A stretch of 62,271 nucleotides of DNA, taken from a virus. Its lineage: Duplodnaviria; Caudoviricetes. The stretch covers positions 1-62,271 of the IMG/VR virus record IMGVR_UViG_3300050135_000024; one strand, 5' to 3'. The notes beneath the pieces are model-generated. The model made no database searches, was not told the DNA's origin, and saw only the letters and a program-made list of their open reading frames with translations. This document shows, piece after piece, positions 1 to 62,271 of this stretch. Position 1 is the stretch's first letter. Each line of letters begins with the position of its first letter. Both the position numbers and the translations under genes were made by a program.

Positions 1-119
1 CCCCACCCCCGTTCGCTCCGGTGTAGTCCATCATAATTTCGTCCCCACCCCCCCCCCCCCCCCCCTTACGGCCCACGAGGCGCCGGTCAAGCCTCGGACC
101 TACTCCAAACGGAGGACCC

Positions 120-1430
120 ATGATGACGACGTTCTCACCCGAGCAGCAGGCGGAGGTGGACCGGATCGTCGGCGAGCGCCTGGCGCGCGACCGGCAGACC
201 CGCGTTACACATGAGCCGCGCACCTACGGCCTTCACTCGCCGCACTCGTTCTACGGCGACTGCGCCGTGCGCCGGTATGAGGATCTGCTCGGGCACCGGG
301 CGGCTGTCGAACGGCTGGCGCGCTACAGCCGCGAGCTGGGGCATGAGATCGACCAGCGCTCCCGTGAGGGTGTGCGGGCCGAGCGGATACTCCGTGCGCG
401 GGAACGCGTGGGCGATGAAGGCGAGCACCGGGCCCGCACGAGCAAACTGCTTGCGGAGCTACGCGGGTTCGGCACCGATGGCGGCATCAGCGCGGCGGCG
501 GCCGGCGAAGCGGCGTCGTTCGTCTCGCCGGCAGTGCTGCTCGCCGAGTGGGCGCCGTTCCGCGGGGCGCAGCGAGTGTTCGCCGACGCATGCCGGTCTC
601 TGCCGCTCCCGGCGTTCGGTATGAAACTGTACGTGCCCTACGTCAGCGGCACGGATGCGGTGGGCGAACAGCCCGAGGGTGGCGCGGTGGCGGAAACCGA
701 GCCGACGACAGCACTCGAAGCCTCGCCGACGGTCGGCACCGTCACCGGGCAGATCACGACGAGCATGCAGCTACACGATCGCGGCGGAAGCGGCGGCGGC
801 AGCCTCGACGCGATCCTCGGCGGCCAGCTGCACGAGCAACTCGACGAAGCGGTCGACAAGTACGCCCTCAACCAGGCGATCAAAAACGGCACGACGATCG
901 CTGGCAACTCGGGCGCCTACTCGAATGAAAAGTTCCTGCAAGACCTAGCGACAGCACGCAAGGAAATCGCCGACGTCTCGGGCACCCGCCTGCGTGCCAC
1001 GCATGTGTTCTCGTCAACGGACTTCTACGGCTTCTACACCAGGCAGTTCGACAAAAACGAACGCCCGTTCATGACGCCGCACTTCGTGCCGAGCTTCCCG
1101 GTGTCCACTGGCGCCGATGACTTCGACGTAGGGGACGCGCCCGCATGGTCGCGCTTCCTAGGCACGGTGATGCCCGGAGGCGTCGTCTGGATGGCTGACG
1201 ACTCGATTCCCAATGTGGGAACCACGACCGGCATTCAGATCCTCGTGTCGGCGCCCGCGACAGCGATCATCCTGTTCAAGGACGATCCCGTGTTGACCAC
1301 GTTCGTGGAAACGAAAGCCGACACACTGCGAGTGATCTTGAACCTGCGGTGCTACGTGGGCGTGGCCACGAGGCATTCAGCGGGGACAAGCATCGTGAGC
1401 GGAGCCGCGTACACTTCGCTGCTCCACTAG
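120..1430 (+). CDS. Major capsid protein (HK97-like fold)
   Basis: 436 aa with a GGAGG RBS. Shows HK97-type elements: E-loop region VGEQPEGGAVAET, TVTGQITTSMQL, LDEAVDKYALNQ and C-terminal TLRVILNLRCYVG. Confidence 0.8.
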   Translation: MMTTFSPEQQAEVDRIVGERLARDRQTRVTHEPRTYGLHSPHSFYGDCAVRRYEDLLGHRAAVERLARYSRELGHEIDQRSREGVRAERILRARERVGDEGEHRARTSKLLAELRGFGTDGGISAAAAGEAASFVSPAVLLAEWAPFRGAQRVFADACRSLPLPAFGMKLYVPYVSGTDAVGEQPEGGAVAETEPTTALEASPTVGTVTGQITTSMQLHDRGGSGGGSLDAILGGQLHEQLDEAVDKYALNQAIKNGTTIAGNSGAYSNEKFLQDLATARKEIADVSGTRLRATHVFSSTDFYGFYTRQFDKNERPFMTPHFVPSFPVSTGADDFDVGDAPAWSRFLGTVMPGGVVWMADDSIPNVGTTTGIQILVSAPATAIILFKDDPVLTTFVETKADTLRVILNLRCYVGVATRHSAGTSIVSGAAYTSLLH

Positions 1431-1436
1431 AATTCG

Positions 1437-1664
1437 ATGGCGAGCGACGGAAAAGAGCGGCCCCCTCAGACGGGGCAAATCCCGGAGGATGGCGATCCGG
1501 GCTCGGGCAACAGGCCGCAAGGCGCTGCACGCACGCTGGGACGCGAGGCGACAAGGCGTCCGGGTAGCTCAACCAGCCCAAACCGCCACCGGATGCTCCG
1601 CCGGTTCGTCACGCGCGGCGGCGAGCTGGTGGAGATCGAGTCCGTAGTCAGGGAGACGCGGTGA
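1437..1664 (+). CDS. Small hypothetical protein
   Basis: ORF directly after the capsid gene; no motif. Confidence 0.4.
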   Translation: MASDGKERPPQTGQIPEDGDPGSGNRPQGAARTLGREATRRPGSSTSPNRHRMLRRFVTRGGELVEIESVVRETR

Positions 1665-1690
1665 GCGTCATCGTGATAGGTTCCCCTTCA

Positions 1691-1868
1691 TACGGCGTGC
1701 TCAGGTCGGGCAAGGCGGGGCATGGCACGGTCGGGTGTGGTCGGGTCCGGTGCGGTGTGGCATGGTGTGGTCGGATTGGGCTCGGTGCGCTTCGGCGCGG
1801 TTGGGCAAGCTGAGGCATGGCGAGGCTGGCCGTGGCGAGGGTCTGAGGCGCGGTATGGCAAGGTTCGG
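1691..1868. repeat. 5-nt periodic YNNGG degenerate tandem repeat (~35 units)
   Basis: 30 in-phase pentamers at 1691-1840 (tacgg cgtgc tcagg tcggg caagg ...), a 3-nt shift, then 5 more units. Confidence 0.9.
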
Positions 1869-1872
1869 GCGA

Positions 1873-2385
1873 ATGTCCGAGCCGGTTGTTCTCGCCAGCC
1901 ACTTGCCCGATGAGCCGATCTTCGAGTCGCAGCGCTTCGAGGTCGTGCCGATCCTGTGCGTTGAGCCCGAGGACTATCACGCTGGAGTCGCGCGCTGGTG
2001 GGGCTCGGACCGCACGATCATCAACCTCGAGCATGACCATGAGGTCAGCGACGAGCTGATCCAGACCCTGCTCGACTGCGACTGCGCGTTCGGAACCTGG
2101 GCCTACTGGCTGGGCATCCCGTCGGGTGGCCCGCACTGGGCTCACCGCACAGGCAAACAGCCCCCATGTGGAGGAGTGTGGATCGAGACGGGCGACGAGT
2201 GGGCGGACTTCGGCGGGATCGGGTTCTGCAAGATCGAGCCGAGCGTGCGCGTGCGGCCGTTGCCTGAGCAGACCTGGCAGTTCGTGGACATCGCCGTGTT
2301 CCAAGCAGTCGATGAGCGGGTGCATGTTCATTGGAAAGCCGACCCGGACGGTAACCTCATCGGTGTCGAGCACCTCCACCGATAG
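1873..2385 (+). CDS. Small GT-A-like glycosyltransferase
   Basis: IINLEHD (DxD-like), GIGFCK and C-terminal HVH..HLH; apparent paralogue of 4808-5338. Confidence 0.5.
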   Translation: MSEPVVLASHLPDEPIFESQRFEVVPILCVEPEDYHAGVARWWGSDRTIINLEHDHEVSDELIQTLLDCDCAFGTWAYWLGIPSGGPHWAHRTGKQPPCGGVWIETGDEWADFGGIGFCKIEPSVRVRPLPEQTWQFVDIAVFQAVDERVHVHWKADPDGNLIGVEHLHR

Positions 2386-2395
2386 GGAGCGCCCG

Positions 2396-2635
2396 TTGGA
2401 TTCGGTGTGGACCGTAGGCGAGGACGTATACGAGCGTCACGATCCCGACTTCATAGCCGCGACATTTGACGATGCGGTCGCGCTCGTCAAGGGCGAGCCG
2501 CACTCTCGTGACGAGTGGACCCTCGTGGCCGATGGCGAAGACTGCTGGCGGCTCTACAACGGACCCGAGCAGGACTTCAAGTACACGATGTGGCACATCC
2601 GGCGCTTCGATGTCGTTCGCGCCCCTCCCGGGTAA
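2396..2635 (+). CDS. Hypothetical protein
   Basis: TTG start after AGGGAG; protein-like composition. Confidence 0.5.
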   Translation: MDSVWTVGEDVYERHDPDFIAATFDDAVALVKGEPHSRDEWTLVADGEDCWRLYNGPEQDFKYTMWHIRRFDVVRAPPG

Positions 2636-2636
2636 G

Positions 2637-3140
2637 ATGCAAGGAGTGGACTCGACGATCAAGATCGGGCTGGACTCGTCGGACGTGGACGCGCTCATCG
2701 AGAAGCTGGAGCGAGCGACGGAGCTTGCGTCGGGGCTCGCTGACCTGTGGCCATATCTCCGGCCACGCGTGCAGGCGCGCGACTACGCGGCGGAGCCGAT
2801 CACGCATGCCGAGCGCGAGTCCGACCGCAAGTTCTTTGCTGATGCGGCAGCGCCGAAGGGCGCGGTCAACATCAATGTGCCCCCGATGGATGCCGCAGCG
2901 ATTGCACGCGAGTTCGCTGCTCGGCCACCAGATGCCACCGAGGATGGTTTGACCGACGCCGAGCGCGTCATCAGCGAGCACCTCGTCGAGGCGGTCAAGG
3001 CCTTCGGCAAGCTTGATCGCCAGCACCCCAGCGAGCTGCGCGAATTCGTTGACGGCATCCACGCCTGCCAGAACCAGCTCGCATGGCGGATCGTTCAGCG
3101 CCACTACCCGAAGGCGTGGCCGATCAAGCCCGTCGAGTGA
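2637..3140 (+). CDS. Hypothetical protein
   Basis: Coupled ORF; start at ATG 2637 or GTG 2646. Confidence 0.55.
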   Translation: MQGVDSTIKIGLDSSDVDALIEKLERATELASGLADLWPYLRPRVQARDYAAEPITHAERESDRKFFADAAAPKGAVNINVPPMDAAAIAREFAARPPDATEDGLTDAERVISEHLVEAVKAFGKLDRQHPSELREFVDGIHACQNQLAWRIVQRHYPKAWPIKPVE

Positions 3141-3751
3141 ACCTCGCCGCGTGGTTCCACTGCTGGACACCGGGCGACTGGTCTGAGCCCACGATCGAGT
3201 TCGCCGACGCCTTGCAGGAGTCTGGGTTCGCTGGCCCGGTCTTCCTCGGGCTCATCGGCGACCCGCTCTGGTGCGCATCCGCTCATGGCGTGTTCCCCGA
3301 GGCGCAGGTCGCGGTCGAAGCCGAGACTGGCTTTGAGCAGGTCACGCTCGCCAAGGTCCGCGAGTACGCGCTCGAGCATGACGGGGCGTGCCTTTACGGA
3401 CACACCAAGGGTTCGGCGGACGTGACGGACTTCCGGGCGAAATGGCGCCGGAGCATGACACGGCTGGTCGTCTCGGACTGGCGGATCAACCTCCAGCACC
3501 TCGACCGCTTCGACGCGGTGGGCTGCCACTGGCTCACCCGCGAGGGCTTCCCAGGCTTCGAGCAGGAGTTCCCCGACGGAACACCGTTCTTCGGCGGCAA
3601 CTTCTGGATGGCCCGCTGCGACTACCTGCGCACGCTCCCGGAGCCTTCGACACGGAGCCGGTTCGATGCTGAGCGGTGGATCGGGCTGGGCGAGCCGCGT
3701 GTGCTCAATCTTCTGCCGGGGTGGCCGGCGGCTAGCCTGTTCGTCACGTGA
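3137..3751 (+). CDS. Putative glycosyltransferase (RgpF-like HTKG/GGNFW type)
   Basis: LYGHTKG and FFGGNFWMAR motifs; GTGA coupling at both ends. Confidence 0.55.
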   Translation: MNLAAWFHCWTPGDWSEPTIEFADALQESGFAGPVFLGLIGDPLWCASAHGVFPEAQVAVEAETGFEQVTLAKVREYALEHDGACLYGHTKGSADVTDFRAKWRRSMTRLVVSDWRINLQHLDRFDAVGCHWLTREGFPGFEQEFPDGTPFFGGNFWMARCDYLRTLPEPSTRSRFDAERWIGLGEPRVLNLLPGWPAASLFVT

Positions 3752-4305
3752 CCTGTATCGCTGGCATCGAGCACGACGGGAAGGTGTGGATCGGCGGCGA
3801 CTCGGCGGGAAGCAATGGCCGCTCGCTGACGATCCGGGCCGACGAGAAGGTCTGGTCCGACAAGGGCTTCGCGTTCGGCTTCACGAGCAGCTTTCGCATG
3901 GGCCAGCTCTTGCGCTACAAGCTGACGCTCGCGCTGGAGCGCCATGAGGTCCCAGCGGACGACGCGGCAGCCGAGATCAAGTTCATGTCCACGGCGTTCA
4001 TCGATGGCGTGCGCACTGTGCTCAAAGAGGGCGGCTACGCGAAAGCTCTCAATGGCGTCGAGAGTGGCGGCACGTTCCTTGTCGGCTGGCGCGGCAAGCT
4101 CTACCAAGTCGAGGATGACTTCCAGGTCGGGCGCGCGAGCGCTGGCTTTGATGCCGTCGGTTCGGGCGGTGACTGTGCAGTCGGCGCGCTGTACGCGCTG
4201 CGGCAGCTCAAGCAGACCCCGGAAGCTAAGCTGCTCACCGCCCTTGAGGCCGCCCAAGAGCTGACGCCGTATGTGCGCGGGCCGTTCAAGGTCGTATCGG
4301 CGTGA
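3748..4305 (+). CDS. HslV/proteasome-beta-like Ntn peptidase
   Basis: N-terminal MTCIAGI (Thr nucleophile), GGDS, K, and AVGSGG..A.GAL. Confidence 0.8.
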   Translation: MTCIAGIEHDGKVWIGGDSAGSNGRSLTIRADEKVWSDKGFAFGFTSSFRMGQLLRYKLTLALERHEVPADDAAAEIKFMSTAFIDGVRTVLKEGGYAKALNGVESGGTFLVGWRGKLYQVEDDFQVGRASAGFDAVGSGGDCAVGALYALRQLKQTPEAKLLTALEAAQELTPYVRGPFKVVSA

Positions 4306-4337
4306 CGGGCCACGAGACCAGCGGCTAGCCTGTTCGT

Positions 4338-4811
4338 GTGAGCGACCGTCCGCGCAATGGCGACGAACCGTGGAGGGAGTTGCCACGCGGGCTCAGCGTG
4401 GCGGCGCTGCCCGAGGGCGTTATGGCGTTCGGGCATCAGATGGTCCGAGCGATTGGCCCGGCGGGGGAGCAGCACGAGCTTGTCCAGCAGATCGAGCGTG
4501 AGGCGGTCAAGCACAAAGCCTCCAGGGTCTTTCTGAGCAAGTGCTACTTTCGCGTGTTGCCTCAGACCTACGGCGGCGGTGTCCTCGGCGGCAAGATGTT
4601 GCTCGAACAGCACTACTGCTACGCGACGTTCACCGATATCGCGGTGCCGGTCCACGTCGAACGTCGCAAGGATGCGATCGGCGAGTACGAGGAGCGCTGG
4701 ATGATCGAGCCGCCGGCCGAGACCATCCCTTACCGTGTGCTGGACGACTCGTGGAACGATGACTATTCGGCGCGGACGATTCGGCGCTGGCAAGTGATAA
4801 GTCGCTCGTGA
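4338..4811 (+). CDS. Hypothetical protein
   Basis: GTGA-coupled ORF between duplicated junction sequences. Confidence 0.55.
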   Translation: MSDRPRNGDEPWRELPRGLSVAALPEGVMAFGHQMVRAIGPAGEQHELVQQIEREAVKHKASRVFLSKCYFRVLPQTYGGGVLGGKMLLEQHYCYATFTDIAVPVHVERRKDAIGEYEERWMIEPPAETIPYRVLDDSWNDDYSARTIRRWQVISRS

Positions 4812-5338
4812 GGGGCCACGAGACCAGCGTGGTGATGCCCTACGTTCCGCCGCTTCGCCCCGAGGTGGTGCAGGCACTCGCAGGCTGGGATGTGGCGTTC
4901 GTCGATGTGTCCGGGAGCGACGAGGCGTACTGGCAACTGCTCGCCGACCTGTGGGCCAAGGGCGCCGGATTCCTCATCATCGAGCACGACATTCTCGTCA
5001 GGCCCGACTCCCTCGACGAGCTTGTGGCCTGCCATGAGCCGTGGTGCAGCTTCCAGGTTCCCTATGTCGGCCGGGTCTACGCGGGCCTGTCGTGCGCGAA
5101 GTTCTCGGCCGGCCTGATCGCCCGGTATCCCGACGCGCTTGACCGGATCGCCGAACTTGAAGACGAGAGGCATCCACCTAAGCATTGGTGTCGTCTAGAT
5201 AGTCATCTACAGTCGCACGTGTTGAATCCTGGAGGCGAGACGATGCATGTGCATGGGCCACCGTTGGGGCACCTTCGGGACGACTTGTCGCCCGCGAGCC
5301 CGTGGGCGATCGCGCCAGCGCACGACTGCTGGCGGTAA
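4808..5338 (+). CDS. Small GT-A-like glycosyltransferase
   Basis: FLIIEHDILV, GLSCAKF, HWCRLD and HVH..GHL. Confidence 0.55.
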   Translation: MRGHETSVVMPYVPPLRPEVVQALAGWDVAFVDVSGSDEAYWQLLADLWAKGAGFLIIEHDILVRPDSLDELVACHEPWCSFQVPYVGRVYAGLSCAKFSAGLIARYPDALDRIAELEDERHPPKHWCRLDSHLQSHVLNPGGETMHVHGPPLGHLRDDLSPASPWAIAPAHDCWR

Positions 5339-5359
5339 ACAATCCGAAACGGAGCTGCG

Positions 5360-5653
5360 ATGGGACTACACAAGCGGACGAACAAGGCGGGCAAACTCGA
5401 CGGGCAGGCGCCCGAGGTCGAGTTCGAGAAGGTCTACCGGGACCGGATCACCGGGTTCGAGGGCAAGTGCACGGGGTTCGTGAGCTACATCAGCGGCTGC
5501 GACCAGGTGTTGCTGCACGCCGGGCTCGACAAGGACGGCAAGATGCAGGCAGGCCAGTGGTTTGACGACGATCGGCTGATCGACGTCGAGGCCGAGGAGC
5601 AGGTCGCGAGCAAAGCACGCCGAGGCGCGGACACGCCAGCACCCGTGCGCTAA
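5360..5653 (+). CDS. Conserved-looking phage hypothetical protein
   Basis: RDRITGFEGxCTG..Y.SGCDQ...WFD pattern typical of small phage beta-barrel proteins. Confidence 0.65.
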   Translation: MGLHKRTNKAGKLDGQAPEVEFEKVYRDRITGFEGKCTGFVSYISGCDQVLLHAGLDKDGKMQAGQWFDDDRLIDVEAEEQVASKARRGADTPAPVR

Positions 5654-5709
5654 GCGCCGCAGGCGAAGATGGAAGTCCAGCGCGACCCGTCGTGGCCCTG
5701 GCGGCGCCC

Positions 5710-6366
5710 ATGAGCTTCGCCCTGACGGTCACCACCGACGGCCGCGGTGACTATCTGCTCCAGGCCATCGACAGCCTGCGCGTGTCGCTGGACCCGTGGC
5801 CGGAGTGGCGCTGCATGGTCGATGACTCGGGCGACCCGGCCTACGCTGCCATGCTGCGCCGATGCCATAGGGACTTCCTGATCCGCGCCCACACGGGGCG
5901 ACATGGCCTCGCCGCTGCAGTCCGGTCAGCGTGGTTGCTGGCGTTCGCCGGCCGAAGCCGCTACATCTTCCACGCCGAGGACGACTTCATCTACCGCGAG
6001 CCCGTCGACCTCGCAGGCATGGCCCGACTGCTTGACGAGAACCCGCATCTAGCCCAGGTGGTGCTCAAGCGACAGCCGTGGGGCGAGGATGAGATCGCCG
6101 CAGGCGGCCAAATCGAGGTCGCGCCCAGCGAGTACACCGACCGTGAGGGGTTCGTCGAACACCGGCGTCTGTTCAGCCTGAACCCGTCGCTGATCCGCCG
6201 CGAGGCGATCGAGCTGGCCTTGGCCGAGCCCGGCGACGGACTCGAGCGCGGCATCACCGACACGCTGCTCGAGCACGGCTATTCGTTCGCCTACTGGGGT
6301 GCGCGCAAGGACGCCCCGCGGTGCGAGCACATCGGCGTGCGCCGCTCGGAGGGCTATCGATGGTGA
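5710..6366 (+). CDS. Glycosyltransferase, GT2-like
   Basis: TTDGR..YL, VDDSG, IFHAEDDF, LNPSL and EHIG motifs. Confidence 0.8.
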   Translation: MSFALTVTTDGRGDYLLQAIDSLRVSLDPWPEWRCMVDDSGDPAYAAMLRRCHRDFLIRAHTGRHGLAAAVRSAWLLAFAGRSRYIFHAEDDFIYREPVDLAGMARLLDENPHLAQVVLKRQPWGEDEIAAGGQIEVAPSEYTDREGFVEHRRLFSLNPSLIRREAIELALAEPGDGLERGITDTLLEHGYSFAYWGARKDAPRCEHIGVRRSEGYRW

Positions 6367-6893
6367 CGCTGATCGGCACGGGCTCGCACAGCCGCGACAT
6401 ACAGGCGATCGCCGCCCGACGTGGCCAGCAGCTACGGGTAGTCGAGGGCGACGACTTCGACGCCTACTGCGGCGATCTGATCCTGGTCGGCATCAATGAT
6501 CCGCGCACGCGCCGACTGGTAGCGCAGCGCTGGGGCGGCTGGGCGATGCCGCTGATCGACCCGAGCGCCATCTGCGGCGCCGGCGTGGGCATCGACTTCG
6601 GCTGCGTGATCGCCCCGAACGCCATCCTGCTCACAGGCGTGACCCTCGGCGCGCACGTCCACATCAACTACGCGTCTGCGCTCACCCGCTGCACGGTCGG
6701 GGCGTTCACGACGATCGCCCCAGGCGTCACGATTTGCGGCGACGTCCAGATCGGCGAGGCCGTGTTCATCGGCGCGGGCGCCACGATCTGCAACCTGCTG
6801 AAGATCGGCGACGGGGCAACGATCGCCGCCGGCGCCGTGGTGATCCATGACGTGCCCGCGGGCGAGACAGTGAGAGGAGTGCCAGCGGCATGA
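6360..6893 (+). CDS. NeuD/PglD-like sugar O-acetyltransferase
   Basis: LIGTGSH N-terminus, hexapeptide left-handed beta-helix repeats, IAAGAVV..DVP...GVPA. Confidence 0.85.
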   Translation: MVTLIGTGSHSRDIQAIAARRGQQLRVVEGDDFDAYCGDLILVGINDPRTRRLVAQRWGGWAMPLIDPSAICGAGVGIDFGCVIAPNAILLTGVTLGAHVHINYASALTRCTVGAFTTIAPGVTICGDVQIGEAVFIGAGATICNLLKIGDGATIAAGAVVIHDVPAGETVRGVPAA

Positions 6894-7183
6894 TCGGCTA
6901 CGACATCGACGGCGTTGTCACGGCGGGCGTTGTCCCGGGGCCGGGATCGGTCGTGATCTCTGGCCGCACCTTCGCCGAGTACGACGACATCTGCCGGGAG
7001 CTTGCCCAGCGCCTGCCGGTCTACATTCGCGGCGTCGGCGCGTTCGGCGACGAGGAGGCGGCCGGGCGCTTCAAGGCCATGATGATCCGCCATCTCGGGG
7101 TGACGCGCTTCCACGAGGACAGCCCGCCGCAGGTGGAGATCATCCGGGCCGCGTGCCCCGACGTGGAAATCGTGACGCCGTGA
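6890..7183 (+). CDS. Minimal HAD-like phosphatase
   Basis: GYDIDGV, ISGR, K and FHEDS correspond to HAD motifs I-IV. Confidence 0.65.
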   Translation: MIGYDIDGVVTAGVVPGPGSVVISGRTFAEYDDICRELAQRLPVYIRGVGAFGDEEAAGRFKAMMIRHLGVTRFHEDSPPQVEIIRAACPDVEIVTP

Positions 7184-7866
7184 TCGTCACCAGACGCGGC
7201 GTCACCTGGGACGTAGACGAACCGCCCTTCGAGCCGCCTTACACCGAAGGCCCAACCCCCGGCTTCTGGAACGAATGGGCGGCCGACAACTGGGAGCGCG
7301 ACACGCTGGACGTGATGGCCCGGTTCGTCAAGCCCGGCCAGACGTTCGTGGATCTCGGCGCGTGCATCGGTGCTCTGTCGATGTGGGCCGCGCGCCACGG
7401 CGCCGACGTCGTCGCTGTCGAGCCCGACCCCGTGGCTTACGAGTACCTCGTGCGTCACTGCGAGCGCAACGTGCCCGGCAAGGTGCGCTGCGTGCGCGCC
7501 GCAGTCGCCGACTATGACGGCACCTGCACGATCTCAAGCCACCCCCAGGGCTGGGCGTCGTCGATGTCCTCCGTGATCCGCTACGCCGACAGCGAGAAAA
7601 GCGAGACGGTGCCGTGCTTCACGTTGCAGCGGATCTTCGCCGACTACCAGATCCAGGACTGCTGCCTGGTCAAGATGGACATCGAGGGCATGGAGGCGCT
7701 CGTCTTGGAGAGCGTCGCCCCGTTCCTTGCCGCCAAGGGCGTCCCGCTGCATCTCTCCACACACGAGCCGTTCTGGCCCAACCCTGTTGACCCGGCATGG
7801 TTCGGTGGGTTCTCGGAGCTGGAGGGCCGGCTCGGGGGCTGGGAGCATGTGGTGGCGGTCCCGTGA
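7180..7866 (+). CDS. FkbM-family SAM methyltransferase
   Basis: FVDLGACIG, VAVEPDP and VKMDIEG.E. Confidence 0.9.
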   Translation: MIVTRRGVTWDVDEPPFEPPYTEGPTPGFWNEWAADNWERDTLDVMARFVKPGQTFVDLGACIGALSMWAARHGADVVAVEPDPVAYEYLVRHCERNVPGKVRCVRAAVADYDGTCTISSHPQGWASSMSSVIRYADSEKSETVPCFTLQRIFADYQIQDCCLVKMDIEGMEALVLESVAPFLAAKGVPLHLSTHEPFWPNPVDPAWFGGFSELEGRLGGWEHVVAVP

Positions 7867-8594
7867 TGCTGGCCCTGATCGGCACCTCGAAGAACGAGGG
7901 CGACATTATGGAGTGCTGGCTGCGCCATCATCTCGCCGAGGGCGTGGACCTGATCTTGGTCGCCGATGCGTCTGACCCTGGCGAGGGAACACGCGAGACC
8001 CTGATTTGCTTGGCCGACGAGACGGGCTGCGTCTACTGGCAGGATGCGCCCGGCCCGATCCATCGCCAGCCCGAGCTGATGAACGAGCTTGCGGAGCGCG
8101 CGCGCCAGGCCGGTGCAGATTGGGTGCTCGCCTCCGACATCGACGAGCTGTGGACCGCCACGACCCGCGAGTCCGTCGCGTCGCTGCTCGCCGTCTGCCC
8201 CTGCGACACGCTCACCGCGAAACGCTACCTGCACCACGATTGGGACCATCGCCGTGTCGAGCCCGAGCGCCTCGGCAAGATCGCCTTCCGCCCGCGCCCC
8301 GACCGGCTACTGACCAACGGCAACCACGCCGTCAGCGACCTTGGCCTCACGACGCTGGTCGACGTCCTCGAGATCCGCGAGCTGCACTACCGAGGCTTCG
8401 AGCACTTCCTGCGTAAGGTCAGCGAACGCAACGCCACGCTGGACCCGGCCGCGCGCGCCCGCGGCGACGGCTCCCACCACACCCGCTTGGAAGGGATGAG
8501 CGAGCAGGAGCTCCGCGCAGAGTACGACGCGTGGCTTGCCGTGCCGACCGTGTATGACCCGATCCCGTCGAGGACGACATGCAGGCCGGGCTAG
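7866..8594 (+). CDS. Glycosyltransferase, GT2-like (Glyco_tranf_2_4 type)
   Basis: KNEGD..ECWLRHH, WVLASDIDE, GNH and LHYR. Confidence 0.85.
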   Translation: MLALIGTSKNEGDIMECWLRHHLAEGVDLILVADASDPGEGTRETLICLADETGCVYWQDAPGPIHRQPELMNELAERARQAGADWVLASDIDELWTATTRESVASLLAVCPCDTLTAKRYLHHDWDHRRVEPERLGKIAFRPRPDRLLTNGNHAVSDLGLTTLVDVLEIRELHYRGFEHFLRKVSERNATLDPAARARGDGSHHTRLEGMSEQELRAEYDAWLAVPTVYDPIPSRTTCRPG

Positions 8595-9022
8595 ATCCAT
8601 TGCCAGCAGATGCGGCAGACGCGGTCGCTCTGTAGTCGGTGACCGAGTATGCGACAGCGAGCACGGCGCCACCCGTAAGGAACGCATCGGAGGACGCGCC
8701 CGCGCCACCATTGACGCGGTGAACGCACTGCGTACCGGCAGTTGGCGCAGAGCGTCTCGATTCGCTGCTGGGTGGTCCGATCCTCCCCGAAGAACCCTGT
8801 CGGCCAGCCGTAGTAGGGACGCGCGCCAACGTTCAGAACACCCTCCGAATCCTCGCGGGGCGCATAGCCGCAGCGCACGTATTTCTCATCGAAGCCGAGG
8901 TCCCATTCCCAGCCGCACTCGCAGCAGCACGGCCCGTCGTGCCCGCGAACGAGATCGCAGCCGTGCGAGCCCCAGTAGACGCGGCAGTCCGGCGCTCGGT
9001 CGTCGTGACACCACAGGCGCAT
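8591..9022 (-). CDS. Cys/Trp-rich hypothetical protein antisense to the operon
   Basis: C..YWGSHGC...GH.G.CCCEC metal-binding-like motif; fills a gap in + strand coding. Confidence 0.55.
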   Translation of the reverse strand: MRLWCHDDRAPDCRVYWGSHGCDLVRGHDGPCCCECGWEWDLGFDEKYVRCGYAPREDSEGVLNVGARPYYGWPTGFFGEDRTTQQRIETLCANCRYAVRSPRQWWRGRVLRCVPYGWRRARCRILGHRLQSDRVCRICWQWI

Positions 9023-9155
9023 TCCGAACGGCAGCAACACAAGCTCGTCTACGAGCTCGGTATAGAACCATCGCCCTCCGCCTGCGGTCTCGCCACTATT
9101 GGTCAGACCGACGATGCTCATCGCCGGAAGCATAAGGCCGGGAGGCGCGAACGAC

Positions 9156-9761
9156 ATGCAGGCCCCGATCACAGTCCTGACCGTCACGATCCGCGGCCGC
9201 GAGTCCCTACTGGCCGAGAACGTCGCCTCCGTCAACGCCCAAACCATCCCCGTCACAGCCCAGCTCGTCTGCTCGCACCCCGTCGGCGACGACGAGCCAA
9301 TGGTGCAGTACGCACACGCCAAGAACTTGCTCCTGCCTGCCGTCACGACGCCCTGGGTCGCGGTCCTCAACGATGACGACTCCTGGTTGCCGCACCACGT
9401 CGAGACGGTGCTCCCCCACCTCGACCACGCCGACGTCGTCTACTCCTGGGACGTGGACGGCCACAAGCCCCGCAAGAACTGCAACGACTGGACCATCGAG
9501 GCGCTGCGCGAGACGTTCGCCCGCACGAACTTCATCGACGGCAACTGCCTGATCCGCCTATCGCTGCTCGAGCAGGCTGGCGGCTTTCCGACCGACTGGG
9601 AGGGGCCGGGGCCATGGGAGGGCGGCCACTACGCGGGGTCGATCGCGCGGTGGGAGGATTGGCGCTTGTTCCAACGCCTGGTCGACCTCGGCGCGCGCTT
9701 CCGCTGCGTGCCCGTCGCCACCTGGACCTACGGCAAGACACCAGGGCAAATCTGTGGATGA
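9156..9761 (+). CDS. Glycosyltransferase, GT2
   Basis: TIRGR..LL, WVAVLNDDD...PHHVE, GGF and EDW; GGAGG RBS. Confidence 0.85.
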   Translation: MQAPITVLTVTIRGRESLLAENVASVNAQTIPVTAQLVCSHPVGDDEPMVQYAHAKNLLLPAVTTPWVAVLNDDDSWLPHHVETVLPHLDHADVVYSWDVDGHKPRKNCNDWTIEALRETFARTNFIDGNCLIRLSLLEQAGGFPTDWEGPGPWEGGHYAGSIARWEDWRLFQRLVDLGARFRCVPVATWTYGKTPGQICG

Positions 9762-10023
9762 CTTTGAGGCCGAGCTGATGCGGGAACTCCGCGCGGGGCG
9801 CGAGCTGCCGGAAGGAACGATGGCGGTCAAGATCCCCGTCGTCAGGACGACCGCCGGCGAGATACGCATCTCGAACCAACTACTGTATGACCGCTTCGCC
9901 TACCGCCCACCGCGTGCGCGGCTGGTGCGCGCCCGGTTCTGGCTGCGCGTGCGGGCGATCCGATCACGCGGGCGCATCGCCGAATGGATCGCTCCATGGC
10001 TGCGCGATGACGCGGACTACTGA
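9754..10023 (+). CDS. Hypothetical protein with a capsid-like segment
   Basis: Contains TTAGEIRISNQLLYD. Confidence 0.45.
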   Translation: MDDFEAELMRELRAGRELPEGTMAVKIPVVRTTAGEIRISNQLLYDRFAYRPPRARLVRARFWLRVRAIRSRGRIAEWIAPWLRDDADY

Positions 10024-10028
10024 GCCGC

Positions 10029-10637
10029 ATGGACAGCACGGCCATCCTCATTCCCGCGATGCGTCCGGCGAAGCTTGCCCCGCTGGTGGAGAACATCGAG
10101 CAGGCCACCCCCGAGCCGCACACGGTCTACTTGATCGCTACAGGAGAGGTCGCCGACTTCGCGCAACTCACGGGTGCCCAGGTGATCCGCGACGAGGGCG
10201 GCTCGTGGGCGAAGCGCATCAACCTCGGCTACCGCCAGACCAGCGAGCCGTACCTGTTCCTCGGAGCGGAGGACGTGCTGTTTCACCCTGGCTGGCTCTC
10301 GGCCGCACTCGCGGTCTGCGACGAGAACGTGGTGATCGTCAACGACCTGCACAACCCGCACGGGACGATGGCGCTCGTCGCCCGCGCCTACGCGGACCTC
10401 GGCACGATCGACGGGCCCGGCATTCTCCACGAGGGGTACCGGCACAGCTACGTCGATGGTGAGTTGTTCGGCACCGCCCGCTTGCGTGGCCGGCTCGTCG
10501 AGTGCCCCGAGTCCGTGGTCGAGCACCTACATCCCGCAGCCGGGAAGGGCGAGGACGACTGGGTCTATGAGATCGGCCGGGCAGCCTGGGACGACGACAC
10601 GGCGCTGTTCAACGAGCGGCTGCGGCTGTGGACGTGA
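10029..10637 (+). CDS. Glycosyltransferase, GT2
   Basis: ILIPA.RP, INLGY, FLGAEDV.F.PGW, Y.H.YVD.E and VVEHLHP. Confidence 0.85.
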   Translation: MDSTAILIPAMRPAKLAPLVENIEQATPEPHTVYLIATGEVADFAQLTGAQVIRDEGGSWAKRINLGYRQTSEPYLFLGAEDVLFHPGWLSAALAVCDENVVIVNDLHNPHGTMALVARAYADLGTIDGPGILHEGYRHSYVDGELFGTARLRGRLVECPESVVEHLHPAAGKGEDDWVYEIGRAAWDDDTALFNERLRLWT

Positions 10638-10642
10638 CGGTT

Positions 10643-10834
10643 CTATACCCGGAAGTCGGGATGCACGTCGCGGATGATGCAGTCCAACTGATCGGCGAGC
10701 ATCGAGAGGGCGCTCCACTTGATCTCGGCGGCCAGCGTCTCGGCTGATGAGCCGCTTTCCATGTCGCAGCGCTCGGCCGCTCGTTCGGCCGCCCGCTTGA
10801 CCGCTTCGAGCGCCTCCTGAGTCGCTGACTCCAC
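10643..10834 (-). CDS. Small helical hypothetical protein antisense to the operon
   Basis: ESATQEALEAVKRAAE...; fills an intergenic gap. Confidence 0.4.
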   Translation of the reverse strand: MESATQEALEAVKRAAERAAERCDMESGSSAETLAAEIKWSALSMLADQLDCIIRDVHPDFRV

Positions 10835-11458
10835 ATGCAAAGCGTACCCGTCTTTATCAACTGCCGTGATCGCGTCACTGACCTGCGCGCACTCGTGGAG
10901 TGGCTGGAGCGCGCGGGCCACGAGCGGATCACGCTCATCGACAACGCCTCCACCTGGCCGCCGCTGGTGGACTACCTGTCGCGCACGCCGCATGGCGTCA
11001 TCGAACTCGGCCGCAATCTCGGCTCCCGCGCCCTGTGGCACGCCGGCCTTGTCCCAGGCGAGCCCTACGTCCTCACTGACCCGGACATCGTCCCGACCGA
11101 CGACTGCCCGCTCGACTTGGTGGAGCACCTGCAGACACTGCTCGACCGCTACCCGCAGTTCTCAAAGGCCGGTCCCGGCCTGTTCCTCGACGATGTGGGA
11201 GACATCCCGTCACTCGCCCATGAGCGGGAGCTGGTCTCCGAGGCGCGAGAGCTTGAGCCCGGCGTGTTCGCCAGCCTGATCGACACCACCTTCGCGCTCT
11301 ACCGTGCCGGGACGGGGTTCGGCTACCAAGGGATCCGCACGGGCGCCCCATTCCAGGCCAGGCATCTTGGTTGGTATCAGCGTGAGCCCGACGCAGAGAC
11401 CCGCTTCTATCTCGACCACGCGATGCGAGGACCGGAGGGCACTACCTCCTGGGGCTAG
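10835..11458 (+). CDS. Glycosyltransferase, GT2
   Basis: FINCRDR, IDNASTWPPL, YVLTDPD, IDTTFALYR and ARHLGWY. Confidence 0.85.
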   Translation: MQSVPVFINCRDRVTDLRALVEWLERAGHERITLIDNASTWPPLVDYLSRTPHGVIELGRNLGSRALWHAGLVPGEPYVLTDPDIVPTDDCPLDLVEHLQTLLDRYPQFSKAGPGLFLDDVGDIPSLAHERELVSEARELEPGVFASLIDTTFALYRAGTGFGYQGIRTGAPFQARHLGWYQREPDAETRFYLDHAMRGPEGTTSWG

Positions 11459-11471
11459 CGGGCCTACCGGG

Positions 11472-11807
11472 TCAAGCCGGAAGGCGAACCTCGACGCAGA
11501 GTCGACCGCCTCGTAGCTCGGGCAGCGCTCTGGCGAGGGTGTCAAGAGCAGCGCGCGCAACGATCGTGGTGTCCCGCCAGTCGAGATCGGGTGGAAAGGC
11601 CTCGGCGCAGAATCGGAGATGGACCGTGGTCTGCGAATCAAGATAGGGCAGATCGCGCTCCTTTAGATCCACGAGAATCGGCGTGGCGGCGTGCAGGACG
11701 AATAGCCCCGGTGGGATGAGGTCACCCCCGAGCTTCGAGGGGTTGAGGGCACACCATCGCGCGACATCGGGGCCGCTGACCATCGCCTTAACCTCCGCAA
11801 AGCTCAT
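11472..11807 (-). CDS. Hypothetical protein antisense to the operon
   Basis: Protein-like ORF in a gap, flanked by 7-bp CTACCGG repeats. Confidence 0.5.
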   Translation of the reverse strand: MSFAEVKAMVSGPDVARWCALNPSKLGGDLIPPGLFVLHAATPILVDLKERDLPYLDSQTTVHLRFCAEAFPPDLDWRDTTIVARAALDTLARALPELRGGRLCVEVRLPA

Positions 11808-11834
11808 CGCGGCCAAGACTACCGGAGGTGCGCC

Positions 11835-12818
11835 ATCGCGTTCTCACGCCGCACGATCACGCATAGGTTCGCCAGCCCGTCGGGTGCCGCGCTCGCGGGC
11901 GCCGCTGAGTTCACTTTGTCCGAACGCATGTCCCAGCCTGGCACAAGCATCTTGCCCGAAGCCGTCACGGCCACCTTCAACAGCGCGGGCGAAATGTCGG
12001 TCGAACTGCCCTCGAACAAGGACGCCGAAACGACGCCCGGCAACACGCAATACCGGCTCGACCTGCGCGTCGTCGGCCAAGACCCCCAGACGTTCTGGAT
12101 CACCGTCCCGACCGGCCCCGGCACGACAGACCTGTACTCGCTGCTGCCCCTCTCAGACCCCGGGAACGCCTACACCTACGACACGAACCCGCAATGGGCG
12201 ACATTCGTTGATGTGGAGGCGGATGTAAAGCCCTGGCTCCAGTTTGGTGATGTCCCCGAAGCCGGCGAAGAGGCCAAGCTCAAGATGGTCACCGACTCGG
12301 TGTGCTGGGACCTCCAGAGCTACCTCGGCCGTCCCCTCGGCCCGTCGCTGTTCGCCCGCCGTTTCTCGCAGTGGAGTGGCAACACGCTGATGCTGCCCTA
12401 CTACCCGGTCGTCGGATCACCGATACGGGTCGCTGAGTTCTGGGGCGTCAACGGTGAACACTTGCTCGAAGAACAGACCCCCGAGCATCAAGGCTCGAAC
12501 GAAATGTACACAGTAGATCCGCTGCGCGGCTACATCGTGCGCTCATTCCAGGGCCTCGTGCCGCGGCCGTTCTTCCCCGGGCTGCGCAACATCGAGGTGG
12601 TGTGGACCGCTGGGTATGACCCTCTCCCCCCGCCGGTCCGTGATGCCGCGTTGAAACAGATCGCCCATGAGTGGCGCAAGGAGCAGCAGGCCTCGCGAGG
12701 CGGCGGCGCTCCAATGATGCAGGGCGAGCATGGGGATATCGAACCCGGCCTCTTGCCCGACATGCTGCCCGAAGTGAAACGCAAGCTCGGACCGTTCGTC
12801 CAGGTAGGGATGGGCTAG
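11835..12818 (+). CDS. Head-tail adaptor/connector with extra N-terminal beta domain (probable ATC start)
   Basis: C-half has YLGR.L, LPYYPV, NIEVVWTAGY..LPPPVRDAAL typical of connectors; GGAGGTG precedes the in-frame ATC. Confidence 0.7.
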   Translation: MAFSRRTITHRFASPSGAALAGAAEFTLSERMSQPGTSILPEAVTATFNSAGEMSVELPSNKDAETTPGNTQYRLDLRVVGQDPQTFWITVPTGPGTTDLYSLLPLSDPGNAYTYDTNPQWATFVDVEADVKPWLQFGDVPEAGEEAKLKMVTDSVCWDLQSYLGRPLGPSLFARRFSQWSGNTLMLPYYPVVGSPIRVAEFWGVNGEHLLEEQTPEHQGSNEMYTVDPLRGYIVRSFQGLVPRPFFPGLRNIEVVWTAGYDPLPPPVRDAALKQIAHEWRKEQQASRGGGAPMMQGEHGDIEPGLLPDMLPEVKRKLGPFVQVGMG

Positions 12819-12822
12819 CGCG

Positions 12823-13344
12823 ATGAGCGAACCGACCTTCATCTCCTCCGTCCCCGGCATCTACGAAGGGCTGCTCAAGCTCATCCGCGAAGCCGCGGCC
12901 GAACAGTCACAGCCGGTCAGCGTGTTCCCGGCGGCGCTCGCCCAGTTCGAGCCCGCGCGTTACATCATCGTCGGCCCGATCAAGGGACCGCGCTATGACT
13001 GGCACGCCCACCCGATACAGCTCGAAGAGGACTACGAGATCCAGGGCAAAGCGACCGTGTTCTCCGGGGAAAGCGCAGCCACGAACCAGACCCTCGCGGC
13101 GGAAGTGCTCACACAGACCTTCGAAGTGCTCGAAAAGTGTGTGATGGGACCGGCGATCGCGAACCGGGACGCGCCGACGTTCGGCACGAGCGGCCCCAAC
13201 GCCCAAGTCATGTTTCCGATCCAGGCCGACTACGAAGCCGGACTCGACATCATGGCCGGCCAGCCGAGCGGTTGGGGCGGCGTTATCGACTGGGCGTTGA
13301 CGTTCAAGGCGATCATCAACCCGGCCCCATATCTCCCGACGTAG
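12823..13344 (+). CDS. Tail terminator-like protein
   Basis: Size and synteny ahead of the tail tube gene. Confidence 0.5.
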   Translation: MSEPTFISSVPGIYEGLLKLIREAAAEQSQPVSVFPAALAQFEPARYIIVGPIKGPRYDWHAHPIQLEEDYEIQGKATVFSGESAATNQTLAAEVLTQTFEVLEKCVMGPAIANRDAPTFGTSGPNAQVMFPIQADYEAGLDIMAGQPSGWGGVIDWALTFKAIINPAPYLPT

Positions 13345-13352
13345 GAGGATTT

Positions 13353-13592
13353 ATGCCTCGCCTGTACAGCCTTGACCCCTTCCCGGTGGTCCCGAACATC
13401 CACGCCCCAGCCGTGCTCCCCGGCGATGGCTATGACTTCACCGACGAGCAGGTCGCGGCCGGCATCACTGGCCAGTGGTCAGAGAACGATCCGCGCGGCC
13501 CCGCGCCGCAGGTGAAAGTGGAGACAACCGCGCCCGCGACGCCGACGGCACCGGGGCCGACAACCGAGCCGGCACCGCCGGAGAAGGAGTAA
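13353..13592 (+). CDS. Small virion-associated hypothetical protein
   Basis: AGGAGG RBS; Pro/Thr-rich tail ending in the RBS of the tail tube gene. Confidence 0.6.
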   Translation: MPRLYSLDPFPVVPNIHAPAVLPGDGYDFTDEQVAAGITGQWSENDPRGPAPQVKVETTAPATPTAPGPTTEPAPPEKE

Positions 13593-13599
13593 GCCAGCA

Positions 13600-14682
13600 A
13601 TGCCTACCTACACGGCTGGGTCGGGCCTCGGGGTATACGGGGCCTTGTCCCGCAAGAAAGAATACACCGGCGCGTTCGTCACCCCAACACGAACCCTGTA
13701 TCTGAAGACGTTCAAACCGACGTGGGACCCCCACTTCGTGCAGGGCGGTCCCTATCTCGGCTACGGCCGCATCGCGGACATAGGCTCGGCGCACGTCAAG
13801 GTCGGCACGGACGCGAAAGCGACGCTTACCGGCGACGTGATGACCTCCGCACAGGCGCTGCTGCTCGCGTCGGCGTTCGGATGTAACCCCACGCTGAAAC
13901 AGATCGGCACGACATCCGCATACGAACTCTTCCACACGCCGCCCGGTGGTGCCGCAGAAGCCGGGCTCGTGCTCGAAGCCCCCGAGAGTCACGACGCAGA
14001 AAAACTCTCCTCATTCCTCGACATGCAGATCGGCGTGCCGTACACCAACGCCGAACTCAACCCCCAGAACTACAAGTCCGGGGTGGTCATGAAGGCCGAG
14101 TTTGTCTTCGACCGCATGGGGCTCGTCAGCTACAGCTACGACATCGACTTTCGTGCTGTCGAACCGTCGGGCGGGACGCTGATCGTGCCCTCCGCGACAG
14201 TCGCCGGCGTCCCGTTCGCGATGAACGAAGGCAGCTCGGCGTTCAAGATCGGCGCCCCGGGCAGCGCAGTGGCACTCCAGGGTGTTCGGAAGATGACGGT
14301 GACCCTGGAGCACAAGCTGGCGACCGACCGCTGGTATCTCGGAGAAGCCGAAAAGTCGCTGCCCGTGTCGAACGGGCTGGTCGACATCGGCGTGTCCGTC
14401 GAAGCCGACTACACCGAATCAGCGAAGAACGTGTTCGAAGGCTTCCTGAAAAACGAACCGAAGGAAATCATCGCCGAAGCGTTCGGTGCGGAAATCGGCT
14501 CGTCCGGCAAGAAAAACACGTTCACGTTCAAGATGCCGAACGTGTTCATCAACAGCGGCGCCGAGCCCCCGATCGACGGGCCGGATATTATCCGCAACAC
14601 GATGGCAGCGAAAGCCACCATCAACGCGACGAACGAACCTGTCGTGTCCGCGACTTTGGTTACAGCTGATAGCACGTTTTGA
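13600..14682 (+). CDS. Major tail (tube) protein
   Basis: 360-aa beta-rich protein; E..Y.....PTR N-terminus, GPDII near the C-terminus; synteny. Confidence 0.8.
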   Translation: MPTYTAGSGLGVYGALSRKKEYTGAFVTPTRTLYLKTFKPTWDPHFVQGGPYLGYGRIADIGSAHVKVGTDAKATLTGDVMTSAQALLLASAFGCNPTLKQIGTTSAYELFHTPPGGAAEAGLVLEAPESHDAEKLSSFLDMQIGVPYTNAELNPQNYKSGVVMKAEFVFDRMGLVSYSYDIDFRAVEPSGGTLIVPSATVAGVPFAMNEGSSAFKIGAPGSAVALQGVRKMTVTLEHKLATDRWYLGEAEKSLPVSNGLVDIGVSVEADYTESAKNVFEGFLKNEPKEIIAEAFGAEIGSSGKKNTFTFKMPNVFINSGAEPPIDGPDIIRNTMAAKATINATNEPVVSATLVTADSTF

Positions 14683-14824
14683 GCGGACCCGTCTGCTCGC
14701 CGGCGCCAGCGCGTCGGATTCTAGGACTTGGCGCCTTCGGGCGCTGAGCGCGGCGGCAGCTATGCCCTGACGCCGCGTCAACTGCACACGTCCGCCCGGC
14801 ATAGGGGCGGAGGGAGAAAACACG

Positions 14825-15202
14825 ATGGCTGATTTCAAGCTCACGGTCGGCGAGGACGAGTATGTGTTCTCGCCGGAGATGCTCACGCAGTCCCGGCTCT
14901 CCAAGGTCAAGGAATGGTATCCGCAACGCGGGCCCTTTGAGCCGCCGATCTACCGATACAACGACTTCATCACAGCGTTCTTCGATGGCGACCCGGATGC
15001 GGCGAAGTGCGCCGTGTGGATTGCCAGGAAGGCGGCGGGCGAGCCGAACCCGCCGGAGCCGCAGCAGATGGGGGACTTCTCGCTGGCACAGTGGATCAAA
15101 CCCGGCCAGACAGCCAAGGCCGAGGAGGAGGCAGAGGCAGAGGTAAACCCTACTACCGACCCGCCCCCGACCGCAGATACAACGGAGACCCCGACGAGCT
15201 AA
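14825..15202 (+). CDS. Tail assembly chaperone (G)
   Basis: Acidic tail ending EVNPT; lies between tail tube and TMP; contains a slippery site. Confidence 0.75.
   Translation: MADFKLTVGEDEYVFSPEMLTQSRLSKVKEWYPQRGPFEPPIYRYNDFITAFFDGDPDAAKCAVWIARKAAGEPNPPEPQQMGDFSLAQWIKPGQTAKAEEEAEAEVNPTTDPPPTADTTETPTS
15145..15151 (+). other. -1 programmed frameshift site (A AAC CCT) giving a G-T chaperone ending at 15342
   Basis: XXXYYYZ heptamer in the correct phase; the -1 frame is open to 15342 (VFKWSPQEIGDLW). Confidence 0.65.
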
Positions 15203-15342
15203 GGGGACGGCACCTCTGGGACGTCGCCTACGTCTTCAAGTGGAGCCCGCAAGAAATAGGGGACCTCTGGTGGATCGATTTCGTGACGAGCATCTTGTTC
15301 GCTGAGAGTCTGATGAAGGCCGAGGCGCAGAAGGGACTGTAA

Positions 15343-15783
15343 ATGATCGTTGAGTTCGACACCAAGCAGTTCTCTGCTCTCGTCCGCGGCATCCGTGCAT
15401 CGGGACCTGCGGGTAAAGCTGCGGTGCGCACAACGATGCGCGAGAGTGCGGAGATCGTCAAGGCGGAGGCTGCGCAGCGGGCATCGTTCTCGTCGCGCAT
15501 CCCCGGCTCGTTGACAGCTCGGGCAACGGCGACGAACTTCAAGGTGTCTGCCGGCGGCGAAGCGGCGCCCAATGCTGCCCCGATCGAGAACAAAGGCCGC
15601 GGGCACGTCCGTCACCCTACGTTCTCGCCGCGGCCCGGCGTCCCAGAAAGGGTCGGCTGGACAAGCCAAAACAGCCCTCCGGCGTTCCTCTCGCCGGCGC
15701 TTGAGGCGAAGGAGGAGGAAATCGCCGAGCTGATCGCCGACCGGCTCGTGAAGGCGATAGCCGACGCGATCGGGGCACGCTGA
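15343..15783 (+). CDS. HK97 gp10-like neck/tail-completion protein
   Basis: AAPIE.G, PAFLSPALE; basic helical N-terminus. Confidence 0.65.
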   Translation: MIVEFDTKQFSALVRGIRASGPAGKAAVRTTMRESAEIVKAEAAQRASFSSRIPGSLTARATATNFKVSAGGEAAPNAAPIENKGRGHVRHPTFSPRPGVPERVGWTSQNSPPAFLSPALEAKEEEIAELIADRLVKAIADAIGAR

Positions 15784-18700
15784 TGCCAGTACGTACGATC
15801 ACGATCGTCGGGCTCGGCGACTTCAAGCAGCAGCAGGACGAACTCGTGCGGACCGGGGTCATCGCTGACAAGTCGGCTACCACGATGGCCGACTCGTCGA
15901 AACGGGCTGGCGCGGCAGCAGCAGAGCAGGCAAAGCTAGCCGGAGACTCGGCGGACAAGCAGATCGCGGCTGCGGCTCGCGCTGCTGCGGCGTACGAGAA
16001 GTCCCAGGAGACGATGAGCCGGGCGGCGAAGGCGGCCTCCCGCGCTGCTGTCGAGGCAGGCAAGGCGGCTGGTCTGAGTGCCGATCAGCAGGTCGCGGCC
16101 TCGAAGCGCACCGCAGCCGCGATGGACGCGCACTCCAAAGTCTCAAAAGTAGGAGGGGCCGTAGCGCTCGGCCTCGCTGGAGCGGCCGTGGAGGCAGTGA
16201 AACTCGGCATGGCCTACCAGACGGCGCAGGCGTCGATCCAGGGCGCGACGGGCCAGTCGGTGAAGTCGACCGAACAGCTCACGGGTGCCTTCAACACTCT
16301 GGGCACCGGGTCCCAGGCGGCGGTCGGCTCAGGCATGCAGATGGAGAGCGCCTACGCCGGGGTTGCCGGCCAGTTGAAGCTGACAGAGGGCCACGCGCTC
16401 TCCACCGCAGAAGCGACGAAGTTCAGCGCAGCGGCGAACAATCTGGCGGAGAGCGGCGCGGCCAGTCTCTCAGAAGCGTACAGCGCGACGGCGAAGGTGA
16501 TGCAGACCTTCCATCTCTCCGCAGACCAGGCGGCGGGAGTCACCGACACGCTGTACAGCACCTCGAAGGCCGTCAACGTACCCGTCGAACAGATCGCCTC
16601 GGCGATGGGCAAACTTCACGCCGGGCTGGGTGCCGTCGCACCGTCGATGCGGGACGTGTCAGGGCTGATGGTTGCGCTCGGCGGGCGTGGGCTGACGGGC
16701 GGCAAGGGGATTCAGGTTGTGAGCAGCGCGTTCCAGACGCTGCTCGGCAGCTCAAAGCCGGTCCATAGCGTCCTGAAAGACCTCGGCGTCACGCTCACCG
16801 ACTCAAGCGGCAAGTTCATCGGGATGGAAAAGGCGATCGGCCTGCTTCAGCCGAAGCTCGCGGCGCTCCCTGAAAGCGAGCGCCGGTACGCGGAGCAGAC
16901 GCTGCTAGGCAAGGGTGCCACGGAAAAGCTTGGGCAGGTGATACTCGCCGGTGTCCCGGCGTTCGAGGCGGCGACCGCGGCAGCGAACAAGCATGCGGCG
17001 GCCCAGAAAGCCGCGGAAGCGCAGGCCAAGACATTCAAGGATGAGATGGAGGCTATGAAGCACACCGTCGAGACGCTCGGCGGTGACCTCGGGCTGATCC
17101 TGATCCCGCCCCTGCAGAAGGTCGCGACAGTCCTCCTTGAAGGCATCAGCGTGCTCGAGAAGCACAAGGATGCGTGCATCGCGCTCGGCGCGGTCATCAC
17201 CGGCGTGCTCGGCACGGCAGTCGCGGTGTTCGCCTACGACAAGGCAGTGGCGTTCGGCAAGGGCGTGACGCGAATGACGGAAGGGCTGAAAAGCCTCGTC
17301 ACGAGCTCGAGTGAGACTGCGGGGGCAGTCGAGGCCGACCAGGCGGCGCAGGCCGCGGCGGTCGAAGCGAACGCGGCGAAGATGCAGGAGGCGAACGCTA
17401 CAACTGGCGGGAGCTTCACGGCCGTTGGCACGGACGCAGCGGCCGGCGAGACAGCCGTTGCCGGTGCCGTCGGCACGGAGGCTGGCGCCGTCACCACGGC
17501 GGATGGTGTCATCGAGGCCGACAACGTAGCTGCGGGTGCATCCTTTACTGCCCTGCTCGGGCCGATCGGCCTGGCGGCCGCCGCCGCTTACGGGGCCGTG
17601 AAGCTGATGGAGAAAGTCACAGGCGGACACGTCGACGAACTGCTCGGCGGCAATCAGCCTGGGGAATCGACCAAGGAAGGCAACGAAGGCGCAGTCAAGG
17701 GCCAGCCCTTCTCGCTGAAGTCGGGTGCGAACACTACCGCTACGAGCTTCGCTCAATCTGCGCTCGGCGCACTTGGAGCCCCGACGACGGGAAGCTCTCT
17801 CAAGGCATTTGAAGCATGGGAGGCGCAGGAGGGCGGCAACTGGCACAACTCCGCCAAGTACAACCCGCTTAACACGACACTGAACATGCCCGGTGCCGGC
17901 AACACCGGCTCGCAGGGCAACATCAAGGTCTACAAGGACTGGCAGCAGGGACTCGAAGCGACAGTAAAAACCCTGCAAGGCAGCTCATACAAGACCATCG
18001 TCGCCGACCTGAAGAAGGGTGCCAGCGTCTCAGAAATCGAGTCGGCGATCAACGCCAGCCCGTGGGGCACTCACTTCTCCAACACCGCCGGAGCCAGTCA
18101 GTCTGCGACGGGCGGCACGCACCTGTCAAAGTCCCAGATCAAGCAGGCCAGCGGCGGTGATCCCGCGCTTCAGCAGGCGATGGAAGAACAGGCCGGGCTG
18201 ATACCCAAAAAGAAAGCGCCCGAAGCGGAGAAAGAATACCTCGGCGCCAACAATCAGATCGTTGACGAAACGGCCGCGCAGCACGCACATAAGGCGCTGC
18301 TCGAAAAGAAAGCCAAGGCTGAAGGCAAGGAAACGACTGCGGCGATGGGCATCCCCGCAGGCGTCGTGACGATGCTGAAGACAGCGGAAGCGCTGATCGG
18401 GGCACCGTACAAGTCCGGCGGCGGGCATGGCTCATCTGCCGACGATCCGATCGCGATGCTGAAGCAGATCGGCATTGACTGCTCGGGGTTCGTCTCCAAG
18501 GTGCTCTCCTCGGGGGGCGTGCCGGGCGTGTCCGGTCTGACGACGCAGGGACTGTCGAAGAATCTCGCCAAGGGACCGGGCAAGTATGTGACGGTTGAGG
18601 ACCGCCCTGAAGGTTCGCAGGCGCACACGATCATCGACGTTCTCGGCAAATGGTTCGAGTCCGGCGGCAAGCTTGGCGGTGGTGTCAAGGCGTTGACCAA

Positions 18701-20312
18701 GGCGCAGGCAGGCCAGGAGCTGGCCGGCGGTGGCTTCGAGGCGTTCCACCCCGCCGGCCTGAACGCCGCTGTAAAGGGCGGCGTGTCCGCGACCGGCCTC
18801 AAGCAGATCACCAGTGCCGCGGAAGCCGCCGAAAAAGCGGAAACGAAACGGGTGACAGCGCTCGAAACGGCAGCAAAAAAAATGCTGGGCGAAACCACGC
18901 CAAGGGGGAGCCTGGCGAGCGCGAACCAGTCGGCTACCGTCCCGCAGCTCGAGAAAGTGCTCGGGGTTACAACGGGTGGAGCGATCGGCAAGAAGCTCTC
19001 GGGACTCCTCGGCGGTTCCGGCGGGCTCTCGCAAGGCACTCTGGAGCACGAGATCATGCCGGTGCTGGGAAAGAGCAGCGAAGCGTCCGGGACGGGCAAA
19101 GCCTTCGACAAGCTCATCTCAGAACTGAAGGGCGTCCACACCGCCGCGACGCAGGCGATGGTCGTTGGTCTGGAGCAGGCTCACAAGCAGGCGCTTGCGA
19201 ACCTTGGCCGCGAGCTGTACGCGGTGACGCAGGAAAAGGAGGCGCAGCAGCTCACGAACGAAGCGACCGAGCAGAAGGACCGTACCACTCAGGCTGCGAA
19301 CCTCGCCTCGAAGGAATTGCAGGTCGCGAAGGACACCTCGACACAGGTCACGGACGCGATGAGCGCCTCGGCGACGCAGATCGACGATGCGACGACGATC
19401 ATCAAGGACTCGTTCGCAGAGATGGTTGAAGCGGTCTCCAACGCCACGCAGAAGATGGCGGACATCGCCTCGGGTGAAGTCACCGCGACCCAGGACACGA
19501 CAGCCACGAAGATCGCGGAACTCGGAGAGCGCGGGAAGTACGGTCTCGAACTCATCGCACAGAAGCTCGAAGTCCAGCTCGACCAGATGAAGGAGACCTA
19601 CGACGTCCAGATCCAGCAGGCGAAGATGGCTTTGGACCAGGCGAAGATTTCAGGACAGGCGCTGGTCGCCGAGAAGCAGCAGGGTATGGACCTGTTGCAG
19701 GCCCATCAGGATGCGCTGGTCGGGGTCGCACAGGCCCACTCGGACGCGGTGCAGGTCGCCGGCGACCAACAGGAGGTCACGGCGCAGGGCATCGTCGACG
19801 CGGCGCAGATCTCAAGCGATGCTCGCACTGACGCGACCTACCTCGCCACCGTCCTCGTCGCTGGCGGCACGAAGGCCCAGCAGGATGCCGCCAAGGGCAT
19901 GCAGACATGGGCGACAGCCAGCGGTGCGGCGCTGATGGCCAACGCAGAAGCGCACAACAAAACAGTGGAAGTTGAAGCGAACAGGGCGATCCAGGGCGCG
20001 CAGGCAAACGTCGCGGTGGCCACGGGCGAAGCGAAGACAGCAATCTCCAACGCCCAGCAGGCTTTGGCTCAGGCCGAAGGGTCCGCGAAGGTGGCGATAG
20101 AAAACGCAGAACTGGGCCTGAGAAGCATTGAAGACACGGCGAAGGTCGCGGAGGCCAAGCTCGAAGGGGAAGTCGCGATCACCAGGGAGCGCTCACAGGT
20201 CCAGTACGCGGGTTCGGGCCTGGTGGTCAATCAGTACGGGATGAACCCGAGTGATGCAGCAGGCAACGCAGCAGAGCTGGGTTGGCTGCTGCGAACCATG
20301 ACGCCGCTATAG
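15783..20312 (+). CDS. Tape measure protein with lysozyme-like and NlpC/P60 domains
   Basis: 1509 aa, Ala-rich; TMP core LGVTLTDSSGKF; WEAQEGG..YNPLNTT; GIDCSGFVS..H. Confidence 0.9.
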   Translation: MPVRTITIVGLGDFKQQQDELVRTGVIADKSATTMADSSKRAGAAAAEQAKLAGDSADKQIAAAARAAAAYEKSQETMSRAAKAASRAAVEAGKAAGLSADQQVAASKRTAAAMDAHSKVSKVGGAVALGLAGAAVEAVKLGMAYQTAQASIQGATGQSVKSTEQLTGAFNTLGTGSQAAVGSGMQMESAYAGVAGQLKLTEGHALSTAEATKFSAAANNLAESGAASLSEAYSATAKVMQTFHLSADQAAGVTDTLYSTSKAVNVPVEQIASAMGKLHAGLGAVAPSMRDVSGLMVALGGRGLTGGKGIQVVSSAFQTLLGSSKPVHSVLKDLGVTLTDSSGKFIGMEKAIGLLQPKLAALPESERRYAEQTLLGKGATEKLGQVILAGVPAFEAATAAANKHAAAQKAAEAQAKTFKDEMEAMKHTVETLGGDLGLILIPPLQKVATVLLEGISVLEKHKDACIALGAVITGVLGTAVAVFAYDKAVAFGKGVTRMTEGLKSLVTSSSETAGAVEADQAAQAAAVEANAAKMQEANATTGGSFTAVGTDAAAGETAVAGAVGTEAGAVTTADGVIEADNVAAGASFTALLGPIGLAAAAAYGAVKLMEKVTGGHVDELLGGNQPGESTKEGNEGAVKGQPFSLKSGANTTATSFAQSALGALGAPTTGSSLKAFEAWEAQEGGNWHNSAKYNPLNTTLNMPGAGNTGSQGNIKVYKDWQQGLEATVKTLQGSSYKTIVADLKKGASVSEIESAINASPWGTHFSNTAGASQSATGGTHLSKSQIKQASGGDPALQQAMEEQAGLIPKKKAPEAEKEYLGANNQIVDETAAQHAHKALLEKKAKAEGKETTAAMGIPAGVVTMLKTAEALIGAPYKSGGGHGSSADDPIAMLKQIGIDCSGFVSKVLSSGGVPGVSGLTTQGLSKNLAKGPGKYVTVEDRPEGSQAHTIIDVLGKWFESGGKLGGGVKALTKAQAGQELAGGGFEAFHPAGLNAAVKGGVSATGLKQITSAAEAAEKAETKRVTALETAAKKMLGETTPRGSLASANQSATVPQLEKVLGVTTGGAIGKKLSGLLGGSGGLSQGTLEHEIMPVLGKSSEASGTGKAFDKLISELKGVHTAATQAMVVGLEQAHKQALANLGRELYAVTQEKEAQQLTNEATEQKDRTTQAANLASKELQVAKDTSTQVTDAMSASATQIDDATTIIKDSFAEMVEAVSNATQKMADIASGEVTATQDTTATKIAELGERGKYGLELIAQKLEVQLDQMKETYDVQIQQAKMALDQAKISGQALVAEKQQGMDLLQAHQDALVGVAQAHSDAVQVAGDQQEVTAQGIVDAAQISSDARTDATYLATVLVAGGTKAQQDAAKGMQTWATASGAALMANAEAHNKTVEVEANRAIQGAQANVAVATGEAKTAISNAQQALAQAEGSAKVAIENAELGLRSIEDTAKVAEAKLEGEVAITRERSQVQYAGSGLVVNQYGMNPSDAAGNAAELGWLLRTMTPL

Positions 20313-20324
20313 GGGGGTCGAGCC

Positions 20325-22211
20325 ATGACGCTTGTCAAGCCCGTTGTCGTCAACGGCGTCACGAAAGCCAACGCCGAACTCTTCAACGAATACGGCAGTG
20401 ATCTCGAACTGATCGCCAACACGATGTTGGGGGCCGGCGCGATCGGCGAATCGCAGCTCGCCTCGTCGCTGCTCGGGCCGGCCAGCAACAAATACGGTCT
20501 GCGCAAGCTCGGGACGGGCGCGACGGAAGCGTTGGCGGGCAACACGGCGATCCTCAGCAAAGCCGAAACGGAACTGATCGCTGTCGAAAAGGCGGCTGAA
20601 GCCTCGAGAAAGACTGCACTGGAAGGCGCCCGGGTGGTCGCCACGGCGAACCTGACCCTGTCGGGTCTACAGACCGTAGACGGCGTCACGCTCGTCGAAG
20701 GCAACGTGGTGCTCGCGACCGAACAGACGGAAAAAAAGAACAACGGCAAGTGGGAAGTGAAGAGCGGCGCCTGGGTCAGGCCCACGGACTATGCCAACGG
20801 TGCGACCCTGAGCCCAGCCGCGATTTTCGTGCCCGTCACGAGCGGCTCGGCATCACACTCCGGCTCGACATGGTTGATCAAAACACCAAGCACCACCGTC
20901 ACGGTCGGGACGACCGAAACGACATGGGAGGAAAACAGTGCCGGCTCCGGGGTCGTGACGGGCGTTATCACCACGCAGTCACGGACGGCTCTCGGCGTCG
21001 AAGCGCTCGCGGACGACGAAACGGGCCACTTCAACACGGCCATCGGCTACCAGGCGTTGCAGAACGCCAAACAGGAGTCCTTCACCTTCACCGCCAAAAT
21101 CACCTCCGGGTCAACCCAACTGACAGGGCTCACGTTGACCTACGCCGAAGTCACAGCGAAACTCAACTTCGGCGGCTTCCTCTCATGCGCGGCGCACCCC
21201 GGAGCGCTGTTTCCAGAAGTCACGCTCGCGATGCTCCCCACCGAAGCCGAATACAACGCGAAAAAAGAACTCACAATGGAACACGTCGCGTTGGAAAGCG
21301 TGACCAGCGCGAGCATCCTCCAGCTATGGGGCGCTAGCTACAACACCGTCCTCGGCTACAAGGCCGCCCAGAACGTCACGACAGGCTCAGGTAACATCAT
21401 TATCGGTGAGATCGCGGGGGGCAGCATCAGTACCGGTGGGGAAAATATCGCGATCGGGACTGAAGCGCTGGTCCATAACTCAACGGAATCGAACCTGATC
21501 GCCATCGGGTTTGCCGCGTTGAACGAAACGACTGCAGGGCCAAACATCGGGATCGGCCAGGGCGCGCTGTCCGAGTGCACGACGGGCGTCTACAACCTCG
21601 GGATCGGCGCAGGCGCGTTGCAGCACAACGAAACCGAACCGTACAACGTAGTTATCGGGCATCTCTCGTGCAACAACAACAACGGGAAAGCCAATACGGT
21701 CATCGGCACTGACTGCCTCCAGAAAGCCACTACAGCATCGGAAAACACCTGCGTCGGCTGGGCGACCCTGTCGAATGCCACCTCGTCGTTCAACACCGCG
21801 ATCGGCTACTTCGCCGCAGGCAAACTCACGACTGGCGCCAAGAACACCGTGCTGGGCTGGAAGTCCGGTGTGCTGCTGACGACCGGCGAACTGAATGTGC
21901 TGCTGGGCTACAACGCGGGCGGCGCGCTGACGACAACCAGCAACCAGCTCTACATCGCCAACTCGGAAACCGGCGAACCGCTCATCAAGGGCGAATTCCC
22001 GAACGTGAGCCTACAGTTCAACGCCGGGAAACTCGGCTTCAACAAAAAAGCGCCCGTGACCCTGATAGCGGAAAACCTGGAAACGGGCGCACTGAAAGCC
22101 GCGGGGACCGTCGCGCCGTTCGGCTTTGAAACGAAAGCAGAAGTCGAAAAAGTCATCAAATTCGTCGAAAAATGGTCCAAATTCATGCACGAAAGTGGGT
22201 TGACGGCATGA
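20325..22211 (+). CDS. Tail fibre/receptor-binding protein with NxxIG beta-repeats
   Basis: N-terminal LSGLQTVDGV..Q....NG domain followed by many NTAIG/NIAIG repeats. Confidence 0.7.
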   Translation: MTLVKPVVVNGVTKANAELFNEYGSDLELIANTMLGAGAIGESQLASSLLGPASNKYGLRKLGTGATEALAGNTAILSKAETELIAVEKAAEASRKTALEGARVVATANLTLSGLQTVDGVTLVEGNVVLATEQTEKKNNGKWEVKSGAWVRPTDYANGATLSPAAIFVPVTSGSASHSGSTWLIKTPSTTVTVGTTETTWEENSAGSGVVTGVITTQSRTALGVEALADDETGHFNTAIGYQALQNAKQESFTFTAKITSGSTQLTGLTLTYAEVTAKLNFGGFLSCAAHPGALFPEVTLAMLPTEAEYNAKKELTMEHVALESVTSASILQLWGASYNTVLGYKAAQNVTTGSGNIIIGEIAGGSISTGGENIAIGTEALVHNSTESNLIAIGFAALNETTAGPNIGIGQGALSECTTGVYNLGIGAGALQHNETEPYNVVIGHLSCNNNNGKANTVIGTDCLQKATTASENTCVGWATLSNATSSFNTAIGYFAAGKLTTGAKNTVLGWKSGVLLTTGELNVLLGYNAGGALTTTSNQLYIANSETGEPLIKGEFPNVSLQFNAGKLGFNKKAPVTLIAENLETGALKAAGTVAPFGFETKAEVEKVIKFVEKWSKFMHESGLTA

Positions 22212-22555
22212 CCACGCCACGCAAAAAGCAGGTGCGCCTCGTGCGTATGCACGTGCGCCCCGCGTTCGACACGGTCATCGTCTCCGCGAAGGACTGGAGA
22301 CGCTTCCACGAGCAGCCGCTCGGCCAGCCCGTCGGCTATGACATCCAGCCGGAGATCGTCTACGACGACGGCGAGACGCTCGAGAAGGTCGAGCACCCGG
22401 CGGTCCGTATCGCTGCGGAGAACTGGGTGGAGTATGTCTCCAAGACCTTCCCGGCGGAGGTGAAGGCGTGGCAGGCCCAGTTGGATGCCGAGCAGCCTAA
22501 CCGGGCGCAGCGGCGGGCGAAGCCTGGAGCGGCAAAGACCCGAGCCCGGAAGTAA
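22208..22555 (+). CDS. Hypothetical protein
   Basis: ATGA-coupled to the fibre gene. Confidence 0.55.
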   Translation: MTTPRKKQVRLVRMHVRPAFDTVIVSAKDWRRFHEQPLGQPVGYDIQPEIVYDDGETLEKVEHPAVRIAAENWVEYVSKTFPAEVKAWQAQLDAEQPNRAQRRAKPGAAKTRARK

Positions 22556-22558
22556 CCC

Positions 22559-23479
22559 GTGCCGACCGTCGGCGAAGGACTGATCGTCGGCGAGTTCACC
22601 GTCGGCGAGGAAGAAGCCAGCGAAGAACTTGCCGAATGGCAGTGGCTTTTTCGCGGCTACAAGTTCGGCCCGAAAACGTCGCTTGAGGTCAGGGAAATCG
22701 AGGGGCTCGATCTGCCGGTCGTGCGTTCTGGCGACAGTGGACGTCCGCGCGACCAGGGCATGTTCATCGGACTGGACGTGCTCGCCGGACGCGAAATCAC
22801 GATCGAGGGCGATCTGCAGCCGCCTTCCTCGAGCTTCCAGGCAGCGTGGGAAGCGCTCGCGACCGCGACGGTCCCGACGGGCACCGAACAGTACCCTCTG
22901 CAAGTGCACCTACCGGGCTACGGGGTGCTGACGTGCAACGCGAGGGTCCGTAAGCGCCAGATCCCGGTCGACATCCAGTTCACGCTCGGCAAGCTCGCTA
23001 AGGTCACGCTGCTGTTCGCCGCGGCGGACCCGAGGTGGTATGGGGCGACACAGGAGGTGTCGGTCAAACCGCCCCTGTCGGTTGGCGGCTTCACGTGGCC
23101 GCTGAAATGGCCGCTGAAATGGGGAGGGGGCGGCTACACGGGCGCGCTGTCAGTCACGAACGCAGGGAACTTCGAGACGCGGCCGGTTCTGACGATCGAA
23201 GGGCCGTGCGTGAACCCGTCGATCCAGAACGCCACGGCACCAGGCGGCCCGACGCTCGCGTTCAACCTTACGCTCGGCGCCGGCGAAAGGCTCGTGATCA
23301 ACACCGACATGCACATCGCGACCCTCTACTCGTCGCCGACAACTCCTGGGTCGGCAAGGACGGGAACTCTCATCGCTGGGTCGAGGTGGTGGACGCTCGA
23401 ACCAGGCACCAGCACGATTCAGTTCCTCGCCAGCGAAGGCGCGTTGTCAGTTGAATACGCGAGCGCGTGGATTATCTGA
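22559..23479 (+). CDS. Distal tail protein (Dit)
   Basis: AADPRWYG, FTWPLKWPL, NAGNFETRP..GPC.NP and WWTLEPG. Confidence 0.8.
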   Translation: MPTVGEGLIVGEFTVGEEEASEELAEWQWLFRGYKFGPKTSLEVREIEGLDLPVVRSGDSGRPRDQGMFIGLDVLAGREITIEGDLQPPSSSFQAAWEALATATVPTGTEQYPLQVHLPGYGVLTCNARVRKRQIPVDIQFTLGKLAKVTLLFAAADPRWYGATQEVSVKPPLSVGGFTWPLKWPLKWGGGGYTGALSVTNAGNFETRPVLTIEGPCVNPSIQNATAPGGPTLAFNLTLGAGERLVINTDMHIATLYSSPTTPGSARTGTLIAGSRWWTLEPGTSTIQFLASEGALSVEYASAWII

Positions 23480-24750
23480 TGGCTGGCAACCCCTTTGGCT
23501 ACCTTGCCTATGACCTGCTGACGGGCCGGTTCCTCGACTGGCTCCCGCTCCGCGGCGTGACCTTCGGCCAGCAGTTGAACACGCCCGGCACGCTCTCGGG
23601 CACGCTCGACCTCCGCGACCCGCGAATCCAGGCAGCCGAACCGCTCTCCTCCACAGTCCCGAACCGGACGCTGGTCGTCGTCGACTACCTGGAGTCGGTG
23701 CAGTGGGGCGGCATCGTGCTGCCCCGCAAATGGAAAGTCGAATCGTCGCCTCAGTCCACCAGCGGGCCGCTCGAAGTGTCCTGCTCGGAGGGTTGGGCGT
23801 ACTTCCAGAACCGCGTCCAGGCGACCGACTACTCGAGCCCGCCGTACTCGGGCATCACCGGGGCGAGCCCGATGGCCTACTGGACGCAGACGCCGTGGGA
23901 TGCGTCGTTGATCGCCTGCCAGATCATCGCGGATGCGATCGGCTACTCCGACGGTGCGCTGCAGCCATACGGAGATCTCCTGGGTGGCCTGGAGCTGAAG
24001 CTGAACGGAAAGACGCCGGCCGGCTCCGAACCAGCGGCAGCAGAAGGCGACTACATCGCGGTGAGCTACCCGTTTACGTCGATGCAGACCGTCGACACGA
24101 TCGTCAGCCAGCTCGCGCAACTCGGGCTCGGTGTCGGGTTCGACTTCGGACTGGACATCGCCTACAGCGAAGGACCCGGCTCGCCACCCGTCGGGGCGAT
24201 CAACATCAGCTACCCAAGACGCGGCAGGACATTCGCTGAAAACGGGCTGATGCTCGATGTCACGACCGCGCGCGGCTACGAATTTCCGGAGGACGGCACA
24301 CAGACCGCCAACCAGATCTACGAGCTGGGGGGGTCCGGTGCGATCAACGTGTCAGAGAACGTCGTCCCGCTCGAACAGGGCTACCCACTCTGGGAGCGCG
24401 TGATCTCACGCGCGAACATCCAGTCGCAGAACATCGAGGGGCTGCTCGAACAGATTGGCTTCTCCGACCTCGCGATCTACAGCTACCCGCCCGTCACGGC
24501 CACCGTCACGATCGGCGTGAACGACGCCAACTTGCCCCTAGGGTCCTTCACCGTCGGCGACGACGTAAGGGTCGTGATCCCGGAAACGGCACCGTCCGGC
24601 GAAGTGTTTGACCCGCGTTTCGTTGGGGGACTGGATCGGGAGTTGCGCATCATCGCCTGGAGCTGCGAAGTGGCTGACAGCGGCGACGCGACAGTCAAGT
24701 TGACCCTAGGGCGCCCACCGCTGCTTCAAGCACTGAACCCTGTGATCTGA
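23479..24750 (+). CDS. Minor tail/baseplate hub protein
   Basis: DLLTG..LP, LNTPG, WGGI, YPRRGR and GDDV motifs typical of actinophage hub proteins. Confidence 0.75.
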   Translation: MAGNPFGYLAYDLLTGRFLDWLPLRGVTFGQQLNTPGTLSGTLDLRDPRIQAAEPLSSTVPNRTLVVVDYLESVQWGGIVLPRKWKVESSPQSTSGPLEVSCSEGWAYFQNRVQATDYSSPPYSGITGASPMAYWTQTPWDASLIACQIIADAIGYSDGALQPYGDLLGGLELKLNGKTPAGSEPAAAEGDYIAVSYPFTSMQTVDTIVSQLAQLGLGVGFDFGLDIAYSEGPGSPPVGAINISYPRRGRTFAENGLMLDVTTARGYEFPEDGTQTANQIYELGGSGAINVSENVVPLEQGYPLWERVISRANIQSQNIEGLLEQIGFSDLAIYSYPPVTATVTIGVNDANLPLGSFTVGDDVRVVIPETAPSGEVFDPRFVGGLDRELRIIAWSCEVADSGDATVKLTLGRPPLLQALNPVI

Positions 24751-25163
24751 TGCCCGGCTACGCAGAACCCGCAAATGGCTGGCTCGCCCAAAAGCTCTCC
24801 CAGCTCGGCGAAGATATCGCAATCCTGAAGGCGCTGAGCGCGGGAGGACGCGACTGGGCCGAACCAACGCTGCTGAACTCCTGGGCGAACCAGGGGGGAG
24901 GGCGGCTCACGGTCGCCTACCGTCGTCAGGCGAACGTGGTGCGGCTTCGCGGTTCGCTGTTCGGTGGTGCGAGCGCGTCGGCCGCGTTTGTGCTGCCGGA
25001 AGGGTTCAGGCCAACTGCAGACGCGTTCGCCTCAAGCGGCGGCTACACCACTCAGGTGTCTCCTACAGGCGTCGTGGTAAAAGCGACCGGAGAAGTGGTC
25101 TTGTACTTCGATTCATCAGCCACACAGGCAGCGATCGATGGCGTGACTTTTACCATCGACTAA
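24750..25163 (+). CDS. Minor tail protein (fibre C-terminal-like domain)
   Basis: LLNSW.N, YRR..VV.LRG and LPEGFRP. Confidence 0.7.
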   Translation: MPGYAEPANGWLAQKLSQLGEDIAILKALSAGGRDWAEPTLLNSWANQGGGRLTVAYRRQANVVRLRGSLFGGASASAAFVLPEGFRPTADAFASSGGYTTQVSPTGVVVKATGEVVLYFDSSATQAAIDGVTFTID

Positions 25164-25170
25164 GGTATCA

Positions 25171-25198
25171 ACGCGCGATAATGCATGTTATTGCTACC
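25171..25198 (+). other. dif-like Xer site A
   Basis: acgcgcgATAA-tgcatg-TTATtgctacc (11-6-11). Confidence 0.5.
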
Positions 25199-25266
25199 AG
25201 ATTCGTGCCCTAATATCACACGGGCGCTAAGCGTGTCGGCTGACGTTGGACGGGGGAGGAGATTCG

Positions 25267-25470
25267 ATGGCCATCGAACGCGTCTTCCACTGCGACGCCG
25301 AGGACTGCACCACCCACGTCGGCTCTCTGCATGCCGAGCCAGAGTGCCCCGGCTGGCTGCTCGTAACCGAAACAGGGCACAAGCCCGTGAAGCACCACTT
25401 CTGCTGCTGGGACTGCGCCATGAAGTACGCAGCGAAGTTCCCGCCGCCTACCGTGATTCCGTGCGAATAG
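25267..25470 (+). CDS. Small Cys/His zinc-binding protein
   Basis: CD..DC ... HFCCWDC; GGAGGAG RBS. Confidence 0.6.
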   Translation: MAIERVFHCDAEDCTTHVGSLHAEPECPGWLLVTETGHKPVKHHFCCWDCAMKYAAKFPPPTVIPCE

Positions 25471-25695
25471 GCGTCTCGGGCGTCATGGTCTGCCGGGTCG
25501 TCGCACAGACTGCCACGGCCGCCCGTTCCGACGGATAGTCCTTGCTCCAGAACAGCAGCTTGCTGTTCTCGTCGTAGAGGCGAGCGTGGTAGCCATGCTC
25601 GGTTTTCACGATCAGGAAGTACATCGCAGAGCAGTCTCGAACATGGCGCCGCGCCCTGGCTAGCCGCGTCTACGACGGACGGGAGGTGATGACCT

Positions 25696-26796
25696 ATCGC
25701 GGTAGAAGTTTTTGGTTTGCAAGATAACTCTGCCGGCGAAAGCGCGGAGCGAACAAGAAGGGCGATCAACTTCATGCTAAAGCGCGGAGCCACGATCGGC
25801 TCCGTGGCCGGGGGCTTGGTCGCCGCCACCGACTTGCAGACCACGTACCAGGGCGCCGGGCTGAAAGTGGAAATCGCCGCCGGGGAGGCGATCGTCCCTA
25901 ACAATGTCTCGGCTAGCGGCACGGGCTACTACCTCAGACTCTCCGCGACGTCTACGGTCACGCTGCCAGCCGCAAACTCGTCCAATGCCCGTGTGGAAGC
26001 GGTAGCCGCCTACATTAAGGACGAATCGTACTCCGGGTCGGGCAACGAAGGGCTCGTCGAAGTCCTAGCCGGAAACGCCAAAGCCGGCGCGACGCTTGGG
26101 AATCTCGAAGGGGCACCCGGCCAGTCGGGCGGACCAGCGCTCCCCAAAAACGTGCTCGTGCTCGCATACATCCTCGTCCCGGCAGCCGCCACAACCATCA
26201 GCAACGCGGACATCAAGAACGTGGCGGAACGCGCGAACCTCGGCCTGTCGGCGGGGCTGAACATGGTGGACACCTCCTCGGGAAGGGAAATCCTCAACGG
26301 AGAATTCACGGAGGTCTCCGCAGCAGTCACAATGACGGTCACGCCCAGCGTGAACCTCTACTGCGGCGCCATCAACCGATCCGGTGGCACGGTCACGATC
26401 AAAGCCAACTCGGGGAGCATCTACGGCGACTTCCTGAATGGCGTCTCAGAATTCAAGCTCGCGACCAACCAGCATGTGCTGCTGCTCTCCGAAGGCGCCA
26501 ACCTGTACATCATCGCCGGGGAACCCAAGCGCGAATTCAACGAGGTGGCCAGTGGGCGGACGATAGGCGAAGCGCACGAACCGAGCGCGACGCGACCCAC
26601 GTTCGTGACTGGATACGTCACGGTCGCTGCCGGCAAAACCGCCGAAGTGAAAGTGGGCGAAGAACGGCTGTGGGGCAAACTTGCAAACAACAGCGCTATC
26701 GAAGAGACGTTTACGGTGGGCTTCTGGATAGGCGCTGGAGAGACCTACAAGATCACGGAAGCGACGCTTGCGTGGCTCACCTACCAGATTTGGTAG
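25696..26796 (+). CDS. Minor tail protein (probable ATC start)
   Basis: V.IAAG.A.V, A.SSNAR.E, P.LP.N..VLA.I.V N-terminal fibre domain; GGAGGTG before ATC. Confidence 0.7.
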   Translation: MAVEVFGLQDNSAGESAERTRRAINFMLKRGATIGSVAGGLVAATDLQTTYQGAGLKVEIAAGEAIVPNNVSASGTGYYLRLSATSTVTLPAANSSNARVEAVAAYIKDESYSGSGNEGLVEVLAGNAKAGATLGNLEGAPGQSGGPALPKNVLVLAYILVPAAATTISNADIKNVAERANLGLSAGLNMVDTSSGREILNGEFTEVSAAVTMTVTPSVNLYCGAINRSGGTVTIKANSGSIYGDFLNGVSEFKLATNQHVLLLSEGANLYIIAGEPKREFNEVASGRTIGEAHEPSATRPTFVTGYVTVAAGKTAEVKVGEERLWGKLANNSAIEETFTVGFWIGAGETYKITEATLAWLTYQIW

Positions 26797-26850
26797 TGGC
26801 CCCGGTAGGCGACCAGCGCGCCCGTCGGCATGCGGCACACGCCGGCCGCT

Positions 26851-27366
26851 TTAGTAGAAGGCTTCGCAGCGCGGCGGATTGATCGCGTTCCATAGGCTCA
26901 TCTCGGATGGTGGACCCGTCTGTGTCTCGGACATGCCAAGGAGGTTGCCGTACTCGCGCACCATGTCGCTACAGAATTCGACAAACCATTGATCCTCGGC
27001 GACTTCCGACGGCCAGCGCTTCGAGTTGAAGGTGATCATGCAGTCGGCGAAGGTGCTGGATGGCGGCGCCTTGCTGTTGGGGCCATCCGGTGACTGCCAG
27101 GAGGACCAGGATTCGGCGTGGATCGGGCGCCCATAGTAGGCCAGGTAGCTCGCTTCCATCGCTGATGTCTCGGGGGCGTAGGTGATCGTGATAGCGCCAC
27201 CGCATGGGGTGGCCTGCCAGTAGCGGGAAGCGATGCGCTGAGCGAGCGCCACCGGGTAGTCCTGCACGACTTGCGTCACCGGGTCTGTGGCCGTGTGTGC
27301 CCCTGCTGTAGCTGGTGAGAGCGCGAGCGAGACGAGAAAAACAACGAGCGAGACCCTATTCCGCAT
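26851..27366 (-). CDS. Secreted protein with a degenerate zincin motif
   Basis: Signal peptide ending AGA-H; REYGNLLG where HExGHxLG is expected. Confidence 0.55.
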   Translation of the reverse strand: MRNRVSLVVFLVSLALSPATAGAHTATDPVTQVVQDYPVALAQRIASRYWQATPCGGAITITYAPETSAMEASYLAYYGRPIHAESWSSWQSPDGPNSKAPPSSTFADCMITFNSKRWPSEVAEDQWFVEFCSDMVREYGNLLGMSETQTGPPSEMSLWNAINPPRCEAFY

Positions 27367-27574
27367 CGGGGCGCCTCACGATGATCAGAGCCCAGTTGCG
27401 ACGAAACGGCCAGCCGAACTGAAAGTCAACGTTGCTCGTGATGCTGATGATCGCGTCAGCCGGGTATGGGTCGAGTGTCGTGCAAATGCGTATTGCTAGC
27501 GTCTCTTTGGTCCAGGCCTTGAGCACGAAAGCTGCGTATTGACGGCGCGCACGCTTCGGTTTGGCTCGGCTCAT
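27356..27574 (-). CDS. Hypothetical protein
   Basis: Coupled to neighbouring genes. Confidence 0.4.
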   Translation of the reverse strand: MSRAKPKRARRQYAAFVLKAWTKETLAIRICTTLDPYPADAIISITSNVDFQFGWPFRRNWALIIVRRPDAE

Positions 27575-27981
27575 TCCGATGCCTCGATCGCGCGTTCGCT
27601 GCTGATCATCGATTCGATCTCGTGTTCGTCCGCGGTGGAGGGGTTTTCACCATTCAGCTTTTCCATCTCGCATCGGCTTTCGCGGATCTCGGCGAGATTT
27701 GTTGATGCACTGGCCGGAAGGTCGTTGCAATCGGTGGACGCGGTGGTGGAGGTTGGTTCCGTTGGCGTTGGCGTTGGGGCAGTTACCGTGTGGGTGTGCA
27801 CGACTACATGGGTAACGGTCCGGGTCGGCGATGATGCGGCGCGGGCGCGTACCGTCGTGACGCCGCCTGCGATAGTGACCGTTGACGCGCGAGACGTCGT
27901 GGAATGGCCGATGGCTACGCCGACGAGAGTCCCCAGCGCGAGAGCGGCAACGGCGACGAGTGCTACTACCAGCTTGTTCAT
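27571..27981 (-). CDS. Membrane-anchored Thr-rich protein
   Basis: N-terminal hydrophobic helix, T/P-rich linker; AAAGGA RBS. Confidence 0.6.
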   Translation of the reverse strand: MNKLVVALVAVAALALGTLVGVAIGHSTTSRASTVTIAGGVTTVRARAASSPTRTVTHVVVHTHTVTAPTPTPTEPTSTTASTDCNDLPASASTNLAEIRESRCEMEKLNGENPSTADEHEIESMISSERAIEASE

Positions 27982-28529
27982 CTGAGAGTCCTTTCCTTTT
28001 CGATCAACAGGAGGCATCTATGTCACTCGGGAACGTCGGCGTGAAAGAAGCGGACGTGCCCGCAGTTGGGGCAGATGGCGGCGTAGAGAGGCATCCCGAC
28101 CGGCTGCTTCTGACCGGGCTTGGTCACGACGGAGAGGAAGTACGTGTCCTCGGCGACCGTCCGTTGAACATCGAGACCGCACGCCTCGCACCGCGCGAGG
28201 AACTCCTTCGCGTCGAGCTTCGCTTTGGTCCCTTCCGGCTGCGTGTCCGCGCCAGGATCCTTGCGGACCCGGTCAGCCGGCATCTCGGCTGGCCGGAGCG
28301 GGGGTTGCTCTGAGTCCTCACCCGACACGGCTGAGAGCCTTCGCGGTTGCGCGCACAACTATCGCGCGGGTTGGAACAGGGGCGTAGACTCGTCTGCGCA
28401 TCGGGAGCTCGTATCTCCTGGTGTAAGCCCCCGGTGACGTCTGTGGCGAAGCCGGGGGCGCTGTGTGGGCGCGTAGTTTAGACGAAGGTGTCGAACAATC
28501 GTCTTTACACGAATTGCTGGGCGACGCGA

Positions 28530-28557
28530 AGTCGTCATAAGGTTTGTTATCGAGCGT
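28530..28557 (-). other. dif-like Xer site C
   Basis: acgctcgATAA-caaacc-TTATgacgact; left arm 10/11 identical to sites A and B. Confidence 0.6.
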
Positions 28558-28641
28558 CGCCGCCGAGATGTCGAAAACGACGGCTGACGGGCAGCGGCAC
28601 CCGCGTCTAGCGTTGCGAGACAGCAACCAGAAAGAAACGCC

Positions 28642-28815
28642 ATGCCTGCAACTGCGCCGTTCCACACCAGCGAGGACGAGGACCATCCGGTCTACCACGA
28701 CAACTCCGCTTGCGCGTTTGGCAAGGAGATCATCGCGAACGATCATCGGGTCGCTGGCGATGACGACCGGGATCGGTGCAAAGAGTGCGCGCGTCTGCAC
28801 CGTCAGGGGCGTTAG
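28642..28815 (+). CDS. Small Cys/His protein (57 aa, not in ORF track)
   Basis: MPATAPFHT..VYHDNSAC..G......RCKEC. Confidence 0.6.
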   Translation: MPATAPFHTSEDEDHPVYHDNSACAFGKEIIANDHRVAGDDDRDRCKECARLHRQGR

Positions 28816-29338
28816 CCTCCCGCCAACGCAAGAACTCTTCGCGGTCACGAACCTCCTGGGCATTCCATGCCTCACGTAGCTCGGCGAGCCGGCGAGGATG
28901 GAAGACGATCGACCACGTTGGATGGTCTTCGGGACAGCCGTCCTCGATACGCCAGCTGCGCGTGATCTCCATCACGGGCATTCCGTAGTCGTTCGCTACG
29001 TCCAGAGCCTTCCAAGGCTGGCGGCCGATATCCACCGTGGGGTAGGGATAGGCGTGGCCGTCCCCTCCCTGGCACGACTGGCGCGTTTCGATCCCGTGCT
29101 CCATAAAAAGCCGCACGACATGAGCGATCCCCGGATCGATGCGTTCGCCTCGGAAATGCTCCAGCGCCCAGGCGTAGTCGCTCTGGAGGTCCAGGTTGGG
29201 TCCCTCGCGCCAGCCCGGCTCCCTTGGCGTCTCGGCATCTTCGAGGGCATGCAGCTGCTCGCGCGGCAGACTCATCGCGTCCAGCCACCACTCGGGCACA
29301 TCATCGCGAGTGCGACGATGCTCTCCGTCGCCGCTCAT
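28730..29338 (-). CDS. Hypothetical protein
   Basis: IDPGI...V......GIET.QSCQGG.GH motif seen in phage proteins. Confidence 0.55.
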   Translation of the reverse strand: MSGDGEHRRTRDDVPEWWLDAMSLPREQLHALEDAETPREPGWREGPNLDLQSDYAWALEHFRGERIDPGIAHVVRLFMEHGIETRQSCQGGDGHAYPYPTVDIGRQPWKALDVANDYGMPVMEITRSWRIEDGCPEDHPTWSIVFHPRRLAELREAWNAQEVRDREEFLRWREANAPDGADARTLCTDPGRHRQRPDDRSR

Positions 29339-29402
29339 GCTTCCGCCACTAGGCTTATGTCAACGGGCCACGGAAATAGCCTGCAAATACGCGCTTTCTG
29401 CA

Positions 29403-29430
29403 ACGCGCGATAATGCATGTTATGGCAGCG
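29403..29430 (+). other. dif-like Xer site B
   Basis: acgcgcgATAA-tgcatg-TTATggcagcg; shares a 23-bp exact repeat with site A. Confidence 0.55.
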
Positions 29431-29514
29431 ATGAGCCCCGCGAAGCAGTCCCCGGGCGCCCTTGGACGGGGCCTTGTGCCTAACGCCAGACGACTGCTTC
29501 GCGGGGCTCATCGC
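29428..29514. repeat. Perfect 23-bp inverted repeat with 41-nt loop
   Basis: gcgatgagccccgcgaagcagtc / gactgcttcgcggggctcatcgc. Confidence 0.85.
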
Positions 29515-29723
29515 CCTGGGCTGACGCGATAGCGAACCGAGTGTTCGCGCTTGGCCCGAGTGAGCTGTCCTTGTGCGACGAGTTCGGCGAGCTTGCGGTG
29601 GACGATGTTGGGGCTCACGCCTGGCATCTGCCGGCAGATCTGTCGCGCGGTCGGCCAGTCGCCGCCGGGTTCGCGTGCGGCGGCCTCAACAGCGTCGAGG
29701 ACGGCTTGATCTTGGACGGTCAT
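29508..29723 (-). CDS. Winged-HTH protein
   Basis: PTARQIC...VSPNIVHRKLAELV.QG.L. Confidence 0.6.
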   Translation of the reverse strand: MTVQDQAVLDAVEAAAREPGGDWPTARQICRQMPGVSPNIVHRKLAELVAQGQLTRAKREHSVRYRVSPGR

Positions 29724-30442
29724 CGCCCAGCCCCGAACAGCTCGGGTGCCATGCGCCGCAGGAGATCCTCGGGCGCCTCGACGTGCTGCAGGACGCCCTC
29801 GGCGCCGCAGAATGGGCACCAGCCGCTCTCGGGGAGGGGGTCGTGGTCGTAACCCCAAGCGCGAGGCTCAGCCGGTACGCCCCACGCTCCGGTCTTGCAG
29901 TGCGGGCATTCGTAGCTGAGCATCGTGCGGTCGCCGCCGTTTGGCGCGCACCGCGCTGGCGCATCGGACGGGGCGCGGAAGATGCCGCGCGAGACGTAGA
30001 GCGCCCGTCGCGCGGCGAGGTCGTCGCCGAGGGCAAGCTGGTCGTCTACCCAGCTCATCGAGGCACCGTGATGGGCTGGAGGGCGGCTCGGATCTCGTGC
30101 AGCTCCAGGGCGATTGAGGCCAACGCGAGCGGCGTGACGAGATGCGCGGCGATGTAGGCCAGCTTCTTTTCGTCGGCGTCGGCGTACTGCTCGATCGCCC
30201 GTATGAGTCTGGCGTGTACGTCGTCCTGTGCCGTCATGGCGTCTGCTTGGGTGGTTGTGGGCCGCTCTTGACGATCGCGCTGGTGACGGGCGCAGCGTTC
30301 GCCAGCGCCTGCGCTTCACAAAGACGGTCTGCGCCGTTCCGGTCGCGTACTGGTAGGTGGGCGTGGATGAGGGCGACGCAGCCGTACAGGGCGCCCGCGG
30401 CGCCAAGCACGCCGGCACATAGCGCCACGACGGCAAGGGTGC

Positions 30443-31192
30443 TCACGATGCGACCTCCCCCTCTGGCTCCGTTGTAGCTGCGAGCGCAGCACGGGCTTGG
30501 TCGATGAGCTTCGTGAGCGAGATTGTCTGTCGGGTGGACCGCGCCTCGGGCATATCCAATGCGACGACGAACTCTGCGAACTGCCTCAGCTTGGCCTGCT
30601 GGCGCTCCAACTGGATCTGTTCTCGCTCGGCCCGTTCGGCTCGCTGCATCTGCTTGGTGAGGTCGCGGTCGATGACGCGGTAGGAGTCGAGCCGTTCAGC
30701 GGCCAGGGCCTCGGCTGCGTGTGCTCGCTGCTCCATGTCTGCCGCTGCCTCGATCGCGGCGACCTTCCGATCCTCGGCGTATTCGGCGCGGGCGACCTGA
30801 GTGCAGAAGTCAGGCCATGCCAATAGTCGGCTTGGCCAGTGGGGCACCTCGCCCGCGAGGTTGTACATCTGGATCTTCTCATGCTCTTGCGGATCTGCGG
30901 CCTGCTGCTCGACATGACGCTGCTCGACGGCCTGCGCATCCCGGCTGCGAATACTCCGTAGATGGCAATCAAGGTCACTCGGGAAGGTCCATCGGCCACC
31001 GCAAGCGCACGTCAGATCGCCAGTCGCTTCATGCTCAACGTCTCTCGAGCGCTCGTAGGCGATAGCGGCACGCCACATATGCAGGTAAGGCGTACCCGAC
31101 CGAACGTAGTCAGAGGGCAGAATCGCCAGCGCATTCTTGAGCGCAGACTCCATCGCGTCGCGTTCTACCGGCGATAGCTCCCGGTCAGGCAT
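30443..31192 (-). CDS. Hypothetical coiled-coil protein
   Basis: Part of the coupled leftward operon 29508-33435. Confidence 0.5.
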   Translation of the reverse strand: MPDRELSPVERDAMESALKNALAILPSDYVRSGTPYLHMWRAAIAYERSRDVEHEATGDLTCACGGRWTFPSDLDCHLRSIRSRDAQAVEQRHVEQQAADPQEHEKIQMYNLAGEVPHWPSRLLAWPDFCTQVARAEYAEDRKVAAIEAAADMEQRAHAAEALAAERLDSYRVIDRDLTKQMQRAERAEREQIQLERQQAKLRQFAEFVVALDMPEARSTRQTISLTKLIDQARAALAATTEPEGEVAS

Positions 31193-31829
31193 CAGGCAAC
31201 GCCCCTGCACAGATGCGAGCCGCCTTGGCCAAGCGTTCCCAGCGGGTTGCTCGCCGCAATAGCTCGCGACGCCAATAAGGGCCGGTGGCGTGGTGCATCG
31301 GTCCCTCGCCAGGGCGATACGGCGCATTCCACACGACGCCATGAATAGACCGCGCTGCTGCTTCAACCTCGGGAGCGAGAACTCGGGGTTGGGTGTCCTC
31401 GGAGGGCATCACCAGCGTGCCCGTTCCTCGGCGAGCGCCTTGGCGTCGGCGAGCTTGTACCCCGTTGCCTGCCTCGCCAAAGCGAAGCGCTCGGGGTGCG
31501 AACGCCCCGGCGATTCGCACAAGACGTTCTCGCCAGCTACCGGTCTGGTGTTGCAGGGCTTACCCTTGGCGCCGCACACTGGGCACTTGACCTTGCGCGG
31601 CGTGACGCTTTGCGTGGTCATCGCGTGTGCTCCCGTTCTTCGGCGTCGGCCTGCTGCTCGAGCGCGATGTCGGGCCTCAGCGTCCTGCAGCAACTCCATT
31701 CGCCGCTCGAACGCTGCCTCGTCTTCGCCGAGCGCCGCGTCAAGCATGTTCGAGTAGTGATCCAAAGCAGCCGGGGTTGGTCGCTGGTCCTGCTCTCGAT
31801 AGCGCTGGACCACCGCGGGATCTATCAGT

Positions 31830-32474
31830 TCATGGCCGAGGCACATGGGTTTCTCCTTCAGGTCGTGGAGCGGGCAAGGTTGGGTGCGGCGGCGGACCGA
31901 GCGGGTCAAGCCTGCGGAGGCCGTCGCGCCGGCCGGATGCGAGCGCGGCGATCTGGCGGCTGTCGGTGGCGTCGACCATCGAGTCCCAGGCGTCGTGTAG
32001 CTCGTGAACGCGGGCTGGCCCCCACTCGTCGTCGAGCGCGCCAGCGAGCCGCTCCCAGCCCTGGACGGCCACGAACCGCTGCACGGTGGGATGCGTATGC
32101 GCGAGGGCGGCCTGACGAGCATTGTCGCGCAGCGCGCGGTCGCTCACGTCGCTGAGAAACGTGGTCCCGGCCGCCGCGAAGTGCTGGCGCCGCGCGTCGG
32201 CGTAGCCGGGCGCGGTCAGCGCGCGGCGGATGAGCAGCCACGCCTCGTCCCACGTCGGCGCTGAGGGGTCCTGTCGCGCTGCATGCTGGAGCTCGCCAGC
32301 GGAGGGCGGGAACTTCGACTCAGACGACCGCATCGCCTGGATCGCGCCGTCGGGCGTAATGCCGTGCGCCTGCAGCTCGGCGACGTAGGCGGCGATCGCC
32401 TCACGCCCCCAGCCGGCGACCTGCGACGGCCATGAGCCGAGCAGCACCTGCCCCACGTCCATCCAGTCGCTCAC
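31830..32474 (-). CDS. Putative helicase loader/inhibitor-like replication protein
   Basis: KFPPS.GEL...P.WDEAW pattern; follows the initiator gene. Confidence 0.5.
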   Translation of the reverse strand: MSDWMDVGQVLLGSWPSQVAGWGREAIAAYVAELQAHGITPDGAIQAMRSSESKFPPSAGELQHAARQDPSAPTWDEAWLLIRRALTAPGYADARRQHFAAAGTTFLSDVSDRALRDNARQAALAHTHPTVQRFVAVQGWERLAGALDDEWGPARVHELHDAWDSMVDATDSRQIAALASGRRDGLRRLDPLGPPPHPTLPAPRPEGETHVPRP

Positions 32475-33322
32475 GCCGAAAACCCCATTGCTCGCAGCAG
32501 GTCCGATGGCGACTCACGCCGTGCGGCCGCAGCGGGCCTGCCGATGAAGCTCTCCAGCTTGGTCGCGTTGCGGCAGATTAGCTCGATGTCGTCGAAGCGC
32601 TTGCCGGCCTCGTTTACGAATGCGCCTCTTGCCGCACCGTCGATCGCTTCCTGGATCTGCGGCGCCGTGAAGCCTTCGCGCAGCCGACCCTCGATCTTGC
32701 CGCGCCGCTCGGGGCTCAGCTTCGCCTGGGGGTGCCCACATTGCTCTTGCCAGTAGGCGAACAGCTCGCGGACGCCAGTAGTGCTAGCCGTCTTCTCTCG
32801 GGCACGTGGCAAACGCCACTCTGAGACGGCCGGAAACCCTTCGCGGCGGTCCTCGACGCCGAGCCGCACGCGCGCCCGCTGTAGCGTCCGTACGGCGATG
32901 TTCTCGGCCTTCGCTCGTGCCTTGATCTTCCCGCTCGCCACCCATTCGCCGTCGGCGAGCTCACCAGAGAGCCATTGGGCCGCAATGCCACAGTTGTGCC
33001 CAGTTGTGCCCAGTTGTGCCACAGTTGTGCCAGCGGTTGTGCCACTCCCCTGAACCCTCGTGGTGTCCCTCATCGCCTTTCTCGCGTTCTCCGTAATCGC
33101 TCTACTCACTGCTCCACGCTTCCGACTCTTAATGGCGCGTCGCGGTTGAGCCTGACGCTCCGACGATCGCCGCGTCGGGCTCAACTTCGCATTGACCGCT
33201 GAGAACTTCATCGGGAACTCGACAGCTTTCCGCAACCAGCGGTTTCGTCTCGACTCCACTCTTCCGGGCCAGGAACGGCAGCATCCGAGCGAGCGATCGC
33301 CTCGTCTCGCTCTGCCACCCAC
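32471..33322 (-). CDS. Putative replication initiator (start uncertain)
   Basis: C-terminal LFAYW...R..KI..RL.EG.T..QI..AID domain typical of phage initiators; internal iteron-like repeats. Confidence 0.6.
   Translation of the reverse strand: MGGRARRGDRSLGCCRSWPGRVESRRNRWLRKAVEFPMKFSAVNAKLSPTRRSSERQAQPRRAIKSRKRGAVSRAITENARKAMRDTTRVQGSGTTAGTTVAQLGTTGHNCGIAAQWLSGELADGEWVASGKIKARAKAENIAVRTLQRARVRLGVEDRREGFPAVSEWRLPRAREKTASTTGVRELFAYWQEQCGHPQAKLSPERRGKIEGRLREGFTAPQIQEAIDGAARGAFVNEAGKRFDDIELICRNATKLESFIGRPAAAARRESPSDLLRAMGFSA
32991..33043. repeat. Iteron-like tandem repeats (CAGTTGTGCC x4 plus a variant), candidate origin
   Basis: Copies at 32991, 33001, 33011 and 33022, and a variant at 33034. 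Confidence 0.7.
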
Positions 33323-33593
33323 ACTTCGACGGCATCAAGCGCGTAGCTCGCTTCGCCGCGCTCGACCGCTCGCTTGACCGCGTCTGCGACATCCTCGGGG
33401 ATGACCCGCTTCTTCGGTAGGCTGCTGCTCGTCACGACGACTCCAATTCGTTGTGGCCGGGCGCCCGTGTGAGACCGGGCGCCCTTTATGCGTCTACTGC
33501 GAGACTACTCCGACCCAGGCAAGATGTCAATTGCGTGCGCAACGACCGTCGGGGGCGGCGCAGTCGTGCGACTCGCTGGTAGGCTCAGCAGGC

Positions 33594-34145
33594 ATGACCG
33601 AACTCGAAGATGGCCGAAGCGTTGACCGGCGACTCGATGACCTCGAGCGAGACCTGCGCGACGTTAGGCGCGCGATACATTCAATCAAGGAGAACCAGAT
33701 GTCAGAGCAGGAGCAGTTGGGCGCGCTCGAAACCGCCGTCGCCAAGGTCGGCGAGGACCTCGCGACCACACGAAGCACGTTGCAGGACGAGCTCAACACC
33801 TTGCAGGCGCAGATCAACGCGGGCGAACAGCCAAACCTCGCCAACCTGACTGCGGCCGTGGCCACGCTGGATCCAGCGGTGGAGGCTCTCGCCGCGCTCA
33901 AGCCCGAAGCGGCGCCGGCGCAGCCGACCAGCGAAACCGTTTCCGTGCCGATCGCCGCGAACGGCGAAGGGAGCATCCAGATCCCGCACCCGGTGGCGCA
34001 GGTCACGATCACCACCGGACCAGTTACCGGCACGGCGACGCTTTCCGAAGTCGCAGAAGCCTCGCCGCCCGCAACCACGCTGACCATCGTCGGGGCGTCG
34101 CCCGAATCGACACAGACCGTCGTCCTCTCCATCGCAGCCGAGTAG
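33594..34145 (+). CDS. Coiled-coil hypothetical protein
   Basis: TAGGCT -10-like box just upstream; alternative start 33699 after AAGGAG. Confidence 0.6.
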   Translation: MTELEDGRSVDRRLDDLERDLRDVRRAIHSIKENQMSEQEQLGALETAVAKVGEDLATTRSTLQDELNTLQAQINAGEQPNLANLTAAVATLDPAVEALAALKPEAAPAQPTSETVSVPIAANGEGSIQIPHPVAQVTITTGPVTGTATLSEVAEASPPATTLTIVGASPESTQTVVLSIAAE

Positions 34146-34161
34146 CAAACGTCTGGCGAAT

Positions 34162-34196
34162 CGCCCCCGTCTCTTCACTGGAGGGGACGGGGGCGC
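34162..34196 (+). terminator. GC-rich hairpin after 34145
   Basis: cgcccccgtctcttc / gaggggacgggggcg. Confidence 0.55.
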
Positions 34197-34463
34197 GCAG
34201 CTATCATCCGGGCGCTGGCCGGTGTACTGGAGTGGCTACGCCAGGTGACGGCGCGGCAAAGCGGGGACGACCCTTTCTCGGCGCGCTCTTTGGCCCCGCC
34301 GCCTTCTATCGGCTGATCCCCGCGAGCTGGGGGATATCGGACCTGGGGCTGAGAGCGCGCACCACTTCCCCTACGCTGGGCGTCGTGACCACTCCGCAAG
34401 GAGCCCGGCACGATTGGCCGGGCTCCAGTGCGCTAGGGGGTCGCCATGTGAGGGTTAGGGCTC

Positions 34464-34862
34464 TTAGGCGACCCGCGAAGTCTGTTGTCTGCGCGCCTCG
34501 TCTGCTAGCCAGTGGCACGGACTGCACAGCCAGCGTATCTCCAGCGGCTTGCTGTAGTCGTCGTGATGGGCTTCAAGGCGCACCCCGGCGTTCCCGCAAT
34601 CATCGCAGGCAACAGGGCGGATGATGCGTTTCGCCCTGAGAGCGGCCCGTACGGCTAGGCCGGCTTTGAGCTGCTCCGCAGTAGCACGGACCTTTCTACG
34701 TCGCTCCGGGTGAGCATCGGTCCACCGCTTCGTTAGCCGACGTGTTCGGGCACGGTAGCAGTCCTTGCACTCACCACGTCGCCCATCGCGCGTTTTGGGG
34801 TTGAGGGGAAAGCTATCCAGGGACTTCACTCTCCCGCAAGTTTTGCAAGGCTTTTCAGCCAC
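34464..34862 (-). CDS. HNH-like zinc-finger endonuclease
   Basis: CKTC..CKDC and CDDC...AHHDDYSKPL.IRWLC..CH. Confidence 0.7.
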   Translation of the reverse strand: MAEKPCKTCGRVKSLDSFPLNPKTRDGRRGECKDCYRARTRRLTKRWTDAHPERRRKVRATAEQLKAGLAVRAALRAKRIIRPVACDDCGNAGVRLEAHHDDYSKPLEIRWLCSPCHWLADEARRQQTSRVA

Positions 34863-35471
34863 TTCGGGCGACCTCCGAAGACTCGGGATCGAAGTAGCCG
34901 CGCTCAGGATCGTCGGCGTCATACACCATCCAGTGCTCCTGGTGGAGACTGCTGTTCAGGCGACGGTGGCGTAGTCGGTCAAGCGCCTCGCCTTTGTCGG
35001 TGCCATAGCTCTGCACGTCGATCGGGTTGCCATCGCGGTAGACGACCGCGAGCGTGTAGTCAGCCATCCTTCAGCCCTCATGCAGCGCACATACCGACGC
35101 TGCGCGCTCCAGGAGGGGAACAATGTCGCATCGATCCACTGTCTCACGGCGACCGTGACGCCATTCGACCATGTAGTCGCAGCCCTCGTTGGTCGGGCCG
35201 TCCACGACGTGGCCCTGTCGTCCGTCTGGTCGATTCTCCCGGACCGCTTGGCCTATTTCGAACGAAGGCATGGTTTGCTCCTGTAGTTGCTCGGCCAGGA
35301 TGGTCAGTCGCTTTGTGATCTCACTCGCCATCCCTCAGCCCTCCTGTCCCGCAGGGGCGGCGTGGCCCTCGCAGTATTCCGTCCAGGACTGGCACTGAGG
35401 ACAGATGTTCGTGGAGATATAGAAGGCAGCGACCGCCGCGCTTACATCCTCGCCGCTGAGTGCGGACTCCA

Positions 35472-35720
35472 TCAGGCCGCATAGCTCGTTGAGCTGGCCG
35501 CGAAGCGTGCGGCCGTCGAAGTCGGGTCCCGGGTCTCGGCCTGCCGGCACCCGCAGCTAACCGTACGGTCGGGGCGCAACTGGTCCTTGCGCACGATGGT
35601 CTTGTTTCCGCAGTCGCAGAGGCACAGCCAGCGGGAGTGGCGGCCAGTATCCGACGGGCGCGGATTCAGCGCCCAAAGCCTGCCGAACCGCTGGAACGTC
35701 AAGTCGATTCGGGCGGCCAT
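35472..35720 (-). pseudogene. Truncated HNH endonuclease (N-terminal domain only)
   Basis: DLT.QRFGRL...WLCLCDCGN....L....SCGC with no nuclease domain; similar to the N-terminus of 38296-38832. Confidence 0.6.
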
Positions 35721-35749
35721 TGCTCAAACACCCTACGCTGGGAGGGCCG

Positions 35750-36823
35750 ATGCGTCTGCTGCTGATCCTCGCTAGTAGCGTCATTATGTTTCTGCTCGCC
35801 GGCTGTGGCGCGCACCCCTCGCGCCTTCCCTCCAAGCAGCCAGCGAGCACGAAAGTGTCGAGGCTCGAGCGAACTAACTCAACAACGACAACTTCGCCCA
35901 CGCTCACCTTCTCTGAGCCGAGTGGCCCGAAGTGCGTCACCCGCGTGCCTCCCTCGATGGGCGAATGCGTCCGCCAGGCGATGCAGGCCGAAGGCAAGAA
36001 GCTCGGTCTCGTCACGGCCACGGAGTCGCAGTGCGCGGACTGGTCGCAATGGCAAGGCTGGTATCCACAGACCGCGGGCCTTCATTGCGTCATCATCCAG
36101 GCCGCGTTCGGGCTGAACCAGGAGCCCTCTCTCCGCGAACAGATCCGCGACGCGCGCGACCACGGTCTCCCCTACGGCGTCTATGACTTCGGGGAGCCCG
36201 GCTTCTCCGGCGCCTCAGAGATGGCGTTCACGCACGAGCTCGTGCCTCACGCCCCGTTGGGCTACTGGTTCGACGCCGAGGTGTCCGGCGTGTTCTGGCG
36301 CTCCTGCGAGTTCACCAGCGAGGCGCAGGCTCTCGGCGTCCCGATCTTCGGCGTGTTCTCCTACCCCGGCGGATATGCGGCCGGCGGCGGTGGGCATTGC
36401 GCGGGCTACCTGTGGGCGAGCGAGTGGAATGTCGCCGGCCCGTCGCCGTTCGGCGGCTACCCCGCATCGGCGATCGTGCTCTGGCAATCCTGTGGCACCT
36501 GCTCGCGGTTCGGGGTGACGACAGACCTCGACCAGAACCGGGGGCTGATCGAACTCAACGAGAAACCCCCAAAGCCGAAGCCCAAGCCCAAACCGCCAAG
36601 CCGTGGCCAGCTCAAGCGGCAGCTCCACAGCGACCTCGCGACGCGCACGACACTCCGCGCGCTCGAGGCCAAGCACGACTGCCGCAACCCACCCTTCCAC
36701 CGTCCCCTGCCCGACACGGCCGGCTACCGGCACGCCTGCTACGGCGTGTGGGTCCCGCAAGGCAGGAGCACGGACAAGCAGATCGTCGCCCTCGAACACG
36801 AGCTGAGGCGGGCGCTCGCCTGA
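35750..36823 (+). CDS. Endolysin, GH25-like muramidase with lipoprotein signal
   Basis: LLAG-C lipobox; ADWSQWQG, GVYDF, FDAE, LWQ and DLD; PKPKP linker. Confidence 0.7.
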   Translation: MRLLLILASSVIMFLLAGCGAHPSRLPSKQPASTKVSRLERTNSTTTTSPTLTFSEPSGPKCVTRVPPSMGECVRQAMQAEGKKLGLVTATESQCADWSQWQGWYPQTAGLHCVIIQAAFGLNQEPSLREQIRDARDHGLPYGVYDFGEPGFSGASEMAFTHELVPHAPLGYWFDAEVSGVFWRSCEFTSEAQALGVPIFGVFSYPGGYAAGGGGHCAGYLWASEWNVAGPSPFGGYPASAIVLWQSCGTCSRFGVTTDLDQNRGLIELNEKPPKPKPKPKPPSRGQLKRQLHSDLATRTTLRALEAKHDCRNPPFHRPLPDTAGYRHACYGVWVPQGRSTDKQIVALEHELRRALA

Positions 36824-37035
36824 TGTTCATGGTCGTGGCGCGGGTCGAGATGCCGTTGGAGTCCTCGAGGCTCAAGGACTACTGGATCGACCCGGATGGG
36901 ACACCGCGATGCGAGGACGTGCCAGCCACCACGCGCGTCCACTACGGCCCGTTCGGCAGCGAGAGCGACGCGGCCGAGTATGCGCGGGTGGTCGATGGAC
37001 GCGTGCACGAGCTGGTGCTGCCGGTGACGGCCTGA
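36823..37035 (+). CDS. Hypothetical protein
   Basis: TGATG coupling. Confidence 0.55.
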   Translation: MFMVVARVEMPLESSRLKDYWIDPDGTPRCEDVPATTRVHYGPFGSESDAAEYARVVDGRVHELVLPVTA

Positions 37036-37289
37036 TGGGCGACGGCTTCAGCTTGGCTCTTGCGTTCGATCGCAGCGGCGCAGACGATCACCCGTTCGTC
37101 ATGGGCGTAGAGGTCGGCCGGCTGTGGGAGATGCTAAAGGACCCGGAGGGCTTCGAGCAGACGATCCACAGCGAGAACGTGGAGATGGTCATGCGGATCC
37201 AGGAGGCCACGGGCCGCGATATGCGCATCGAGGACCATGACGATGAGTGGTGCTTCCTGATCGTCGAGCCCGCCGAGGTCATCGCCTGA
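37035..37289 (+). CDS. Hypothetical protein
   Basis: TGATG coupling. Confidence 0.6.
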   Translation: MGDGFSLALAFDRSGADDHPFVMGVEVGRLWEMLKDPEGFEQTIHSENVEMVMRIQEATGRDMRIEDHDDEWCFLIVEPAEVIA

Positions 37290-37655
37290 TGGGCAAGAGC
37301 ACCAGCTGCATGCGGTGCGGCGCTCTACGCCCTGAGTAGCGCCCGGCGGCTTGCCAGACCGCGACCGGTTCCCAGGGTCGCCGACTCTTTCGGGGTCCAG
37401 TACGAGCGGTGCCCCAGGCATCTGAGCTACAGGCGCGCATCCGATCCTACCGGCCCGGCCCGTCGCCTTCGCCTCATCGATAGCCAGAGCGCCCCCGGCA
37501 ACCACCTCGCCGGGGGCGCCGACCCACCAAGGAGATCTGACCTCCCGATGAGCAATCCCAAAGGGCTACATCAGCAGAAGCTACCTAAACCCTCTAGTTC
37601 TGGACCTGGGCGGGGGCGCGTCGTGACCCCGCAGCCTGCGCCTGGGGGAGGCGAG

Positions 37656-38000
37656 ATGGAGACCGACCGCGAACGCGAGGACAAGGCCAAGCAGCTCGCT
37701 TATGAGCGCGGCCGGCGTGAGCAGCAGGTCGATAGCCGCCTTGATGGCCATGACAGGCATCTGAAGGCGATCAACGGATCGATCGAGCGAGGCGCCAAGG
37801 CAACCGAGCGGGTCGAGGACAAGGTGGACAAACTTTCCGAGCAGCTCCGTGTCGAGGGCGCCGTCTCGCGTGCCCTGGCGGAGCAGGCAACGAAGGCGAT
37901 CCAGAAACAGGTCTCCACCCGGGACTTCCGGATCGGCGTAGCAACAGTGGTCATCATGCTGCTCGGCGTGATCGTGGCGCTCATCGCGGCGGTGCACTGA
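37656..38000 (+). CDS. Coiled-coil protein with C-terminal TM helix (lysis-cassette membrane protein)
   Basis: INGSI coiled coil plus hydrophobic C-terminus; GGAGG RBS. Confidence 0.6.
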   Translation: METDREREDKAKQLAYERGRREQQVDSRLDGHDRHLKAINGSIERGAKATERVEDKVDKLSEQLRVEGAVSRALAEQATKAIQKQVSTRDFRIGVATVVIMLLGVIVALIAAVH

Positions 38001-38295
38001 TGGAGCGCCGAGGGTTCCTCACGGCCGGCCTGATCATCGTGTTGTTGACCGTCATCGTCGCCGCGGCCCACACCGGCTGACTCGGAGGGAGATATGGCAC
38101 TCATCCTGGCGGGTTCTTTCGCGTAGCTCCGTGTTGGCCGAGTTGACGATCATTGCAGGCAAGCGGCGTGGAGATCCCAAAGACCCCGCGTGAGCAGGCG
38201 CGGATACCGCCCCCTGCCGCGCCGATGCCCGAGAAGCCGTGACACCGCTGCTGTTCCACTGGCCGCACTGGACCTACTCGGTGTCGTGGCTCTGG

Positions 38296-38832
38296 CTACC
38301 GGGCGTACTTCCACTCGGATCGCGGCCGGCGATTCGCGTTCTGCTCGTGAATGGTCGCCCAGCGCACATTCCCAGGTTCATACCCGCGCTTGCCGTCGAT
38401 CCGGTCGAGCGAATACGTCGAGCGGGGAGCGTCGGACGGACCGCCTGGCCGCGGACCTATATGCGCAAAGAACGCCTCGAACGAGTGCATCCACTCTGCG
38501 CAGACCGTGATTCCGCGGCCACCGTAGAGGTAGAACTTCTTGTCGTTCGGATTACAGCAGCGGTTCTTCATATGCTGCCATGCCCGGTACTCGGGGGTGC
38601 CCTTCTGGCCGTGAGTCCGCGCCGATGGTTTGGGACGCCGCCGCGACTCCGCCAGAAGACAGCCGCAGCTTTTGGCGAGCCCCCTCTTGATGTTCTGCGC
38701 GTTGTTCTCCGTGGCGTTGCCGCAGTCGCATATGCAAGCGTAGTAGCGCTGGCCGTTGCGGTCCGGGGCGTCCCCCACAACCTCAAGACGGCCTGAACGC
38801 AGGCCGATTGGAGCGGGTAGCTTGGGCTTCAT
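38296..38832 (-). CDS. HNH homing endonuclease
   Basis: CICDCG, SCGC, Y..W..MK.RC, YGGRGI.VC..W and SLDRID...Y.PGNVRWAT..Q..NRR. Confidence 0.9.
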   Translation of the reverse strand: MKPKLPAPIGLRSGRLEVVGDAPDRNGQRYYACICDCGNATENNAQNIKRGLAKSCGCLLAESRRRPKPSARTHGQKGTPEYRAWQHMKNRCCNPNDKKFYLYGGRGITVCAEWMHSFEAFFAHIGPRPGGPSDAPRSTYSLDRIDGKRGYEPGNVRWATIHEQNANRRPRSEWKYAR

Positions 38833-38854
38833 TGGTCAACAAATTGTACATGCC

Positions 38855-39154
38855 GTGAGCGATCAGTGGCTCCAGCCAGACTCCTACAACTTCTGGAGCA
38901 GCGGCTGGGGCGAATCGCTGCTGGAGATCGTCAAGGTCGGCATCCTGTTCCTGCTGCTGCGCCCCCTCTACCGGCGTCTGACGAAGCACCTGGAATGCCA
39001 CGTCGACGGCTGCACGCACATCGGGTATCCAGTCCACGGGACGGGCTATCGGGCTTGCCACGTCGCCGGCCATCACCCAGGGATCAAGCACAAGCCGGGC
39101 GAGGCGATCACGGCCGAGCACATCGCCCAGGCGCACGCCGACGCACGCCGATGA
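38855..39154 (+). CDS. Membrane protein with Cys/His C-terminus
   Basis: YNFWS, one TM helix, CHV.GC..IG...C..HHP. Confidence 0.6.
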   Translation: MSDQWLQPDSYNFWSSGWGESLLEIVKVGILFLLLRPLYRRLTKHLECHVDGCTHIGYPVHGTGYRACHVAGHHPGIKHKPGEAITAEHIAQAHADARR

Positions 39155-39456
39155 CCCCGCTCGAGCTGGCGTTCCTCGCGGCCGCCGCCATGATCGTCCA
39201 AGACACCGTGGCTGTCGTGATGGTCCAGGCAGAGGCGAAGAATCTCGGTTGGACCGCGGGCTTCATGGACGCGATTGGCTGGCTCGTCGCGTTCGTGTCG
39301 CTGCGGATCTCGATCACCTCCCACGGAGCGGGCGAGATCGAGGCCGTGGTGCTCGTCTCCGTCGCCAACGTCCTCGGGACGAAGCTCGGCCAGGTGACCG
39401 GCAAGCGGTTCCTGCGAGAGAAGACTCGCGTGAGCCCAGGCGACCCGCGCCGATGA
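39151..39456 (+). CDS. Multi-TM membrane protein
   Basis: Three hydrophobic segments; ANVLGT. Confidence 0.6.
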   Translation: MTPLELAFLAAAAMIVQDTVAVVMVQAEAKNLGWTAGFMDAIGWLVAFVSLRISITSHGAGEIEAVVLVSVANVLGTKLGQVTGKRFLREKTRVSPGDPRR

Positions 39457-39610
39457 GGCTCGTCTCATCCTGGGGGGAAGCTGTCGAGGTCGTGGCCTGT
39501 ATAGCGGGGCTCATCGGTCTCCGTCTGCATATAAGCTGTAACGAGATTCGCTGTATCAGGCGGGAACTCTCGCCGACTGGGTTCTGTCGAAGACATCAAC
39601 CGAAAGGAAC

Positions 39611-39823
39611 GTGACCGTGCCACTCTCAAGCCTTGAGGCAGCGCTCGCGGCTCTCATCGTCGGTATCGGCAACGCCGTCGTCGCCCTCGGAGTGATCGGG
39701 GTCGAACAGGCGACGACCCTGGAGTCCACGATCGTCGGCGTGATCGCCGGGATCTTCGTGCTCGCCAACGCAGTGATCCACTCGGGGGTCTCGCGAGCGA
39801 CCAGCAAGGACGCGAGCGAGTAG
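39611..39823 (+). CDS. Putative holin
   Basis: 70 aa with two TM helices and a charged C-terminus; GAAAGGA RBS. Confidence 0.6.
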   Translation: MTVPLSSLEAALAALIVGIGNAVVALGVIGVEQATTLESTIVGVIAGIFVLANAVIHSGVSRATSKDASE

Positions 39824-40741
39824 GTGGGTCCTCTCGGCTGCATCATCCCCAAGGACAAACCGCACGTGCTGGCGAGCCCGCTCTCAGCGACACCGGGTGG
39901 GGCACCGACGGACGTGCCGGTGGTGGTCGGCTTCAACTGGTACACCAGCTTCGACACGCCGAAAGAGATCGAAGGCACCTTCCACCTACCGGATGTGGCG
40001 AAGGGCGAAGACCTCGGCAGCATCCGGGGTGGCCACTGCTTCTGCTTCGAGCCGATGTATTCGGTGGTCTTGGACCGGCGTCCTGCTCAGGTGTTCTACA
40101 ACCAGGGCCAGGAAGGCGCCTGTGTCGGGTTCGGCAACAGCCGGGCGATCACGATCCACAAGGCCGCTCATCCGATGGCCACGCCGACAGTTGAGCAGGT
40201 CGAGGCAGGAGCGAGAGCGGCGTTCTTTCAGGACGACCTCGGCGGCCACATCAAGGGGAAGTGGACGTTCGACACGATTCCCGAGGGGGGGCGCGAGAAC
40301 TACCGCGAAATGGTCCGAGCGGTGCTGGGCGCTGCCCTCGCTGCTGGCGAAGTCGAGTTCTTCGACGCCTTCTGGCTCTACGACGAAGCCCGGCGTCTCG
40401 AAGGCACCTACCCGTCCGGCGAAGGCGCGAGCGTCAAGGCCGGCGCCGAGGTGCTGCTCGAGAAAGGCCACCGGCTCCAGACCGGCCAGCAGGTCTGCAC
40501 GCGAGACGCCGGCGACGCCGCTCCCTCGCTGATCGATGGGATCAAGACGATCCGGTGGGCCACCACGGTCGAGGAAGTGCTGGCCGCACTCGCCCGGCCC
40601 GGTGCCCAGGCGATTCCCTTCGAGAACAGCTGGGGACTTGCTTATCCCTCGGCTGAGACATCGGTGGTCTGGATGCCCGTCGCCACCTTCGCTCAGCTAC
40701 TCGCTGAAGGCGGAGAAGCCGGGGTCTATGTAGAGGCGTGA
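39824..40741 (+). CDS. Papain-like (C1) cysteine peptidase with permuted motif order
   Basis: QGQEGACVGF, GGH and ENSWG motifs. Confidence 0.7.
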   Translation: MGPLGCIIPKDKPHVLASPLSATPGGAPTDVPVVVGFNWYTSFDTPKEIEGTFHLPDVAKGEDLGSIRGGHCFCFEPMYSVVLDRRPAQVFYNQGQEGACVGFGNSRAITIHKAAHPMATPTVEQVEAGARAAFFQDDLGGHIKGKWTFDTIPEGGRENYREMVRAVLGAALAAGEVEFFDAFWLYDEARRLEGTYPSGEGASVKAGAEVLLEKGHRLQTGQQVCTRDAGDAAPSLIDGIKTIRWATTVEEVLAALARPGAQAIPFENSWGLAYPSAETSVVWMPVATFAQLLAEGGEAGVYVEA

Positions 40742-40756
40742 GGTAGGATCGCAGAT

Positions 40757-40853
40757 GCGCTCGTAGCTCAGTGGTTAACCGTAACCTTCGGGGTGCGGGA
40801 AGAGCAGCGGTCTTTCAAGCCGCAGGTCGCGTGTTCGATTCACGTCGGGCGCA
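40757..40853 (+). tRNA. tRNA-Glu(UUC) with D-loop hairpin insertion
   Basis: Acceptor GCGCTCG/CGGGCGC, D-stem GCTC/GAGC, anticodon arm GCGGT-CTTTCAA-GCCGC, T-arm GCGTG-TTCGATT-CACGT; TAGGAT upstream. Confidence 0.8.
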
Positions 40854-41200
40854 TGCCAGAATCGGGGAGGTGAGCATGGCTCCGCTGTCTCTGTGGTCAT
40901 ATCCGGCGTTCGACGAAGCCCTGCATTGGGCAATCCGCACGCAGCGCGAGGTCAAGCGGATCGCGCGCCGAATCCTACCGCCGTGGAGGTGGGTACCCCC
41001 CGCGCAGCCGCTCGCGCCCGCGCTCGCATGCCGGGTCATCCACGCGCCGTTCGATGTCGCGCACTGGTTGCCGAACATGCCGAGGGGTCACGAAACCCTG
41101 TAGCGGGGCGGCGCCCGCGTTACCAACGCCGATGGGTGTGCCGAAACGCAGCAGGCACGCGGGTTAATTGGACGCAAGACCCCGCACCATCCACGCTCCG

Positions 41201-41241
41201 GAAGCCCTGTCTGGCCATGCGCTGGGCAGGGCTTTCGTCGT
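41201..41241 (+). terminator. Intrinsic terminator-like hairpin
   Basis: gaagccctgtctggc...gctgggcagggcttt followed by cgtcgtt. Confidence 0.55.
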
Positions 41242-42066
41242 TCAGGAGCACGCGGGCGTAAGATCCCGGCTGACCCTCTCCGGTCCCTCATGAGCGCCCC
41301 GCATTGGCCCCCTCGGGGCTGAGGCGGGGCGTTCGGTCGTAGAATCCTTGCTCCGGGTCTCGCTGCCCGAGAAGCAACAGCGAGTGGTGGCCTTGGCTGG
41401 AGCCGCGTCTGACTTCGGTCGGGCGCGGCTCTTTGTCGTTCTGGGGACGGAAGGGGCCGGAGTCGAACCGGCTCGCCCGTGTGGACTCAGCGGCTTAGCA
41501 AGCCGCCCGCTGACCGTTCGCTTCCCTTCCCTATCGTCGGTCCTGCCCCAACCACCGGGCGCGTCTAACCGGGACGCCGGGCTGCTCGCGTTCGGCGATG
41601 CGCTCAGCGCGTGTGAGGAATTCGCTCCGAGGAATGTCTTGGGCTTCGGCGGCTCGTGCTTGGCCCGCACTTTAGATGCGAGCCGGTCGGCATCGATCGT
41701 AATACGGCTGTGAACCCAGATCACCTGCCAGCTCTGGTGAACGCGCAGCCGAGCGCGCATCGAGGCGCGGCACTGGCTCGCGCGGTCCTCCGACGCCGGG
41801 TCCCAATCGCCCTCCCAGAAGCGCGCGACCGCCTGGCAGTCCGTGGCGAACGTCGCCACGTTCATCCCGCGCTCATGGGCCAGCTCCATCGCCCACAGAA
41901 CCGCCTCGAACTCTGCGATCACGTTTGTGGGCGTCTGTGCGTAGCGCCCCTCCGGCCCGATAGCCCCCGTCACCGCGAGCCCCGCGCGACCGGCGCGAAA
42001 GGACGCGTCAGTCACGACGCTCGCAAAGGAGGCCAATGCTGGCTCATCGCGATCGACGGGACGCAA
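41242..42066 (-). CDS. RNase HI-like protein (domain ~42020-41660; ORF runs on through the tRNA)
   Basis: TDAS, TN.IAEFEAV, TDC and ADRLA match RNase H catalytic D/E/D/D. Confidence 0.7.
   Translation of the reverse strand: MRPVDRDEPALASFASVVTDASFRAGRAGLAVTGAIGPEGRYAQTPTNVIAEFEAVLWAMELAHERGMNVATFATDCQAVARFWEGDWDPASEDRASQCRASMRARLRVHQSWQVIWVHSRITIDADRLASKVRAKHEPPKPKTFLGANSSHALSASPNASSPASRLDAPGGWGRTDDREGKRTVSGRLAKPLSPHGRAGSTPAPSVPRTTKSRARPKSDAAPAKATTRCCFSGSETRSKDSTTERPASAPRGPMRGAHEGPERVSRDLTPACS
41400..41440. terminator. Hairpin between convergent RNA units
   Basis: gagccgcgtctgac-ttcg-gtcgggcgcggctc followed by tttgtcgtt. Confidence 0.6.
41448..41530 (-). tRNA. tRNA-Ser(GCU)
   Basis: GGAAGGG/CCCTTCC acceptor, GCGGC-TTGCTAA-GCCGC, long variable arm, GCCGG-TTCGACT-CCGGC, G discriminator; weak D-arm. 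Confidence 0.75.
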
Positions 42067-42360
42067 GTTTCGGCGCTCGCATCACATGAAGCGCCGCCTC
42101 GCGTAGTCGACACGACGCCACCGCGTGAGACGAACGGCACCGCGCCGACTGCCCCGGCACCCGAGTCCCAGCGTGCTCACGCCGCAGCGAGCGGACGGTT
42201 GCCATTGCTCGTCCAGGGCCTGCTTGAGCAACTTCCGTCTGACGGAGCGTGGACGCGGGCGCAGGCACGGGCGTGGCTGCAAATGGCGGCGCTTGCGTTT
42301 GACGTCGTATACGACCTTGGTCCTGACGACGGCCGCCCACTCTGGCCGGCCGATAGGGAC

Positions 42361-43334
42361 CCCCAGAAATGAGCCCACACCCTCCCTTCCAAAAGGAGGT
42401 CCAACTTGGGCTCAGAGCCGGGCGGGCAAGCAGCAGGCGCCGCCCCGTTTCGGCGTCTCCACACAAGGTAAGGGCGGTCGTGACAGCGACCGTCCTTACC
42501 GGAGATTCTACCTACATATCGGCTGGAACGCCAGCAAAAGCGACCCCCGCACGGATAGCCAGCCTCGTAGCGGAGCTTGAGGGACGTGGCGATCGACGCC
42601 TCGGACATGCCCGCGTATGCGAACGGGCAGCGCTACAAGTACAAGGGCGGCCCGGAACGCGAGAAGTACAGCGACCCCGACGCCACCTGGGGGCACCGCT
42701 CCGCCGTGTCCACACGGAAGGGTGGCGGCTTCTACGGCTACCGCCTGCACATGGCCGTGTGCGCCAAGACCGATCTTCCGCTCGCGTGGCGGGTCGAGAC
42801 GGCCAGCATGAACGAAACCCAGGCCGTCGCGCCACTGCTGGACAAGCTGCACGCGCTCGGGATCGACCCGGAGACGTGCGCGATGGACAAGGGCTACGAC
42901 GCCGGGCGCATGTACCAGGCGTGCGCTGACCGGGACATCGCGCCGGTCATCTGCTTGAAGAAAACCCCCGCCGTCAAGCGCGGCGAGCACAAGCCCCCGA
43001 CTTGCGAGCATGGCGAGTGGAGGTTCGGCGGGGCGGACCGCAAGCGCGGAGCTACCAAGTGGCGTTGCCCGACCGGGGAGTGCAAGCCCGCGTCCGTGTG
43101 GATCAAGGCCGACCGGCTGCACCCGCTGATCCCGCGCGAGACGCTTCGCTTCAAGGGCCTGTACCGTCGCCGCGCGTCGGTAGAGCGCGGGTTCGGCAGG
43201 CTCAAGAACGAATGGGCGCTCGCGCCGCTGCGAGTGCGCCGGATCGAGCGGGTGCGGCTACACGCCGACCACCAGCGTGAGATCCGCATAGCAGCCTAGA
43301 AACTTCTTCGTCCATCTCGCGTTCTTTTCTGGGG
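42361..43334 (+). mobile_element. Decayed IS (IS5/IS4-like DDE) with terminal inverted repeats
   Basis: Ends CCCCAGAAATGAGC and (reverse complement) CCCCAGAAAAGAAC, 12/14; encloses a transposase remnant. Confidence 0.6.
42480..43299 (+). pseudogene. Internally deleted, frameshifted DDE transposase
   Basis: AIDAS, DPDATWG, YGYRLH, DKGYD and Y..R.SVER.F.RLK; the short N-terminal piece is in a different frame. Confidence 0.75.
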
Positions 43335-43446
43335 AAAACCCCGAAACTAGGCCGATCTCTGGCATACTAGAAGTTCCAACGGGGATTGAAAACTGGCCGT
43401 TGATGTGCTATACGCGGCGGACTTGAACTTTGATCGACTGGAGAAC

Positions 43447-43674
43447 ATGATGACGAGCATCGGATTTGGTGGAGGGGAGGTTATTCAAGTCGATCTATCG
43501 CTGGATGAGGTGCGCAAACTTCTTCAGGATGCTCTTGCTAAGCGCGAGATGGCTGAGATCAAGGCCCAAAATGGCGAGACAGTCCTCATCAACCCAGAGC
43601 AAGTCAAGGTTCTGCAGAACTCCGCGGGCGGTCCTGAGCGCTTTCCCCGGAATCAGGACCAGCTAGCCGTCTAG
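43447..43674 (+). CDS. Small hypothetical protein (lower GC)
   Basis: GGAG RBS; VLINPEQV. Confidence 0.6.
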   Translation: MMTSIGFGGGEVIQVDLSLDEVRKLLQDALAKREMAEIKAQNGETVLINPEQVKVLQNSAGGPERFPRNQDQLAV

Positions 43675-44089
43675 ACCGCTCCCCGACCGTCTTGGCTGGC
43701 ATAGGGCCTGCCTTAGGTGGCATGATGCCCTCCTTCTGCGGTGGGGTGCCCGTCTTTGATGGGAGCGACCCCTCAACCAGCGACTCGCTGACGGTCATCG
43801 TCTTTGTGTAGCCGGTTGGCATGTCGGCTGACAGCTCGATGCCACCGTCGCCAGAGGCTTTGATGTTGAGCTTGAGCACGCCGAGCGCTAGCAGAAAGCC
43901 CGCTATCACGAGGAGTACGCCCGCAAGGACGAACAGGATGCGAAGCGGTCCCCAGAGACCAGCAAACACCGCTGCTACGGCAATGAGAGCGATGCCCACG
44001 AGAACCATAGCTCCACAGATGCCTATATGGAGCCGCCCCGGGGGGTCTGGATGCATCTCCTCGGTTTCGACCCTCGGTCCAGAAGCCAC
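43604..44089 (-). CDS. Two-TM membrane protein
   Basis: Two long hydrophobic segments. Confidence 0.5.
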   Translation of the reverse strand: MASGPRVETEEMHPDPPGRLHIGICGAMVLVGIALIAVAAVFAGLWGPLRILFVLAGVLLVIAGFLLALGVLKLNIKASGDGGIELSADMPTGYTKTMTVSESLVEGSLPSKTGTPPQKEGIMPPKAGPMPAKTVGERSRRLAGPDSGESAQDRPRSSAEP

Positions 44090-44227
44090 AACACCATTTT
44101 AGGTGCGCGTATCGTTTAGAACAAAGAATGCCGCAATCTGCGAACTATTCGGGCTGCGCTAACCGTAGGCGCAAGGCAACCGAGTGAGCGCCACGCCCAA
44201 CGGTCGACGTGGCGCCCTGGCGGAGCG

Positions 44228-44494
44228 TCAGACGACTTGGCCGACCATCTGCACGAGCCGTACGGCAGCACGGGAGGCGAACACGAACCCGTCACTCGTC
44301 TGGTAGATCAACCCGGCTTGCAGCAGGCCACAGACGGCCACGTCCGCGTCCCTCGCGTTAGCGAGCTGCCGGGCGAGGTCCGGGACCGACCAAACCGGCT
44401 GCCCATCGCCGGGTTCGGTCAAGAGATACAGCAAGTCTCGTTCGGCTCCGTCGAGCCGGACGGCAGGACTCTCAGGGGTAGGCTGGTCAGGCAT
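44228..44494 (-). CDS. wHTH-like hypothetical protein
   Basis: WSV.DLARQL......AV..L..AGLI. Confidence 0.55.
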   Translation of the reverse strand: MPDQPTPESPAVRLDGAERDLLYLLTEPGDGQPVWSVPDLARQLANARDADVAVCGLLQAGLIYQTSDGFVFASRAAVRLVQMVGQVV

Positions 44495-44642
44495 GGGAGT
44501 ACACGCTCCTGTGTCATGGCCGGGGGGCAGTTCGCGCTGTCGCCCCGGCCACTTGGTTGATTGGAGCGAGGACCGTAGGCCCCCAAAACGACGGAATGAG
44601 CGGCGCTTTCCGGCTTATACAGTGGCTGCCCATATGTGACCA

Positions 44643-45014
44643 ATCACATTCGGAGAGCTGCGCCGTCTCTACGACGCACCGCACACCATCGCTGAGATGG
44701 TCGAGATCACGGGGATTCCCTCGACAACGATTTGGCGTCGGCTCGATGTCAGCGGCGGCACGCGGGGGCGCGCTCATCACCGTCGCCGATCCCACACCCA
44801 TCCCCCGGTCACGTACGAGGTGCTTCGCCAGGTGCAGGCCATGTACGTGGAGCAGGAAATGTCAACCCGTGAGATCGCCGTGGCCCTCGGGATTGATCGC
44901 CGATCAGTCGGGTATCGACTCCGCAAGGCTGGGGTCCAACGCCGCGACCACGACGAGGCGATCCGGCTTGCCGTCGCTCGACGTCGCGCAACACCAGCAG
45001 TAGCTCCGCCGTGA
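44643..45014 (+). CDS. Tandem HTH DNA-binding protein (start problematic)
   Basis: Two HTH units: TIAEMVEITGIPSTTIWRRL and STREIAVALGIDRRSV.YRL. Confidence 0.6.
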   Translation: MTFGELRRLYDAPHTIAEMVEITGIPSTTIWRRLDVSGGTRGRAHHRRRSHTHPPVTYEVLRQVQAMYVEQEMSTREIAVALGIDRRSVGYRLRKAGVQRRDHDEAIRLAVARRRATPAVAPP

Positions 45015-45121
45015 CCTGACCGGTCCGCATCATCGTCTCCATGCACCGGGTATCGACGGGTGCGGCCGATGTCTTGAGCAGGGGCTATCGTGGTGGACAC
45101 TCAAGGGTGGACCCGTTGGTC

Positions 45122-45162
45122 GAGCCTCATCTGGCGAGAGCTGGGCGGGGCTCTTTTTCGTT
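45122..45162 (+). terminator. Intrinsic terminator
   Basis: gagcctc...ggggctc followed by tttttcgtt. Confidence 0.6.
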
Positions 45163-45308
45163 CCATCGTGCGGACTCGCGGGGTTGACACGCCGCCGCAG
45201 GCGCGGATACGGTCGTCGTCCGCCCATCTGGCGAAGACACGGCGCCAAGTTGCGCGTGTGATCGGTCTCCGACAAACGCGGGGACGAACCGAGAGAGAGG
45301 CGCGATGA

Positions 45309-45740
45309 ATCCTCCGACTCCCACTGACAATCGCCCTGCTACTCGTGGGCGTACAGACGACTACACTTCCCGCAGCCTTCAACGCGACCCCGAGCGCTCG
45401 GGGACGGAGTGGTGTTAGGCGGCACTCCGCGCGGCCCGTACAGCCGCTTAGCGCAGGTCACCGTCGACCAAACTCGCTGAGCGCCTTCGCCCTGTGCGTC
45501 GCAAATCGGGAGGCCGGCTCGCCCGGCTCCGAGTCCGCGAGCACCGTAGACTGGCATATCGTAGATCCGCCCTATGAAGGCGCCTATCAATGGATGCCTT
45601 CAACCTGGGACGCCGCTGGCGGGGGCCGCTACGGCTCGGCGTCCTCAGCGAGCCCCGAGCATCAGACGATCATCTTCGACTATTGGGAGGCGCGAGATCC
45701 GGGGGCGTGGCCTTTGAGCGTGCCTGCTTGTGGCGGCTAA
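45309..45740 (+). CDS. Rpf-like secreted transglycosylase
   Basis: CVA.RE.G, GAYQW..STW...GG, AS..HQ and WP..C; hydrophobic signal-like N-terminus. Confidence 0.75.
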   Translation: MLRLPLTIALLLVGVQTTTLPAAFNATPSARGRSGVRRHSARPVQPLSAGHRRPNSLSAFALCVANREAGSPGSESASTVDWHIVDPPYEGAYQWMPSTWDAAGGGRYGSASSASPEHQTIIFDYWEARDPGAWPLSVPACGG

Positions 45741-45777
45741 CCCCGCAAGCTGCGGAAGAAATTGACGCGTTGGTACC

Positions 45778-45806
45778 TTGACACGTTGCCGGTGATGGGG
45801 GAAACT
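45778..45806 (+). promoter_or_regulatory. Sigma70-like promoter of the early operon
   Basis: TTGACA-17 nt-GAAACT, 6 nt before ATG 45813 (leaderless). Confidence 0.55.
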
Positions 45807-45812
45807 GGGCAG

Positions 45813-46028
45813 ATGCCAAAGCGCATCATGGAAAGCCCGCTCGACGAGGCGTTGGACGCCGCCGGGATCACTGGCGCGCAGCTCGCTGAGCGGCTCGGCA
45901 TCAGCGTCAGCGAGGTGTCCCGGTACCGCCGCCAGCGGGTCACGCCGTACTCCGCTATGCAGGACCGGATCGCTGCGGAGCTTCCCGGCTGGAACGTCGA
46001 GCGGCTCTGGCCCGAGGACAAGGCATGA
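45813..46028 (+). CDS. Cro-like XRE HTH regulator
   Basis: GITGAQLAERLGISVSEVSRY. Confidence 0.8.
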   Translation: MPKRIMESPLDEALDAAGITGAQLAERLGISVSEVSRYRRQRVTPYSAMQDRIAAELPGWNVERLWPEDKA

Positions 46029-46310
46029 GCCGGGAGAAGTTCGTGCGTCCATGGAGACTTGAGTCGGCGACCGGGATGTCGTGGAACACCTACAAGCACC
46101 TGGACCGCTTGCTCGCTGAGGTAAAGAGTCACCCCGGCCGGTATCAAAGCTGCATCGCACGCAACCGAGAGACGGGCGAGATCATCGACGCCGACGAGAT
46201 CGCCAGGAGGGTCAGCGCGTGATCGTGTTGCTCGTCATCGGCTGCGTCGTCCTCGTGCTAGCCGGGCTCCTCGCACTCGCCCTGGCTCGCGCTGCGAAGG
46301 ACGATGACAA

Positions 46311-46589
46311 GTGAGCGACGAGCGCGTAGAGGTCAGCATCGAGGATGCGCTGGCGCGACTGGCGGTCATCCCCGACTATGACGACGGCAACGGGCCACGG
46401 CCCTGCGTTCACACGCTCCGCGATGCGCGCATCGGCCTCCTTGGCGCGCATTGGGGACTGGAGAACGTGCAGGCGGCGATGGAAAAGCACGGGGTTTCCG
46501 AGAGTGGCCGGGCGGCTAGCGGCATGCGCCACGGCCTCGTGGTTATCGACGAGACGGGTCCCGTATTTCTTGAAACGAAGGTCGCCTGA
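46311..46589 (+). CDS. Hypothetical protein
   Basis: VHT.....GLLGA.W...HGL......VFLET pattern. Confidence 0.55.
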   Translation: MSDERVEVSIEDALARLAVIPDYDDGNGPRPCVHTLRDARIGLLGAHWGLENVQAAMEKHGVSESGRAASGMRHGLVVIDETGPVFLETKVA

Positions 46590-47236
46590 TGCCCCCGCTC
46601 CAAGACCACGACGGGCCGGTGAGCCTCACCGACGCGACGCGAGACGGCTGGAGCGATCGGGACGTCTACGGCGAGCCGGCCGACACAGACTGCGCGGGCG
46701 GCGACGACGCCGTCCTCTCCAACCCCGGCGGCTGCGCACCCCTCGCGGTCACCGGCCGGGCCGAGTCGCCCGCGCACACCCTACCTGTAGCCGAGGCGCG
46801 AGCCTACGGGAGCGCCGTAATCGCGCCCGCTGGTGTAGACCGCTCTGAGGGTAAGGCAGCGCCCAGCCAGCCGCGGGATGCCCTGGAGGTTGGGGCTCGG
46901 CCTCTGCGGCAAGGGCAACCCTGCGCGACCTGCCCGTGGCGCGTGGATCAGCACGCCGACGCGATCCCCAACTTCGATCTCGAACTGGCCGAGAACTTGA
47001 TCGGCACCACGAGCGACCAGTTGGGCGCCCCACTGTTCGCCTGCCACCAGTCGCGCCCCGGCCGCGAGGTCGTCTGCCGGGGCTGGCTCGTCGCGTACGG
47101 GTGGGACAACATCGCGGTGCGGCTCAAGCTCATCAACGGCAGTCTCACCCCGGAGGATCTGACCGCTGGCGAGGACTGGCCCGAGCTGCACTCGACGTTC
47201 GGCGAAGTCATCGAGAAGCTGCGAGCCGACGCATGA
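46589..47236 (+). CDS. DUF6283-like Cys-rich protein
   Basis: PCATCPWR, FACHQS and CRGWL. Confidence 0.6.
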   Translation: MPPLQDHDGPVSLTDATRDGWSDRDVYGEPADTDCAGGDDAVLSNPGGCAPLAVTGRAESPAHTLPVAEARAYGSAVIAPAGVDRSEGKAAPSQPRDALEVGARPLRQGQPCATCPWRVDQHADAIPNFDLELAENLIGTTSDQLGAPLFACHQSRPGREVVCRGWLVAYGWDNIAVRLKLINGSLTPEDLTAGEDWPELHSTFGEVIEKLRADA

Positions 47237-47697
47237 GCGCGTCTGCGAACGGCCGCGCCCCACGCCAACGCGTCGGCCCGCGCGCCAAGATCGCCGTGCT
47301 GCTCCCGAGCGGCTGGCTTTACGGAACAGTCAACCGGGCCGAATTCGACCGGGCGGTCAGCGACCCCAAGAAGCACCGGACATTCCGGCTCAGCAAACGA
47401 GGCTGGCACGGAAACACCTCGGTGGTCGACGTCATCAGCTCGCACGTCGACGCGGTGGACTGGCAAGCACCAGCCACCCCAGTGAGACGGAAGAAGGCCG
47501 CCAAACTGAGAGTCACGAAGCCGCTCACCCAGAAACAGGCCGTTGACCTCTCCACCAACATCGAATTCCTCGACGAGAACGCACTCGCGATGTTGTGCCT
47601 CGCCGCCGGAGTGGACTCGATCGAGGCTCTGAGCCAGGCCACTCTCCCTGCATTTCGGGAGGCGTTGGCTGGGTACATGGACGAGGCGCGAGCATGA
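47233..47697 (+). CDS. Hypothetical protein
   Basis: ATGA coupling. Confidence 0.5.
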   Translation: MSASANGRAPRQRVGPRAKIAVLLPSGWLYGTVNRAEFDRAVSDPKKHRTFRLSKRGWHGNTSVVDVISSHVDAVDWQAPATPVRRKKAAKLRVTKPLTQKQAVDLSTNIEFLDENALAMLCLAAGVDSIEALSQATLPAFREALAGYMDEARA

Positions 47698-48905
47698 GCG
47701 CGGAACGCCACTACGGGAACTTCGCGGGCATCCCGATCGCGGAGACATCGTTCCTGCCGCCGGGCACCTGGATGATCGTCAGCGACAACCAGATCATCTG
47801 CAGCCCGGACACCTGGCGGCGCATCCAGTGGATGTGGGGCGGTCTGTGGGAGCGGTTCTCCGTCGAGCTTGATCGGCGCACGAGAGAGCGCATGGCGGGG
47901 GCGCAGCGGTGAGCGTCGGCAGGCCACCGGCGGAGCACGAGAAGCGCGTCGTCGCGGTCCGCTCGGAGGACTGCCAAGCGATGCTGGACCTGGTGCTCGT
48001 GGCGCGCACAAAGCACGTGATCGCCGTCAAGCTCTCCGATGACACGATCGAGCAAGCACCCGAGGTCATCGCTGCTCTCGACGATCCCGAGGTCCACGTC
48101 CACTACACGATGATTCCGCCCGAAGGCGCCCCCGCGTACGTGGCATGGCAGCAGACCGGCTATCCGCTGCTGTTGCAGGTCCGCACGTGCATCGAATGTG
48201 GTGAGCGGGTGTTGTTCGCGTGAGCGCCCCGGTCCAGATCGAGCGGTGCTCCGAGACTTGCGGGCGAAAGCCGGGTCACTCGGGGCCACACACTGACATC
48301 CCGACTGAGCGCGACCGCGAACGGGCACGCGAGCTGGCCAAGGCGATTCCTTTGGGGATGCGTCGTCGTGTAGCCGTCGGCACCCGCGTCGAATCCCGCG
48401 TGCGCAGCGTGTGCGGCAAGGATGGCCAGCGTCGCTGGGCCCGAGGCATAGTCGTCGGGCACGAGCCCTCGCTTGACCTGCCGCTGGTCTGGTGGGACGA
48501 CGAACGCGGGCTCACACCCGAGGCCGTAACAGACGACGAATTCGAGGTGTGCGGGTGAGCAGGAAGATCCCGCTTCGGGCACGCGATGGCAGCATTCGAA
48601 TGCCGCCTGACCTCGCCATCGTCGAGGACTTGCCGCTGGTGGAGTGGTCGGATGAACGTGGCCTCTCGCCCGAGGCGGTCCAGGACCAGTACGAGATCGT
48701 GCGATGACGAGCGCCCAGGTTCAGGCGGCGGCGTGCTTGGGCTGCGGCCAGGCTTGGCTGTTCCCCGACGAGCTGCCCGAGTCCAACGACCCGCGCAACC
48801 AGTTTCCCGTTGAGTCCGGGCCGTGGGACTTGCCCTGCCCCGACTGCGAAGGTGTGATCTGGATCACGGACCCGATGCCACGCAGCGAGTTCGAGGCGAG
48901 CCGCA

Positions 48906-49802
48906 ATGTCTGACCTCGCCGTCGTCCAAGACCTGTCGCTCGTCCCAGGTGGGATGGAGCGGAAGCTCTGGCGCGAGGTCCCAGGCGGCCTGATCGAATA
49001 CCTCGAGGCCGAGGCTGGCTGGCTGACGTTGAAGGGCGAGCCCCGGCTGCGCCCCTACCGCAGGTATCTCTGGACGCCAACCGACGGCGAGCCGATCAAG
49101 CTCCCGTCGGTCAGCCACATCTGCGACCAGGTGTGCCCGAAGGACGGGATCCCCTACTGGAGCGAGGCCCGAGGAATTGAAGGAGCGCTGACCGCATTCA
49201 AGGCTGGCTGGCTGACGGTCACGAGCCGAGCCTTGGACGCGATCGCCATCGTCCGCGAGCACAACCTCGGCGCTGAGGCGGCGAAGAACCGGGCGGCCAA
49301 ACGGGGGTTGAACGTCCACGCGATCAATGACCACTACATGAAAACTGGCGAGCCGCCTAAGCAGTCGGACCACCCGGCCGAACATCGCGGCTTCATCCGC
49401 TCGTGGTCCAAGGCGACGCTCATCCTCAAGCCCGAGCCTGTCGCGGTCGAGCAGCTAGTCGTGCATCCGGACGACCTCTACGCAGGCCGCCTGGACATGC
49501 GCGCGATCGTCCGAGGCGAGTTGGAGCTCGACGAGTTTAAGACCCAGGAGTGGGGCGGCCTGTTCAGCTCGACGCATCTCCAAGCGATGCTGTATGAGCG
49601 CGCCGCCGTGCGCTGCGGCGATGAGCCGGCCGCGCGCCTGCGAGCGATCGTGCTCCCCGCAGATGGCGACTGGAACGAGGACCAGCACACCATGATCGTG
49701 GCTTGGCCTGACTCGAAGGTCGAAGCTGCGCTCGCCTGGTTCCGGGAGAAACGAGCCATCGACTCTGCCTGCGGAGCCCGTAACCGGGCGGTGAGGACGT
49801 GA
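48906..49802 (+). CDS. PD-(D/E)XK exonuclease (Cas4/RecB-like)
   Basis: LPSVS.I, RG..VH, VE, YAGRLD, EFKT and LQ..LY. Confidence 0.75.
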   Translation: MSDLAVVQDLSLVPGGMERKLWREVPGGLIEYLEAEAGWLTLKGEPRLRPYRRYLWTPTDGEPIKLPSVSHICDQVCPKDGIPYWSEARGIEGALTAFKAGWLTVTSRALDAIAIVREHNLGAEAAKNRAAKRGLNVHAINDHYMKTGEPPKQSDHPAEHRGFIRSWSKATLILKPEPVAVEQLVVHPDDLYAGRLDMRAIVRGELELDEFKTQEWGGLFSSTHLQAMLYERAAVRCGDEPAARLRAIVLPADGDWNEDQHTMIVAWPDSKVEAALAWFREKRAIDSACGARNRAVRT

Positions 49803-50394
49803 GCGCGCACCGGGTTGTGATCGAGTTCGATGATGGCGTGCGGGCCAAGCTCGTCTGCCCAGAGTCGGGCTGCATGCCAGCGCAGAACTGCGCTCAATGC
49901 GGCCGGGACCTACGACCGCGTGACGAGGCCGAGCAGCAGGCGGAAGGCATCGAGCCTTGCTACGACTGCAAGGACGCCGAGTCATGGCGAGACGAGTGCT
50001 GGATCAAGACGTGGTTCGACAACATCGACGCCACAGAACTGCTCGCCGGGAAGGTGACGGTCGAGATCGACGCCGAGTGGGACCTAGACCACATGGTCGC
50101 ACACATCATCGAAACGGAGCCATCGGCCGGAGAGGCAGGCACGGGCGTGAGCGCGGACCGCACCCTGACGGGCGTGATCGCCGAGCGGCAACGTGAGCGC
50201 AACCGCCTACATCGGCTCGCCGGAGCACTGCGCCGCGTGCTTGACGACCAGCGCGCAGAGACGGGCGTGGACGAGTGGGACGAGTCGGACTTCCGCTGCT
50301 ACGCCTACAACGCCGCCGAAGCAGTGCTGGAGCGCGGCATCCACGGCGACGCGCGCCTCGATGAGTGCCTTGACCAGGCAGACCCGGAGGCCCT

Positions 50395-50754
50395 ATGACC
50401 CCCGTCTCCCCCTCCCACAAAGCCGGCGACGGCGTCTTCGAGTACCTGGCCGAGCGCCCTTCCATCGGGCTCACGCCTACGGAGTTGGCATACGCACTCA
50501 AGCGGCCCGTAGAGGAGATCGAGACCGACGTGGCGCAGCTTCTCGTTGACGGCCGGCTAAACGCCGGCTACGGCCACTACAGCGCGCGTCCCTGCGGACA
50601 GGAGTCGCCCGCGCCGGTCGAGGTCCACTACGGCATCTGTCGTCTGCCTGTCGGGCATCGTGGCCCCTGCGAGTGGACGCCTGCTCACACACGAAGCGAG
50701 CCCGGTATGACTGTCGGCTCCCCCTCCCACGAAGCCCACAGGAGGCTGATATGA
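50395..50754 (+). CDS. Hypothetical protein (cassette 1, wHTH-like plus Cys/His)
   Basis: Starts with repeat-encoded SPSHKA and ends with SPSHEA. Confidence 0.5.
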   Translation: MTPVSPSHKAGDGVFEYLAERPSIGLTPTELAYALKRPVEEIETDVAQLLVDGRLNAGYGHYSARPCGQESPAPVEVHYGICRLPVGHRGPCEWTPAHTRSEPGMTVGSPSHEAHRRLI

Positions 50755-50999
50755 AGATCATCGTCCAGCATGGCGGGTACGGGTGCGACACGGGCTGTTG
50801 CGGGCACTGGGTAGAGTGCGACGACCCCGAGCAGCAGCCGCCGAGAACACGGGGTGGCTTCACTTTCGAGCACGCCTCCCATGACGGCGAGACTCCTCAG
50901 CAGTTCGCGGAACGGCTCGTGCGCGAAACCTTCGGCGATGAGCATGTAGCTGACCTTGACTGGGAGAACTGCCAAGTCGTCGAGGATTGTGATTGGTGA
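50751..50999 (+). CDS. Hypothetical protein (cassette 2)
   Basis: YGCDTGCCGH motif; AGGAGG RBS. Confidence 0.65.
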   Translation: MKIIVQHGGYGCDTGCCGHWVECDDPEQQPPRTRGGFTFEHASHDGETPQQFAERLVRETFGDEHVADLDWENCQVVEDCDW

Positions 51000-51035
51000 T
51001 GCGGGGCTCCCCCTCCCACGAAGCCAAGGCGGCCG

Positions 51036-51362
51036 ATGCTTAGCGGTCTCGACAGGGAGATCGTCGGCGTGAACGTCGCGGGATGCGACGCGCTCTGCTT
51101 GCCGTGCGCGGCGAAGCGACTGGGCGAACCTCGCTGCGCACGAGTGATCGCGGGGCTTGAGGATCGCCGGCACCTTGAATGGGGTGCGCCCGAACCGATC
51201 AACCGATACAACGCCGAAGACTGGGCGCAGGACAATGCCGAGGAATGCAACTGCGAGCGTGAAGTGCCGCTCGGCGAGGTCTGCGAGAACTGCTGGATGC
51301 TGTGCTGTCCCGACTGCGGCAAGCGCCTCGACGAGCCGCCGAAGGCCGAGGCTGCGACATGA
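51036..51362 (+). CDS. Cys-rich hypothetical protein (cassette 3)
   Basis: Multiple CxxC. Confidence 0.6.
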   Translation: MLSGLDREIVGVNVAGCDALCLPCAAKRLGEPRCARVIAGLEDRRHLEWGAPEPINRYNAEDWAQDNAEECNCEREVPLGEVCENCWMLCCPDCGKRLDEPPKAEAAT

Positions 51363-51396
51363 CCGGCTCCCCCTCCCACGAAGCCGGCGAGGCGAC

Positions 51397-51630
51397 GTGA
51401 TGGTCGTCTATGCGATCGGCACGCGCTTGCGTCATCACGCTGGCAGCCTGTGGGAAGTCACAGGACACAACGAGCTCACGGGCGACTATGGGATCAAATG
51501 CCTGATCGGGACGGTGCGAGAGGGCCTGATCGGTGGCGAGGTCGCGGGCTCCGTGCGCTCGGGCATCCACGCCGACTACCTGCACGGCGACGGCTGGCGA
51601 GTCGAGATGGCCGATGAGGTGGACTGGTAA
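51397..51630 (+). CDS. Hypothetical protein (cassette 4)
   Basis: Coupled ORF between repeats. Confidence 0.6.
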   Translation: MMVVYAIGTRLRHHAGSLWEVTGHNELTGDYGIKCLIGTVREGLIGGEVAGSVRSGIHADYLHGDGWRVEMADEVDW

Positions 51631-51667
51631 TGGGCGTCTCCCCCTCCCACGAAGCCAAGGCGGGCGA

Positions 51668-51880
51668 ATGAGCAAGCGAGGCAAGCGAGCGTCGGCGCGT
51701 AAGTGGCGAGGCGGCACGTCGGGCGGCATGAGCAAGCACCGCACGTCGGGCCGCGCTCCGCAGTTCGGGACGCAGGAGATCGCGCGACTGATGAACGAGG
51801 AAGCCACGAGGCGACCGAGGGCCTATCGCATGTTCGCGTCTATGGCGGCGCTGATGCGCTCACGGCGGGGGCCGGTATGA
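51668..51880 (+). CDS. Basic hypothetical protein (cassette 5)
   Basis: ATGA-coupled after the fifth repeat. Confidence 0.45.
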   Translation: MSKRGKRASARKWRGGTSGGMSKHRTSGRAPQFGTQEIARLMNEEATRRPRAYRMFASMAALMRSRRGPV

Positions 51881-52498
51881 GGCGCGTCTTGCTTCAACGT
51901 GGCACGTACCCCTCTGGGTGGAAGCTGACGCTACTCTCACCCACCTTCGAACCGGGCGCGAGACACCACAGGTATGGCCTTCGGCTAGAGGTTCGCCGTC
52001 CGGCCGGCCACACTCAGCACACGCGGATCGTCGAATGCTTCATCGGCCGGCCACACCCTGACCTGCGTCACGGCGGTGTGGGCACCCTGACGGTGGAAGC
52101 AAAGACATGGCGTGCGTGGCTGCACAAGTCTGCGGGTCCGGGGTCCAGTGCAGGCCGCAAGGTGTTCATTCGGCTGAAGGTGGGCACAGGCGGGAAGCGC
52201 GGATGACGCCGACTGACTCCGCAGCCGCCAAGGCCAGTGATCCGTCGCCCTCGCAGTTGCGGGCGCGTGCCAAGGAGCGGCGGCTGGAACTTCTCGCATG
52301 GATCCGCGAGCGGCCCGAGCACCAAGGACTGACCACGCGAGAGCTTGTGAACCTGTCGGGCATCTACGACCGGGACGAGTATTGCGGCTGGCTCGGGAGC
52401 CCGATCTCACGCGCCAATCGCGATGTGAGGGCACTCCAGCGCGAAGGGCTGCTTAGGTATGCGGTCTATTCCTATCCCGCTCGCTGGGAGCTTGCCTC

Positions 52499-52918
52499 GT
52501 GACCGTCACCCGCTCCAGCACGGCCAAGAGCGGCGTCCTCCCCATCCCCAAACCCGAGCGCCCTCCGAAGGGACGACGCGAGCGCGAGAGGCCGGCGCTC
52601 TACACCTACGGGTTCCTGCCGGGGGAGAAGCCCGAGTGCTGGCTGAAACAGTTCGCGCCCGACGTGCCGTGCGATGGCCGGATGCAGTGGTGTCACCTGA
52701 TCCGCGAACAGACGATCCGCAAAGAGGTCTCGCGCGCGAAGGCTGTGCTGTGGGACCAGCGCGTTCTCCAGGCCGCCTGCTATCGGCATCACACGGCTCT
52801 CGACCACTTGAAACTGGTCATCCCGCGCTCGGCTCTCCCCGCGAGCGTTGAGGAATTCGCCGCAGAGCACAAGATCGACTGGTGGCTGACGAAACGCTAC
52901 GGGGAGCGGACGGCGTGA
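52499..52918 (+). CDS. HNH-like hypothetical protein
   Basis: C.G.MQ.CHLI...C.RHH..LD. Confidence 0.5.
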   Translation: MTVTRSSTAKSGVLPIPKPERPPKGRRERERPALYTYGFLPGEKPECWLKQFAPDVPCDGRMQWCHLIREQTIRKEVSRAKAVLWDQRVLQAACYRHHTALDHLKLVIPRSALPASVEEFAAEHKIDWWLTKRYGERTA

Positions 52919-53093
52919 GCTCTCGCCGAAGCGCTGTCTTTTTTGCGTCGGACGTGACGACAGCGGCGGAGGAGGCGGCCTGCGCGATGGCGGACCACCT
53001 GCCCAGCGACGACTTGCTTCCCGAGCTGTCTAACTCAGTCGAATGCGCGATCGTTGAGTTCTTTCAGAAGCTCTCGAACGGGGAGCGTACCGC

Positions 53094-53774
53094 GTGACCG
53101 CGCACACGGCGATGCTGCGGCTCTACGCTGCGGATGAGCTTGGCCCGGACGGCTACCCGCTGGTCTGGCATCGCTGCCCGCGCTGTAAGGGAACGGGCAA
53201 GGTTGGGAACCCCGAGCACCCGGACTGCTGCGGCACGTTCGCTGGCGGCTGCGGGGGCAGCGGGTCCCTGAAGGCCCGCGTCCGCTCCGAAGCTGGCAAC
53301 CGCTGCGTGCGCTGCCAGCATCCCTACCAGCCGGGCGCGGGTGAGTGGTCGCGTTGCGATGAGCGATGTGTCCACGACGGGCCGCTCCGCGTCGGAGGGC
53401 GCCCGGAGGTCAAGGACCCCTTCACTGCGATTACGCCACCGCCTATCGACCCCGGCTTGGCACCACCCCGTGTGTGGGTCGAGCGCGGCTGGGCCTGCTA
53501 CGCGCAGTGGCGCATCCTCACCGTCCACCACCTCGGGGGCCCGACGCGCAAGTTCGACTGCCGCTGGCATCAGCTCGTGGCCCTTTGCCAGCGATGCCAT
53601 CTTGAGATTCAAGGGAAGGTCAACATGGAGCGCGCCTTCATCTTCGAGCACAGCGCTTGGTTCAAGCCTTATGCAGCAGGCTGGTATGCCTGGAAGTATG
53701 AGGGCCGGGAGATCGATCGTGCCGAGGCAGAAGCAGATCAGGACCGGCTACTCGCATTGGAGCGCCTGGTTTGA
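53094..53774 (+). CDS. HNH-like protein with CxxCxGxG zinc finger
   Basis: CPRCKGTG, RCVRC, LTVHHL...L..LCQRCH. Confidence 0.65.
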   Translation: MTAHTAMLRLYAADELGPDGYPLVWHRCPRCKGTGKVGNPEHPDCCGTFAGGCGGSGSLKARVRSEAGNRCVRCQHPYQPGAGEWSRCDERCVHDGPLRVGGRPEVKDPFTAITPPPIDPGLAPPRVWVERGWACYAQWRILTVHHLGGPTRKFDCRWHQLVALCQRCHLEIQGKVNMERAFIFEHSAWFKPYAAGWYAWKYEGREIDRAEAEADQDRLLALERLV

Positions 53775-54277
53775 TGGCGTGGCAATCGAAACAGGCGCAG
53801 CGTGACTATCTCCGGGCGAGGGAGCGGCGGCTGATTGCCGCCGGTGGCTGCCGCGTTTGCCTTACGACACCCGCCGACCCCGGCTATGCGAGCTGCGAGC
53901 GATGCCGTACGAAAGAGCGCGAGAAGTACGCGTGTCGGCGTGACGCTGGAGCACATGATCTCGGTGCCCGACGTGCGGCGACCCTGCTGAGACGCTACGG
54001 GATCACGGCGGCTGAGTATGACGCGCTGTTCGCGCGACAGGGCGGCCTATGCGCACTCTGTCGCAAGTCGAATAAAGGACGCGGTCGAATGGCGGTTGAC
54101 CACGATCACGCGACTGGACGCGTTCGTGGCCTGCTCTGCTTCCACTGCAACACCGCACTCGGGCGACTGGAGTCCATCGGGCTTGACGCTGTGGCCATCT
54201 ATCTCGGACAGGAGCTTGACCGCCCCGAGGCCGAGGCGCGCCTCGATGAGCTGCTGGCGTACGAGAGGCTCGCATGA
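53774..54277 (+). CDS. Endonuclease VII-like homing endonuclease
   Basis: YGIT..EY......Q.G.CALC, VDHDH.TG.VRGLLC..CN..LG. Confidence 0.9.
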   Translation: MAWQSKQAQRDYLRARERRLIAAGGCRVCLTTPADPGYASCERCRTKEREKYACRRDAGAHDLGARRAATLLRRYGITAAEYDALFARQGGLCALCRKSNKGRGRMAVDHDHATGRVRGLLCFHCNTALGRLESIGLDAVAIYLGQELDRPEAEARLDELLAYERLA

Positions 54278-54434
54278 CCGACCTCGCCGCGATGGTCTGC
54301 ACCTGCGGGCATAGCGCCTACTGGCACCAAGGCTGCTGCGACAAATGCGACTGCCCGAAGTTCTCGCTCGCCCGCATTGACACCTACGAATCGCTGCGCG
54401 GCGAGATCGCCCGGCTGACCAAGGAGCGTCCGGC

Positions 54435-54911
54435 GTGAGCGATCTTGCGCAAGCGCTCATGGTGGCGATCCGCGTGCACGCCGACCAGCGCGACAAACAG
54501 GGCGAGCCATATCTGCTGCACGTGCTGCGGGTCGTGGAGGCCGTCACCTACGACACGAGGGTTGTCGCGGCGCTACACGATGTGCTGGAGGACGGGACGC
54601 CCAGCGTCGAGCATTTGCGTCCCGTTGGGCTGTCAGAGGACGAGTGGATCGCACTGGAAGCCCTGACACGGAAGCCGGATCGCTGGTCCTACAGGGAGTA
54701 CATTGACCAGATCGCGGGACACGCGGGCAGCGGCGGCGACATCGCCCGCGAGGTCAAGCTAGCCGACCTCCGCGACAACCTCGGACGCATCCCGGGCCCC
54801 GACCTATTGCTGAGCTTCGCGCCCGTGGAGCGGGACGCAGTGGCCGCGAAGTGGGCATCTCTCAAAGCCCGTTACGAGAAGGCGATCGACACCTTGGAGC
54901 GGGTCGCGTGA
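54435..54911 (+). CDS. HD-domain (p)ppGpp hydrolase-like protein
   Basis: H..Q.DK.G.PY..H..RV, ALHDVLED and VKLADL.DN. Confidence 0.8.
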   Translation: MSDLAQALMVAIRVHADQRDKQGEPYLLHVLRVVEAVTYDTRVVAALHDVLEDGTPSVEHLRPVGLSEDEWIALEALTRKPDRWSYREYIDQIAGHAGSGGDIAREVKLADLRDNLGRIPGPDLLLSFAPVERDAVAAKWASLKARYEKAIDTLERVA

Positions 54912-55228
54912 GCGCGCAGCCGCGACGATGGACGCTGCGACGGCCGAGCGATGCCTTCATGGCTCGTCAGGCGATGCCCAGCCTCCTGGGAGGCCTCGGC
55001 GCACCAGGCGATGCTTGTCCAGCGATCGAGCCCGGCGAGAAAGAGGTCCGCGTGCGTGAGGATCGAGCGACCGCAGCCGACATCGAGGCCGCGACGGAGG
55101 CGATCATGGCGAGCTACCGCAACCCTCAACGGGGCGATCGTAAAGCCCTCGAACGGCAGCGCTCAACAGCGCGTAAGCAGGCCCGGCTCGCCCTCGCTGC
55201 CGTGTTCTCAGAGGTGGAAGATGGCTGA
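54908..55228 (+). CDS. Hypothetical protein
   Basis: GTGA coupling; N-terminus (PRRWTL) resembles that of the split gene at 55221. Confidence 0.5.
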   Translation: MSAQPRRWTLRRPSDAFMARQAMPSLLGGLGAPGDACPAIEPGEKEVRVREDRATAADIEAATEAIMASYRNPQRGDRKALERQRSTARKQARLALAAVFSEVEDG

Positions 55229-55354
55229 GAGCACACCCCGGACATGGACGCTGAGCCGACGGCCACACCCCGACCACTTCCAGACTCTGGCCGAGGGAGA
55301 GCGGGTCGAGGTCATCGAGAATGGGGTATCCACTTTGATGGCCCGGAGGGAGAG

Positions 55355-55576
55355 GTGAGGTATCGCTTCGCAATCTGGCTCCTGCGCCCGCTGCTCATAG
55401 CTGAGCGCTGGAGATGTATAGGCGCGCTGGAGGCAACGGACGCAACCGACCGCAAAGGGCTGCGTTCTAGCGGCTATTTCCAGGGCCGTATCGGCGTTCT
55501 CGATGATCTGATCGCGCGCAAGTCGATCCCATGGATGGGACGCGGTCCCGTCACATTCGGAGACGACGATGCCTGA
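55355..55576 (+). CDS. Small hypothetical cargo gene
   Basis: GTG start after GGAGGGAGAG. Confidence 0.45.
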   Translation: MRYRFAIWLLRPLLIAERWRCIGALEATDATDRKGLRSSGYFQGRIGVLDDLIARKSIPWMGRGPVTFGDDDA

Positions 55577-55594
55577 CCAGGGCCGGAGCGAGAC

Positions 55595-56353
55595 ATGAAG
55601 CCGTTCTACGAGGACGAGCTGACGACGATCTATCACGGCGACTGTGTAAAGCTGCTACCGGAGTTGCCCAAGGCGGATCTGATCTTCACGTCGCCTCCCT
55701 ACAACCTCGGTATCACGACGGGCGGTGGCTTCGCTGACGTTCGGAAGTATCCCGATATGGCGATGGGGAAGTGGAGCGGCGGGAAGCTTGCTTACGGCTA
55801 CGAGGGCCACGAGGATGCAATGCCACTGGACGAGTACGAGGCGTGGCAGCGCTGCGTACTCCGCGGCTGCTGGGCCCAGCTCAGCGAGGTCGGGGCGATC
55901 TTCTACAACCACAAGCCGCGCGTCCAGGGCGGACTCCTTTGGATGCCATTGGAGTGCAATCCGGGGCTGCCGCTGCGACAGATCATCATCTGGGCCCGCG
56001 CTGGTGGTGTTAACTTCGCGCCGACGCACTATTGCCCGACGCACGAGTGGATCATGGTTCTCGCCAAGCCGGATTGGCGGCTCAAGAACAAGGGTGTGTC
56101 GGGCCTCGGGGATGTTTGGCGAGTCAATCAGGAGCCGAGCGACCATCCGGCGCCGTTCCCGCTTGGCCTGCCCGGCAAAGCGATTGAGTCGGTCGGGCCC
56201 AGCCTAGTGCTCGACCCGTTCATGGGCTCTGGCACGACCCTCAGGGCGGCGAAGGACGCGGGTATCCGTTCAATCGGAATCGAGACGAGTGAGCGCTACT
56301 GCGAGATGGCCGTCAAGCGGCTCGCGCAGGAGGCGCTCACATGGGCCAGCTAA
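55595..56353 (+). CDS. Site-specific DNA methyltransferase (N4-C/N6-A, beta class)
   Basis: TSPPY precedes HPAPFP and VLDPFMGSGTT. Confidence 0.92.
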   Translation: MKPFYEDELTTIYHGDCVKLLPELPKADLIFTSPPYNLGITTGGGFADVRKYPDMAMGKWSGGKLAYGYEGHEDAMPLDEYEAWQRCVLRGCWAQLSEVGAIFYNHKPRVQGGLLWMPLECNPGLPLRQIIIWARAGGVNFAPTHYCPTHEWIMVLAKPDWRLKNKGVSGLGDVWRVNQEPSDHPAPFPLGLPGKAIESVGPSLVLDPFMGSGTTLRAAKDAGIRSIGIETSERYCEMAVKRLAQEALTWAS

Positions 56354-56756
56354 GTAGATACCCCATCATCGAGAAGGAGCCGGTCTTCGACCTGCTGGAG
56401 CGCTGGTTTGAACTGCGGCCCAGACGGGCTCCCCTCCCGGGGTCGGTCGGCGAGGAGCTCGTGCAGCTTACCGAGGCCTTTCTCCGCGACCACGGCCGTC
56501 TGAAAGCCGACTCCGATGAGTGAGCGCGCAGTGAAGCGACCTTGCCACGGCGATGTCTGGGAGCAGATGCCAATGCGGGAGGGGAGTCCTAGCCCGCGCG
56601 GTAGATTCGTGGTTCTGCACGTATGCGGTCATCATGAGCCGCCAGAGGTTACGGGCGTGTGGCAGTCCAACGGACACGCTGATCCAGCGCTGCCTGATTC
56701 GATTCCCCTCCCGCGATTCGAGGAGCAGTTTCGGCTGGTAGAGCGGGAAGCCACCG

Positions 56757-57161
56757 ATGAGTGAGCGGGACGTGAGCGGATTGAGTTTTGGGGGTCTGCG
56801 CGAGCGCGTGATCGACGAGGGGATCGAGGCCGTACGCCGGGACTATACGAGGGCCGATCAGAAGGAAAAGCTGGAGGGGTCAGTCGCGGGCTTTGAGGGA
56901 TGCCGTGGCCTCGACCAGAACGAGCTGGCGGACCTGCTCACGACTGCGCGCGGGTGGGCGAACAAGCGGGCGCTGAGGGCCTACGACGATGCCGAGGCTG
57001 GCCGTAGCTACTGGTGGCACCGCTGCTTTGAGCTTGAGGTCGAGTGGGTCTGCAACGTTCTTTCTGCCGCCTTGATGAACAGCGGCCTGCCGACCATCGT
57101 TCCGCCGACCGCACGCGGGGCCATGAAGGCGGCGCAGATCCTCGGAGTGGCTGACCGATGA
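56757..57161 (+). CDS. Hypothetical protein
   Basis: GF..CR...YW..RC..LEVEWV.NVLSA pattern. Confidence 0.6.
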   Translation: MSERDVSGLSFGGLRERVIDEGIEAVRRDYTRADQKEKLEGSVAGFEGCRGLDQNELADLLTTARGWANKRALRAYDDAEAGRSYWWHRCFELEVEWVCNVLSAALMNSGLPTIVPPTARGAMKAAQILGVADR

Positions 57162-57565
57162 GTGAGCGTCTACAGGTCGAGGTCATACGAGCCGACGAGC
57201 TTGCCGTGGGCGACGAGGCGATCATCGTGGAGTTCCGGGGCAAGGTCGCCGCGACGCGAGCGCTGACCCGCAACGACGGTCCACACTTTCGACAAGGGGT
57301 CTGGATCACCCTGGCCAGCGACGAGGGCGCAGAACTGTCGAGCGACTCACCCGTCTTGCGTGTGGTTCGTGCCCCAGCCGAGCCGACAGAGGCACACGCG
57401 AAGGCGCTCGCGGCGCTTCTCTACGAAGACCAGAACCCCGGCACTCTCGGGCATCGCGTATGGGCCGACATTCCGCCCGTCTATCGAGAGGCGTGGTTCA
57501 GGCGAGCCAACCAGCTTCTCGCTCTCGTTGCTCGCGCCGAGACGGACTCGGAGAAGCCGTCGTGA
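57158..57565 (+). CDS. Hypothetical protein
   Basis: ATGA coupling. Confidence 0.55.
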   Translation: MSERLQVEVIRADELAVGDEAIIVEFRGKVAATRALTRNDGPHFRQGVWITLASDEGAELSSDSPVLRVVRAPAEPTEAHAKALAALLYEDQNPGTLGHRVWADIPPVYREAWFRRANQLLALVARAETDSEKPS

Positions 57566-57596
57566 CCGTAGCCGTCTACGACCGCTTCCTCGCGCC

Positions 57597-58157
57597 GTGA
57601 GACTCGCGTACGCTGATCCGCCCTACCTCGGCTGCTGTGGCCTGTACGGCCACGATCACCGTGAGGATTGGGGATGCTGGGACTTCGCGGTGAGCCACGC
57701 GAAGCTGATTGAGCACCTAACGATCCGCTACCCGGATGGCTGGGCGCTAAGCGCCAGCTCCCCTTCGCTGAGGACGCTTCTGCCGCTTTGCCCCGAGGAT
57801 GTGCGTGTCGCTGCGTGGGTCAAGCCGTTCTGTGCGTTCAAGCGTGGCGTGCGCCCCTGCTATGCATGGGAGCCAGTGAGCTTCCGCGGCGGCCGCAACC
57901 CCCCCGGCACGCCCCACGCGCCCCCAGAGAAGAACGGCGCGCAGACAACGCCCAAGGACTTCATCGCCGAGTCGATCACGCTACAGAAGGGGCTGACGGG
58001 CGCTAAGCCCCTGAAGGTCTGTCGCTGGATTCTCGAACTACTCGGCTACCAAGAGGACGACCAGCTGGTGGACCTATTCCCTGGCACTGGAGCAATGGAC
58101 GATGCGTTGGCTCGGCCTCCCCTGTTCGACACCCTGGAGCCAGTGACGTGGCGCTAA
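57597..58157 (+). CDS. Compact DNA adenine methyltransferase-like protein
   Basis: YADPPY, WVK, WEP, GAKP and DLFPGTG. Confidence 0.75.
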   Translation: MRLAYADPPYLGCCGLYGHDHREDWGCWDFAVSHAKLIEHLTIRYPDGWALSASSPSLRTLLPLCPEDVRVAAWVKPFCAFKRGVRPCYAWEPVSFRGGRNPPGTPHAPPEKNGAQTTPKDFIAESITLQKGLTGAKPLKVCRWILELLGYQEDDQLVDLFPGTGAMDDALARPPLFDTLEPVTWR

Positions 58158-59308
58158 GCGGCTTCGCGATCAATGGCACGGGCTTCTTCTCCCCACCGTT
58201 GACGATCGCTGGCCCCGTCCGGGCCGATTGCTCGAGCGAGGACCACGCGGGCAGCGTTTACGTCACGGTCTGCTCGGTAGCCGCATGCGCACTCATGTAC
58301 GCGCTGCTCGAGCGTCTTGGCCGCGATCGTGCCGCACTCCGCGCACGTCCTGCTCGTGTTCCTTGCATCGACCGGGATCACCTGGCGGCCAGCATCTTCC
58401 GCTTTGTCCGCCAGGTACGTGAGGAACTGTCCCCACCCCTGATCGTTCACGTCTCGTGCGAGGGCGCTCCGGGCGAGCCCACGCACATTCAAGTTCTCGA
58501 CCGCGATCACGTCGAAGCGCTCGACCAGCTGCCGGCTCAGCTTGTGCGCGTGGTCGCGACGCACATTGCGCTCGTGTTCACGGTGGCGGCCGAGCAGCGT
58601 CGCCGCCTTGCGCCTGCCGTGAGAGCCGCGCTGACGCCGGGCGACCCTGCGCGCGGCGCGTCTGACCTTCGCGGCTGCGGCGCGCTGCGCCCGCGGCCCG
58701 GCGATCAGCTCGCCAGTCGAGAGGGCCGCGAAGGTGGAGACGCCAAGATCGAGCCCGACGCTCTCGCCCGTCGCCGGCAGCGGCCGGGGTGCCACGCCGT
58801 CGAGCGCGATCGACGCGAACCATCGGCCGTTGCGGCGTGTCACCTGCGCGGTGCAGAGCTTCGCGCCAGCGGGGAGCGCCCGGTGCATCTTGAGCTTGAC
58901 GTGCCCGACGGCCTGCAAGCGCAGCCGGCCCGCGTCCGTGACCGCAGCGCCATTACCGATCGCCCACTCCAGCGTGTCGAACCGCTGACGACTGCGGAAC
59001 CTCGGATAGCCCGGCTTCTCGCCCGCCTTGCATCGACGGTAGAACGCCTGCATCGCTCGATCGAGACGGCGCAGCGTGGCCCGCTGCGAGTTGAAGCTGA
59101 CCTCGGGGTCGAGGATTCCCTCAGCACGGAGCGTCTTGAGCTCGGCATCCTGGTCATAGAGGCTGACCGACCGGCCCTGCTCGTGCCACGCGTCGCGGCG
59201 ATGCTGGAGCGCCGCGTTGTACAGGTCGCACGCTTCGCCGAGCTGCTGCTCGAGCGCCTGTGCCTGCCTGCGCGTCGGATACAGGCGATATCGGTAGGTG
59301 CGGCGCAC
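58154..59308 (-). CDS. tnpB: TnpB RNA-guided endonuclease (IS200/IS605 family, no tnpA)
   Basis: YRYRLYPT, GYPRFR, RuvC D-E-D (GLDLG, AVENL, DRDVNAA) and CxxC zinc finger; right end GTCAC at 58147-58143. Confidence 0.92.
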   Translation of the reverse strand: MRRTYRYRLYPTRRQAQALEQQLGEACDLYNAALQHRRDAWHEQGRSVSLYDQDAELKTLRAEGILDPEVSFNSQRATLRRLDRAMQAFYRRCKAGEKPGYPRFRSRQRFDTLEWAIGNGAAVTDAGRLRLQAVGHVKLKMHRALPAGAKLCTAQVTRRNGRWFASIALDGVAPRPLPATGESVGLDLGVSTFAALSTGELIAGPRAQRAAAAKVRRAARRVARRQRGSHGRRKAATLLGRHREHERNVRRDHAHKLSRQLVERFDVIAVENLNVRGLARSALARDVNDQGWGQFLTYLADKAEDAGRQVIPVDARNTSRTCAECGTIAAKTLEQRVHECACGYRADRDVNAARVVLARAIGPDGASDRQRWGEEARAIDREAA

Positions 59309-59578
59309 CCGCGCATCGTCTACAACGCGCCGGACATCACCGCGACCCTGGAGTCAGCGTGACCCCGCAACTGCGCGCCGCTCTCGATGATCCGAAGGTG
59401 GCGGCGGCAAAGGCGGCTCTGGATGAGGCTGAGCGAGCCGAGCATGCCATGTTGGAGATCGCAGCAGCAGCAGAACGCGCCTGGAAGGAGGCGGTTGCTC
59501 GCCGGGAGGCCCGTTTCTGGGCCTACGCAAAGGCGCTCGAACGCTATCGGGAGCGAGCGTGACCCCGGCGGACAAAAC

Positions 59579-59920
59579 ATGATCTTCAAGCCCGAGCTTG
59601 CAGCGAAGGTGATGGCTGGCGAGAAGACGGTCACGCGTCGCCTGTGCTCGGACAACCCGCGCTCGCCGTGGTGGCATGAGCGGTGCATCTACGTGCCGGG
59701 CCAAGAGTTCTCGGTACAGCCGGGGCGTGGCAAGCCGCGCGTCGGCACCGCGTGCGTCGTCCTGTGCTCGAGAATGATGCTCGGCGAAATGTGGAGCGCA
59801 GAGGCCAAGCGAGAGGGCTTCACGAGCGTCTCGGCATTCATCGCCGCATGGTCGGAGATCAACGGCTGCTTTGATGTCTTCGCGCGGGTCTGGCGCGTCG
59901 AGTTCGAGGTGCTCCGGTGA
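59579..59920 (+). CDS. ASCH-domain protein
   Basis: F.......V..G.KT.TRR, QPGRG, A..EGF and VW.VEF. Confidence 0.8.
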   Translation: MIFKPELAAKVMAGEKTVTRRLCSDNPRSPWWHERCIYVPGQEFSVQPGRGKPRVGTACVVLCSRMMLGEMWSAEAKREGFTSVSAFIAAWSEINGCFDVFARVWRVEFEVLR

Positions 59921-60102
59921 GCCGAGACGACCTCAAGCTGGCGGCCGACCTGATTGGCAACCTGCTCTGGCTGGCCATCGCTATCGCCCTGATCGTGCTA
60001 CTTGCCACTGGCGATCTGACCGTCACGGCGCACTTCCGTTGACGCGAGCCGCGTAACCCCCGTTGCTGGTCCATTAGTTTTGGGGGGCCTGCGAACCCGG
60101 CG

Positions 60103-60807
60103 CTAATCGCCCCAGTCGATCGCCCTCATCTCGGCGGCGAGTTCGGGGTCGTTGACGTGAAGGTAGATGCTGGTGGTCTCGATCGAGGCGTGTCCCATGA
60201 GCTGCTGGAGCTTGAGGATCGAGACGCCGTGGCCCAGGCAGTCGGTCGCAAAAGTGTGGCGCAGCGTGTGCGGGTGCGCCTTCTTTGTGTCGATGCCGGC
60301 CTTGAGCATCCGCCGTCGAATGCTCTTATAGGTCGAGTCGGTGGTGACGCCGAGGTTCGGCAGCTCGCCGTGGCGGCTACATGCGCCACGACGGATTGAG
60401 ATGAACAGCGGCGCGTCGTCCTTGCGGGTGCGCGAGTAGCGCCCGCGCATCTGAAGCCAGCGGGTCAGCAGATCGAGCGTCGCAGCGTCGGCGTAGACGG
60501 TGCGCTCCTTCTTGCCCTTCCCGGTCACGCGAATATTGCCCGTCTCCCAATCGACGTCGCCGAGCCGGACACCGCACGCCTCGTGGATACGCAACCCACA
60601 GCGATACATCAGCTGCATGATGCAGCGGTCGCGGAAGCCTGTCGGCACTCGCATGTTGGGCGTGCTCATCAGCTTCTTGACCTCTGCGGCGGTGAGCACG
60701 CCCGGCAGCCGCCGCCCCTTGCGCGGGCCTCGGTGCGCGGTGCGACTGAGTGCGGTTTTGCTCGCAGGCACGGGCGCCTCTTTCCGGGCTGGCAGGGAGT
60801 GCGACAA
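60103..60807 (-). CDS. Tyrosine recombinase (catalytic domain only, Xer/Fim-like)
   Basis: GLR..E, GKG.K.R, HPHTLRH, GH and Y; lacks core-binding and arm-binding domains. Confidence 0.9.
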
Positions 60808-60859
60808 ATAAGGATTCCTCGCACCCTATCGACCCACTTTGCGGGGCGGCGACGGTAGG

Positions 60860-61252
60860 ATGGACTCTATCGTGCGAAACGACGAGTGCTTTGAGTGTGG
60901 GGCGCCAGCGGTCGAAGATCATCACGTGATCCCTCGATCGCGCGGTGGAACCAAGACCGTGCCGCTCTGCGCAGCCTGCCACAATCTCGTCCACGATCGC
61001 GATGGCAACCGGACGGATTCGGTGGCCACGCTGATCGCTGAGGGCCACTCACTACCGCGCGCCCGCAGCCACCAGCAAGTTCTCCGGGCGCTGCGGCGGG
61101 AGAAAGTTCGAGTGGCCGAGCCGCCGCAGCTGGTCAAGGACCGCACGGTCGCAGGGATGTCCTATGAGGAGTGGCGGCCGTGGCTGGACAAGACGCTCCG
61201 GACCGAACGCGAGCTGCGCGAGAAGGTCCGCGCTGCGCTGGAGGACAACTGA
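60860..61252 (+). CDS. HNH endonuclease
   Basis: CFECG....HHVIPRSRGG..TVPLC..CH..VH. Confidence 0.8.
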   Translation: MDSIVRNDECFECGAPAVEDHHVIPRSRGGTKTVPLCAACHNLVHDRDGNRTDSVATLIAEGHSLPRARSHQQVLRALRREKVRVAEPPQLVKDRTVAGMSYEEWRPWLDKTLRTERELREKVRAALEDN

Positions 61253-61255
61253 GCC

Positions 61256-61284
61256 TTGACATACCGGCAGCGGGCCGCTAGCAT
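61256..61284 (+). promoter_or_regulatory. Sigma70-like promoter
   Basis: TTGACA-17 nt-TAGCAT. Confidence 0.6.
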
Positions 61285-61294
61285 CCCGCGTGTT

Positions 61295-61519
61295 GTGAGC
61301 GCACCCGACCAGACCCTCGCCAAGACGCTGCGCCAGGTGCGGCGCCTGCGCCACGAAACCCAGGAGGGCTTGGCGCACAAGGCGGGGCTTACCGGCGCGG
61401 CCTACGCCCGAATCGAGCGCGGCACGGCCAACCCGTCATGGACGACGGTCTGCCGGCTCGCCCGAGCACTCGGGACCAGCGTGAGCGACATCGCGCGCTT
61501 GGTAGAGGACGAGTCGTGA
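61295..61519 (+). CDS. XRE-family HTH regulator
   Basis: TQEGLAHKAGLT..AYARIERGTANPSW. Confidence 0.88.
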   Translation: MSAPDQTLAKTLRQVRRLRHETQEGLAHKAGLTGAAYARIERGTANPSWTTVCRLARALGTSVSDIARLVEDES

Positions 61520-62271
61520 CCGACCACGACACCCCACAGACCGCACGAGGAGGCCGACCGTGGCTAGCGAGGACCGGGAGTGCGCATTTCGATCGCCTCG
61601 GGATGGCGGCACGATCGAGGACAGGCCCTCGAGTGCACCGTGCGAGTTCGCTGGCCATGAATGGCGAGACGCTGGCGGTGGCCTCGAGATCTGTGTGCTG
61701 TGCGAGGCCGAACGTTGGGCTGCGGAGGCCCGTGATGGCTAGCGTGGACCGGGAGCGATTCTGCAGCTGCGGCGGCTACTGGCAGGTGTTCGAGAACGGG
61801 ACGTTTTGTAAAACGTGCGACAAGAGAAGGATCACGCCGCTCTATCTGACGGATCAGCCGGGCGGCAAGCGCGCTGTTGAGCATGGCTGCACCTGCCCGG
61901 TCGAGCAACCCGAGGCGATGTCTAACCGCTTCACCGCCGACAAAGAATGCCCGCTACACGGCCTGCACATTACCAAGGCGACGATCGAGAGTGCGTCATG
62001 ACTGAGGACCGGGAGCTATCGCCAGCAGAACAAGAGGCGCTGGAACGCTCAGCTGGTGCGCGGATTGGACGATGGGAGCACTCGGAAGCTCGTGAGTTGA
62101 AAATCTGGCGTGACGCTATCGCCTACGCCGAGCAGCAACAAGGTGGCGACGTGGTGTTGATCGCTCGGTGTCCCGAGCACGGTCTGCACGGACAGCGCAC
62201 CACCTGCTTCGAGTGCGGTGGACTGGTCGACCAAGTGCCGTTCACGGCCGCCGAGCAGCGTCATGTCGAGC

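Follow-up and report, generated by a model that had tools for sequence, protein, structure and literature searches.

Copies of host dif around tail-fibre and accessory genes suggest that a tailed phage of soil actinobacteria borrows host XerC/XerD

A tailed phage of soil actinobacteria carries copies of the host dif site around tail-fibre and accessory genes, and for this reason probably borrows the host recombinases XerC and XerD. We lean towards the reading that two of its sites, A and B, and more weakly a third, C, are mimics of host dif and substrates of host XerC/XerD, with B acting as a Xer-dependent attachment site. At the level of sequence, three points are established: the identity to host dif, the conservation of two sites across three phages that have diverged, and the absence of a recombinase shared by all of them.

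The sites lie in the window, that is, the whole stretch of 62,271 nucleotides that was analysed, at the following positions:
25171..25198, plus strand: site A, candidate dif mimic, intergenic, 3' of the minor tail gene
28530..28557, minus strand: site C, dif-like, the third 11-6-11 site
29355..29364, plus strand: lone half site TTATGTCAAC, corresponding to the XerD arm and with the same letters as one of the two host variants
29365..29402, plus strand: 38-bp linker from the half site to B, containing CCTGCAAA and conserved in three phages
29403..29430, plus strand: site B, candidate dif mimic, intergenic, with both flanks conserved in two related phages

As a preliminary description of this DNA had claimed, A, B and C all fit an 11-6-11 arrangement with an inner ATAA/TTAT palindrome, and A and B share an exact 23-mer, CAACGCGCGATAATGCATGTTAT, at 25169-25191 and 29401-29423, both on the plus strand, so that they form direct repeats at a distance of 4,232 bp. 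These features go far beyond chance: the pattern ATAA-N6-TTAT occurs three times in the window (25178, 28537 and 29410, corresponding to A, C and B) against 0.02 occurrences expected, and a search for the 23-mer allowing up to 3 mismatches gave two matches in the window and none in 100 shuffles. Exact matches to the left arm ACGCKCGATAA are confined in the window to A and B (plus strand) and C (minus strand), and each of the three sites is placed between likely genes. The lone half site, also described previously, is present once in the window and equals a host XerD arm; taken alone, this match is not significant genome-wide, since one or more matches (up to 1 mismatch) also arose in 35 of 100 shuffles. 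It sits 38 bp upstream of the XerC arm of B in all three phages, and the XerC side of B comprises a conserved 48 bp including the XerD half site. An Rfam search returned only a tRNA, with no match at the sites.

The host dif was defined from a 19-mer core. Of the 69 stretches with this core, 68 belong to Solirubrobacterales assemblies (65 assemblies), where it occurs approximately once per genome and within unrelated flanks. In Solirubrobacterales, the core extends as ACGCTCGATAA-TGCATG-TTATGT(A/C)AAC, and its free positions read ATGT(A/C)AA(C), nearly invariant, in 67 host sites. Because the core lies at 44-48% of the circle from dnaA in all five complete chromosomes, it is the host dif; at least two full-length Xer paralogues are encoded in each of the five complete host genomes. 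This dif is used by mobile elements, including classical filamentous elements inserted in dif: in one host genome it holds a 7.06-kb inovirus-like element with Zot and SSB genes and a degenerate left junction, and a second genome (G185) contains a 2.67-kb element of like arrangement. Comparison of the ORFs of these host dif elements with the phage ORFs by blastp gave no match at E below 1e-3.

The comparison with host dif, which the preliminary description had proposed as a check, was positive. Both A and B match the XerC arm at 10 of 11 positions (ACGCGCGATAA in A) and the spacer TGCATG at all six, and their XerD arms match at 7 of 10 (A, TTATTGCTACC) and 8 of 10 positions (B, TTATGGCAGCG); the XerC/XerD dif architecture that had been proposed is thus strongly supported, with A and B copying the dif of Solirubrobacteraceae. 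Site C combines a perfect XerC arm (ACGCTCGATAA, 11/11) and an XerD arm at 8/10 (TTATGACGACT) with the spacer CAAACC, which matches at one of six positions. With a weight matrix built from the 67 host dif sites, A scored 31.4 bits, B 27.3 and C 8.9, against -8.3 for the next best position in the window and -7.0 for the best of 20 shuffles. Across the three phages, each of the six A/B sites has an XerD arm that matches at 7-8 of 10 positions, and at arm positions 5-10 three to five of six agree with the host, versus a random mean of 1.7. The flank of B falls in the top 1-3% of random 16-mers in its likeness to the left flank of dif (CA at -2/-1); this flank of dif is only weakly conserved, and the likeness was discounted as evidence.

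The same arrangement recurs in two related phages, L003/G408, a complete 56.7-kb record with terminal repeats, and L004/G409, which is 75% complete. Each has exactly two A/B-type sites in the whole record, spaced 3.0 and 3.7 kb apart, and among the three phages A and B are letter-perfect over 21 bp, while the flanks are 70-90% identical or unalignable. The A/C variation of the half site in L004 mirrors the host XerD-arm polymorphism. In a set of 20 IMG/VR relative loci, L004 is alone in having ATAA-N6-TTAT or AT-core direct repeats. More widely, the phage group is temperate: 2 of 401 host-family genomes contain prophage relatives, and IMG/VR lists relatives as proviruses. The distantly related prophages in genomes G182 and G185 share 44-48% identity in the minor tail protein, lie away from dif and have no copy of the dif of their own host. 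In the named-phage collection, the region was unmatched by megablast and blastn and the tape-measure protein by tblastn.

The DNA bracketed by A and B, together with its neighbours, comprises the following features:
23467..25163, plus strand: genes for minor tail proteins of 427 and 137 aa, to the left of A
25192..29400: cassette between A and B, with ORFs in both directions
25267-25470, plus strand: Cys-rich ORF of the cassette
25448-25624, minus strand: cassette ORF
25717-26796, plus strand: cassette ORF, tail-fibre-like or virion-structural (phrog_3398, E 3e-10)
26851-27366, minus strand: cassette ORF, putatively secreted, with a signal-peptide-like N-terminus as read from the translation
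27356-27574, minus strand: cassette ORF
27571-28017, minus strand: cassette ORF, putative membrane protein as read from the translation
28023-28358, minus strand: cassette ORF, zinc-ribbon-like
28469..29355: phage-specific piece of approximately 0.9 kb that carries site C as well as two ORFs and on the right directly adjoins the half site
28642-28815, plus strand: cassette ORF
28730-29338, minus strand: cassette ORF
29428..29514: long conserved hairpin, directly right of B
29508..29858, minus strand: small winged-helix-like gene, right of the hairpin

In Pfam, PHROGs and NCBIfam, most cassette ORFs and 10 small ORFs of the leftward block were without matches. The tail-fibre-like gene scores 0.47 bits per codon in the codon model, as tail genes do, and looks native. 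At the position of the phage-specific piece, both relatives have approximately 100 unrelated bp. The hairpin, which has a 19-bp stem plus extension at -46 kcal/mol and compensatory changes at 2 of 27 pairs (three sequences), is probably the terminator of the leftward operon, and the winged-helix-like gene is kept beside B in the relatives at 79-90% amino-acid identity.

The preliminary description had named either host Xer or a recombinase of the phage itself as the driver, and of these the host enzymes are the better candidate. The phage gene (60103..60807, minus strand) encodes a short tyrosine recombinase of the Xer family that consists of the catalytic domain alone, and no N-terminal domain is encoded upstream. 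Its 34-37% identity to the host Xer paralogues indicates that it is not a recent capture. It is unique to the window: the complete G408 has no PF00589 match and only a small serine recombinase, which is of the resolvase type and not linked to TnpB, and neither a tyrosine nor a serine recombinase was found in the 75% of G409 that is available. Hence no recombinase is common to the three phages, and the enzyme at 60103, not being conserved in the relatives, is an unlikely shared driver. Profile searches of the phage ORFs recognised no repressor, excisionase or XafT-like gene.

In the mechanism that we favour, XerC would bind the near-perfect left arm and XerD, cooperatively, the weaker right arm, and the 6-bp spacer, being identical to that of dif, would allow strand exchange with dif. 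B sits at the usual place of attP in temperate siphoviruses, with the tail-fibre and moron genes on one side and the leftward operon following on the other. This position and the conserved flanks of B, with the XerD half site at 38 bp on one side and the hairpin on the other, point to B as the most likely site of attachment when Xer integrates the phage at dif, as expected of an IMEX-type tailed phage, and one integration junction would regenerate a working dif. Since a single site suffices for integration, the second direct copy is left unexplained by this step. As a direct repeat, A and B might allow Xer to excise the 3-4.2 kb tail-fibre and moron cassette as a circle or, alternatively, to exchange it between co-resident genomes; this step is more speculative than integration at B, and two direct sites would also permit the loss of a native-looking tail-fibre gene.

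A more ambitious proposal is that of a tailed actinophage lineage without conventional integrase, which uses host XerC/XerD at B for lysogeny and swaps the cassette between A and B, with the half site recruiting XerD. The A/B pair would then excise, deliver or swap a tail-fibre-plus-moron cassette as a Xer-driven host-range and accessory module, and the XerD half site at its fixed distance of 38 bp might be a new kind of accessory element that brings XerD to the weak arm. We offer this scheme tentatively and doubt that it holds in full.

Products of recombination, which the preliminary description had envisaged, were not found in the data searched. None of the 66 assemblies with the 19-mer core has the phage beside dif, and a tblastx comparison of 8-kb host dif loci with the window (45-bit floor) left two loci, neither involving the cassette. 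In a metagenome scan with the left flank of B, both matches (G408 itself and a 2-kb near-copy) were free phage forms, without a phage-dif junction, and in IMG/VR the two other contigs were likewise free forms, none integrated at dif. As the clade is rare, these negative results on integration are weak. In Logan contigs from three peat runs, two of which may be the source samples, the form A-cassette-B is present, with no A-B deletion joint and no loose end at A or B; this negative is also weak because contigs drop rare variants. With neither an integrated form nor a deletion joint or circle at hand, Xer-dependent integration and cassette excision are steps that we infer. IMEX elements are characterized by a dif-like attP, by having no integrase of their own and by integration at dif with dif and a dif-like site at the borders. 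The phage has the dif-like attP; as to an integrase, the window encodes the short Xer-family recombinase, and G408 has only the small serine recombinase; integration at dif was not seen in assemblies, IMG/VR or metagenomes.

The suggestion of scars left by repeated integration at dif, likewise made previously, is a live rival, although we consider it unlikely. The second site could be a capture scar: an ancestor with one dif-type attP would have been inserted at dif in tandem with a small element that depends on Xer, and excision between the outer sites would have produced a two-site hybrid genome, as in VGJphi-CTXphi hybrids, leaving A, C and the half site as relics of little present function. 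For filamentous phages, hybrids that arise by co-excision from arrays at dif are on record (PMC4246890), small elements occupy dif in this host family, and several dif fragments (A, C, the half site and B) are clustered in the region, with the lineage-specific 0.9-kb piece ending exactly at the half site. The leftward cassette genes also score poorly in the codon model, and one of them has host homologues in 24 of 401 genomes. However, relics should decay, yet both sites are perfect over 21 bp in three phages despite diverged or unalignable flanks; moreover, the left part of the cassette is the tail-fibre-like gene with native codon usage in its normal place after the minor tail genes, and the 8-kb dif loci of host assemblies contain no homologue of the cassette.

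Somewhat less probable still is a role in multimer resolution, in which the sites, cer/psi-like, would resolve dimers of a circular plasmid prophage by host XerCD or by an Xer-like enzyme of the phage. According to PMC8026635, Xer-related recombinases are common in circular plasmid prophages, where the resolution of dimers is their presumed role, and the short Xer-family recombinase of the window, the resolvase-type serine recombinase of G408, a weak replication-initiator-like match at 32471-33322 and the lack of a lysogen at dif in host assemblies and the metagenome scan would all fit. Against this, no partition genes were found among approximately 55 ORFs scanned, integrated prophages exist in the wider phage group, and a direct pair of sites would cause loss of the cassette without aiding resolution; chromosomal dif, furthermore, is copied by the spacer and the XerC arm, which is needed for integration and not for the resolution of sister plasmids. 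Plasmid sites of the cer/psi type occur singly in a replicon and have accessory sequences on their XerC side; here each genome has two direct sites, and the conserved 48 bp lie on the XerC side of B. It is highly improbable that a phage regulator uses the repeats as operators or promoters, for although A, B and C are all intergenic and upstream of genes, a GATAAT within the site resembles a -10 hexamer and the winged-helix-like gene adjoins B, the agreement of 21-23 contiguous positions plus XerD-arm residues with host dif, at 27-31 bits against -7 at best in shuffles, cannot be incidental, A and B share one orientation while the genes they face are on opposite strands, a consensus promoter scan of 24500-30500 gave one site (28718, with 1.1 expected) and none at A, B or C, and a terminator scan gave nothing at these sites.

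Cholera-type filamentous phages are the textbook case of hijacking dif and the machinery that resolves chromosome dimers there, and tailless phages have lately been added to them. In pdif modules the bracketing sites are inverted, and the modules recur in different plasmid contexts. The analogy with pdif modules drawn in the preliminary description is a poor fit, given the direct orientation of A and B; an inverted arrangement does exist for C and the half site, but no XerC arm adjoins the latter on the right side to complete an inverted module. In Acinetobacter plasmids, as far as the cited parts of two reports extend, accessory genes lie within XerC/XerD-like sites and mobility by host Xer is proposed (PMC7399989; PMC5790767); accessory genes bracketed by such sites on a mobile replicon are common to both cases, whereas the phage cassette always occurs in the same context, having been seen only in three collinear, related phages.

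The putative mimics are closest to the TLCphi- and VGJphi-type IMEX sites of Vibrio cholerae filamentous phages, within what the passages drawn on describe (PMC4246890; PMC6744903; PMC9226527). In both, a single double-stranded dif-like site of 28-29 bp has an XerC arm and centre near-identical to host dif and a weaker XerD arm, the recombinases are supplied by the host, and one junction is expected to regenerate dif, the last two points being predictions here. In contrast to these elements, the sites here belong to a tailed phage of Actinomycetota with 62 kb of double-stranded DNA, known from free genomes; besides two direct sites it has a third one and, apart from these, an XerD half site, no XafT-like gene was recognised, and its XerD arms are less degenerate than that described for TLCphi in the same passages. 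The VGJphi-CTXphi hybrids also package one genome of two parts separated by Xer sites; as portrayed in the pertinent part of PMC4246890, they join two recognisable elements, whereas the bracketed part here is without replication or assembly genes of its own and has a tail-fibre-like gene. In Vibrio, dif-type double-jelly-roll (tailless) prophages and inoviruses form arrays at dif, and the former, which have no integrase, are like the phage described here double-stranded DNA phages presenting a dif-like attP (PMC12715192, in the portion considered). Those phages are small, non-tailed, found integrated and equipped with rstR/xafT terminal genes, whereas the present phage is tailed and known from free genomes only; the same portion of that report treats tailed phages as integrase-encoding. 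A literature search found no report of dif/Xer hijacking by tailed phages, with filamentous and tailless phages being those described.

If A and B are indeed substrates of host XerC/XerD, Xer-dependent lysogeny would also occur among tailed phages, which are the dominant class, and in a family of uncultured soil actinobacteria for which the present analysis defines dif, and integrase-based screens for temperate phages would miss such phages. With a tail-fibre gene located between two Xer sites, an enzyme of the host could then move genes that set host range. The comparison with host dif also provides a cheap host prediction, which for this phage points to Solirubrobacteraceae with this exact dif.

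The window (62,271 bp, approximately 65% G+C, entered in IMG/VR as linear and 94% complete) contains two exact copies of the 23-mer CAACGCGCGATAATGCATGTTAT, at 25169-25191 and 29401-29423, both on the plus strand, with no further match at up to three mismatches in the window and none in 100 shuffles. ATAA-N6-TTAT occurs three times, at the dif-like sites A, C and B (0.02 expected). The left arm ACGCKCGATAA is matched exactly only at A and B (plus strand) and C (minus strand), and TTATGTCAAC, the half site, occurs once, at 29355. The coordinates and orientations in the preliminary description were correct for all four elements. A, B and C are all intergenic, in the following surroundings:

23467-24750 and 24750-25163, plus: minor tail protein genes, left of A
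25171-25198, plus: site A
25717-26796, plus: tail-fibre-like or virion-structural gene, within the A-B cassette; plus-strand structural genes extend as far as its end
26851 to ~35.5 kb: leftward genes, after the structural block
28530-28557, minus: site C
29355-29364, plus: half site (lone XerD arm)
29403-29430, plus: site B
immediately right of B, leftward: small winged-helix-like gene
29428-29514: long, conserved hairpin (-46 kcal/mol), immediately right of B
35720 (start): GH25-type endolysin gene
60103-60807: Xer-family tyrosine recombinase, catalytic domain without N-terminal domain, beside a TnpB gene

The hairpin shares 3 nt with the XerD arm of B and also takes in the stop codon of the leftward gene beside it. 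One cassette gene (26851-27366, minus) encodes a 171-aa protein with a signal-peptide-like N-terminus. Homologues at 32-39% identity are encoded chromosomally, away from dif, in 24 of 401 Solirubrobacteraceae genomes, and the gene has the appearance of a moron acquired from the host.

The host counterpart of these sites was found by scanning the 19-mer ACGCKCGATAATGCATGTT by exact match against one genome per prokaryote species, which gave 69 stretches from 66 assemblies, three of them with two stretches each. All but one belong to Solirubrobacterales assemblies (Solirubrobacteraceae, two Conexibacteraceae, or order-level labels), the exception being a Clostridia contig without the rest of the site, and the flanking DNA is unrelated from species to species. 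[quoted passage not shown] Outside the query their positions are A, T and G (67/67), T (66/67), A or C, A (58), A (65) and C (49), and because these are near-invariant the host element can be written as ACGCTCGATAA-TGCATG-TTATGT(A/C)AAC, the canonical dif layout. Each of five complete chromosomes has one copy of the site, at 44-48% of the chromosome length from dnaA (in one, G002, the dnaA match is in pieces, each below the curated cut-off), together with at least two full-length Xer-type recombinase genes. The element is the dif of the family, and we take this as proven. Immediately left of dif, about ten host species (L006, L007, L008, L014, L022, L039, L040, L046, L061, L067) carry the motif CAAACTGACCCACTACC, often with GAGACGCCGCA ahead of it, which may mark where a widespread dif-inserted element ends or be a conserved feature of the terminus.

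The comparison with host dif that the preliminary description had proposed bears out the likeness of A and B in both arms and spacer.

Matches of the window sites to host dif
Site A: XerC arm 10/11, spacer 6/6, XerD arm 7/10
Site B: XerC arm 10/11, spacer 6/6, XerD arm 8/10
Site C: XerC arm 11/11, spacer 1/6, XerD arm 8/10

A and B depart from the host XerC arm only at position 5, where they have G instead of T, a G also present in one of the 67 host sites; the half site is an exact copy of one of the two XerD-arm variants of the host. Under a weight matrix built from the 67 sites, A scores 31.4 bits, B 27.3 and C 8.9, the next best place in the window -8.3, and the maximum over 20 shuffles is -7.0. 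Taken by itself, the half site does not reach genome-wide significance (XerD-arm matrix, 14.5 against a mean shuffle best of 13.5); its weight comes from position and conservation.

The arrangement is common to two further IMG/VR phages, G409 (53 kb, 75% complete, minor tail protein 86% identical to that of the window) and G408 (locus L003; 56,659 bp, terminal repeats, 100% complete), each with exactly two dif-core sites in direct orientation, 3,731 bp and 2,985 bp apart, respectively. All six A/B sites of the three phages keep the XerC arm at 10-11/11, the spacer at 6/6 and the XerD arm at 7-8/10, with flanking DNA that is 70-90% identical or unalignable. In all three, a XerD-arm half site precedes B's XerC arm at a distance of exactly 38 bp, reading TTATGTCAAC in two and CTATGTAAAC in one, which mirrors the host A/C polymorphism, and the hairpin right of B is kept, with 2 compensatory pairs of 27. 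The cassette is mosaic yet homologous, a tail-fibre-like gene being followed by leftward secreted- or membrane-protein genes. Site C sits in a 0.9-kb piece (28469-29355) that is absent from both relatives and adjoins the half site at its right end. Among 20 relative loci checked, 18 of them more distant (27-62% identity), such sites occur only in L004, the locus of G409. We regard it as established that the phage sites are dif mimics under selection.

The preliminary description left the choice between host Xer and the recombinase at 60103. Its identity to host Xer paralogues is 34-37%, and in G408 and G409 no PF00589 protein of this or any other kind is found; G408 has a small serine recombinase without TnpB linkage. 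The recombination system of the host is thus the only one common to the three phages, and together with established Xer biology this suggests that host XerC/XerD act on the phage sites. The TnpB gene (IS605 OrfB/Cas12f-like), which with the short recombinase spans 58154-60807, is likewise absent from the relatives.

In its position and conserved surroundings, site B matches an attachment site. Because its spacer is identical to that of dif, full strand exchange between the two would be possible, and the good XerC arm of B would restore a functional dif at one junction; going by PMC4246890, the site is closest to the TLCphi and VGJphi classes. Host chromosomes carry classical Xer-dependent elements in dif. 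In G001, two direct dif-core copies lie 7,059 bp apart, the left XerD arm degenerate (3/10) and the right one proper, and the 7.06-kb element (L076, G001:C27 3584-10670) has genes for a Zot-family protein and SSB between them, which marks it as an inovirus-like IMEX; G185, whose dif has another spacer, shows the same layout around 2.67 kb (L081, G185:C4), again with a degenerate left XerD arm. This phage lies beside dif in none of the ACGCKCGATAATGCATGTT-core assemblies, IMG/VR holds the dif core only in the two relatives besides the window, and when metagenomes were scanned with B's left flank the sole matches were G408 itself and a 2-kb near-copy. Two of 401 family genomes hold prophages whose minor tail proteins are 44-48% identical; these prophages are not at dif and have no copy of it. 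Xer-dependent integration has been described for filamentous phages, tailless double-jelly-roll phages, satellites, islands and plasmid modules; for tailed phages the full-text literature searched holds no report, with exceptions possible in supplements, and PMC12715192 sets non-tailed IMEXs against integrase-encoding tailed phages.

The second direct site is the unexplained part of the arrangement. It would make the cassette excisable and so might serve the exchange or delivery of host-range and accessory genes. In three peat runs, of which two may be the source samples, the contigs show the intact A-cassette-B form and no joint at A or B, although such contigs cannot show rare forms. Alternatively, the second site may be left over from a co-excision hybrid, for which VGJphi-CTXphi is the precedent. 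A further alternative is that the sites serve plasmid-prophage resolution (PMC8026635). Among about 55 ORFs scanned, none was recognised as a repressor, excisionase, partition or XafT-like gene. The earlier analogy with pdif modules fails on orientation, A and B being direct repeats on the plus strand.

Elsewhere in the window, an inverted repeat (30907-31186 / 62007-62271, 84-96% complementary) has its right copy cut by the end of the record; in two runs the contigs are interrupted at 31054-31166, a stretch of 3-4 times higher depth. The piece is repeated or possibly invertible and is the probable reason for the linear, incomplete status of the record. The tRNA finders disagree (Rfam tRNA at 40757-40853, plus; ARAGORN tRNA-Ser (gct) at 41448-41531, minus), and a 240-aa ORF at 42577-43299, probably a fragment of a transposase, matches IS1182/IS5-family transposases over their C-terminal half. 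Between 50394 and 51656, five copies of a ~31-nt repeat (GCTCCCCCTCCCACGAAGCC core), 271-360 nt apart, stand at the starts of small plus-strand ORFs that look like paralogous N-termini.

Follow-up and report, generated by a model that had tools for sequence, protein, structure and literature searches.

The window, by which we mean the whole of the 62,271-base phage record analysed here, encodes a tRNA with a UUC anticodon whose D-loop carries an extra hairpin, giving a molecule with five arms. Covariation among homologues shows that this hairpin is under selection. Comparison with cellular genomes indicates that the same form is the normal chromosomal tRNA-Glu(UUC) of the probable host lineage. 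We regard it as probable that the phage copy is a host-type elongator tRNA that reads GAA as glutamate and supplements phage translation, with its hairpin retained as a fifth arm.

A tRNA(UUC) gene with a hairpin in its D-loop

That positions 40757-40853 encode a real tRNA(UUC) with a fifth arm, as had been proposed in an earlier note made from the sequence, is confirmed. The Rfam tRNA model RF00005 aligns to this segment over its full length (model positions 1-71 of 71) and scores 59.2 bits, where the cut-off is 29; the 26 nt that follow GGU are placed as an insertion. Direct reading of the letters yields intact acceptor, D, anticodon and T stems (Table 1), in which all 21 cloverleaf stem positions are standard pairs, three being of the G-U type. 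The variable loop has 5 nt, U33 is present in the anticodon loop, the discriminator is an A at 40853, and CCA is not encoded. On R1, a covariance model of the five-armed family, the window copy scores 97.2 bits compared with 114.9 bits for the copy in the bacterial genome G001. ARAGORN run on the window called no gene at this position.

The feature that sets this tRNA apart is its D-loop. Ordinary tRNAs have D-loops of approximately 7-11 nt, and the 32 nt found here (40770-40801) are outside the ordinary size. For tRNA-Ser, a range of 8-11 nt is quoted in passages of PMC7609411. The hairpin, which matches the description in the earlier note, follows G18 G19 in the variable 3′ portion of the loop. 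Of its eight stacked positions, seven form standard pairs and the remaining one (40784/40793) is an A.G mismatch.

When the whole tRNA was folded computationally, the z-score was -1.79 and 11 of 200 shuffled sequences folded equally well, which is not significant for this single-sequence test; the minimum free energy fold also differs from the cloverleaf. The isolated insert was equalled in stability by 10 of 200 shuffles. As the window sequence by itself does only weakly better than chance in these tests, the case for the hairpin rests on comparison with relatives.

Table 1. Positions in the window of the five-armed tRNA gene, its parts and the features around it.
Feature	Positions	Strand	Basis and remarks
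Major head protein	120-1430		family match
Tape measure protein	15783-20312		family match
Endolysin-like gene	35720-36823		family match
Upstream gene, 305 aa, weak peptidase-family match	39824-40741	+	phrog_16701, E 5.3e-9
Five-armed tRNA-Glu(UUC) gene	40757-40853	+	97 nt, no encoded CCA; RF00005 match, stems read directly
Acceptor stem	40757-40763/40846-40852	+	7/7 paired, one U-G; direct reading
D-stem	40766-40769/40802-40805	+	4/4 paired, GCTC with GAGC; direct reading
D-loop 5′ part, AGTGGTTAA	40770-40778	+	contains conserved GG at 40773-40774
Extra D-loop hairpin (fifth arm)	40779-40798	+	20 nt, TTCG loop; direct reading
3′ linker GAA, hairpin to D-stem	40799-40801	+	last two A's invariant in family (alignment A2)
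Anticodon stem	40807-40811/40819-40823	+	5/5 paired including U-G; direct reading
Anticodon TTC, GAA-reading	40814-40816	+	inside 7-nt loop CTTTCAA; direct reading and Rfam alignment
T-arm	40829-40845	+	5/5 paired including G-U, loop TTCGATT; direct reading
Downstream ORF, 75 aa	40876-41103	+	ORF list; start 22 nt past tRNA
Terminator-like hairpin, 15 pairs and T-rich tail	41399-41432	+	consensus scan only
Integrase-like gene	60103-60807	-	family match

The record is estimated to be 94% complete and has a G+C content of 65.4%; its family matches suggest a temperate tailed phage. The tRNA begins 15 nt beyond the stop codon of the 305-aa gene and is followed by an open reading frame for 75 aa, which is preceded by a ribosome-binding-like motif, GGGGAGG. 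The terminator-like hairpin further downstream probably ends the transcription unit that bears the tRNA, and a consensus scan of positions 39500-41700 found no sigma-70-like promoter. The 75-aa product has no family match, and a link between it and the tRNA was rejected because, among the loci compared, the reading frame was found only in the contig that carries both L002 and L060. A DNA search of the tRNA region against the phage collection gave no match.

Three viral contigs (L001, L002 and L003) encode relatives of the 305-aa upstream gene. L002 has an identical 97-nt tRNA in the same location as in the window, and L001 and L003 lack a tRNA at the site, so that the tRNA is dispensable for this group of phages. 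Around the gene, 118 of 941 aligned positions (approximately 12%) distinguish the window from L002, yet the two are identical across 225 nt (40706-40930) that include the tRNA. When the phage hairpin is aligned with its host variants, pairing is preserved through changes on both strands. Judged from these alignments, the phage copy of the tRNA is under constraint.

Selection on the hairpin and its distribution

The earlier note had suspected selection from the tetraloop and had called for a search for homologues with covarying stems. Such homologues are plentiful, and selection on the hairpin is shown by covariation. Alignment A2 holds 44 distinct sequences, nine viral (window included) and 35 genomic, and leaves out two members with inserts of 40 and 43 nt. 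All six core pairs of the hairpin have changed on both sides, 96.2% of the cells are paired, and two of the core pairs use six standard pair types each. The structure as a whole is 98.7% paired versus 85.3% in shuffles, none of 500 of which reaches the observed values, and when the partner columns are slid as a control only 36-50% of cells pair. Folded alone, 30 of 32 distinct inserts form a hairpin that no more than 10 of 200 shuffles equal in stability. The columns for AGTGGT and for the two A's located 5′ of the hairpin are invariant in all 44 sequences. The loop, read by eye, varies among UUCG, UACG, UCAC, UAAC, GAAA and others, whereas helix length and flanking A's are constant. A loop free to change on a constant helix implies selection on shape rather than on a sequence motif.

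The earlier note had also allowed that the insert might be unique; it is widespread. The same pattern is present in at least 120 loci of cellular genomes and, among the matches listed, nearly all are on chromosomal contigs labelled Solirubrobacterales, Solirubrobacteraceae or Thermoleophilia, several of which are megabase-long. The cellular form is a tRNA(UUC) of 96 nt, in which a hairpin of 7 bp occupies the corresponding site of the D-loop. Counted by one exact pattern, which misses variants with another D-arm sequence, and with many of the host genomes incomplete, the form occurs in 368 of the 401 genomes examined for the genus that includes G001, or in 366 of 399 if the unpublished G575 and G336 are set aside, and in 21 of 26 for the genus that includes G003. 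A reversed-pattern control in the genus of G001 gave 0, and an even sample across the order contained the exact pattern in one of 61 genomes, that one being G001. On this pattern, the five-armed trait is a property of at least two large genera and not of the whole order. Covariance-model surveys of the class (151 genomes) and the family (41 genomes) returned only G001 and G172 above 100 bits; they scored 27-102 of approximately 2000 first-look candidates per genome and say nothing on absence.

The complete 3.23-Mb chromosome of G001 carries 47 tRNA genes. Just one of them is 96 nt in length, and no other has a UUC anticodon; the second Glu tRNA is a canonical CUC species. In G001, G002 and G003 alike, the five-armed gene supplies the only UUC-plus-T-loop pattern located within a tRNA. 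Sister genera of the same family (G074, G154, G156 and G068) have a canonical tRNA-Glu(UUC) of 73-75 nt with a short variable loop, which was found by a short anticodon-plus-T-loop pattern and not by BLAST with the host Glu(CUC) sequence. As the sole UUC tRNA is five-armed in the first three genomes and canonical in the sister genera, the normal gene has been replaced. ARAGORN miscalled the 96-nt gene of G001 as an undetermined tRNA. Because standard finders miss or miscall the five-armed tRNA, genomes and phages that carry it will be annotated as lacking tRNA-Glu(UUC).

Outside the insert, the window copy is identical to host variants at 66-68 of 74 positions. It shares with the five-armed family a hairpin of approximately 7 bp at the same D-loop site, the flanking A's, a GCGC-type acceptor and discriminator A, and it differs from most host copies by one extra linker nucleotide and the A.G mismatch. 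On the evidence of these genome comparisons, the hairpin is not a phage invention and belongs to the chromosomal tRNA-Glu(UUC) that is normal for the probable host lineage, which speaks against the earlier suggestion of a decoy or nuclease-resistant device of the phage. The hosts are probably Solirubrobacterales, soil bacteria of the Actinomycetota, from two large uncultured genera, an assignment based on the tRNA signature and on similar G+C content (65.4% for the phage versus 67.8%). An attempt to assign the host through prophage relatives failed, the capsid matches (31-33% identity, in two of 121 genomes of the genus) being too distant. The five-armed tRNA may serve as a lineage signature that ties phages to uncultured soil hosts.

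Hairpins of this kind are also present in other viral contigs. When the viral collection was scanned for the combination of this D-arm, a long D-loop and a suitably spaced T-loop, 61 loci were obtained, in 52 of which the 7-bp acceptor stem is fully paired. One group has a common scaffold consisting of a GCGC-type acceptor, AGTGGT, AA, the hairpin, AA, GAGC and discriminator A. This scaffold is found with a UUC anticodon in L015, L021, L032, L050, L056, L059 and L060 (the last on the contig of L002), and with other anticodons in L007 and L018 (CCU), L033 (UGC) and L037 (UUU). A second scan anchored on the 3′ half alone returned six UUC contigs, all seen before, and nothing new. In the tRNA arrays of three viral contigs, Glu(UUC) is represented by the five-armed form, which accompanies 28 canonical tRNAs in L050, 14 in L032 and four in L056. 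Scaffolds with CCU, UGC, UUU and UCU anticodons reside in viral contigs some of which have 43-57% G+C, and from their existence it follows that the hairpin is not confined to Glu. L018 has a canonical Glu(UUC) beside its five-armed CCU tRNA. The versions with other anticodons raise the possibility that the architecture is spreading with phages.

Amino acid identity and codon demand

The body of the tRNA was compared, with the insert left out, to the other 46 tRNAs of G001. It is closest to Lys(UUU), to which the host copy is 81% and the window copy 76% identical; identity to Glu(CUC) is 61%. The Lys-like appearance remarked on in the earlier note is therefore genuine, and it suggests descent from a Lys gene via a change at position 36. 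The identity elements of E. coli GluRS include U11-A24, an augmented D-helix and a missing residue 47. The window tRNA has C11-G24 and a 5-nt variable loop, and so lacks the E. coli-type Glu elements of the body; a short variable loop is present in canonical Glu tRNAs from within the same bacterial family.

These features, together with discriminator A, would be compatible with a tRNA that is charged with lysine or with a mixture, such that GAA is recoded or ambiguous in hosts and phages. Codon alignments argue to the contrary. In 976 host ortholog pairs (99 host loci), GAA is matched by GAA in 57.8% of cases, by GAG in 19.9% and by AAA in 1.0%, and AAG is not among its eight commonest partners. 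GAA also makes up 22.2% of host Glu codons (3765/16943 in host loci). Furthermore, LysRS depends on U36, and position 36 of the window tRNA is C. We consider lysine or mixed charging to be very improbable, and the aligned orthologs indicate that GAA is glutamate in the hosts. Each of G001, G002 and G003 has a single match to the GluRS family PF00749, and a dedicated second GluRS was rejected on this basis, all three genomes being positive. No GluRS insertion common to these genomes was found; a 7-residue insertion is present in G001 and G002, not in G003.

The phage makes greater use of GAA than do the host loci. Among Glu codons, GAA accounts for 385 of 1169 (32.9%) in all phage genes and for 239 of 610 (39.2%) in the structural region (positions 1-26000), with chi-square p values versus the host of 4.7e-17 and 1.7e-22, respectively. 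The impression that the tail genes are GAA-rich, formed by eye in the earlier note, thus agrees with the counts for the structural region. In the host, the five-armed tRNA is encoded by one gene. The codon use of the phage fits the usual model, in which phage tRNAs top up the decoders of over-used codons. Phage tRNAs that match phage codon use are well known from T4 and many actinobacteriophages, and the present gene resembles them in being a single gene in a phage operon that reads a codon used more by the phage than by the host. It differs in being a copy of a lineage-specific, non-canonical host tRNA, which marks the probable host.

Fate and possible roles of the fifth arm

In the reading that we favour, a host-type elongator that supplements phage translation, the tRNA would be transcribed within the plus-strand operon, excised by host RNase P and 3′ processing enzymes, completed by the host CCA-adding enzyme and charged by the single host GluRS, after which it would decode GAA. 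The phage gene would be a copy of the unusual tRNA-Glu(UUC) of its probable hosts, and its product has to match the odd type that the host uses. The nucleotides that follow G19 (20, 20a and 20b) are variable and solvent-facing, and a helix at this location could therefore project without breaking contacts of the core. As a fifth arm, the hairpin would point away from the L-shaped core. We infer the expression and charging of the phage copy, the retention and role of the hairpin, and the identity of the host.

It is rather likely that the hairpin stays in the mature tRNA. The contrary proposal, foreshadowed in the earlier note as an unusual intron, is that the hairpin is an intervening sequence that is spliced out, or cleaved to give a two-piece tRNA, and that the mature molecule is four-armed. 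A discrete stem-loop at a fixed site whose sequence is free to vary would suit this proposal, as some protein-processed inserts have this character, and D-loop introns exist in archaea. Archaeal and eukaryal introns at non-canonical positions, which are of the bulge-helix-bulge and EndA type, likewise place a stem-loop in the D-loop of a tRNA gene. A bulge-helix-bulge consists of two 3-nt bulges with a 4-bp helix between them. No such motif is evident here by inspection, the helix being preceded by 9-10 nt and followed by 3 nt, and the gene belongs to a bacterial setting. The splicing endonuclease domain of EndA (PF01974) was found in none of four genomes (the phage, G001, G002 and G003), and the control search was positive in four archaea. 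Group I and group II self-splicing introns have a catalytic core of hundreds of nucleotides; an insert of 20-26 nt is far below this size, and no Rfam intron family reaches its cut-off in the window. Cleavage by RNase III would face a stem of 8 bp, which is short for this enzyme.

RNA libraries offer a further view of the host gene. Twelve listed runs with RNA as the recorded material contain the majority of words sampled from the host tRNA. In four of four soil or sediment RNA libraries, contigs carry the whole host tRNA with its hairpin, with no gap and no joint, and none joins across the hairpin. One of these contigs (X4 record 4) has at least 31 letters on either side of the hairpin, and the other three have just 24 letters on one side before their flanks differ. 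Because the contigs run into flanking sequence, they may represent precursor RNA or contaminating DNA, and they lend weak support to retention; they concern the host gene and cannot show RNA ends or abundance. On balance, we find removal of the hairpin improbable.

We assign a similarly low standing to the proposal that the phage copy does not serve translation, being instead a passenger from a host, a pseudogene in decay, or a molecule that acts as decoy or sponge towards a host tRNA-targeting nuclease or another tRNA-binding factor. The close relatives L001 and L003 manage without the tRNA, the mismatch and the additional linker nucleotide depart from most host copies, and ARAGORN fails to recognize the phage gene, all of which are in keeping with such a fate. 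However, every stem is intact, as are the D-loop GG, the T-loop and the anticodon loop, and the score on the family model is in line with this. The copy is identical in two phages whose flanking DNA has diverged, phage GAA use exceeds that of the host, and phages with full tRNA arrays keep exactly the five-armed form for Glu(UUC). A copy with no part in translation thus seems quite improbable.

For the preferred reading, in which the hairpin is kept in a working elongator, the hairpin is expected to act by its shape, likeliest as a recognition or anti-recognition element or as a tolerated compact insertion. It might let GluRS accept a Lys-derived body, or might keep LysRS or other enzymes off. 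Alternatively, the hairpin could be a neutral insertion that is obliged to stay compact, or it could protect the tRNA from tRNA-targeting nucleases.

Compared with canonical bacterial tRNA-Glu(UUC), the five-armed form preserves stems of 7, 4, 5 and 5 bp, G18 G19, the TTCGA T-loop, a 7-nt anticodon loop with U33 and the UUC anticodon, and in the host it is the sole decoder of GAA. It is distinguished by its 32-nt D-loop with a 20-nt hairpin and, relative to the canonical species of the same bacterial family, by its Lys(UUU)-like body, 5-nt variable loop and GCTC/GAGC D-stem. Class II tRNAs, which have a long variable arm (Leu, Ser and bacterial Tyr), and tRNA-Sec, which has a 6-bp D-stem, likewise have additional or modified helices without loss of the L-shape, and enzymes read these helices by shape and not by sequence. 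The extra helix described here resides in the D-loop and not in the variable region, and we know of no partner protein for a D-loop fifth arm. In tRNA-Sec, the D-arm is read by SelA and PSTK, according to passages of PMC7609411.

A more far-reaching possibility, which we regard as unlikely, is that the tRNA is a mobile chassis spread by phages, in which a Lys(UUU)-derived body is combined with a D-loop hairpin that serves as an identity switch for GluRS or against LysRS. The canonical tRNA-Glu(UUC) would then have been displaced in at least two bacterial genera, and phages would re-aim the body at other rare codons by anticodon change (CCU, UGC, UUU and UCU). If true, this would mean that a phage-borne tRNA architecture is now essential in the genetic-code machinery of the host.

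Searches of one full-text library returned no description of a D-loop hairpin or insertion in a bacterial or phage tRNA, and passages of PMC7609411, a review from 2020 on natural tRNAs of non-canonical form, mention no tRNA with a D-loop hairpin. A natural five-armed bacterial elongator that alone decodes a sense codon across hundreds of species would represent an exception to the four-armed cloverleaf. The pairing of a Lys-like body with a Glu anticodon would likewise constitute a natural change of tRNA identity that is directly testable. The nearest engineered counterparts are hairpin- or aptamer-tagged tRNAs, which carry a small added hairpin and, according to passages of PMC7590224, are still active in translation. 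Those tags are artificial and are located in the variable arm, whereas the present hairpin occurs naturally, in the D-loop, and has become fixed across hundreds of species. Its presence suggests that a helix can be accommodated in vivo in the 3′ portion of the D-loop, which is relevant to the engineering of tagged or orthogonal tRNAs.

Five-armed tRNAs with other anticodons, and their neighbours

The scaffold of the five-armed tRNA-Glu(UUC), with its hairpin in the D-loop, is found with non-UUC anticodons at viral loci L007:2151-2248, L018:3503-3600, L033:2235-2329, L037:11813-11922 and L036:3719-3811, where CCU, UGC, UUU and UCU are represented. The insert of the UUU version is 40 nt long. 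The UGC version is without a G3.U70 pair; this pair is required by AlaRS. Additional five-armed copies, with anticodons GCG, UUU, ACC and UGU, are carried by some genomes of the probable host genus (G240, G301, L085 and L144).

On two viral contigs, tRNA-like genes (L015:1003-1125 and L021:9631-9719) adjoin five-armed Glu tRNAs and have the same acceptor stem as the neighbouring tRNA. Both have a hairpin within the anticodon loop and odd T-loops, and they may be degenerate duplicates or another unusual RNA.

D-loop hairpins in other viral tRNAs

A second family of viral tRNA-like genes, which is A+T-rich, is represented by 34 loci among L004-L064 (e.g. L004:7875-7964 and L008:2005-2095), mostly on contigs of 75-320 kb. 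The 5′ part of each member's D-loop carries a hairpin of the GGGAGA-TTTA-TCTCCC type. Around the anticodon the sequence is ..YGAAAR.., in a loop of apparently 8 nt, which suggests a GAA (Phe) anticodon. Long D-loop hairpins of 26-39 nt are also present in unrelated viral tRNAs (L010:2152-2259, L012:3845-3952, L012:3719-3840 and L052:166-262), whose anticodons include GUU, UCG and GAA. Helices in the D-loop seem to be recurrent in phage tRNAs.

Putative mobile elements and a Ser-like tRNA in the window

A segment of the window that is absent from the related phage contig L002 looks like an inserted mobile segment; it contains an ORF and a Ser-like tRNA (see table). The anticodon arm and T-arm of the latter are good, but its D-arm is weak and its acceptor stem contains an A.C mismatch. 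It did not reach the cut-off of the Rfam tRNA model, and its score of 37.3 bits with the tRNA-Sec model is below the cut-off of 47. Elsewhere in the window, a transposase gene adjoins an integrase-like ORF, which may represent a truncated or interrupted integrase gene.

Features of the window
Feature	Position	Strand	Description
Segment	41286-44987		~3.7 kb, absent from L002
Class II tRNA-Ser(GCU)	41448-41531	-	ARAGORN call
ORF	42577-43299		matches transposase-like phage families
IS-type transposase gene	58154-59308	-	phrog_506, E 3e-91
234-aa ORF	60103-60807	-	matches phage integrases, C-terminal part only

RNAs of the related phage and of a probable host genome

L002:2046-2121 matches the Rfam CyVA-1 RNA motif (49 bits, cut-off 41.4); the window gave no Rfam match to this motif at or above the cut-off. 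In the complete host-genus genome G001, locus L203 (G001:C1:496985-497097) holds a 73-nt tRNA of class I shape with anticodon UAA and 57.5% G+C, and the same genome also has a normal long-arm tRNA-Leu(UAA).

What the first reader, a model, noticed from the sequence alone, without database searches (positions are those of the whole stretch)
50395..51880. Repeat-delimited gene-cassette array with coupled SPSHEA mini-ORFs
Seen: five copies of CTCCCCCTCCCAC(G/A)AAGCC at spacings of 312, 289, 360 and 271 bp, each separating an unrelated 70-120 aa gene. Every copy is read in the same frame from a nearby ATG: MTPVSPSHKA..., MTVGSPSHEAHRRLI*, MRGSPSHEAKAADA*, MTGSPSHEAGEAT* and MGVSPSHEAKAGE*. In copies 3-5 the ATG overlaps the upstream stop and the mini-ORF stop overlaps or just follows the next start. 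Nucleotide identity includes wobble positions, so the DNA itself is conserved. Inference: a recombination site built into a translational-coupling linker, letting promoterless cassettes be added, excised or reordered without breaking operon translation, like an integron array but phage-borne. The motif is also anti-SD-like, and the catalytic-only tyrosine recombinase at 60103 is a candidate catalyst.
Basis: partly seen in the sequence, partly recalled or inferred. Interest (0 to 1): 0.85.

Follow-up and report, generated by a model that had tools for sequence, protein, structure and literature searches.

The report
Repeated linker between phage gene cassettes
An uncultured high-GC phage joins five small unrelated genes with an identical 19-base linker inside tiny relay reading frames, and its one known relative carries different genes at these linkers, so they look like the seams where small genes are swapped.

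Summary
CTCCCCCTCCCAC(G/A)AAGCC occurs five times, all on the + strand, only at 50406-51656 (0 of 100 shuffles reach five). Each copy lies at a gene boundary and is read in one frame.

With the three 13-14-codon mini-ORFs counted as cistrons, 19 of 20 consecutive junctions from 48220 to 54911 overlap stop and start. The linkers therefore keep a promoterless operon translationally coupled.

The only relative found, G001, is a complete 56.7-kb phage. It has two copies, flanking an 88%-identical homologue of gene C. Homology starts and stops within a few bases of the two cores. Genes A, B, D, E and F are absent from G001, and a different gene follows its second copy. Contigs from another study show the motif in other flanks.

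The site-specific, integron-like part is not supported. The site has no hairpin or shared inverted repeat. G001 has no tyrosine recombinase. No circles or deletion joints were seen, although only contigs could be laid.

Best reading (about 0.5): a portable coupling linker whose identical core serves as short homology for cassette gain, loss and replacement. This resembles T4-type PeSLs and lambdoid "boundary sequences". What the core binds is unknown, and a purely regulatory site remains a serious rival.

The parts
50406..50424 (+). Repeat core R1 (CTCCCCCTCCCACAAAGCC), read as residues 5-10 of gene B
50718..50736 (+). Repeat core R2. It lies in frame in the C-terminal tail of gene B. An AGGAGG SD and the ATGA overlap with gene C follow it. 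It is the left edge of the block shared with G001.
51007..51025 (+). Repeat core R3, the right edge of the block shared with G001
51367..51385 (+). Repeat core R4
51638..51656 (+). Repeat core R5. Its flanks resemble those of R3 (9 of 14 nt upstream, 10 of 12 nt downstream).
   Evidence: (family D3)
50999..51043 (+). Relay mini-ORF 3 (14 codons). Its start overlaps the stop of C by 1 nt (TGATG). Its stop lies 8 nt into gene D.
51359..51400 (+). Relay mini-ORF 4 (13 codons). ATGA overlap with the stop of D, TGATG overlap with the start of E.
51630..51671 (+). Relay mini-ORF 5 (13 codons). TAATG overlap with the stop of E, ATGA overlap with the start of F.
   Evidence: A relative in run X4 has TGATG here, so the overlap is kept.
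49799..50398 (+). Gene A (199 aa), upstream of R1; absent from G001
50395..50754 (+). Gene B (119 aa), an orphan and possibly a winged-helix protein. It carries R1 at its N-terminus and R2 in its C-terminal tail.
   Evidence: fold evidence weak: pLDDT 55, best Foldseek E 0.047
50751..50999 (+). Gene C (82 aa), a conserved small Cys/His protein family. It is the only cassette shared with G001 (85% aa, 88% nt).
51036..51362 (+). Gene D (108 aa, Cys-rich); absent from G001
51400..51630 (+). Gene E (76 aa); absent from G001. A 97%-identical copy followed by the motif lies in a contig of run X4.
51668..51880 (+). Gene F (70 aa, basic), after the last repeat; absent from G001
49782..49802 (+). Second kind of junction repeat, J1 (tail ...RNRAVRT*, SD GAGGA, GTGA overlap). 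It occurs once here and three times in a row in G001.
52202..52235 (+). Third conserved junction, J3 (ATGA overlap plus MTPTDSAAAKA). It heads two unrelated genes in G000 and G001 and occurs alone in an X4 contig.

Best explanation
The 19-nt core (21 nt with the preceding G[G/T]) is the conserved heart of a portable inter-cistronic linker. It sits in a long, promoterless, translationally coupled operon of small non-structural genes in an uncultured high-GC tailed phage whose sequence occurs in peat metagenome runs.

A full linker has four parts in order:
1. the stop of gene N overlapping a start codon;
2. a 13-14-codon relay mini-ORF that carries the core;
3. the Shine-Dalgarno sequence of gene N+1;
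4. the mini-ORF stop overlapping the start of gene N+1.

Shown:
- the linkers keep the chain of termination-reinitiation overlaps unbroken;
- the cores lie at the points where gene content differs between the two known relatives.

Inferred:
- The same 19-21 nt recurs in direct orientation at successive boundaries and in related phages. It therefore acts as short homology for general or phage-encoded recombination, which adds, deletes or replaces [gene + linker] units without breaking coupling. An exonuclease-like gene lies just upstream.
- This is the way PeSL cassettes work in T4-type phages and the way lambdoid 'boundary sequences' were proposed to work.

Not explained: why this C-rich sequence in particular is kept exact. 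It probably also binds something (a protein or an RNA), so a regulatory role may coexist with the recombination role.
For: (1) The repeat is real and local: 5 exact copies in one orientation inside 1.3 kb and none elsewhere in 62 kb.

(2) Coupling. From 48600 to 54911, 19 of 19 consecutive junctions overlap by 1, 4, 8 or 37 nt when the mini-ORFs are counted. Only the first of the 20 junctions examined, P->stub, has a gap (41 nt). Without the mini-ORFs, C->D, D->E and E->F would be the only further gaps, at 36-37 nt.

(3) The ATG-to-core distance is 6 or 9 nt, so the frame is kept. Five different downstream ends (four in the window, one in G001) each still overlap the next start.

(4) No promoter-like site lies in 47.5-54 kb. 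The one terminator-like site is on the - strand, against a shuffle mean of 2.6.

(5) Comparison with G001 (complete, with terminal repeats).
- It has only 2 copies, flanking the gene C homologue.
- The homology block is window 50715-51030, which starts 3 nt before R2 and ends 5 nt after R3.
- Of 12 proteins from 48906-53774, only exo (36%), C (85%), I (60%) and K (54%) have homologues in G001.
- A different gene follows the second copy, again through a mini-ORF with TGATG and GTGA overlaps.

(6) Run X4, from another study, has three informative contigs: one with an E-like gene plus the motif; one of 314 nt that matches only 51634-51667, with unlike flanks on both sides; and one that matches only J3.

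(7) The same pattern recurs with other sequences.
- J1 occurs three times in a row in G001 and once in G000.
- A 53-nt duplication of the 5' end of gene I flanks a methylase-like gene in G001.
- A 34-nt duplication of the exonuclease 5' end flanks a 69-aa gene in G000 (family D8).
- Several 34-63-nt islands of 94-97% identity lie at gene boundaries between unrelated genes.

(8) Gene C homologues in 15 other IMG/VR phages lack the motif. It therefore belongs to the linker and not to the gene.

(9) The edges of the core are sharp. Flanks of paralogous copies are at background identity, except for R3/R5.

(10) Precedent, from passages read.
- PeSLs flank ORFans. Recombination between them explains the differences between RB49 and phi1 and yields mini-circles (PMC2839356).
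Against: - There is only one related genome plus short contig fragments, so the claim that the boundary coincides with the repeat rests on one shared block.
- No recombinant, deletion or circular form was observed. The contigs of runs X1 and X2 are colinear and show no joints. Contigs cannot show rare variants, and X1 and X2 may be the source of this DNA.
- 19-21 bp is short for efficient homologous recombination.
- No annealing protein was identified next to the exonuclease-like gene.
- Between G000 and G001 the two cores show 1 change in 38 nt, against about 23 substitutions in about 301 aligned nt of the block. By my arithmetic this is not a significant excess of conservation.
- Repeats associated with different genes can exist without any recombination role. 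The Cluster K SAS are read as translation signals (PMC3203893).
- The model does not explain why this particular C-rich sequence is kept exact.
Confidence: 0.5

Rival explanations
1. The core is mainly a cis-regulatory site. It could act on DNA as a one-orientation operator of the stoperator kind, or on the mRNA as a binding site for a translational regulator or an anti-SD-like element. Under this reading the cassette differences between relatives are ordinary phage mosaicism, and the mini-ORFs exist only to carry the site without breaking coupling. Gene B, a possible winged-helix protein that bears the site at both ends of its own gene, would be a candidate binder.
For: - Identity is exact over 19 nt and has sharp edges, while the flanks are at background similarity. 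That pattern suits a recognised site.
- All copies have one orientation and lie at gene junctions in the non-structural arm. The Cluster K SAS and the Cluster A stoperators are described the same way in PMC3203893 (passages read).
- The top fold matches of B are MarR/ArsR-type winged-helix proteins, but the model is poor (pLDDT 55) and no match reaches E <= 0.001.
- The core contains CCTCC, the complement of the SD core (sequence).
Against: - There are only 5 sites, packed into 1.3 kb, and none elsewhere. SAS and stoperators are spread through a genome arm or the whole genome.
- The five junctions fold no better than shuffles (z = 0.02 to 1.90), and Rfam has no match.
- B is absent from G001, which keeps two sites.
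- In G000 and G001 two different genes (D and the G001 gene) both follow a copy at the same position after C. This is expected if the copy marks a seam, and it is a coincidence if the site belongs to particular regulated genes.
Confidence: 0.25
2. The mini-ORFs are neutral stubs, with no present function for the core. Each insertion of a gene duplicated the 5' end of a resident gene that began M-x-x-SPSHEA. The array is the trace of serial insertions at one spot.
For: - Two clear stub duplications of this kind exist in the same phages.
- One is the 27-codon stub of gene I before a methylase-like gene in G001 (D1).
- The other is the 35-codon stub with the exonuclease N-terminus in G000 (D8, 55, 69).
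- Copy 1 is still fused to a gene as its N-terminus.
Against: - Those stubs are 81-82% identical and their similarity fades. The five cores have 1 change in 95 nt, while their flanks are already at background.
- In a simple serial-insertion model the owner gene would sit after the last copy. Here the fused copy is the first.
- The downstream ends, which differ in sequence, still keep stop/start overlaps. That argues for selection on translation through the stubs.
Confidence: 0.12
3. The array is an integron-like, site-specific system. A tyrosine recombinase (60103-60807, - strand, or a host enzyme) cuts and joins at the core and moves circular single-gene cassettes.
For: - Each unit is a promoterless single gene with the repeat at its 3' side. 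Homology with G001 ends 2-5 nt after the core.
- A 234-aa protein matches Phage_integrase over residues 37-220 (E 1.2e-39) and lies 8.4 kb downstream on the other strand.
- Read as 7-7-7, the site in copies 2-4 has arms GGCTCCC and GGCTTCG (reverse complement of the right arm), matching at 5 of 7. This is my reading of the sequence and is near chance level.
Against: - G001 is complete and keeps two copies, but it has no match to PF00589 and no tblastn match to the recombinase better than E = 0.24.
- No inverted repeat or hairpin is shared by the copies. One search finds 3 inverted pairs in 50300-51950; none includes a core (one pair brackets R4 alone).
- Folding gives no excess structure.
- The outer arm base differs in copies 1 and 5 (GTCT in place of GGCT).
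- No attI-like site, adjacent integrase or cassette promoter is present.
- Other seams in these phages use quite different repeats (J1 and the stubs). That points to a homology-driven process, not to one dedicated site.
Confidence: 0.05

Closest known systems
PeSL cassettes (promoter-early stem-loop) of T4-type phages (Arbiol et al. 2010, PMC2839356, passages read; 2014 follow-up PMC4122927, listing and abstract only)
   Same: - A short conserved expression signal is repeated in direct orientation between small orphan genes in a variable region.
- Insertions, deletions and replacements between close relatives are bounded by the repeats.
- No dedicated recombinase is known.
- The unit is a gene plus its signal.
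   Different: - A PeSL is a sigma-70-type promoter plus a terminator stem-loop, so it acts on transcription. Here no promoter or stem-loop is found, and the signal is a translated relay mini-ORF that couples translation.
- PeSL mini-circles were shown by inverse PCR. Nothing of that kind has been shown here.
- The phage is high-GC and unrelated to T4.
Short conserved 'boundary sequences' at mosaic junctions of lambdoid phages (Susskind & Botstein 1978 and Clark et al. 2001, as cited in PMC3029335, passages read; the originals were not read)
   Same: - Short conserved sequences lie at gene boundaries and are flanked by non-homologous genes in related phages.
- They are proposed substrates for homologous recombination.
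   Different: - Here one boundary sequence is repeated five times in tandem register in one genome.
- It is identical at all but one position.
- It is packaged in its own mini-ORF.
Start-associated sequences (SAS/ESAS) of Cluster K mycobacteriophages (Pope et al. 2011, PMC3203893, passages read)
   Same: - An asymmetric repeat in one orientation, confined to the non-structural arm.
- It lies just upstream of start codons of genes from different families, and the upstream stop sometimes falls within it.
- Its function is unproven and thought to be translational.
   Different: - SAS is 13 bp, contains the SD core AGGAG, and lies 3-7 bp from the start. 93 sites were identified across the Cluster K genomes, spread over the non-structural half of each genome.
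- This core is 19 nt and C-rich (the complement of an SD). It lies 10-14 nt from the start, inside a mini-ORF, with 5 copies in 1.3 kb.
Integron cassette arrays (attC/attI/IntI)
   Same: - A row of promoterless single-gene units in one orientation, each with a repeat at its 3' side.
- Content is variable between relatives.
   Different: - There is no attC-type imperfect palindrome or hairpin.
- There is no adjacent integrase, attI or cassette promoter.
- The relative lacks any tyrosine recombinase.
- The repeats are identical, not merely structurally alike.
Stoperators of Cluster A mycobacteriophages (described from recall and from the mention in PMC3203893)
   Same: Short asymmetric sites in one orientation relative to transcription, at or overlapping stop and start codons.
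   Different: Stoperators are 13 bp, number in the tens, are spread over the whole genome, and are bound by the immunity repressor. Here there are five clustered sites and no known binder.

Membership tests
Integron | attC site: an imperfect inverted repeat that folds as a single-strand hairpin | tested here: not met
   One search finds 3 inverted pairs in 50300-51950, and none includes a core. The five junctions fold no better than shuffles (z 0.02-1.90).
Integron | An IntI-type tyrosine recombinase next to attI and a cassette promoter | tested here: not met
   The only PF00589 match is 8.4 kb away on the - strand. It is absent from the complete relative G001. No promoter-like site lies in 47.5-54 kb.
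Integron | A row of promoterless single-gene cassettes, each ending in the repeat, with content that varies between relatives | tested here: met
   (one genome pair only).
PeSL cassettes (T4-type phages) | [quoted passage not shown] | tested here: not met
   0 promoter-like sites; the one terminator-like site is on the other strand. No stable structure.
PeSL cassettes (T4-type phages) | Repeats flank small orphan genes, and differences between close relatives are bounded by them | tested here: met
   The shared block 50715-51030 is bounded by R2 and R3. 8 of 12 neighbouring proteins are absent from G001. B is an orphan.
PeSL cassettes (T4-type phages) | Circular forms arise by exchange between neighbouring repeats | not testable with these tools
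   Only contigs of 4 runs could be laid. No joints were seen, but contigs drop rare forms.
Start-associated sequences (Cluster K) | The repeat contains the SD core and lies 3-7 bp before the start codon | tested here: not met
   The core is C-rich and ends 10-14 nt before the next start. The SD lies between them.
Start-associated sequences (Cluster K) | Asymmetric, in one orientation, in the non-structural arm, before genes of different families | tested here: met
Stoperators (Cluster A) | Many copies spread over the genome | tested here: not met
   5 copies within 1.3 kb and none elsewhere at up to 3 mismatches or by profile.
Stoperators (Cluster A) | Bound by the phage repressor | not testable with these tools
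   No binder is known. B is only a weak winged-helix candidate.
Boundary sequences of mosaic phage genomes | A short conserved sequence at a module junction, with unrelated DNA on one or both sides in related phages | tested here: met
   R2 and R3; J1, J3 and further islands; X4 contigs with the motif or J3 in other flanks.

The most novel reading that the evidence does not exclude
The phage carries a true cassette system of a new kind. A 19-21-nt core is embedded in a translated relay mini-ORF. The core is the actively used crossover point at which single promoterless genes are captured, excised (possibly as 270-360-bp circles) and exchanged between related phages. The mini-ORF guarantees that each newcomer is at once translationally coupled to the operon. 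This would be a translation-level counterpart of integrons and PeSLs. The exact conservation of the core would reflect recognition by a dedicated phage or host factor.
Probability: 0.25. Interest if true: 0.8.

Novelty: new variant of a known kind. Interest (0 to 1): 0.6.

Why it matters
How phages gain and lose their many small orphan genes without disrupting expression is a long-standing question. Conserved boundary sequences were proposed decades ago, but they are said to be unidentifiable at most mosaic junctions (PMC3029335).

This locus is an unusually clean case. An identical linker is repeated at five successive gene boundaries. It is built so that translation stays coupled. A natural comparison shows one cassette kept with both of its linkers while its neighbours are replaced.

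If the linker proves to be a recombination hotspot, it gives a testable model for cassette-style evolution of the early operons of high-GC phages. It would also offer a simple design rule for inserting genes into such operons. If instead the core is a regulatory site, it is a new type of junction-associated signal, C-rich and carried in a mini-ORF, alongside SAS and stoperators.

Tried and rejected
RNA element. The five junctions fold no better than shuffles, and Rfam has no match at E <= 1 in 49500-52600. Rejected.

Promoter or terminator repeat. There are 0 promoter-like sites in 47500-54000, and 1 terminator-like site, on the - strand. Rejected.

attC-like hairpin. No inverted repeat is shared by the copies. 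Rejected.

Degenerate copies elsewhere. nhmmer with a profile of the 7 copies finds none: after the 7, the best hit has E = 12. J3 looked faintly like copy 1 by eye but was not picked up.

Cultured relatives. Nothing matched in the phage collection, by blastn of 49500-53000, tblastn of the 436-aa ORF at 120-1430, or tblastn of gene C.

More relatives through proteins. The exonuclease gave none. Gene I gave none alone and only G001 with the alignment. Gene C alone gave only G001.

Motif scans.
- IMG/VR: the 19-mer hit 2 stretches and the 18-mer hit 4. Only those from G001 are related.
- Genome contigs: 66 stretches. My arithmetic expects about 70 by chance for that collection.
- blastn of the window against all 205 loci then held matched only pieces of G001.
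- A context check over L019-L205 used a crude test: an in-frame ATG or GTG within 4 codons upstream. It flagged 3 G001 rows and 10 others. None of the 10 shares anything else with the window.

Gene B homologues. Only B itself was found.

Cassettes as diverged duplicates of one gene. No pairwise similarity. Rejected.

Excess conservation of the cores between G000 and G001. The cores show 1 change in 38 nt, against about 23 in about 301 nt of the block. This is not significant by my arithmetic, so it is not used as evidence.

Extended junction subtypes. Only R3/R5 share flanks above background. R1/R4 do not. I dropped a more elaborate history built on subtypes.

Sequencing runs. No RNA holder is listed. 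No joints were seen in the contigs of 4 runs, and parts without cover in X3 and X4 say nothing.

Fold of B. The model is poor and no match reaches E <= 0.001. It is only a lead.

Supplementary files of the papers were not opened; Figs S3 and S4 of PMC3203893 and the PeSL supplements might refine the comparison.
Full report
WHAT IS THERE

The window is a whole IMG/VR virus record (G000, 62,271 b, 94% complete by CheckV, about 65% G+C). The sequence CTCCCCCTCCCAC(G/A)AAGCC occurs five times, always on the + strand, at 50406, 50718, 51007, 51367 and 51638. It occurs nowhere else at up to three mismatches. Chance expectation is 0.05, and 0 of 100 shuffles reach five. Spacings are 312, 289, 360 and 271. 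A profile built from all known copies finds no weaker copies: the seven copies score E <= 5.3e-5 and the next hit scores E = 12. Alignment shows a sharply bounded core of 19 nt, or 21 with the preceding G[G/T]. Flanks of paralogous copies are at background identity, except R3/R5, which share 9 of 14 nt upstream and 10 of 12 nt downstream.

GENE MAP AND MINI-ORFS

The core lies at the boundaries of genes A (49799-50398), B (50395-50754), C (50751-50999), D (51036-51362), E (51400-51630) and F (51668-51880). The proteins are unrelated to each other (no blastp hit below E = 0.3 among the 12 compared) and have coding-like GC3. B to F have no credible Pfam match (one sub-threshold chance hit for C) and no PHROG match.

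Gene C is a real gene. 50 protein clusters at 42-85% identity share a GCDTGCCGH...HVADLDW pattern, and most of those aligned (15 of 23) start at the residue matching its MKIIV start. The motif is therefore upstream of C and not part of it.

Every core is read as S-P-S-H-(E/K)-A from an ATG 6 or 9 nt before the TCC codon. Three copies lie in free-standing mini-ORFs of 13-14 codons (50999-51043, 51359-51400, 51630-51671). Copy 1 forms the N-terminus of B. Copy 2 lies in frame in the tail of B.

THE COUPLING CHAIN

I listed 21 cistrons from 48220 to 54911, counting the mini-ORFs. Of the 20 junctions, 19 overlap stop and start by 1, 4, 8 or 37 nt. Only the first junction has a gap, of 41 nt. Without the mini-ORFs, C->D, D->E and E->F would be the only other gaps, at 36-37 nt.

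Each mini-ORF also holds the SD of the next gene, after the core. The downstream ends differ in sequence, yet each still overlaps the next start: ATGA, an 8-nt overlap, TGATG and ATGA here, and GTGA in the relative. A relative in another sample has TGATG where the window has TAATG, so the overlap is kept. No promoter-like site lies in 47.5-54 kb.

I conclude that the mini-ORFs are very probably translated relay cistrons that keep a promoterless operon coupled. This is inferred from anatomy and is not measured.

THE RELATIVE

An exact-motif scan of IMG/VR found one related phage, G001 (56,659 b, terminal repeats, 100% complete). It has two copies, one exact and one with a synonymous C>T change. 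They flank a homologue of gene C.

The nucleotide homology block is window 50715-51030 at 88% identity. It starts 3 nt before core R2 and ends 5 nt after core R3, with background similarity outside.

Of 12 proteins encoded between 48906 and 53774, only four have homologues anywhere in G001: exo (36%), C (85%), I (60%) and K (54%). A, B, D, E, F, G, H and J do not.

In G001 a different small gene follows the second copy, again through a mini-ORF with a TGATG start overlap and a GTGA stop/start overlap. The first copy lies in a GTG-started mini-ORF that ends in ATGA on the start of C.

So one cassette has been kept with both of its linkers while everything around it differs. The number of linkers differs as well, five against two.

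OTHER SAMPLES

Four coded runs were laid, as contigs only. X1 and X2 are identical and colinear and may be the source of this DNA. No joints were reported in any run. X4, from another study, holds three informative contigs:
- a contig with an E-like gene (6 differences in 217 nt) followed by the motif;
- a 314-nt contig that matches only 51634-51667, so the motif sits in flanks that are unlike on both sides;
- a 169-nt contig that matches only 52202-52235.
These show that the linker, and a second junction sequence, occur in other contexts in related phages. They do not test for rare rearrangements.

THE PATTERN IS GENERAL IN THESE PHAGES

- A second junction repeat, J1, consists of the tail ...RNRAVRT*, an SD (GAGGA) and a GTGA overlap. 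It occurs once in G000, at 49782-49802 at the end of the exonuclease-like gene. It occurs three times in a row in G001, where it delimits two extra small genes.
- A 34-nt sequence at 52202-52235 (an ATGA overlap plus MTPTDSAAAKA) heads two unrelated genes in the two phages.
- In G001 a 53-nt duplication (81% identical) of the 5' end of gene I flanks an inserted cytosine-methylase-like gene. My naming of that gene rests on its sequence and is untested.
- In G000 a 34-nt duplication (82%) of the exonuclease 5' end flanks a 69-aa gene.
- Several further islands of 37-63 nt at 94-97% identity lie at gene boundaries between otherwise unrelated DNA.
- Genes I to N end in ...ER(T/L/P/V)(A/V)*, which holds the next gene's SD.

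The operon is thus built from cistrons joined by stereotyped coupling linkers, and gene content changes at these linkers.

WHAT IT IS NOT

- It is not an RNA structure.
- It is not a promoter or terminator cassette.
- It is not an attC-like hairpin.
- It is not part of gene C: 15 other IMG/VR phages with C homologues lack the motif next to C.
- It is not widespread. Scans of metagenome and genome contigs gave single hits at about the number I compute for chance. None other than G001 is related to the window or shows the junction context.
- The tyrosine recombinase (60103-60807, - strand; Phage_integrase over residues 37-220 of 234) is not a conserved partner. G001 has no PF00589 match and no tblastn match better than E = 0.24.

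MECHANISM

Shown: the repeat, its frame, the overlap chain, and the coincidence of the only shared block with two cores.

Inferred: the identical core, in direct orientation at successive boundaries and shared between related phages, serves as short homology. Recombination there adds, removes or replaces [gene + linker] units while translation stays coupled. An exonuclease-like gene (phrog_298, E 2.8e-19) lies just upstream. No annealing protein was identified.

This is how PeSLs are described for T4-type phages, with mini-circles shown by inverse PCR (PMC2839356, passages read). It is also how short boundary sequences were proposed to act (PMC3029335, passages read).

The weakness is that this model does not explain why this C-rich sequence is held exact while its flanks are free. 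That feature fits a recognised site, so a regulatory role is a serious rival and may coexist with the recombination role. It could be an operator of the stoperator kind, or an RNA site comparable in placement to the SAS of Cluster K (PMC3203893, passages read). B is a weak winged-helix candidate, but it is absent from G001.

VERDICT

Cassette-like units in coupling linkers are supported. Integron-like site-specific catalysis is not. Nothing in the literature I searched (PeSL, SAS, boundary sequences) describes a repeated linker carried in relay mini-ORFs. These three searches do not prove that none is in print. I rate it a new variant of a known kind, with interest 0.6.

Noticed in passing
window 49782-49802; L206 3590-3612, 3790-3821, 4073-4090: A second junction repeat, J1: the tail ...RNRAVRT*, the SD GAGGA and a GTGA overlap. 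It occurs once in G000, at the end of the exonuclease-like gene. It occurs three times in a row in G001, where it delimits two extra small genes.
   Followed up: partly
window 52202-52235: A 34-nt junction (ATGA overlap plus MTPTDSAAAKA), 97% identical in G001. It heads two unrelated genes in the two phages and occurs alone in a 169-nt contig of run X4.
   Followed up: partly
window 48600-48707 and 48906-48943: A 35-codon stub ORF. It starts with a copy of the exonuclease N-terminus (34 nt, 82% identical) and ends like the C-terminus of the gene before it (48220-48558). It precedes a 69-aa gene. At the same junction G001 carries a 114-aa ORF that I read by eye as an HNH endonuclease; I ran no family search on it.
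   Followed up: partly
L206 5889-5941 and 6686-6738 (G001): A 53-nt direct duplication (81% identical) of the 5' end of the gene I homologue. It flanks a 230-aa gene that looks like a cytosine-5 DNA methylase, and it leaves a 27-codon stub.
   Followed up: partly
window 52499-54911: Six consecutive genes (I to N) end in ...ER(T/L/P/V)(A/V)*. The last four or five codons hold the next gene's SD before a 4-nt overlap (37 nt at the end of I), so the protein tails are shaped by the coupling signal.
   Followed up: no
window 37284-37346, 48219-48257, 56493-56529, 57159-57214, 57352-57389, 60035-60095: Short islands (37-63 nt, 81-97% identity to G001) at gene boundaries, set in otherwise unrelated DNA. 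Several cover a stop/start overlap plus the first 10-19 codons of the next gene.
   Followed up: partly
window 50751-50999: Gene C belongs to an unnamed family of 70-100-aa phage proteins with invariant C/H positions (GCDTGCCGH...H...HVADLDW), probably metal-binding. Its 50 clusters have no Pfam family, and it is found in phages of 38-66% G+C.
   Followed up: partly
window 60103-60807 (-): A 234-aa tyrosine recombinase with only the catalytic domain matched (residues 37-220). It is absent from G001, although the DNA on both sides of it is 96-98% identical between the two phages.
   Followed up: partly
window 42577-43299 and 41448-41531: A transposase-like ORF (phrog_4716, E 4e-13) lies in the non-structural arm, and a tRNA-Ser(GCT) gene lies on the - strand nearby.
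   Followed up: no
window 51324-51333 / 51385-51394: A 10-nt inverted repeat (90% complementary, 51 nt apart) brackets core R4 only. The other copies have no counterpart.
   Followed up: no

Follow-up and report, generated by a model that had tools for sequence, protein, structure and literature searches.

A 62,271-nt genome record of a tailed phage from peat soil (the whole stretch that was analyzed, here referred to as the window) carries, at positions 55321 to 56366, a 1046-nt element that interrupts a small phage gene and encloses a DNA methyltransferase between the terminal inverted repeats (TIRs) of an IS1595-family lineage. The same repeats surround a transposase at other loci, an uninterrupted version of the disrupted gene is known as a protein, and a near-identical copy of the element lies between different flanking sequences in a run from another study. 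We consider it very probable that this is a non-autonomous, cargo-bearing IS1595-family derivative of the mobile insertion cassette (MIC) type; it would have been moved in trans, and its methyltransferase, once expressed, would protect the phage. The assignment of the record to tailed phages rests on PHROGs matches to major head, tape measure, minor tail, and endolysin genes.

Boundaries of the element and the gene it interrupts

A prior sequence-only reading had noted that TGGGGTATCCACTTTGATGGCCC (55322 to 55344) matches the reverse complement of 56343 to 56365 (TGGGGTATCTACTTAGCTGGCCC) at 20 of 23 positions and that TCATCGAGAA occurs as an exact direct repeat at 55312 to 55321 and 56366 to 56375. 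Both features were verified in the window, where the correct placement of the boundaries is a 24-nt TIR pair (21/24 positions identical between the ends) with an 8-bp target duplication, CATCGAGA (Table 1). Contigs of an independent run, X3, cease to match the window exactly at 55321 and 56366. A 10-bp duplication was also considered and rejected, as it breaks down in the sister copies at loci L005, L012, L073, and L075; it is apparent here because targets prefer T...A.

With up to 3 mismatches allowed, the window has exactly two occurrences of the TIR motif. No further copy is present at 7 or fewer mismatches, and matches at 8 to 9 mismatches resemble noise. Apart from the small size of the repeats, nothing favors the idea that the TIR pair and the direct repeat arose by coincidence, and we regard it as vanishingly improbable: none of 100 dinucleotide-preserving shuffles contained two or more matches, and the motif recurs in many other contigs as duplication-flanked pairs.

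The 5′ half of the interrupted gene now reads through the left TIR to a TGA at 55356 to 55358. Conceptual excision of the element joins the two halves into a single 82-codon open reading frame (ORF), as had been claimed, and the associated premise that the flanking halves form one gene in relatives was borne out by P0008, an 84-aa protein that runs unbroken across the insertion point. P0008 was located by a HMMER search and cluster look-up and falls in the same 90% cluster as the ORF that restarts at the right end of the element. It is identical to the two joined halves in 62 of 86 alignment columns. STPRTWTL and VEVIE of the 5′ half match its N-terminal part, and the left-half match, with residues encoded by the duplication excluded, was reached in none of 5000 shuffles; its C-terminal part differs from the 3′ half at one residue. 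The 3′ half is 57% identical to P0005 and 53% identical to P0006, both of which also span the insertion site. Judged at the protein level, P0008 is an empty allele of the disrupted gene.

A related-locus search of metagenome contigs for the coding DNA of P0008 returned none, and its back-translated pattern had no match in the metagenome and viral contigs. The 372 pattern matches obtained for the right half-gene in viral contigs included no relative, tblastn of both half-genes against loci L003 to L046 gave no match, and a homologous-protein search with the right half returned the restart ORF alone.

Table 1. Features of the element and its immediate surroundings (window coordinates; TIR, terminal inverted repeat)
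Feature	Position	Strand	Basis
5′ half of interrupted small gene, 33 codons up to the insertion	55221..55320	+	ORF listing; GC1/2/3 = 0.68/0.52/0.79
Left target-site duplication copy, CATCGAGA	55313..55320	.	Direct repeat
Left 24-nt TIR, ATGGGGTATCCACTTTGATGGCCC	55321..55344	+	First 23 nt equal the corresponding end of the L003 element; X3 contig record 12 diverges at 55321
Entry module: GGAGGGAGAG (Shine-Dalgarno-like), then GTG 55355	55345..55357	+	Read in sequence
Small ORF, 73 codons (doubtful as a gene)	55355..55576	+	ORF listing; GC1/2/3 = 0.64/0.53/0.68
DNA methyltransferase, beta-class N6/N4, intact, 252 aa	55595..56353	+	PF01555 2.6e-29, phrog_67 4.7e-51
Exit module: AGGAGG 56328-56333, 7-nt spacer, ATG 56341-56343	56328..56343	+	Sequence and ORF listing
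Right 24-nt TIR, reverse complement ATGGGGTATCTACTTAGCTGGCCC	56343..56366	-	24/24 equal to the corresponding L003 end; X3 contig record 13 diverges at 56366
Right target-site duplication copy, CATCGAGA	56367..56374	.	Direct repeat
3′ half of interrupted gene, inside 60-aa restart ORF 56341-56523	56367..56523	+	GC1/2/3 = 0.77/0.40/0.81

Transposase partner and sister elements

Scans with the TIR motif yielded 18 stretches in viral contigs and 26 in prokaryotic genome contigs. An autonomous partner was among them: an IS1595-family transposase lies inside the same repeats at viral loci L003, L007, and L079 and at L064, a locus of a Solirubrobacterales MAG. The L003 and L007 enzymes match PF12762 (1.8e-30 and 1.3e-31) plus PF12760, and the L003 transposase scores 184.8 bits against NF033547 (cut-off, 75). 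By tblastn, full copies at 80, 76, and 73% identity were found at L079, L074, and L064, respectively, and truncated remnants at four repeat-holding loci (L010, L077, L011, and L073); a search with two N-terminal peptide patterns from the L003/L007 alignment recovered those two loci alone. The window TIRs match those of L003 at 23 of 23 and 24 of 24 positions. At L003, L007, and L079, the repeats enclose passenger genes as well as the transposase.

The element in the window has no transposase. Because PF12762 is absent from the whole 62,271-nt record and tblastn of the L003 transposase found no match in the window, it is a non-autonomous derivative and not an insertion sequence (IS). The IS1595 family was reportedly defined by Siguier, Gagnevin, and Chandler in 2009, and the lineage studied here has its features, namely, a DDE transposase with an ISXO2-like domain and N-terminal zinc ribbon, TIRs of ∼25 bp, and an 8-bp duplication. 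MTnSag1 and tISCpe8 are IS1595-family transporter IS (tIS) elements with passenger genes, for which the accessible part of PMC5704250 gives repeats of 25 bp and direct repeats of 8 bp. They resemble our lineage in repeats, duplication length, and transposase type (PF12762 plus PF12760, NF033547). Unlike them, the window element lacks a transposase, resides in a phage rather than in a plasmid or chromosome, and carries a DNA methyltransferase rather than a resistance or mobilization gene.

MICs, such as MIC231 of the Bacillus cereus group and the Tn3-type MICs of Xanthomonas, consist of IS-type repeats around passenger genes, have no transposase, generate the duplication of the parental IS, and are presumed to be mobilized in trans. 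The window element, which had been proposed to be a mobile insertion cassette, has this anatomy, as its repeats are those of an autonomous IS and enclose a passenger gene and no transposase. It differs from MIC231 and the Xanthomonas elements in its parent (IS1595), in its replicon (a phage), and in having ends with translation start and stop signals. With 1046 nt and an intact 252-aa gene it is not a MITE, a term that would fit the 203-nt noncoding element of the same repeat family at L075. The MPME1/2 elements of mycobacteriophages are small (∼440 bp), are specific to Actinomycetota phage genomes, and have 11-bp repeats and a small ORF of their own; neither methyltransferase cargo nor an IS1595 transposase is known from them.

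Restriction-modification (R-M) genes between imperfect inverted repeats with an 8-bp duplication have been described, and a trans-acting transposase was not excluded by the authors (Furuta, Abe, Kobayashi 2010, PMC2853133, accessible part). Those cases lie in bacterial chromosomes, are mostly complete R-M systems, and have no partner transposase in the accessible text, whereas the window holds an orphan methyltransferase on a phage replicon with an identified partner transposase family. Viral MITEs (Nadal-Molero et al. 2024, PMC11602168, accessible part), small noncoding elements reported from 0.01% of viral genomes, are likewise non-autonomous, inverted-repeat-bounded residents of phage and virus genomes, and the L075 element is comparable to them. 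The accessible main text of PMC11602168 contains no mention of IS1595, methyltransferase, cargo, or passenger, and its supplementary lists may include this repeat family. In the literature searched, which lies largely outside subscription journals, no account of phage-borne cargo cassettes derived from IS1595 came to light.

Eleven further elements with the same repeats are flanked by target duplications and are 203 to 2630 nt long, in keeping with the expectation that the TIRs would occur around other cargoes, here including C5 and PF01555 methyltransferases and small genes. A perfect 8-bp duplication flanks 11 of the 14 repeat pairs examined; one pair has a 9-bp duplication and two have none. 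Loci L008 and L013 hold the same 786-nt element with no duplication and with differing left flanks. The target preference across elements is T|CTyCrnnR|A.

Of the eight distinct coding cargoes, five are methyltransferases or resemble them, representing at least three classes, and three have no recognizable function. The L012 cargo is a C5 methyltransferase (PF00145, 5.9e-38), and the L008/L013 cargo is a PF01555 methyltransferase (2.5e-28). The cargoes of L009 and L073 may be methyltransferase-like and are leads only. The former has a DPPY motif and an Atlas model at TM 0.66 to 0.71 to PF01555 clusters; the latter has an invariant PPC motif, and all 50 of the matches listed in a structure comparison are C5 methyltransferases, the best at Z 9.2 over 180 of 207 residues, where Z scores of 8 to 9 are middling. 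A Pfam search of the cargo in L003 to L007, L009, L064, L073, and L079 gave no family, and PHROGs gave a single match for the other cargo, that of L073 to phrog_12600 (function unknown).

Separately, the phage has a second methyltransferase-like gene (57558 to 58157) that is 44% identical to the L009 cargo. This and a region at 56516 to 56764 are resident homologues of passenger genes, and they are not visibly within old elements, as there are no further repeats at 7 or fewer mismatches.

Recombination acts on these elements. The window and L012 elements share solely their terminal 43 nt and 25 nt around unrelated cargo, and the L008/L013 copies lack a duplication and differ in their left flanks. 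The same observations could be taken to mean that the insertion itself arose by phage recombination or "moron"-type gene-cassette exchange, with the inverted repeats as recombination scars. We think this very unlikely, given perfect 8-bp duplications at 11 different targets with a common preference (the duplication at a twelfth target being 9 bp), a DDE transposase enclosed by the same repeats, and a duplication length equal to that reported for IS1595-family elements.

Even distant relatives of the transposase are confined to 3 metagenomic fragments among 50,697 GenBank phage records. Among 81 sampled genomes of the order to which the L064 genome belongs, 19 have IS1595 transposase homologues, and identity exceeds 52% in the L064 genome alone. 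We treat Solirubrobacterales as a lead to the host, not as an assignment.

Recent movement or a fossil insertion

One X3 contig matches positions 55321 to 56200 with 0 differences and then turns to unlike sequence at the repeat end, and a second matches 56172 to 56366 with 2 differences, followed by 990 nt of unlike sequence. This near-identical copy with other flanks points to recent movement of the element. The X3 contigs may derive from a close phage relative with diverged flanks, and contigs of this kind break at repeats. Contigs of runs X1, X2, and X4 have the same right junction as the window. No excision joint across the element occurs in contigs of the four runs, a result of little weight because contigs drop rare variants.

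It could be argued that the cassette is a fossil of one past transposition into an ancestor of the phage, now fixed and immobile, with the methyltransferase kept as a phage gene. The lack of a transposase in the record and of an excision joint in the four runs, the retention of the right junction in X1, X2, and X4, and the 3 of 24 positions at which the two TIRs differ would all fit such a history. Two observations make it unlikely. With just 0 to 2 differences inside the element, the X3 copy leaves the window sequence precisely at the two repeat ends. L003 combines the same asymmetric pair of TIR variants with an intact transposase, which makes the three differences a feature of the lineage, not decay.

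Cargo, translation signals, and proposed role

The methyltransferase matches PF01555 with 103.2 bits (cut-off, 26.7) over profile positions 2 to 221 of 221. In its translation, motif IV (SPPY) stands before motif I (FMGSGTT); its GC3 is 0.81, and its stop codon (TAA, 56351 to 56353) lies inside the right TIR. The sequence-only description of the cargo as an intact N4/N6 methyltransferase ending in the repeat, with no transposase, thus stands. The small ORF that it had also listed in the cargo is doubtful as a real gene, with a GC3 of only 0.68 and no homologue found in Pfam, in PHROGs, in the Atlas, or by tblastn against the related loci. The closest solved structure to the methyltransferase is 8s9m, named DNA cytosine-N4 methyltransferase (1.1e-16); adenine enzymes rank next (1e-12 to 1e-9), and matches to NCBIfam adenine methyltransferase models fall far under their cut-offs. 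The SPPY motif is associated with N4-cytosine specificity, and the enzyme may be N4-cytosine-specific. With 54900 to 56800 as the blastn query against isolated phages, Gordonia phage BritBrat alone gave a match, through its methyltransferase, at 70.7% identity across 25% of the query.

Both ends of the element carry apparent translation signals. At the entry end, the truncated upstream half-gene stops at a TGA that shares bases with the GTG at 55355 (GTGA). Over its first 43 nt, the element is 95% identical to the one at L012, where the same entry module starts the C5 methyltransferase. At the exit end, the ATG at 56341 reads outward through the right TIR as MGQLSRYPI, in frame with the downstream half-gene, and opens a 60-aa ORF; the earlier claim that this codon reopens the half-gene is confirmed at the level of sequence. 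Unexpectedly, 10 of 13 elements have a start codon that lies just inside one TIR and reads out through it in a single conserved frame (G-H/Q-L-S-G/R-Y-P). Across 12 tabulated exit ends, the restart frame resembles, by codon-position GC, the frame that codes in the flank for only 4 of the 10 elements with a frame-1 start, and in-frame restart is not established as a general rule. The Shine-Dalgarno sequence of the restart may be a by-product, because it is encoded by the conserved ...AQE... C terminus of this methyltransferase lineage. Consensus matching across 54900 to 56800, which is weak evidence, gave a single promoter-like site, which lies on the minus strand, and nothing resembling a terminator. 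Since AGGAGG and an ATG read out through the TIR and a terminator-like site is absent, the insertion may be non-polar.

We propose that an IS1595 DDE transposase would be supplied in trans by an autonomous copy, carried either by the host chromosome or by a phage that co-infects or is resident. The enzyme would bind both 24-nt repeats and insert the element with an 8-bp staggered cut, preferentially at the target noted above, which in this phage fell within the 82-codon gene in the early/DNA-metabolism arm. The orphan methyltransferase, co-oriented with the phage operon, would most likely be transcribed by read-through. The entry end would close the incoming frames and then provide a Shine-Dalgarno sequence and start codon; at the exit end, the cargo stop in the TIR, followed by a Shine-Dalgarno sequence and ATG that re-open the downstream half-gene, would lessen polarity. 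Modification of phage DNA by the methyltransferase would then protect it from host restriction. Orphan methyltransferases of phages are generally taken to serve anti-restriction, and we expect the same of this one. There is an appreciable, lesser chance that it serves another role, in replication or packaging timing or in protection against a phage-encoded nuclease, or that it is neutral hitch-hiking cargo, since the phage already has a second methyltransferase-like gene (57558 to 58157) and three of eight cargo types lack a recognizable function. The predominance of methyltransferases or methyltransferase-like genes, of at least three classes, among the coding cargoes (5/8) is the pattern expected under selection that diversifies DNA modification and argues for the anti-restriction role.

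More tentatively, the elements may be more than random IS debris, and their IS1595-derived ends may act as translational adaptors of phage-adapted plug-in cassettes. The entry end would close or fuse the three incoming frames and supply a Shine-Dalgarno sequence and start codon for the cargo, and the exit end would combine the cargo stop with a restart codon that re-initiates the disrupted gene. Such a family, with transposase in trans and driven by an arms race with host restriction, would shuffle methyltransferases (N4/N6, C5, and divergent types), along with further small accessory genes, between soil phages that are not related to one another. If so, a cassette of this kind could enter dense phage operons with no polar effect.

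Phage genomes reportedly contain few transposable elements, which are disfavored there by limited packaging capacity and dense operons (PMC11602168, accessible part). The conserved translation signals leading into and out of the element suggest how a mobile element may be tolerated within a phage operon. Its defined 24-nt ends, known partner transposase, and target preference make the family experimentally tractable. The TIR motif is a handle for mining phage accessory genes, including three recurrent cargo families without known function, and the related autonomous copy in a Solirubrobacterales MAG is a lead to the host. By carrying methyltransferases of different classes from phage to phage, a cassette family without a transposase would offer a concrete, testable means for anti-restriction modification to spread rapidly, one that would supplement phage-phage recombination in spreading such genes.

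Anatomy of the cassette and its repeat family

A sequence-only reading of the window had proposed a transposase-less mini-transposon delivering a DNA methyltransferase, and on direct reading of the region all of its sequence statements on 55312-56375 were correct. The left repeat and the reverse complement of the right repeat match at 20 of 23 positions. Allowing up to 3 mismatches, the 62,271-nt window contains two copies of the motif and no more, and two matches arose in 0 of 100 dinucleotide-preserving shuffles. An exact 10-bp direct repeat bounds the element and, because the outermost base on each side also pairs (A 55321, T 56366), its ends can also be read as a 24-nt repeat (21/24) flanked by an 8-bp duplication. 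The claimed intact N4/N6 methyltransferase is present as a full-length PF01555 match, and the transposase domain PF12762 has no match within the whole window record. As had also been read, the methyltransferase stop lies inside the right repeat, and an ATG at 56341 opens a frame that continues into the sequence 3' of the element.

Coordinates, sizes and contents of the window cassette and related elements (L-numbers denote other contig loci; methyltransferase, MTase)
Locus	Feature	Position	Size	Content
Window	Cassette	55321-56366	1046 nt	PF01555 MTase
Window	Left repeat	55322-55344		TGGGGTATCCACTTTGATGGCCC
Window	Right repeat	56343-56365		reverse complement TGGGGTATCTACTTAGCTGGCCC
Window	Direct repeat, 10-bp reading	55312-55321; 56366-56375		TCATCGAGAA
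Window	Duplication, 8-bp reading	55313-55320; 56367-56374	8 bp	CATCGAGA
Window	Cargo MTase ORF	55595-56353	252 aa	PF01555 2.6e-29, profile 2-221 of 221; phrog_67 4.7e-51
Window	MTase TAA stop	56351-56353
Window	Restart ORF	from ATG 56341	60 aa
L075 (viral)	MITE-like element	10820-11022	203 nt
L005	Element		506 nt	small protein without any family match
L004	Element		620 nt	small protein without any family match
L073	Element		672 nt
L073	Cargo	3497-4117 (-)	207 aa	very large unnamed family phrog_12600; invariant PPC motif
L008; L013	Same cassette, 99.9% identical, without duplication	2249-3034; 1091-1876	786 nt	PF01555 MTase, 2.5e-28
L012	Element, 9-bp duplication		1034 nt	PF00145 C5 MTase, 5.9e-38
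L006	Element		1370 nt	small protein without any family match
L009	Element		1468 nt	196-aa protein, DPPY motif; as a lead, Atlas model vs PF01555 clusters TM 0.66-0.71
L064	Element		1827 nt	transposase
L003	Element		2010 nt	transposase, 320 aa
L007	Element		2550 nt	transposase, 327 aa
L079	Element		2630 nt	transposase
L047, L050, L056, L057, L066, L067, L070 (genome contigs)	MITE-like pairs

Of the two readings of the duplication, we prefer 8 bp. Relaxed matching (up to 6 mismatches in 24) defined 14 repeat pairs, 12 of which are flanked by a perfect direct repeat, of 8 bp in 11 and of 9 bp in one (L012). The 10-bp reading fails in L005, L012, L073, and L075, and 8 bp fits 11 of the 12 duplication-flanked pairs. 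The apparent 10-bp duplication in the window is attributable to target preference: around the eleven 8-bp duplications the preceding base is T in 10 and the following base A in 9, and within them C occupies position 1 in 10 and position 4 in 8, T occupies position 2 in 8, and a purine occupies position 8 in all 11.

A repeat-motif scan of viral contigs identified 11 loci, five with two inverted copies at different spacings, and a looser pattern retrieved 18 stretches from viral contigs and 26 from prokaryotic genome contigs. The expectation that the repeat would enclose other cargoes in other genomes was borne out by further duplication-flanked elements with different cargo. The two copies of the 786-nt cassette have a common right flank and unlike left flanks, with an extra repeat copy at 4781 in L008, a pattern suggesting that cassette ends have undergone recombination or adjacent deletion. 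G002, the 67-kb viral record of L004, L077, and L078, carries four repeat copies, comprising the complete 620-nt cassette and two single ends, one of which (L077) adjoins a transposase C-terminal remnant; this indicates that one phage genome was hit repeatedly. Related MITE-like repeat pairs (GGGGTATCCACTT...) lie approximately 120 to 210 nt apart, several with 8-bp duplications, in contigs of MAGs labeled Pseudomonadota, Desulfocapsaceae, Deltaproteobacteria, Actinomycetes, Desulfobulbaceae, and Verrucomicrobiota. Repeats of this type are widespread, far outside the phage lineage.

The interrupted gene, its empty allele and the element ends

The window spans an entire IMG/VR virus record (estimated completeness, 94%; GC, ~65%) and derives from a tailed phage, given its PHROGs matches to major head, tape-measure, minor tail, virion structural, and endolysin proteins. 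Metagenome runs from peat and bogs contain sequence near-identical to it. Small genes of one orientation surround the insertion site, and this block adjoins genes for endonuclease VII and an HD-domain protein. The same accessory arm holds a second mobile element, unrelated to the cassette: a 384-aa TnpB-type RNA-guided endonuclease gene (58154-59308, minus strand; NF040570, 1.3e-76; IS200/IS605 TnpB, 2.9e-62), which directly follows a methyltransferase-like gene (57558-58157) where GC climbs to 0.75.

Searches with the right half across viral contigs and among protein homologues, and with both halves by tblastn of fetched loci, returned no uninterrupted relative. Queried with the right half, a full HMMER search recovered P0005 (88 aa; 57% identity, aligned at its residues 39 to 87) and P0006 (205 aa), in which the C-terminal 51 residues match the interrupted gene. 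The N-terminal part of P0006 resembles window ORF 57158-57565, an indication that domains have been shuffled among small proteins of these phages. At the protein level, the predicted empty allele was found among the members of the restart ORF's 90% cluster. This protein, P0008 (84 aa, encoded on a 2,833-nt contig), agrees with the left half at its N-terminus (STPRTWTL, 8/8) and just before the junction (VEVIE), then runs uninterrupted into the right half with a single difference over the last 50 residues. It is identical to the joined halves in 62 of 86 aligned columns, and the match of the left half, minus its duplication-encoded residues, was reached in 0 of 5,000 shuffles. Because P0008 is continuous across the insertion point, both flanks are one gene in a relative, as the earlier reading had expected.

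Contigs of four metagenome runs (X1 to X4), of which X1 and X2 are possible sources of the window sequence, were compared with window 54300-57300. Run X4 yielded a 413-nt contig identical over the right junction. In X3, from another study, a 902-nt contig matches 55321-56200 with 0 differences and then has 22 nt of unlike sequence, and a 1,185-nt contig matches 56172-56366 with 2 differences and then has 990 nt of unlike sequence. These breakpoints are the exact outer ends of the 24-nt repeats and indicate a near-identical element in another context. No contig joining across the element was present in the four runs.

The window and L012 elements, with unrelated cargoes, have in common only the first 43 nt (95%) and last 25 nt, the left module being the repeat, then GGAGGGAGAG, then a start codon. 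Reading inward, one frame stops inside the repeat, the frame of the truncated upstream half-gene reaches a TGA overlapping GTG 55355, and the remaining frame continues, in frame, into the cargo start. At the right end, AGGAGG and a 7-nt spacer precede ATG 56341, thirteen nucleotides ahead of the cargo stop, in a frame leading out through the repeat into the downstream half-gene; translational coupling at the element ends would be compatible with this arrangement. The AGGAGG, which is Shine-Dalgarno-like, is also part of the coding sequence for the C-terminal AQE conserved in this methyltransferase lineage. Ten of 13 elements have an outward ATG or GTG located 2 to 14 nt inside one repeat, always in the single frame that translates the repeat as G-H/Q-L-S-G/R-Y-P. 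Measurement in the same loci gives a 0.24 chance per element of such a start at one end or the other, so that P = 8.6e-5 for 10 of 13, and 5 of 8 remain (P = 0.023) after removal of five possibly inherited cases in which the codon abuts the repeat. Only 4 of 10 such elements (12 exit ends tabulated) have coding-like codon-position GC in the continuing frame, which counts against in-frame restart being general. Region 54900-56800 showed neither a terminator-like site nor a promoter-like site on the plus strand, which is weak evidence. In autonomous elements TGTGGTACAAT, which may be an extended -10-like motif, adjoins one repeat.

Association with an IS1595-family transposase

The autonomous partner that had been postulated was found inside the same repeats: the L003 and L007 proteins carry the ISXO2-like DDE domain PF12762 (1.8e-30 and 1.3e-31, respectively) and the IS1595 zinc ribbon PF12760, and the L003 protein scores 184.8 bits against NF033547 (NCBIfam; IS1595 family transposase; cut-off, 75). 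A tblastn search with this protein against all fetched loci detected full-length copies in L079 (80%), L074 (76%), and L064 (73%), the last located on a 484-kb contig of a Solirubrobacterales MAG and having the duplication CGTCGACA, as well as a 50% relative on L063, a contig of a Desulfobacterales MAG. Truncated remnants (L010, residues 1 to 104; L077, 244 to 320; L011, 273 to 319; L073, 287 to 319) resemble intermediate stages from autonomous to cargo-only elements. The window and L003 have the same asymmetric pair of repeat variants (23/23 and 24/24), so an L003-type enzyme is the likely mobilizer. Among 50,697 GenBank phage records, 3 contain a transposase relative, all distant (<34% identity).

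Repeats of 24 to 25 nt and an 8-bp duplication are common to the window family and the IS1595-family elements MTnSag1 and tISCpe8, as PMC5704250 describes them; a similar repeat size and 8-bp duplication are reported for the IS1016 group in PMC10045372. We have demonstrated the anatomy, the varied-cargo family, the IS1595 transposase association, decay intermediates, the empty allele as a protein, and a near-identical copy flanked by other sequence. An IS1595-family cassette that is non-autonomous and of the mobile-insertion-cassette type, the element carries an orphan DNA methyltransferase; it entered the small phage gene by transposition, presumably mobilized in trans from a co-infecting phage or the host. 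IS1595-family elements with passenger genes, mobile insertion cassettes, and MITEs are already known, as are, according to PMC2853133, R-M genes between inverted repeats with 8-bp duplications. The literature searched contained no IS1595-derived cargo cassette family in phages and none largely dedicated to methyltransferases; the main text of a 2024 viral MITE survey (PMC11602168) treats non-coding elements only, without IS1595, cargo, or methyltransferases. The finding is solid and amenable to experiment.

Cargo genes and the accessory pool

There are eight distinct coding elements without transposase, L008 and L013 being counted once. The window methyltransferase has SPPY preceding FMGSGTT, and its top match among solved structures is a DNA cytosine-N4 methyltransferase (8s9m, 1.1e-16), which together make N4-cytosine specificity likely; its benefit to the phage may be anti-restriction. 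For the L073 protein, all 50 entries listed in a structure comparison of its AlphaFold model (pLDDT, 88.9) are C5 cytosine methyltransferases, the best with Z 9.2 over 180 of 207 residues, a score that is middling on the tool's own calibration. Its family (P0028 to P0147; >8,000 matches) has no Pfam family, invariant HPPC and EHP motifs, and a predicted fold closest to C5 cytosine methyltransferase catalytic domains (Z 8 to 9); it may be an unrecognized compact DNA-modification enzyme.

Cargo genes also have homologues among ordinary phage genes that lack repeats. In a 61-kb viral contig (L014, 3394-5476), three consecutive methyltransferase-like genes have the motifs NPPY, SPPY, and DPPW, with no repeat, and the middle one is 65% identical to the window methyltransferase. 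Window ORF 56516-56764 (plus strand), adjoining the insertion and with no repeats around it in the window, is 68% identical to the L004 cargo, and a homologue is a passenger of the autonomous L079 element; the family has conserved PCHGDVWEQ and HVCGHH motifs and no known function. Window ORF 57558-58157 (plus strand) is 44% identical to the L009 cargo and is methyltransferase-like but divergent, with a DPPY motif and no match among Pfam, NCBIfam, or PHROGs families. With this resident gene and the cassette gene, the phage probably carries two DNA methyltransferases, one resident and one cassette-delivered. Given that cargo homologues also occur as phage genes, the cassettes sample these phages' pool of accessory genes.
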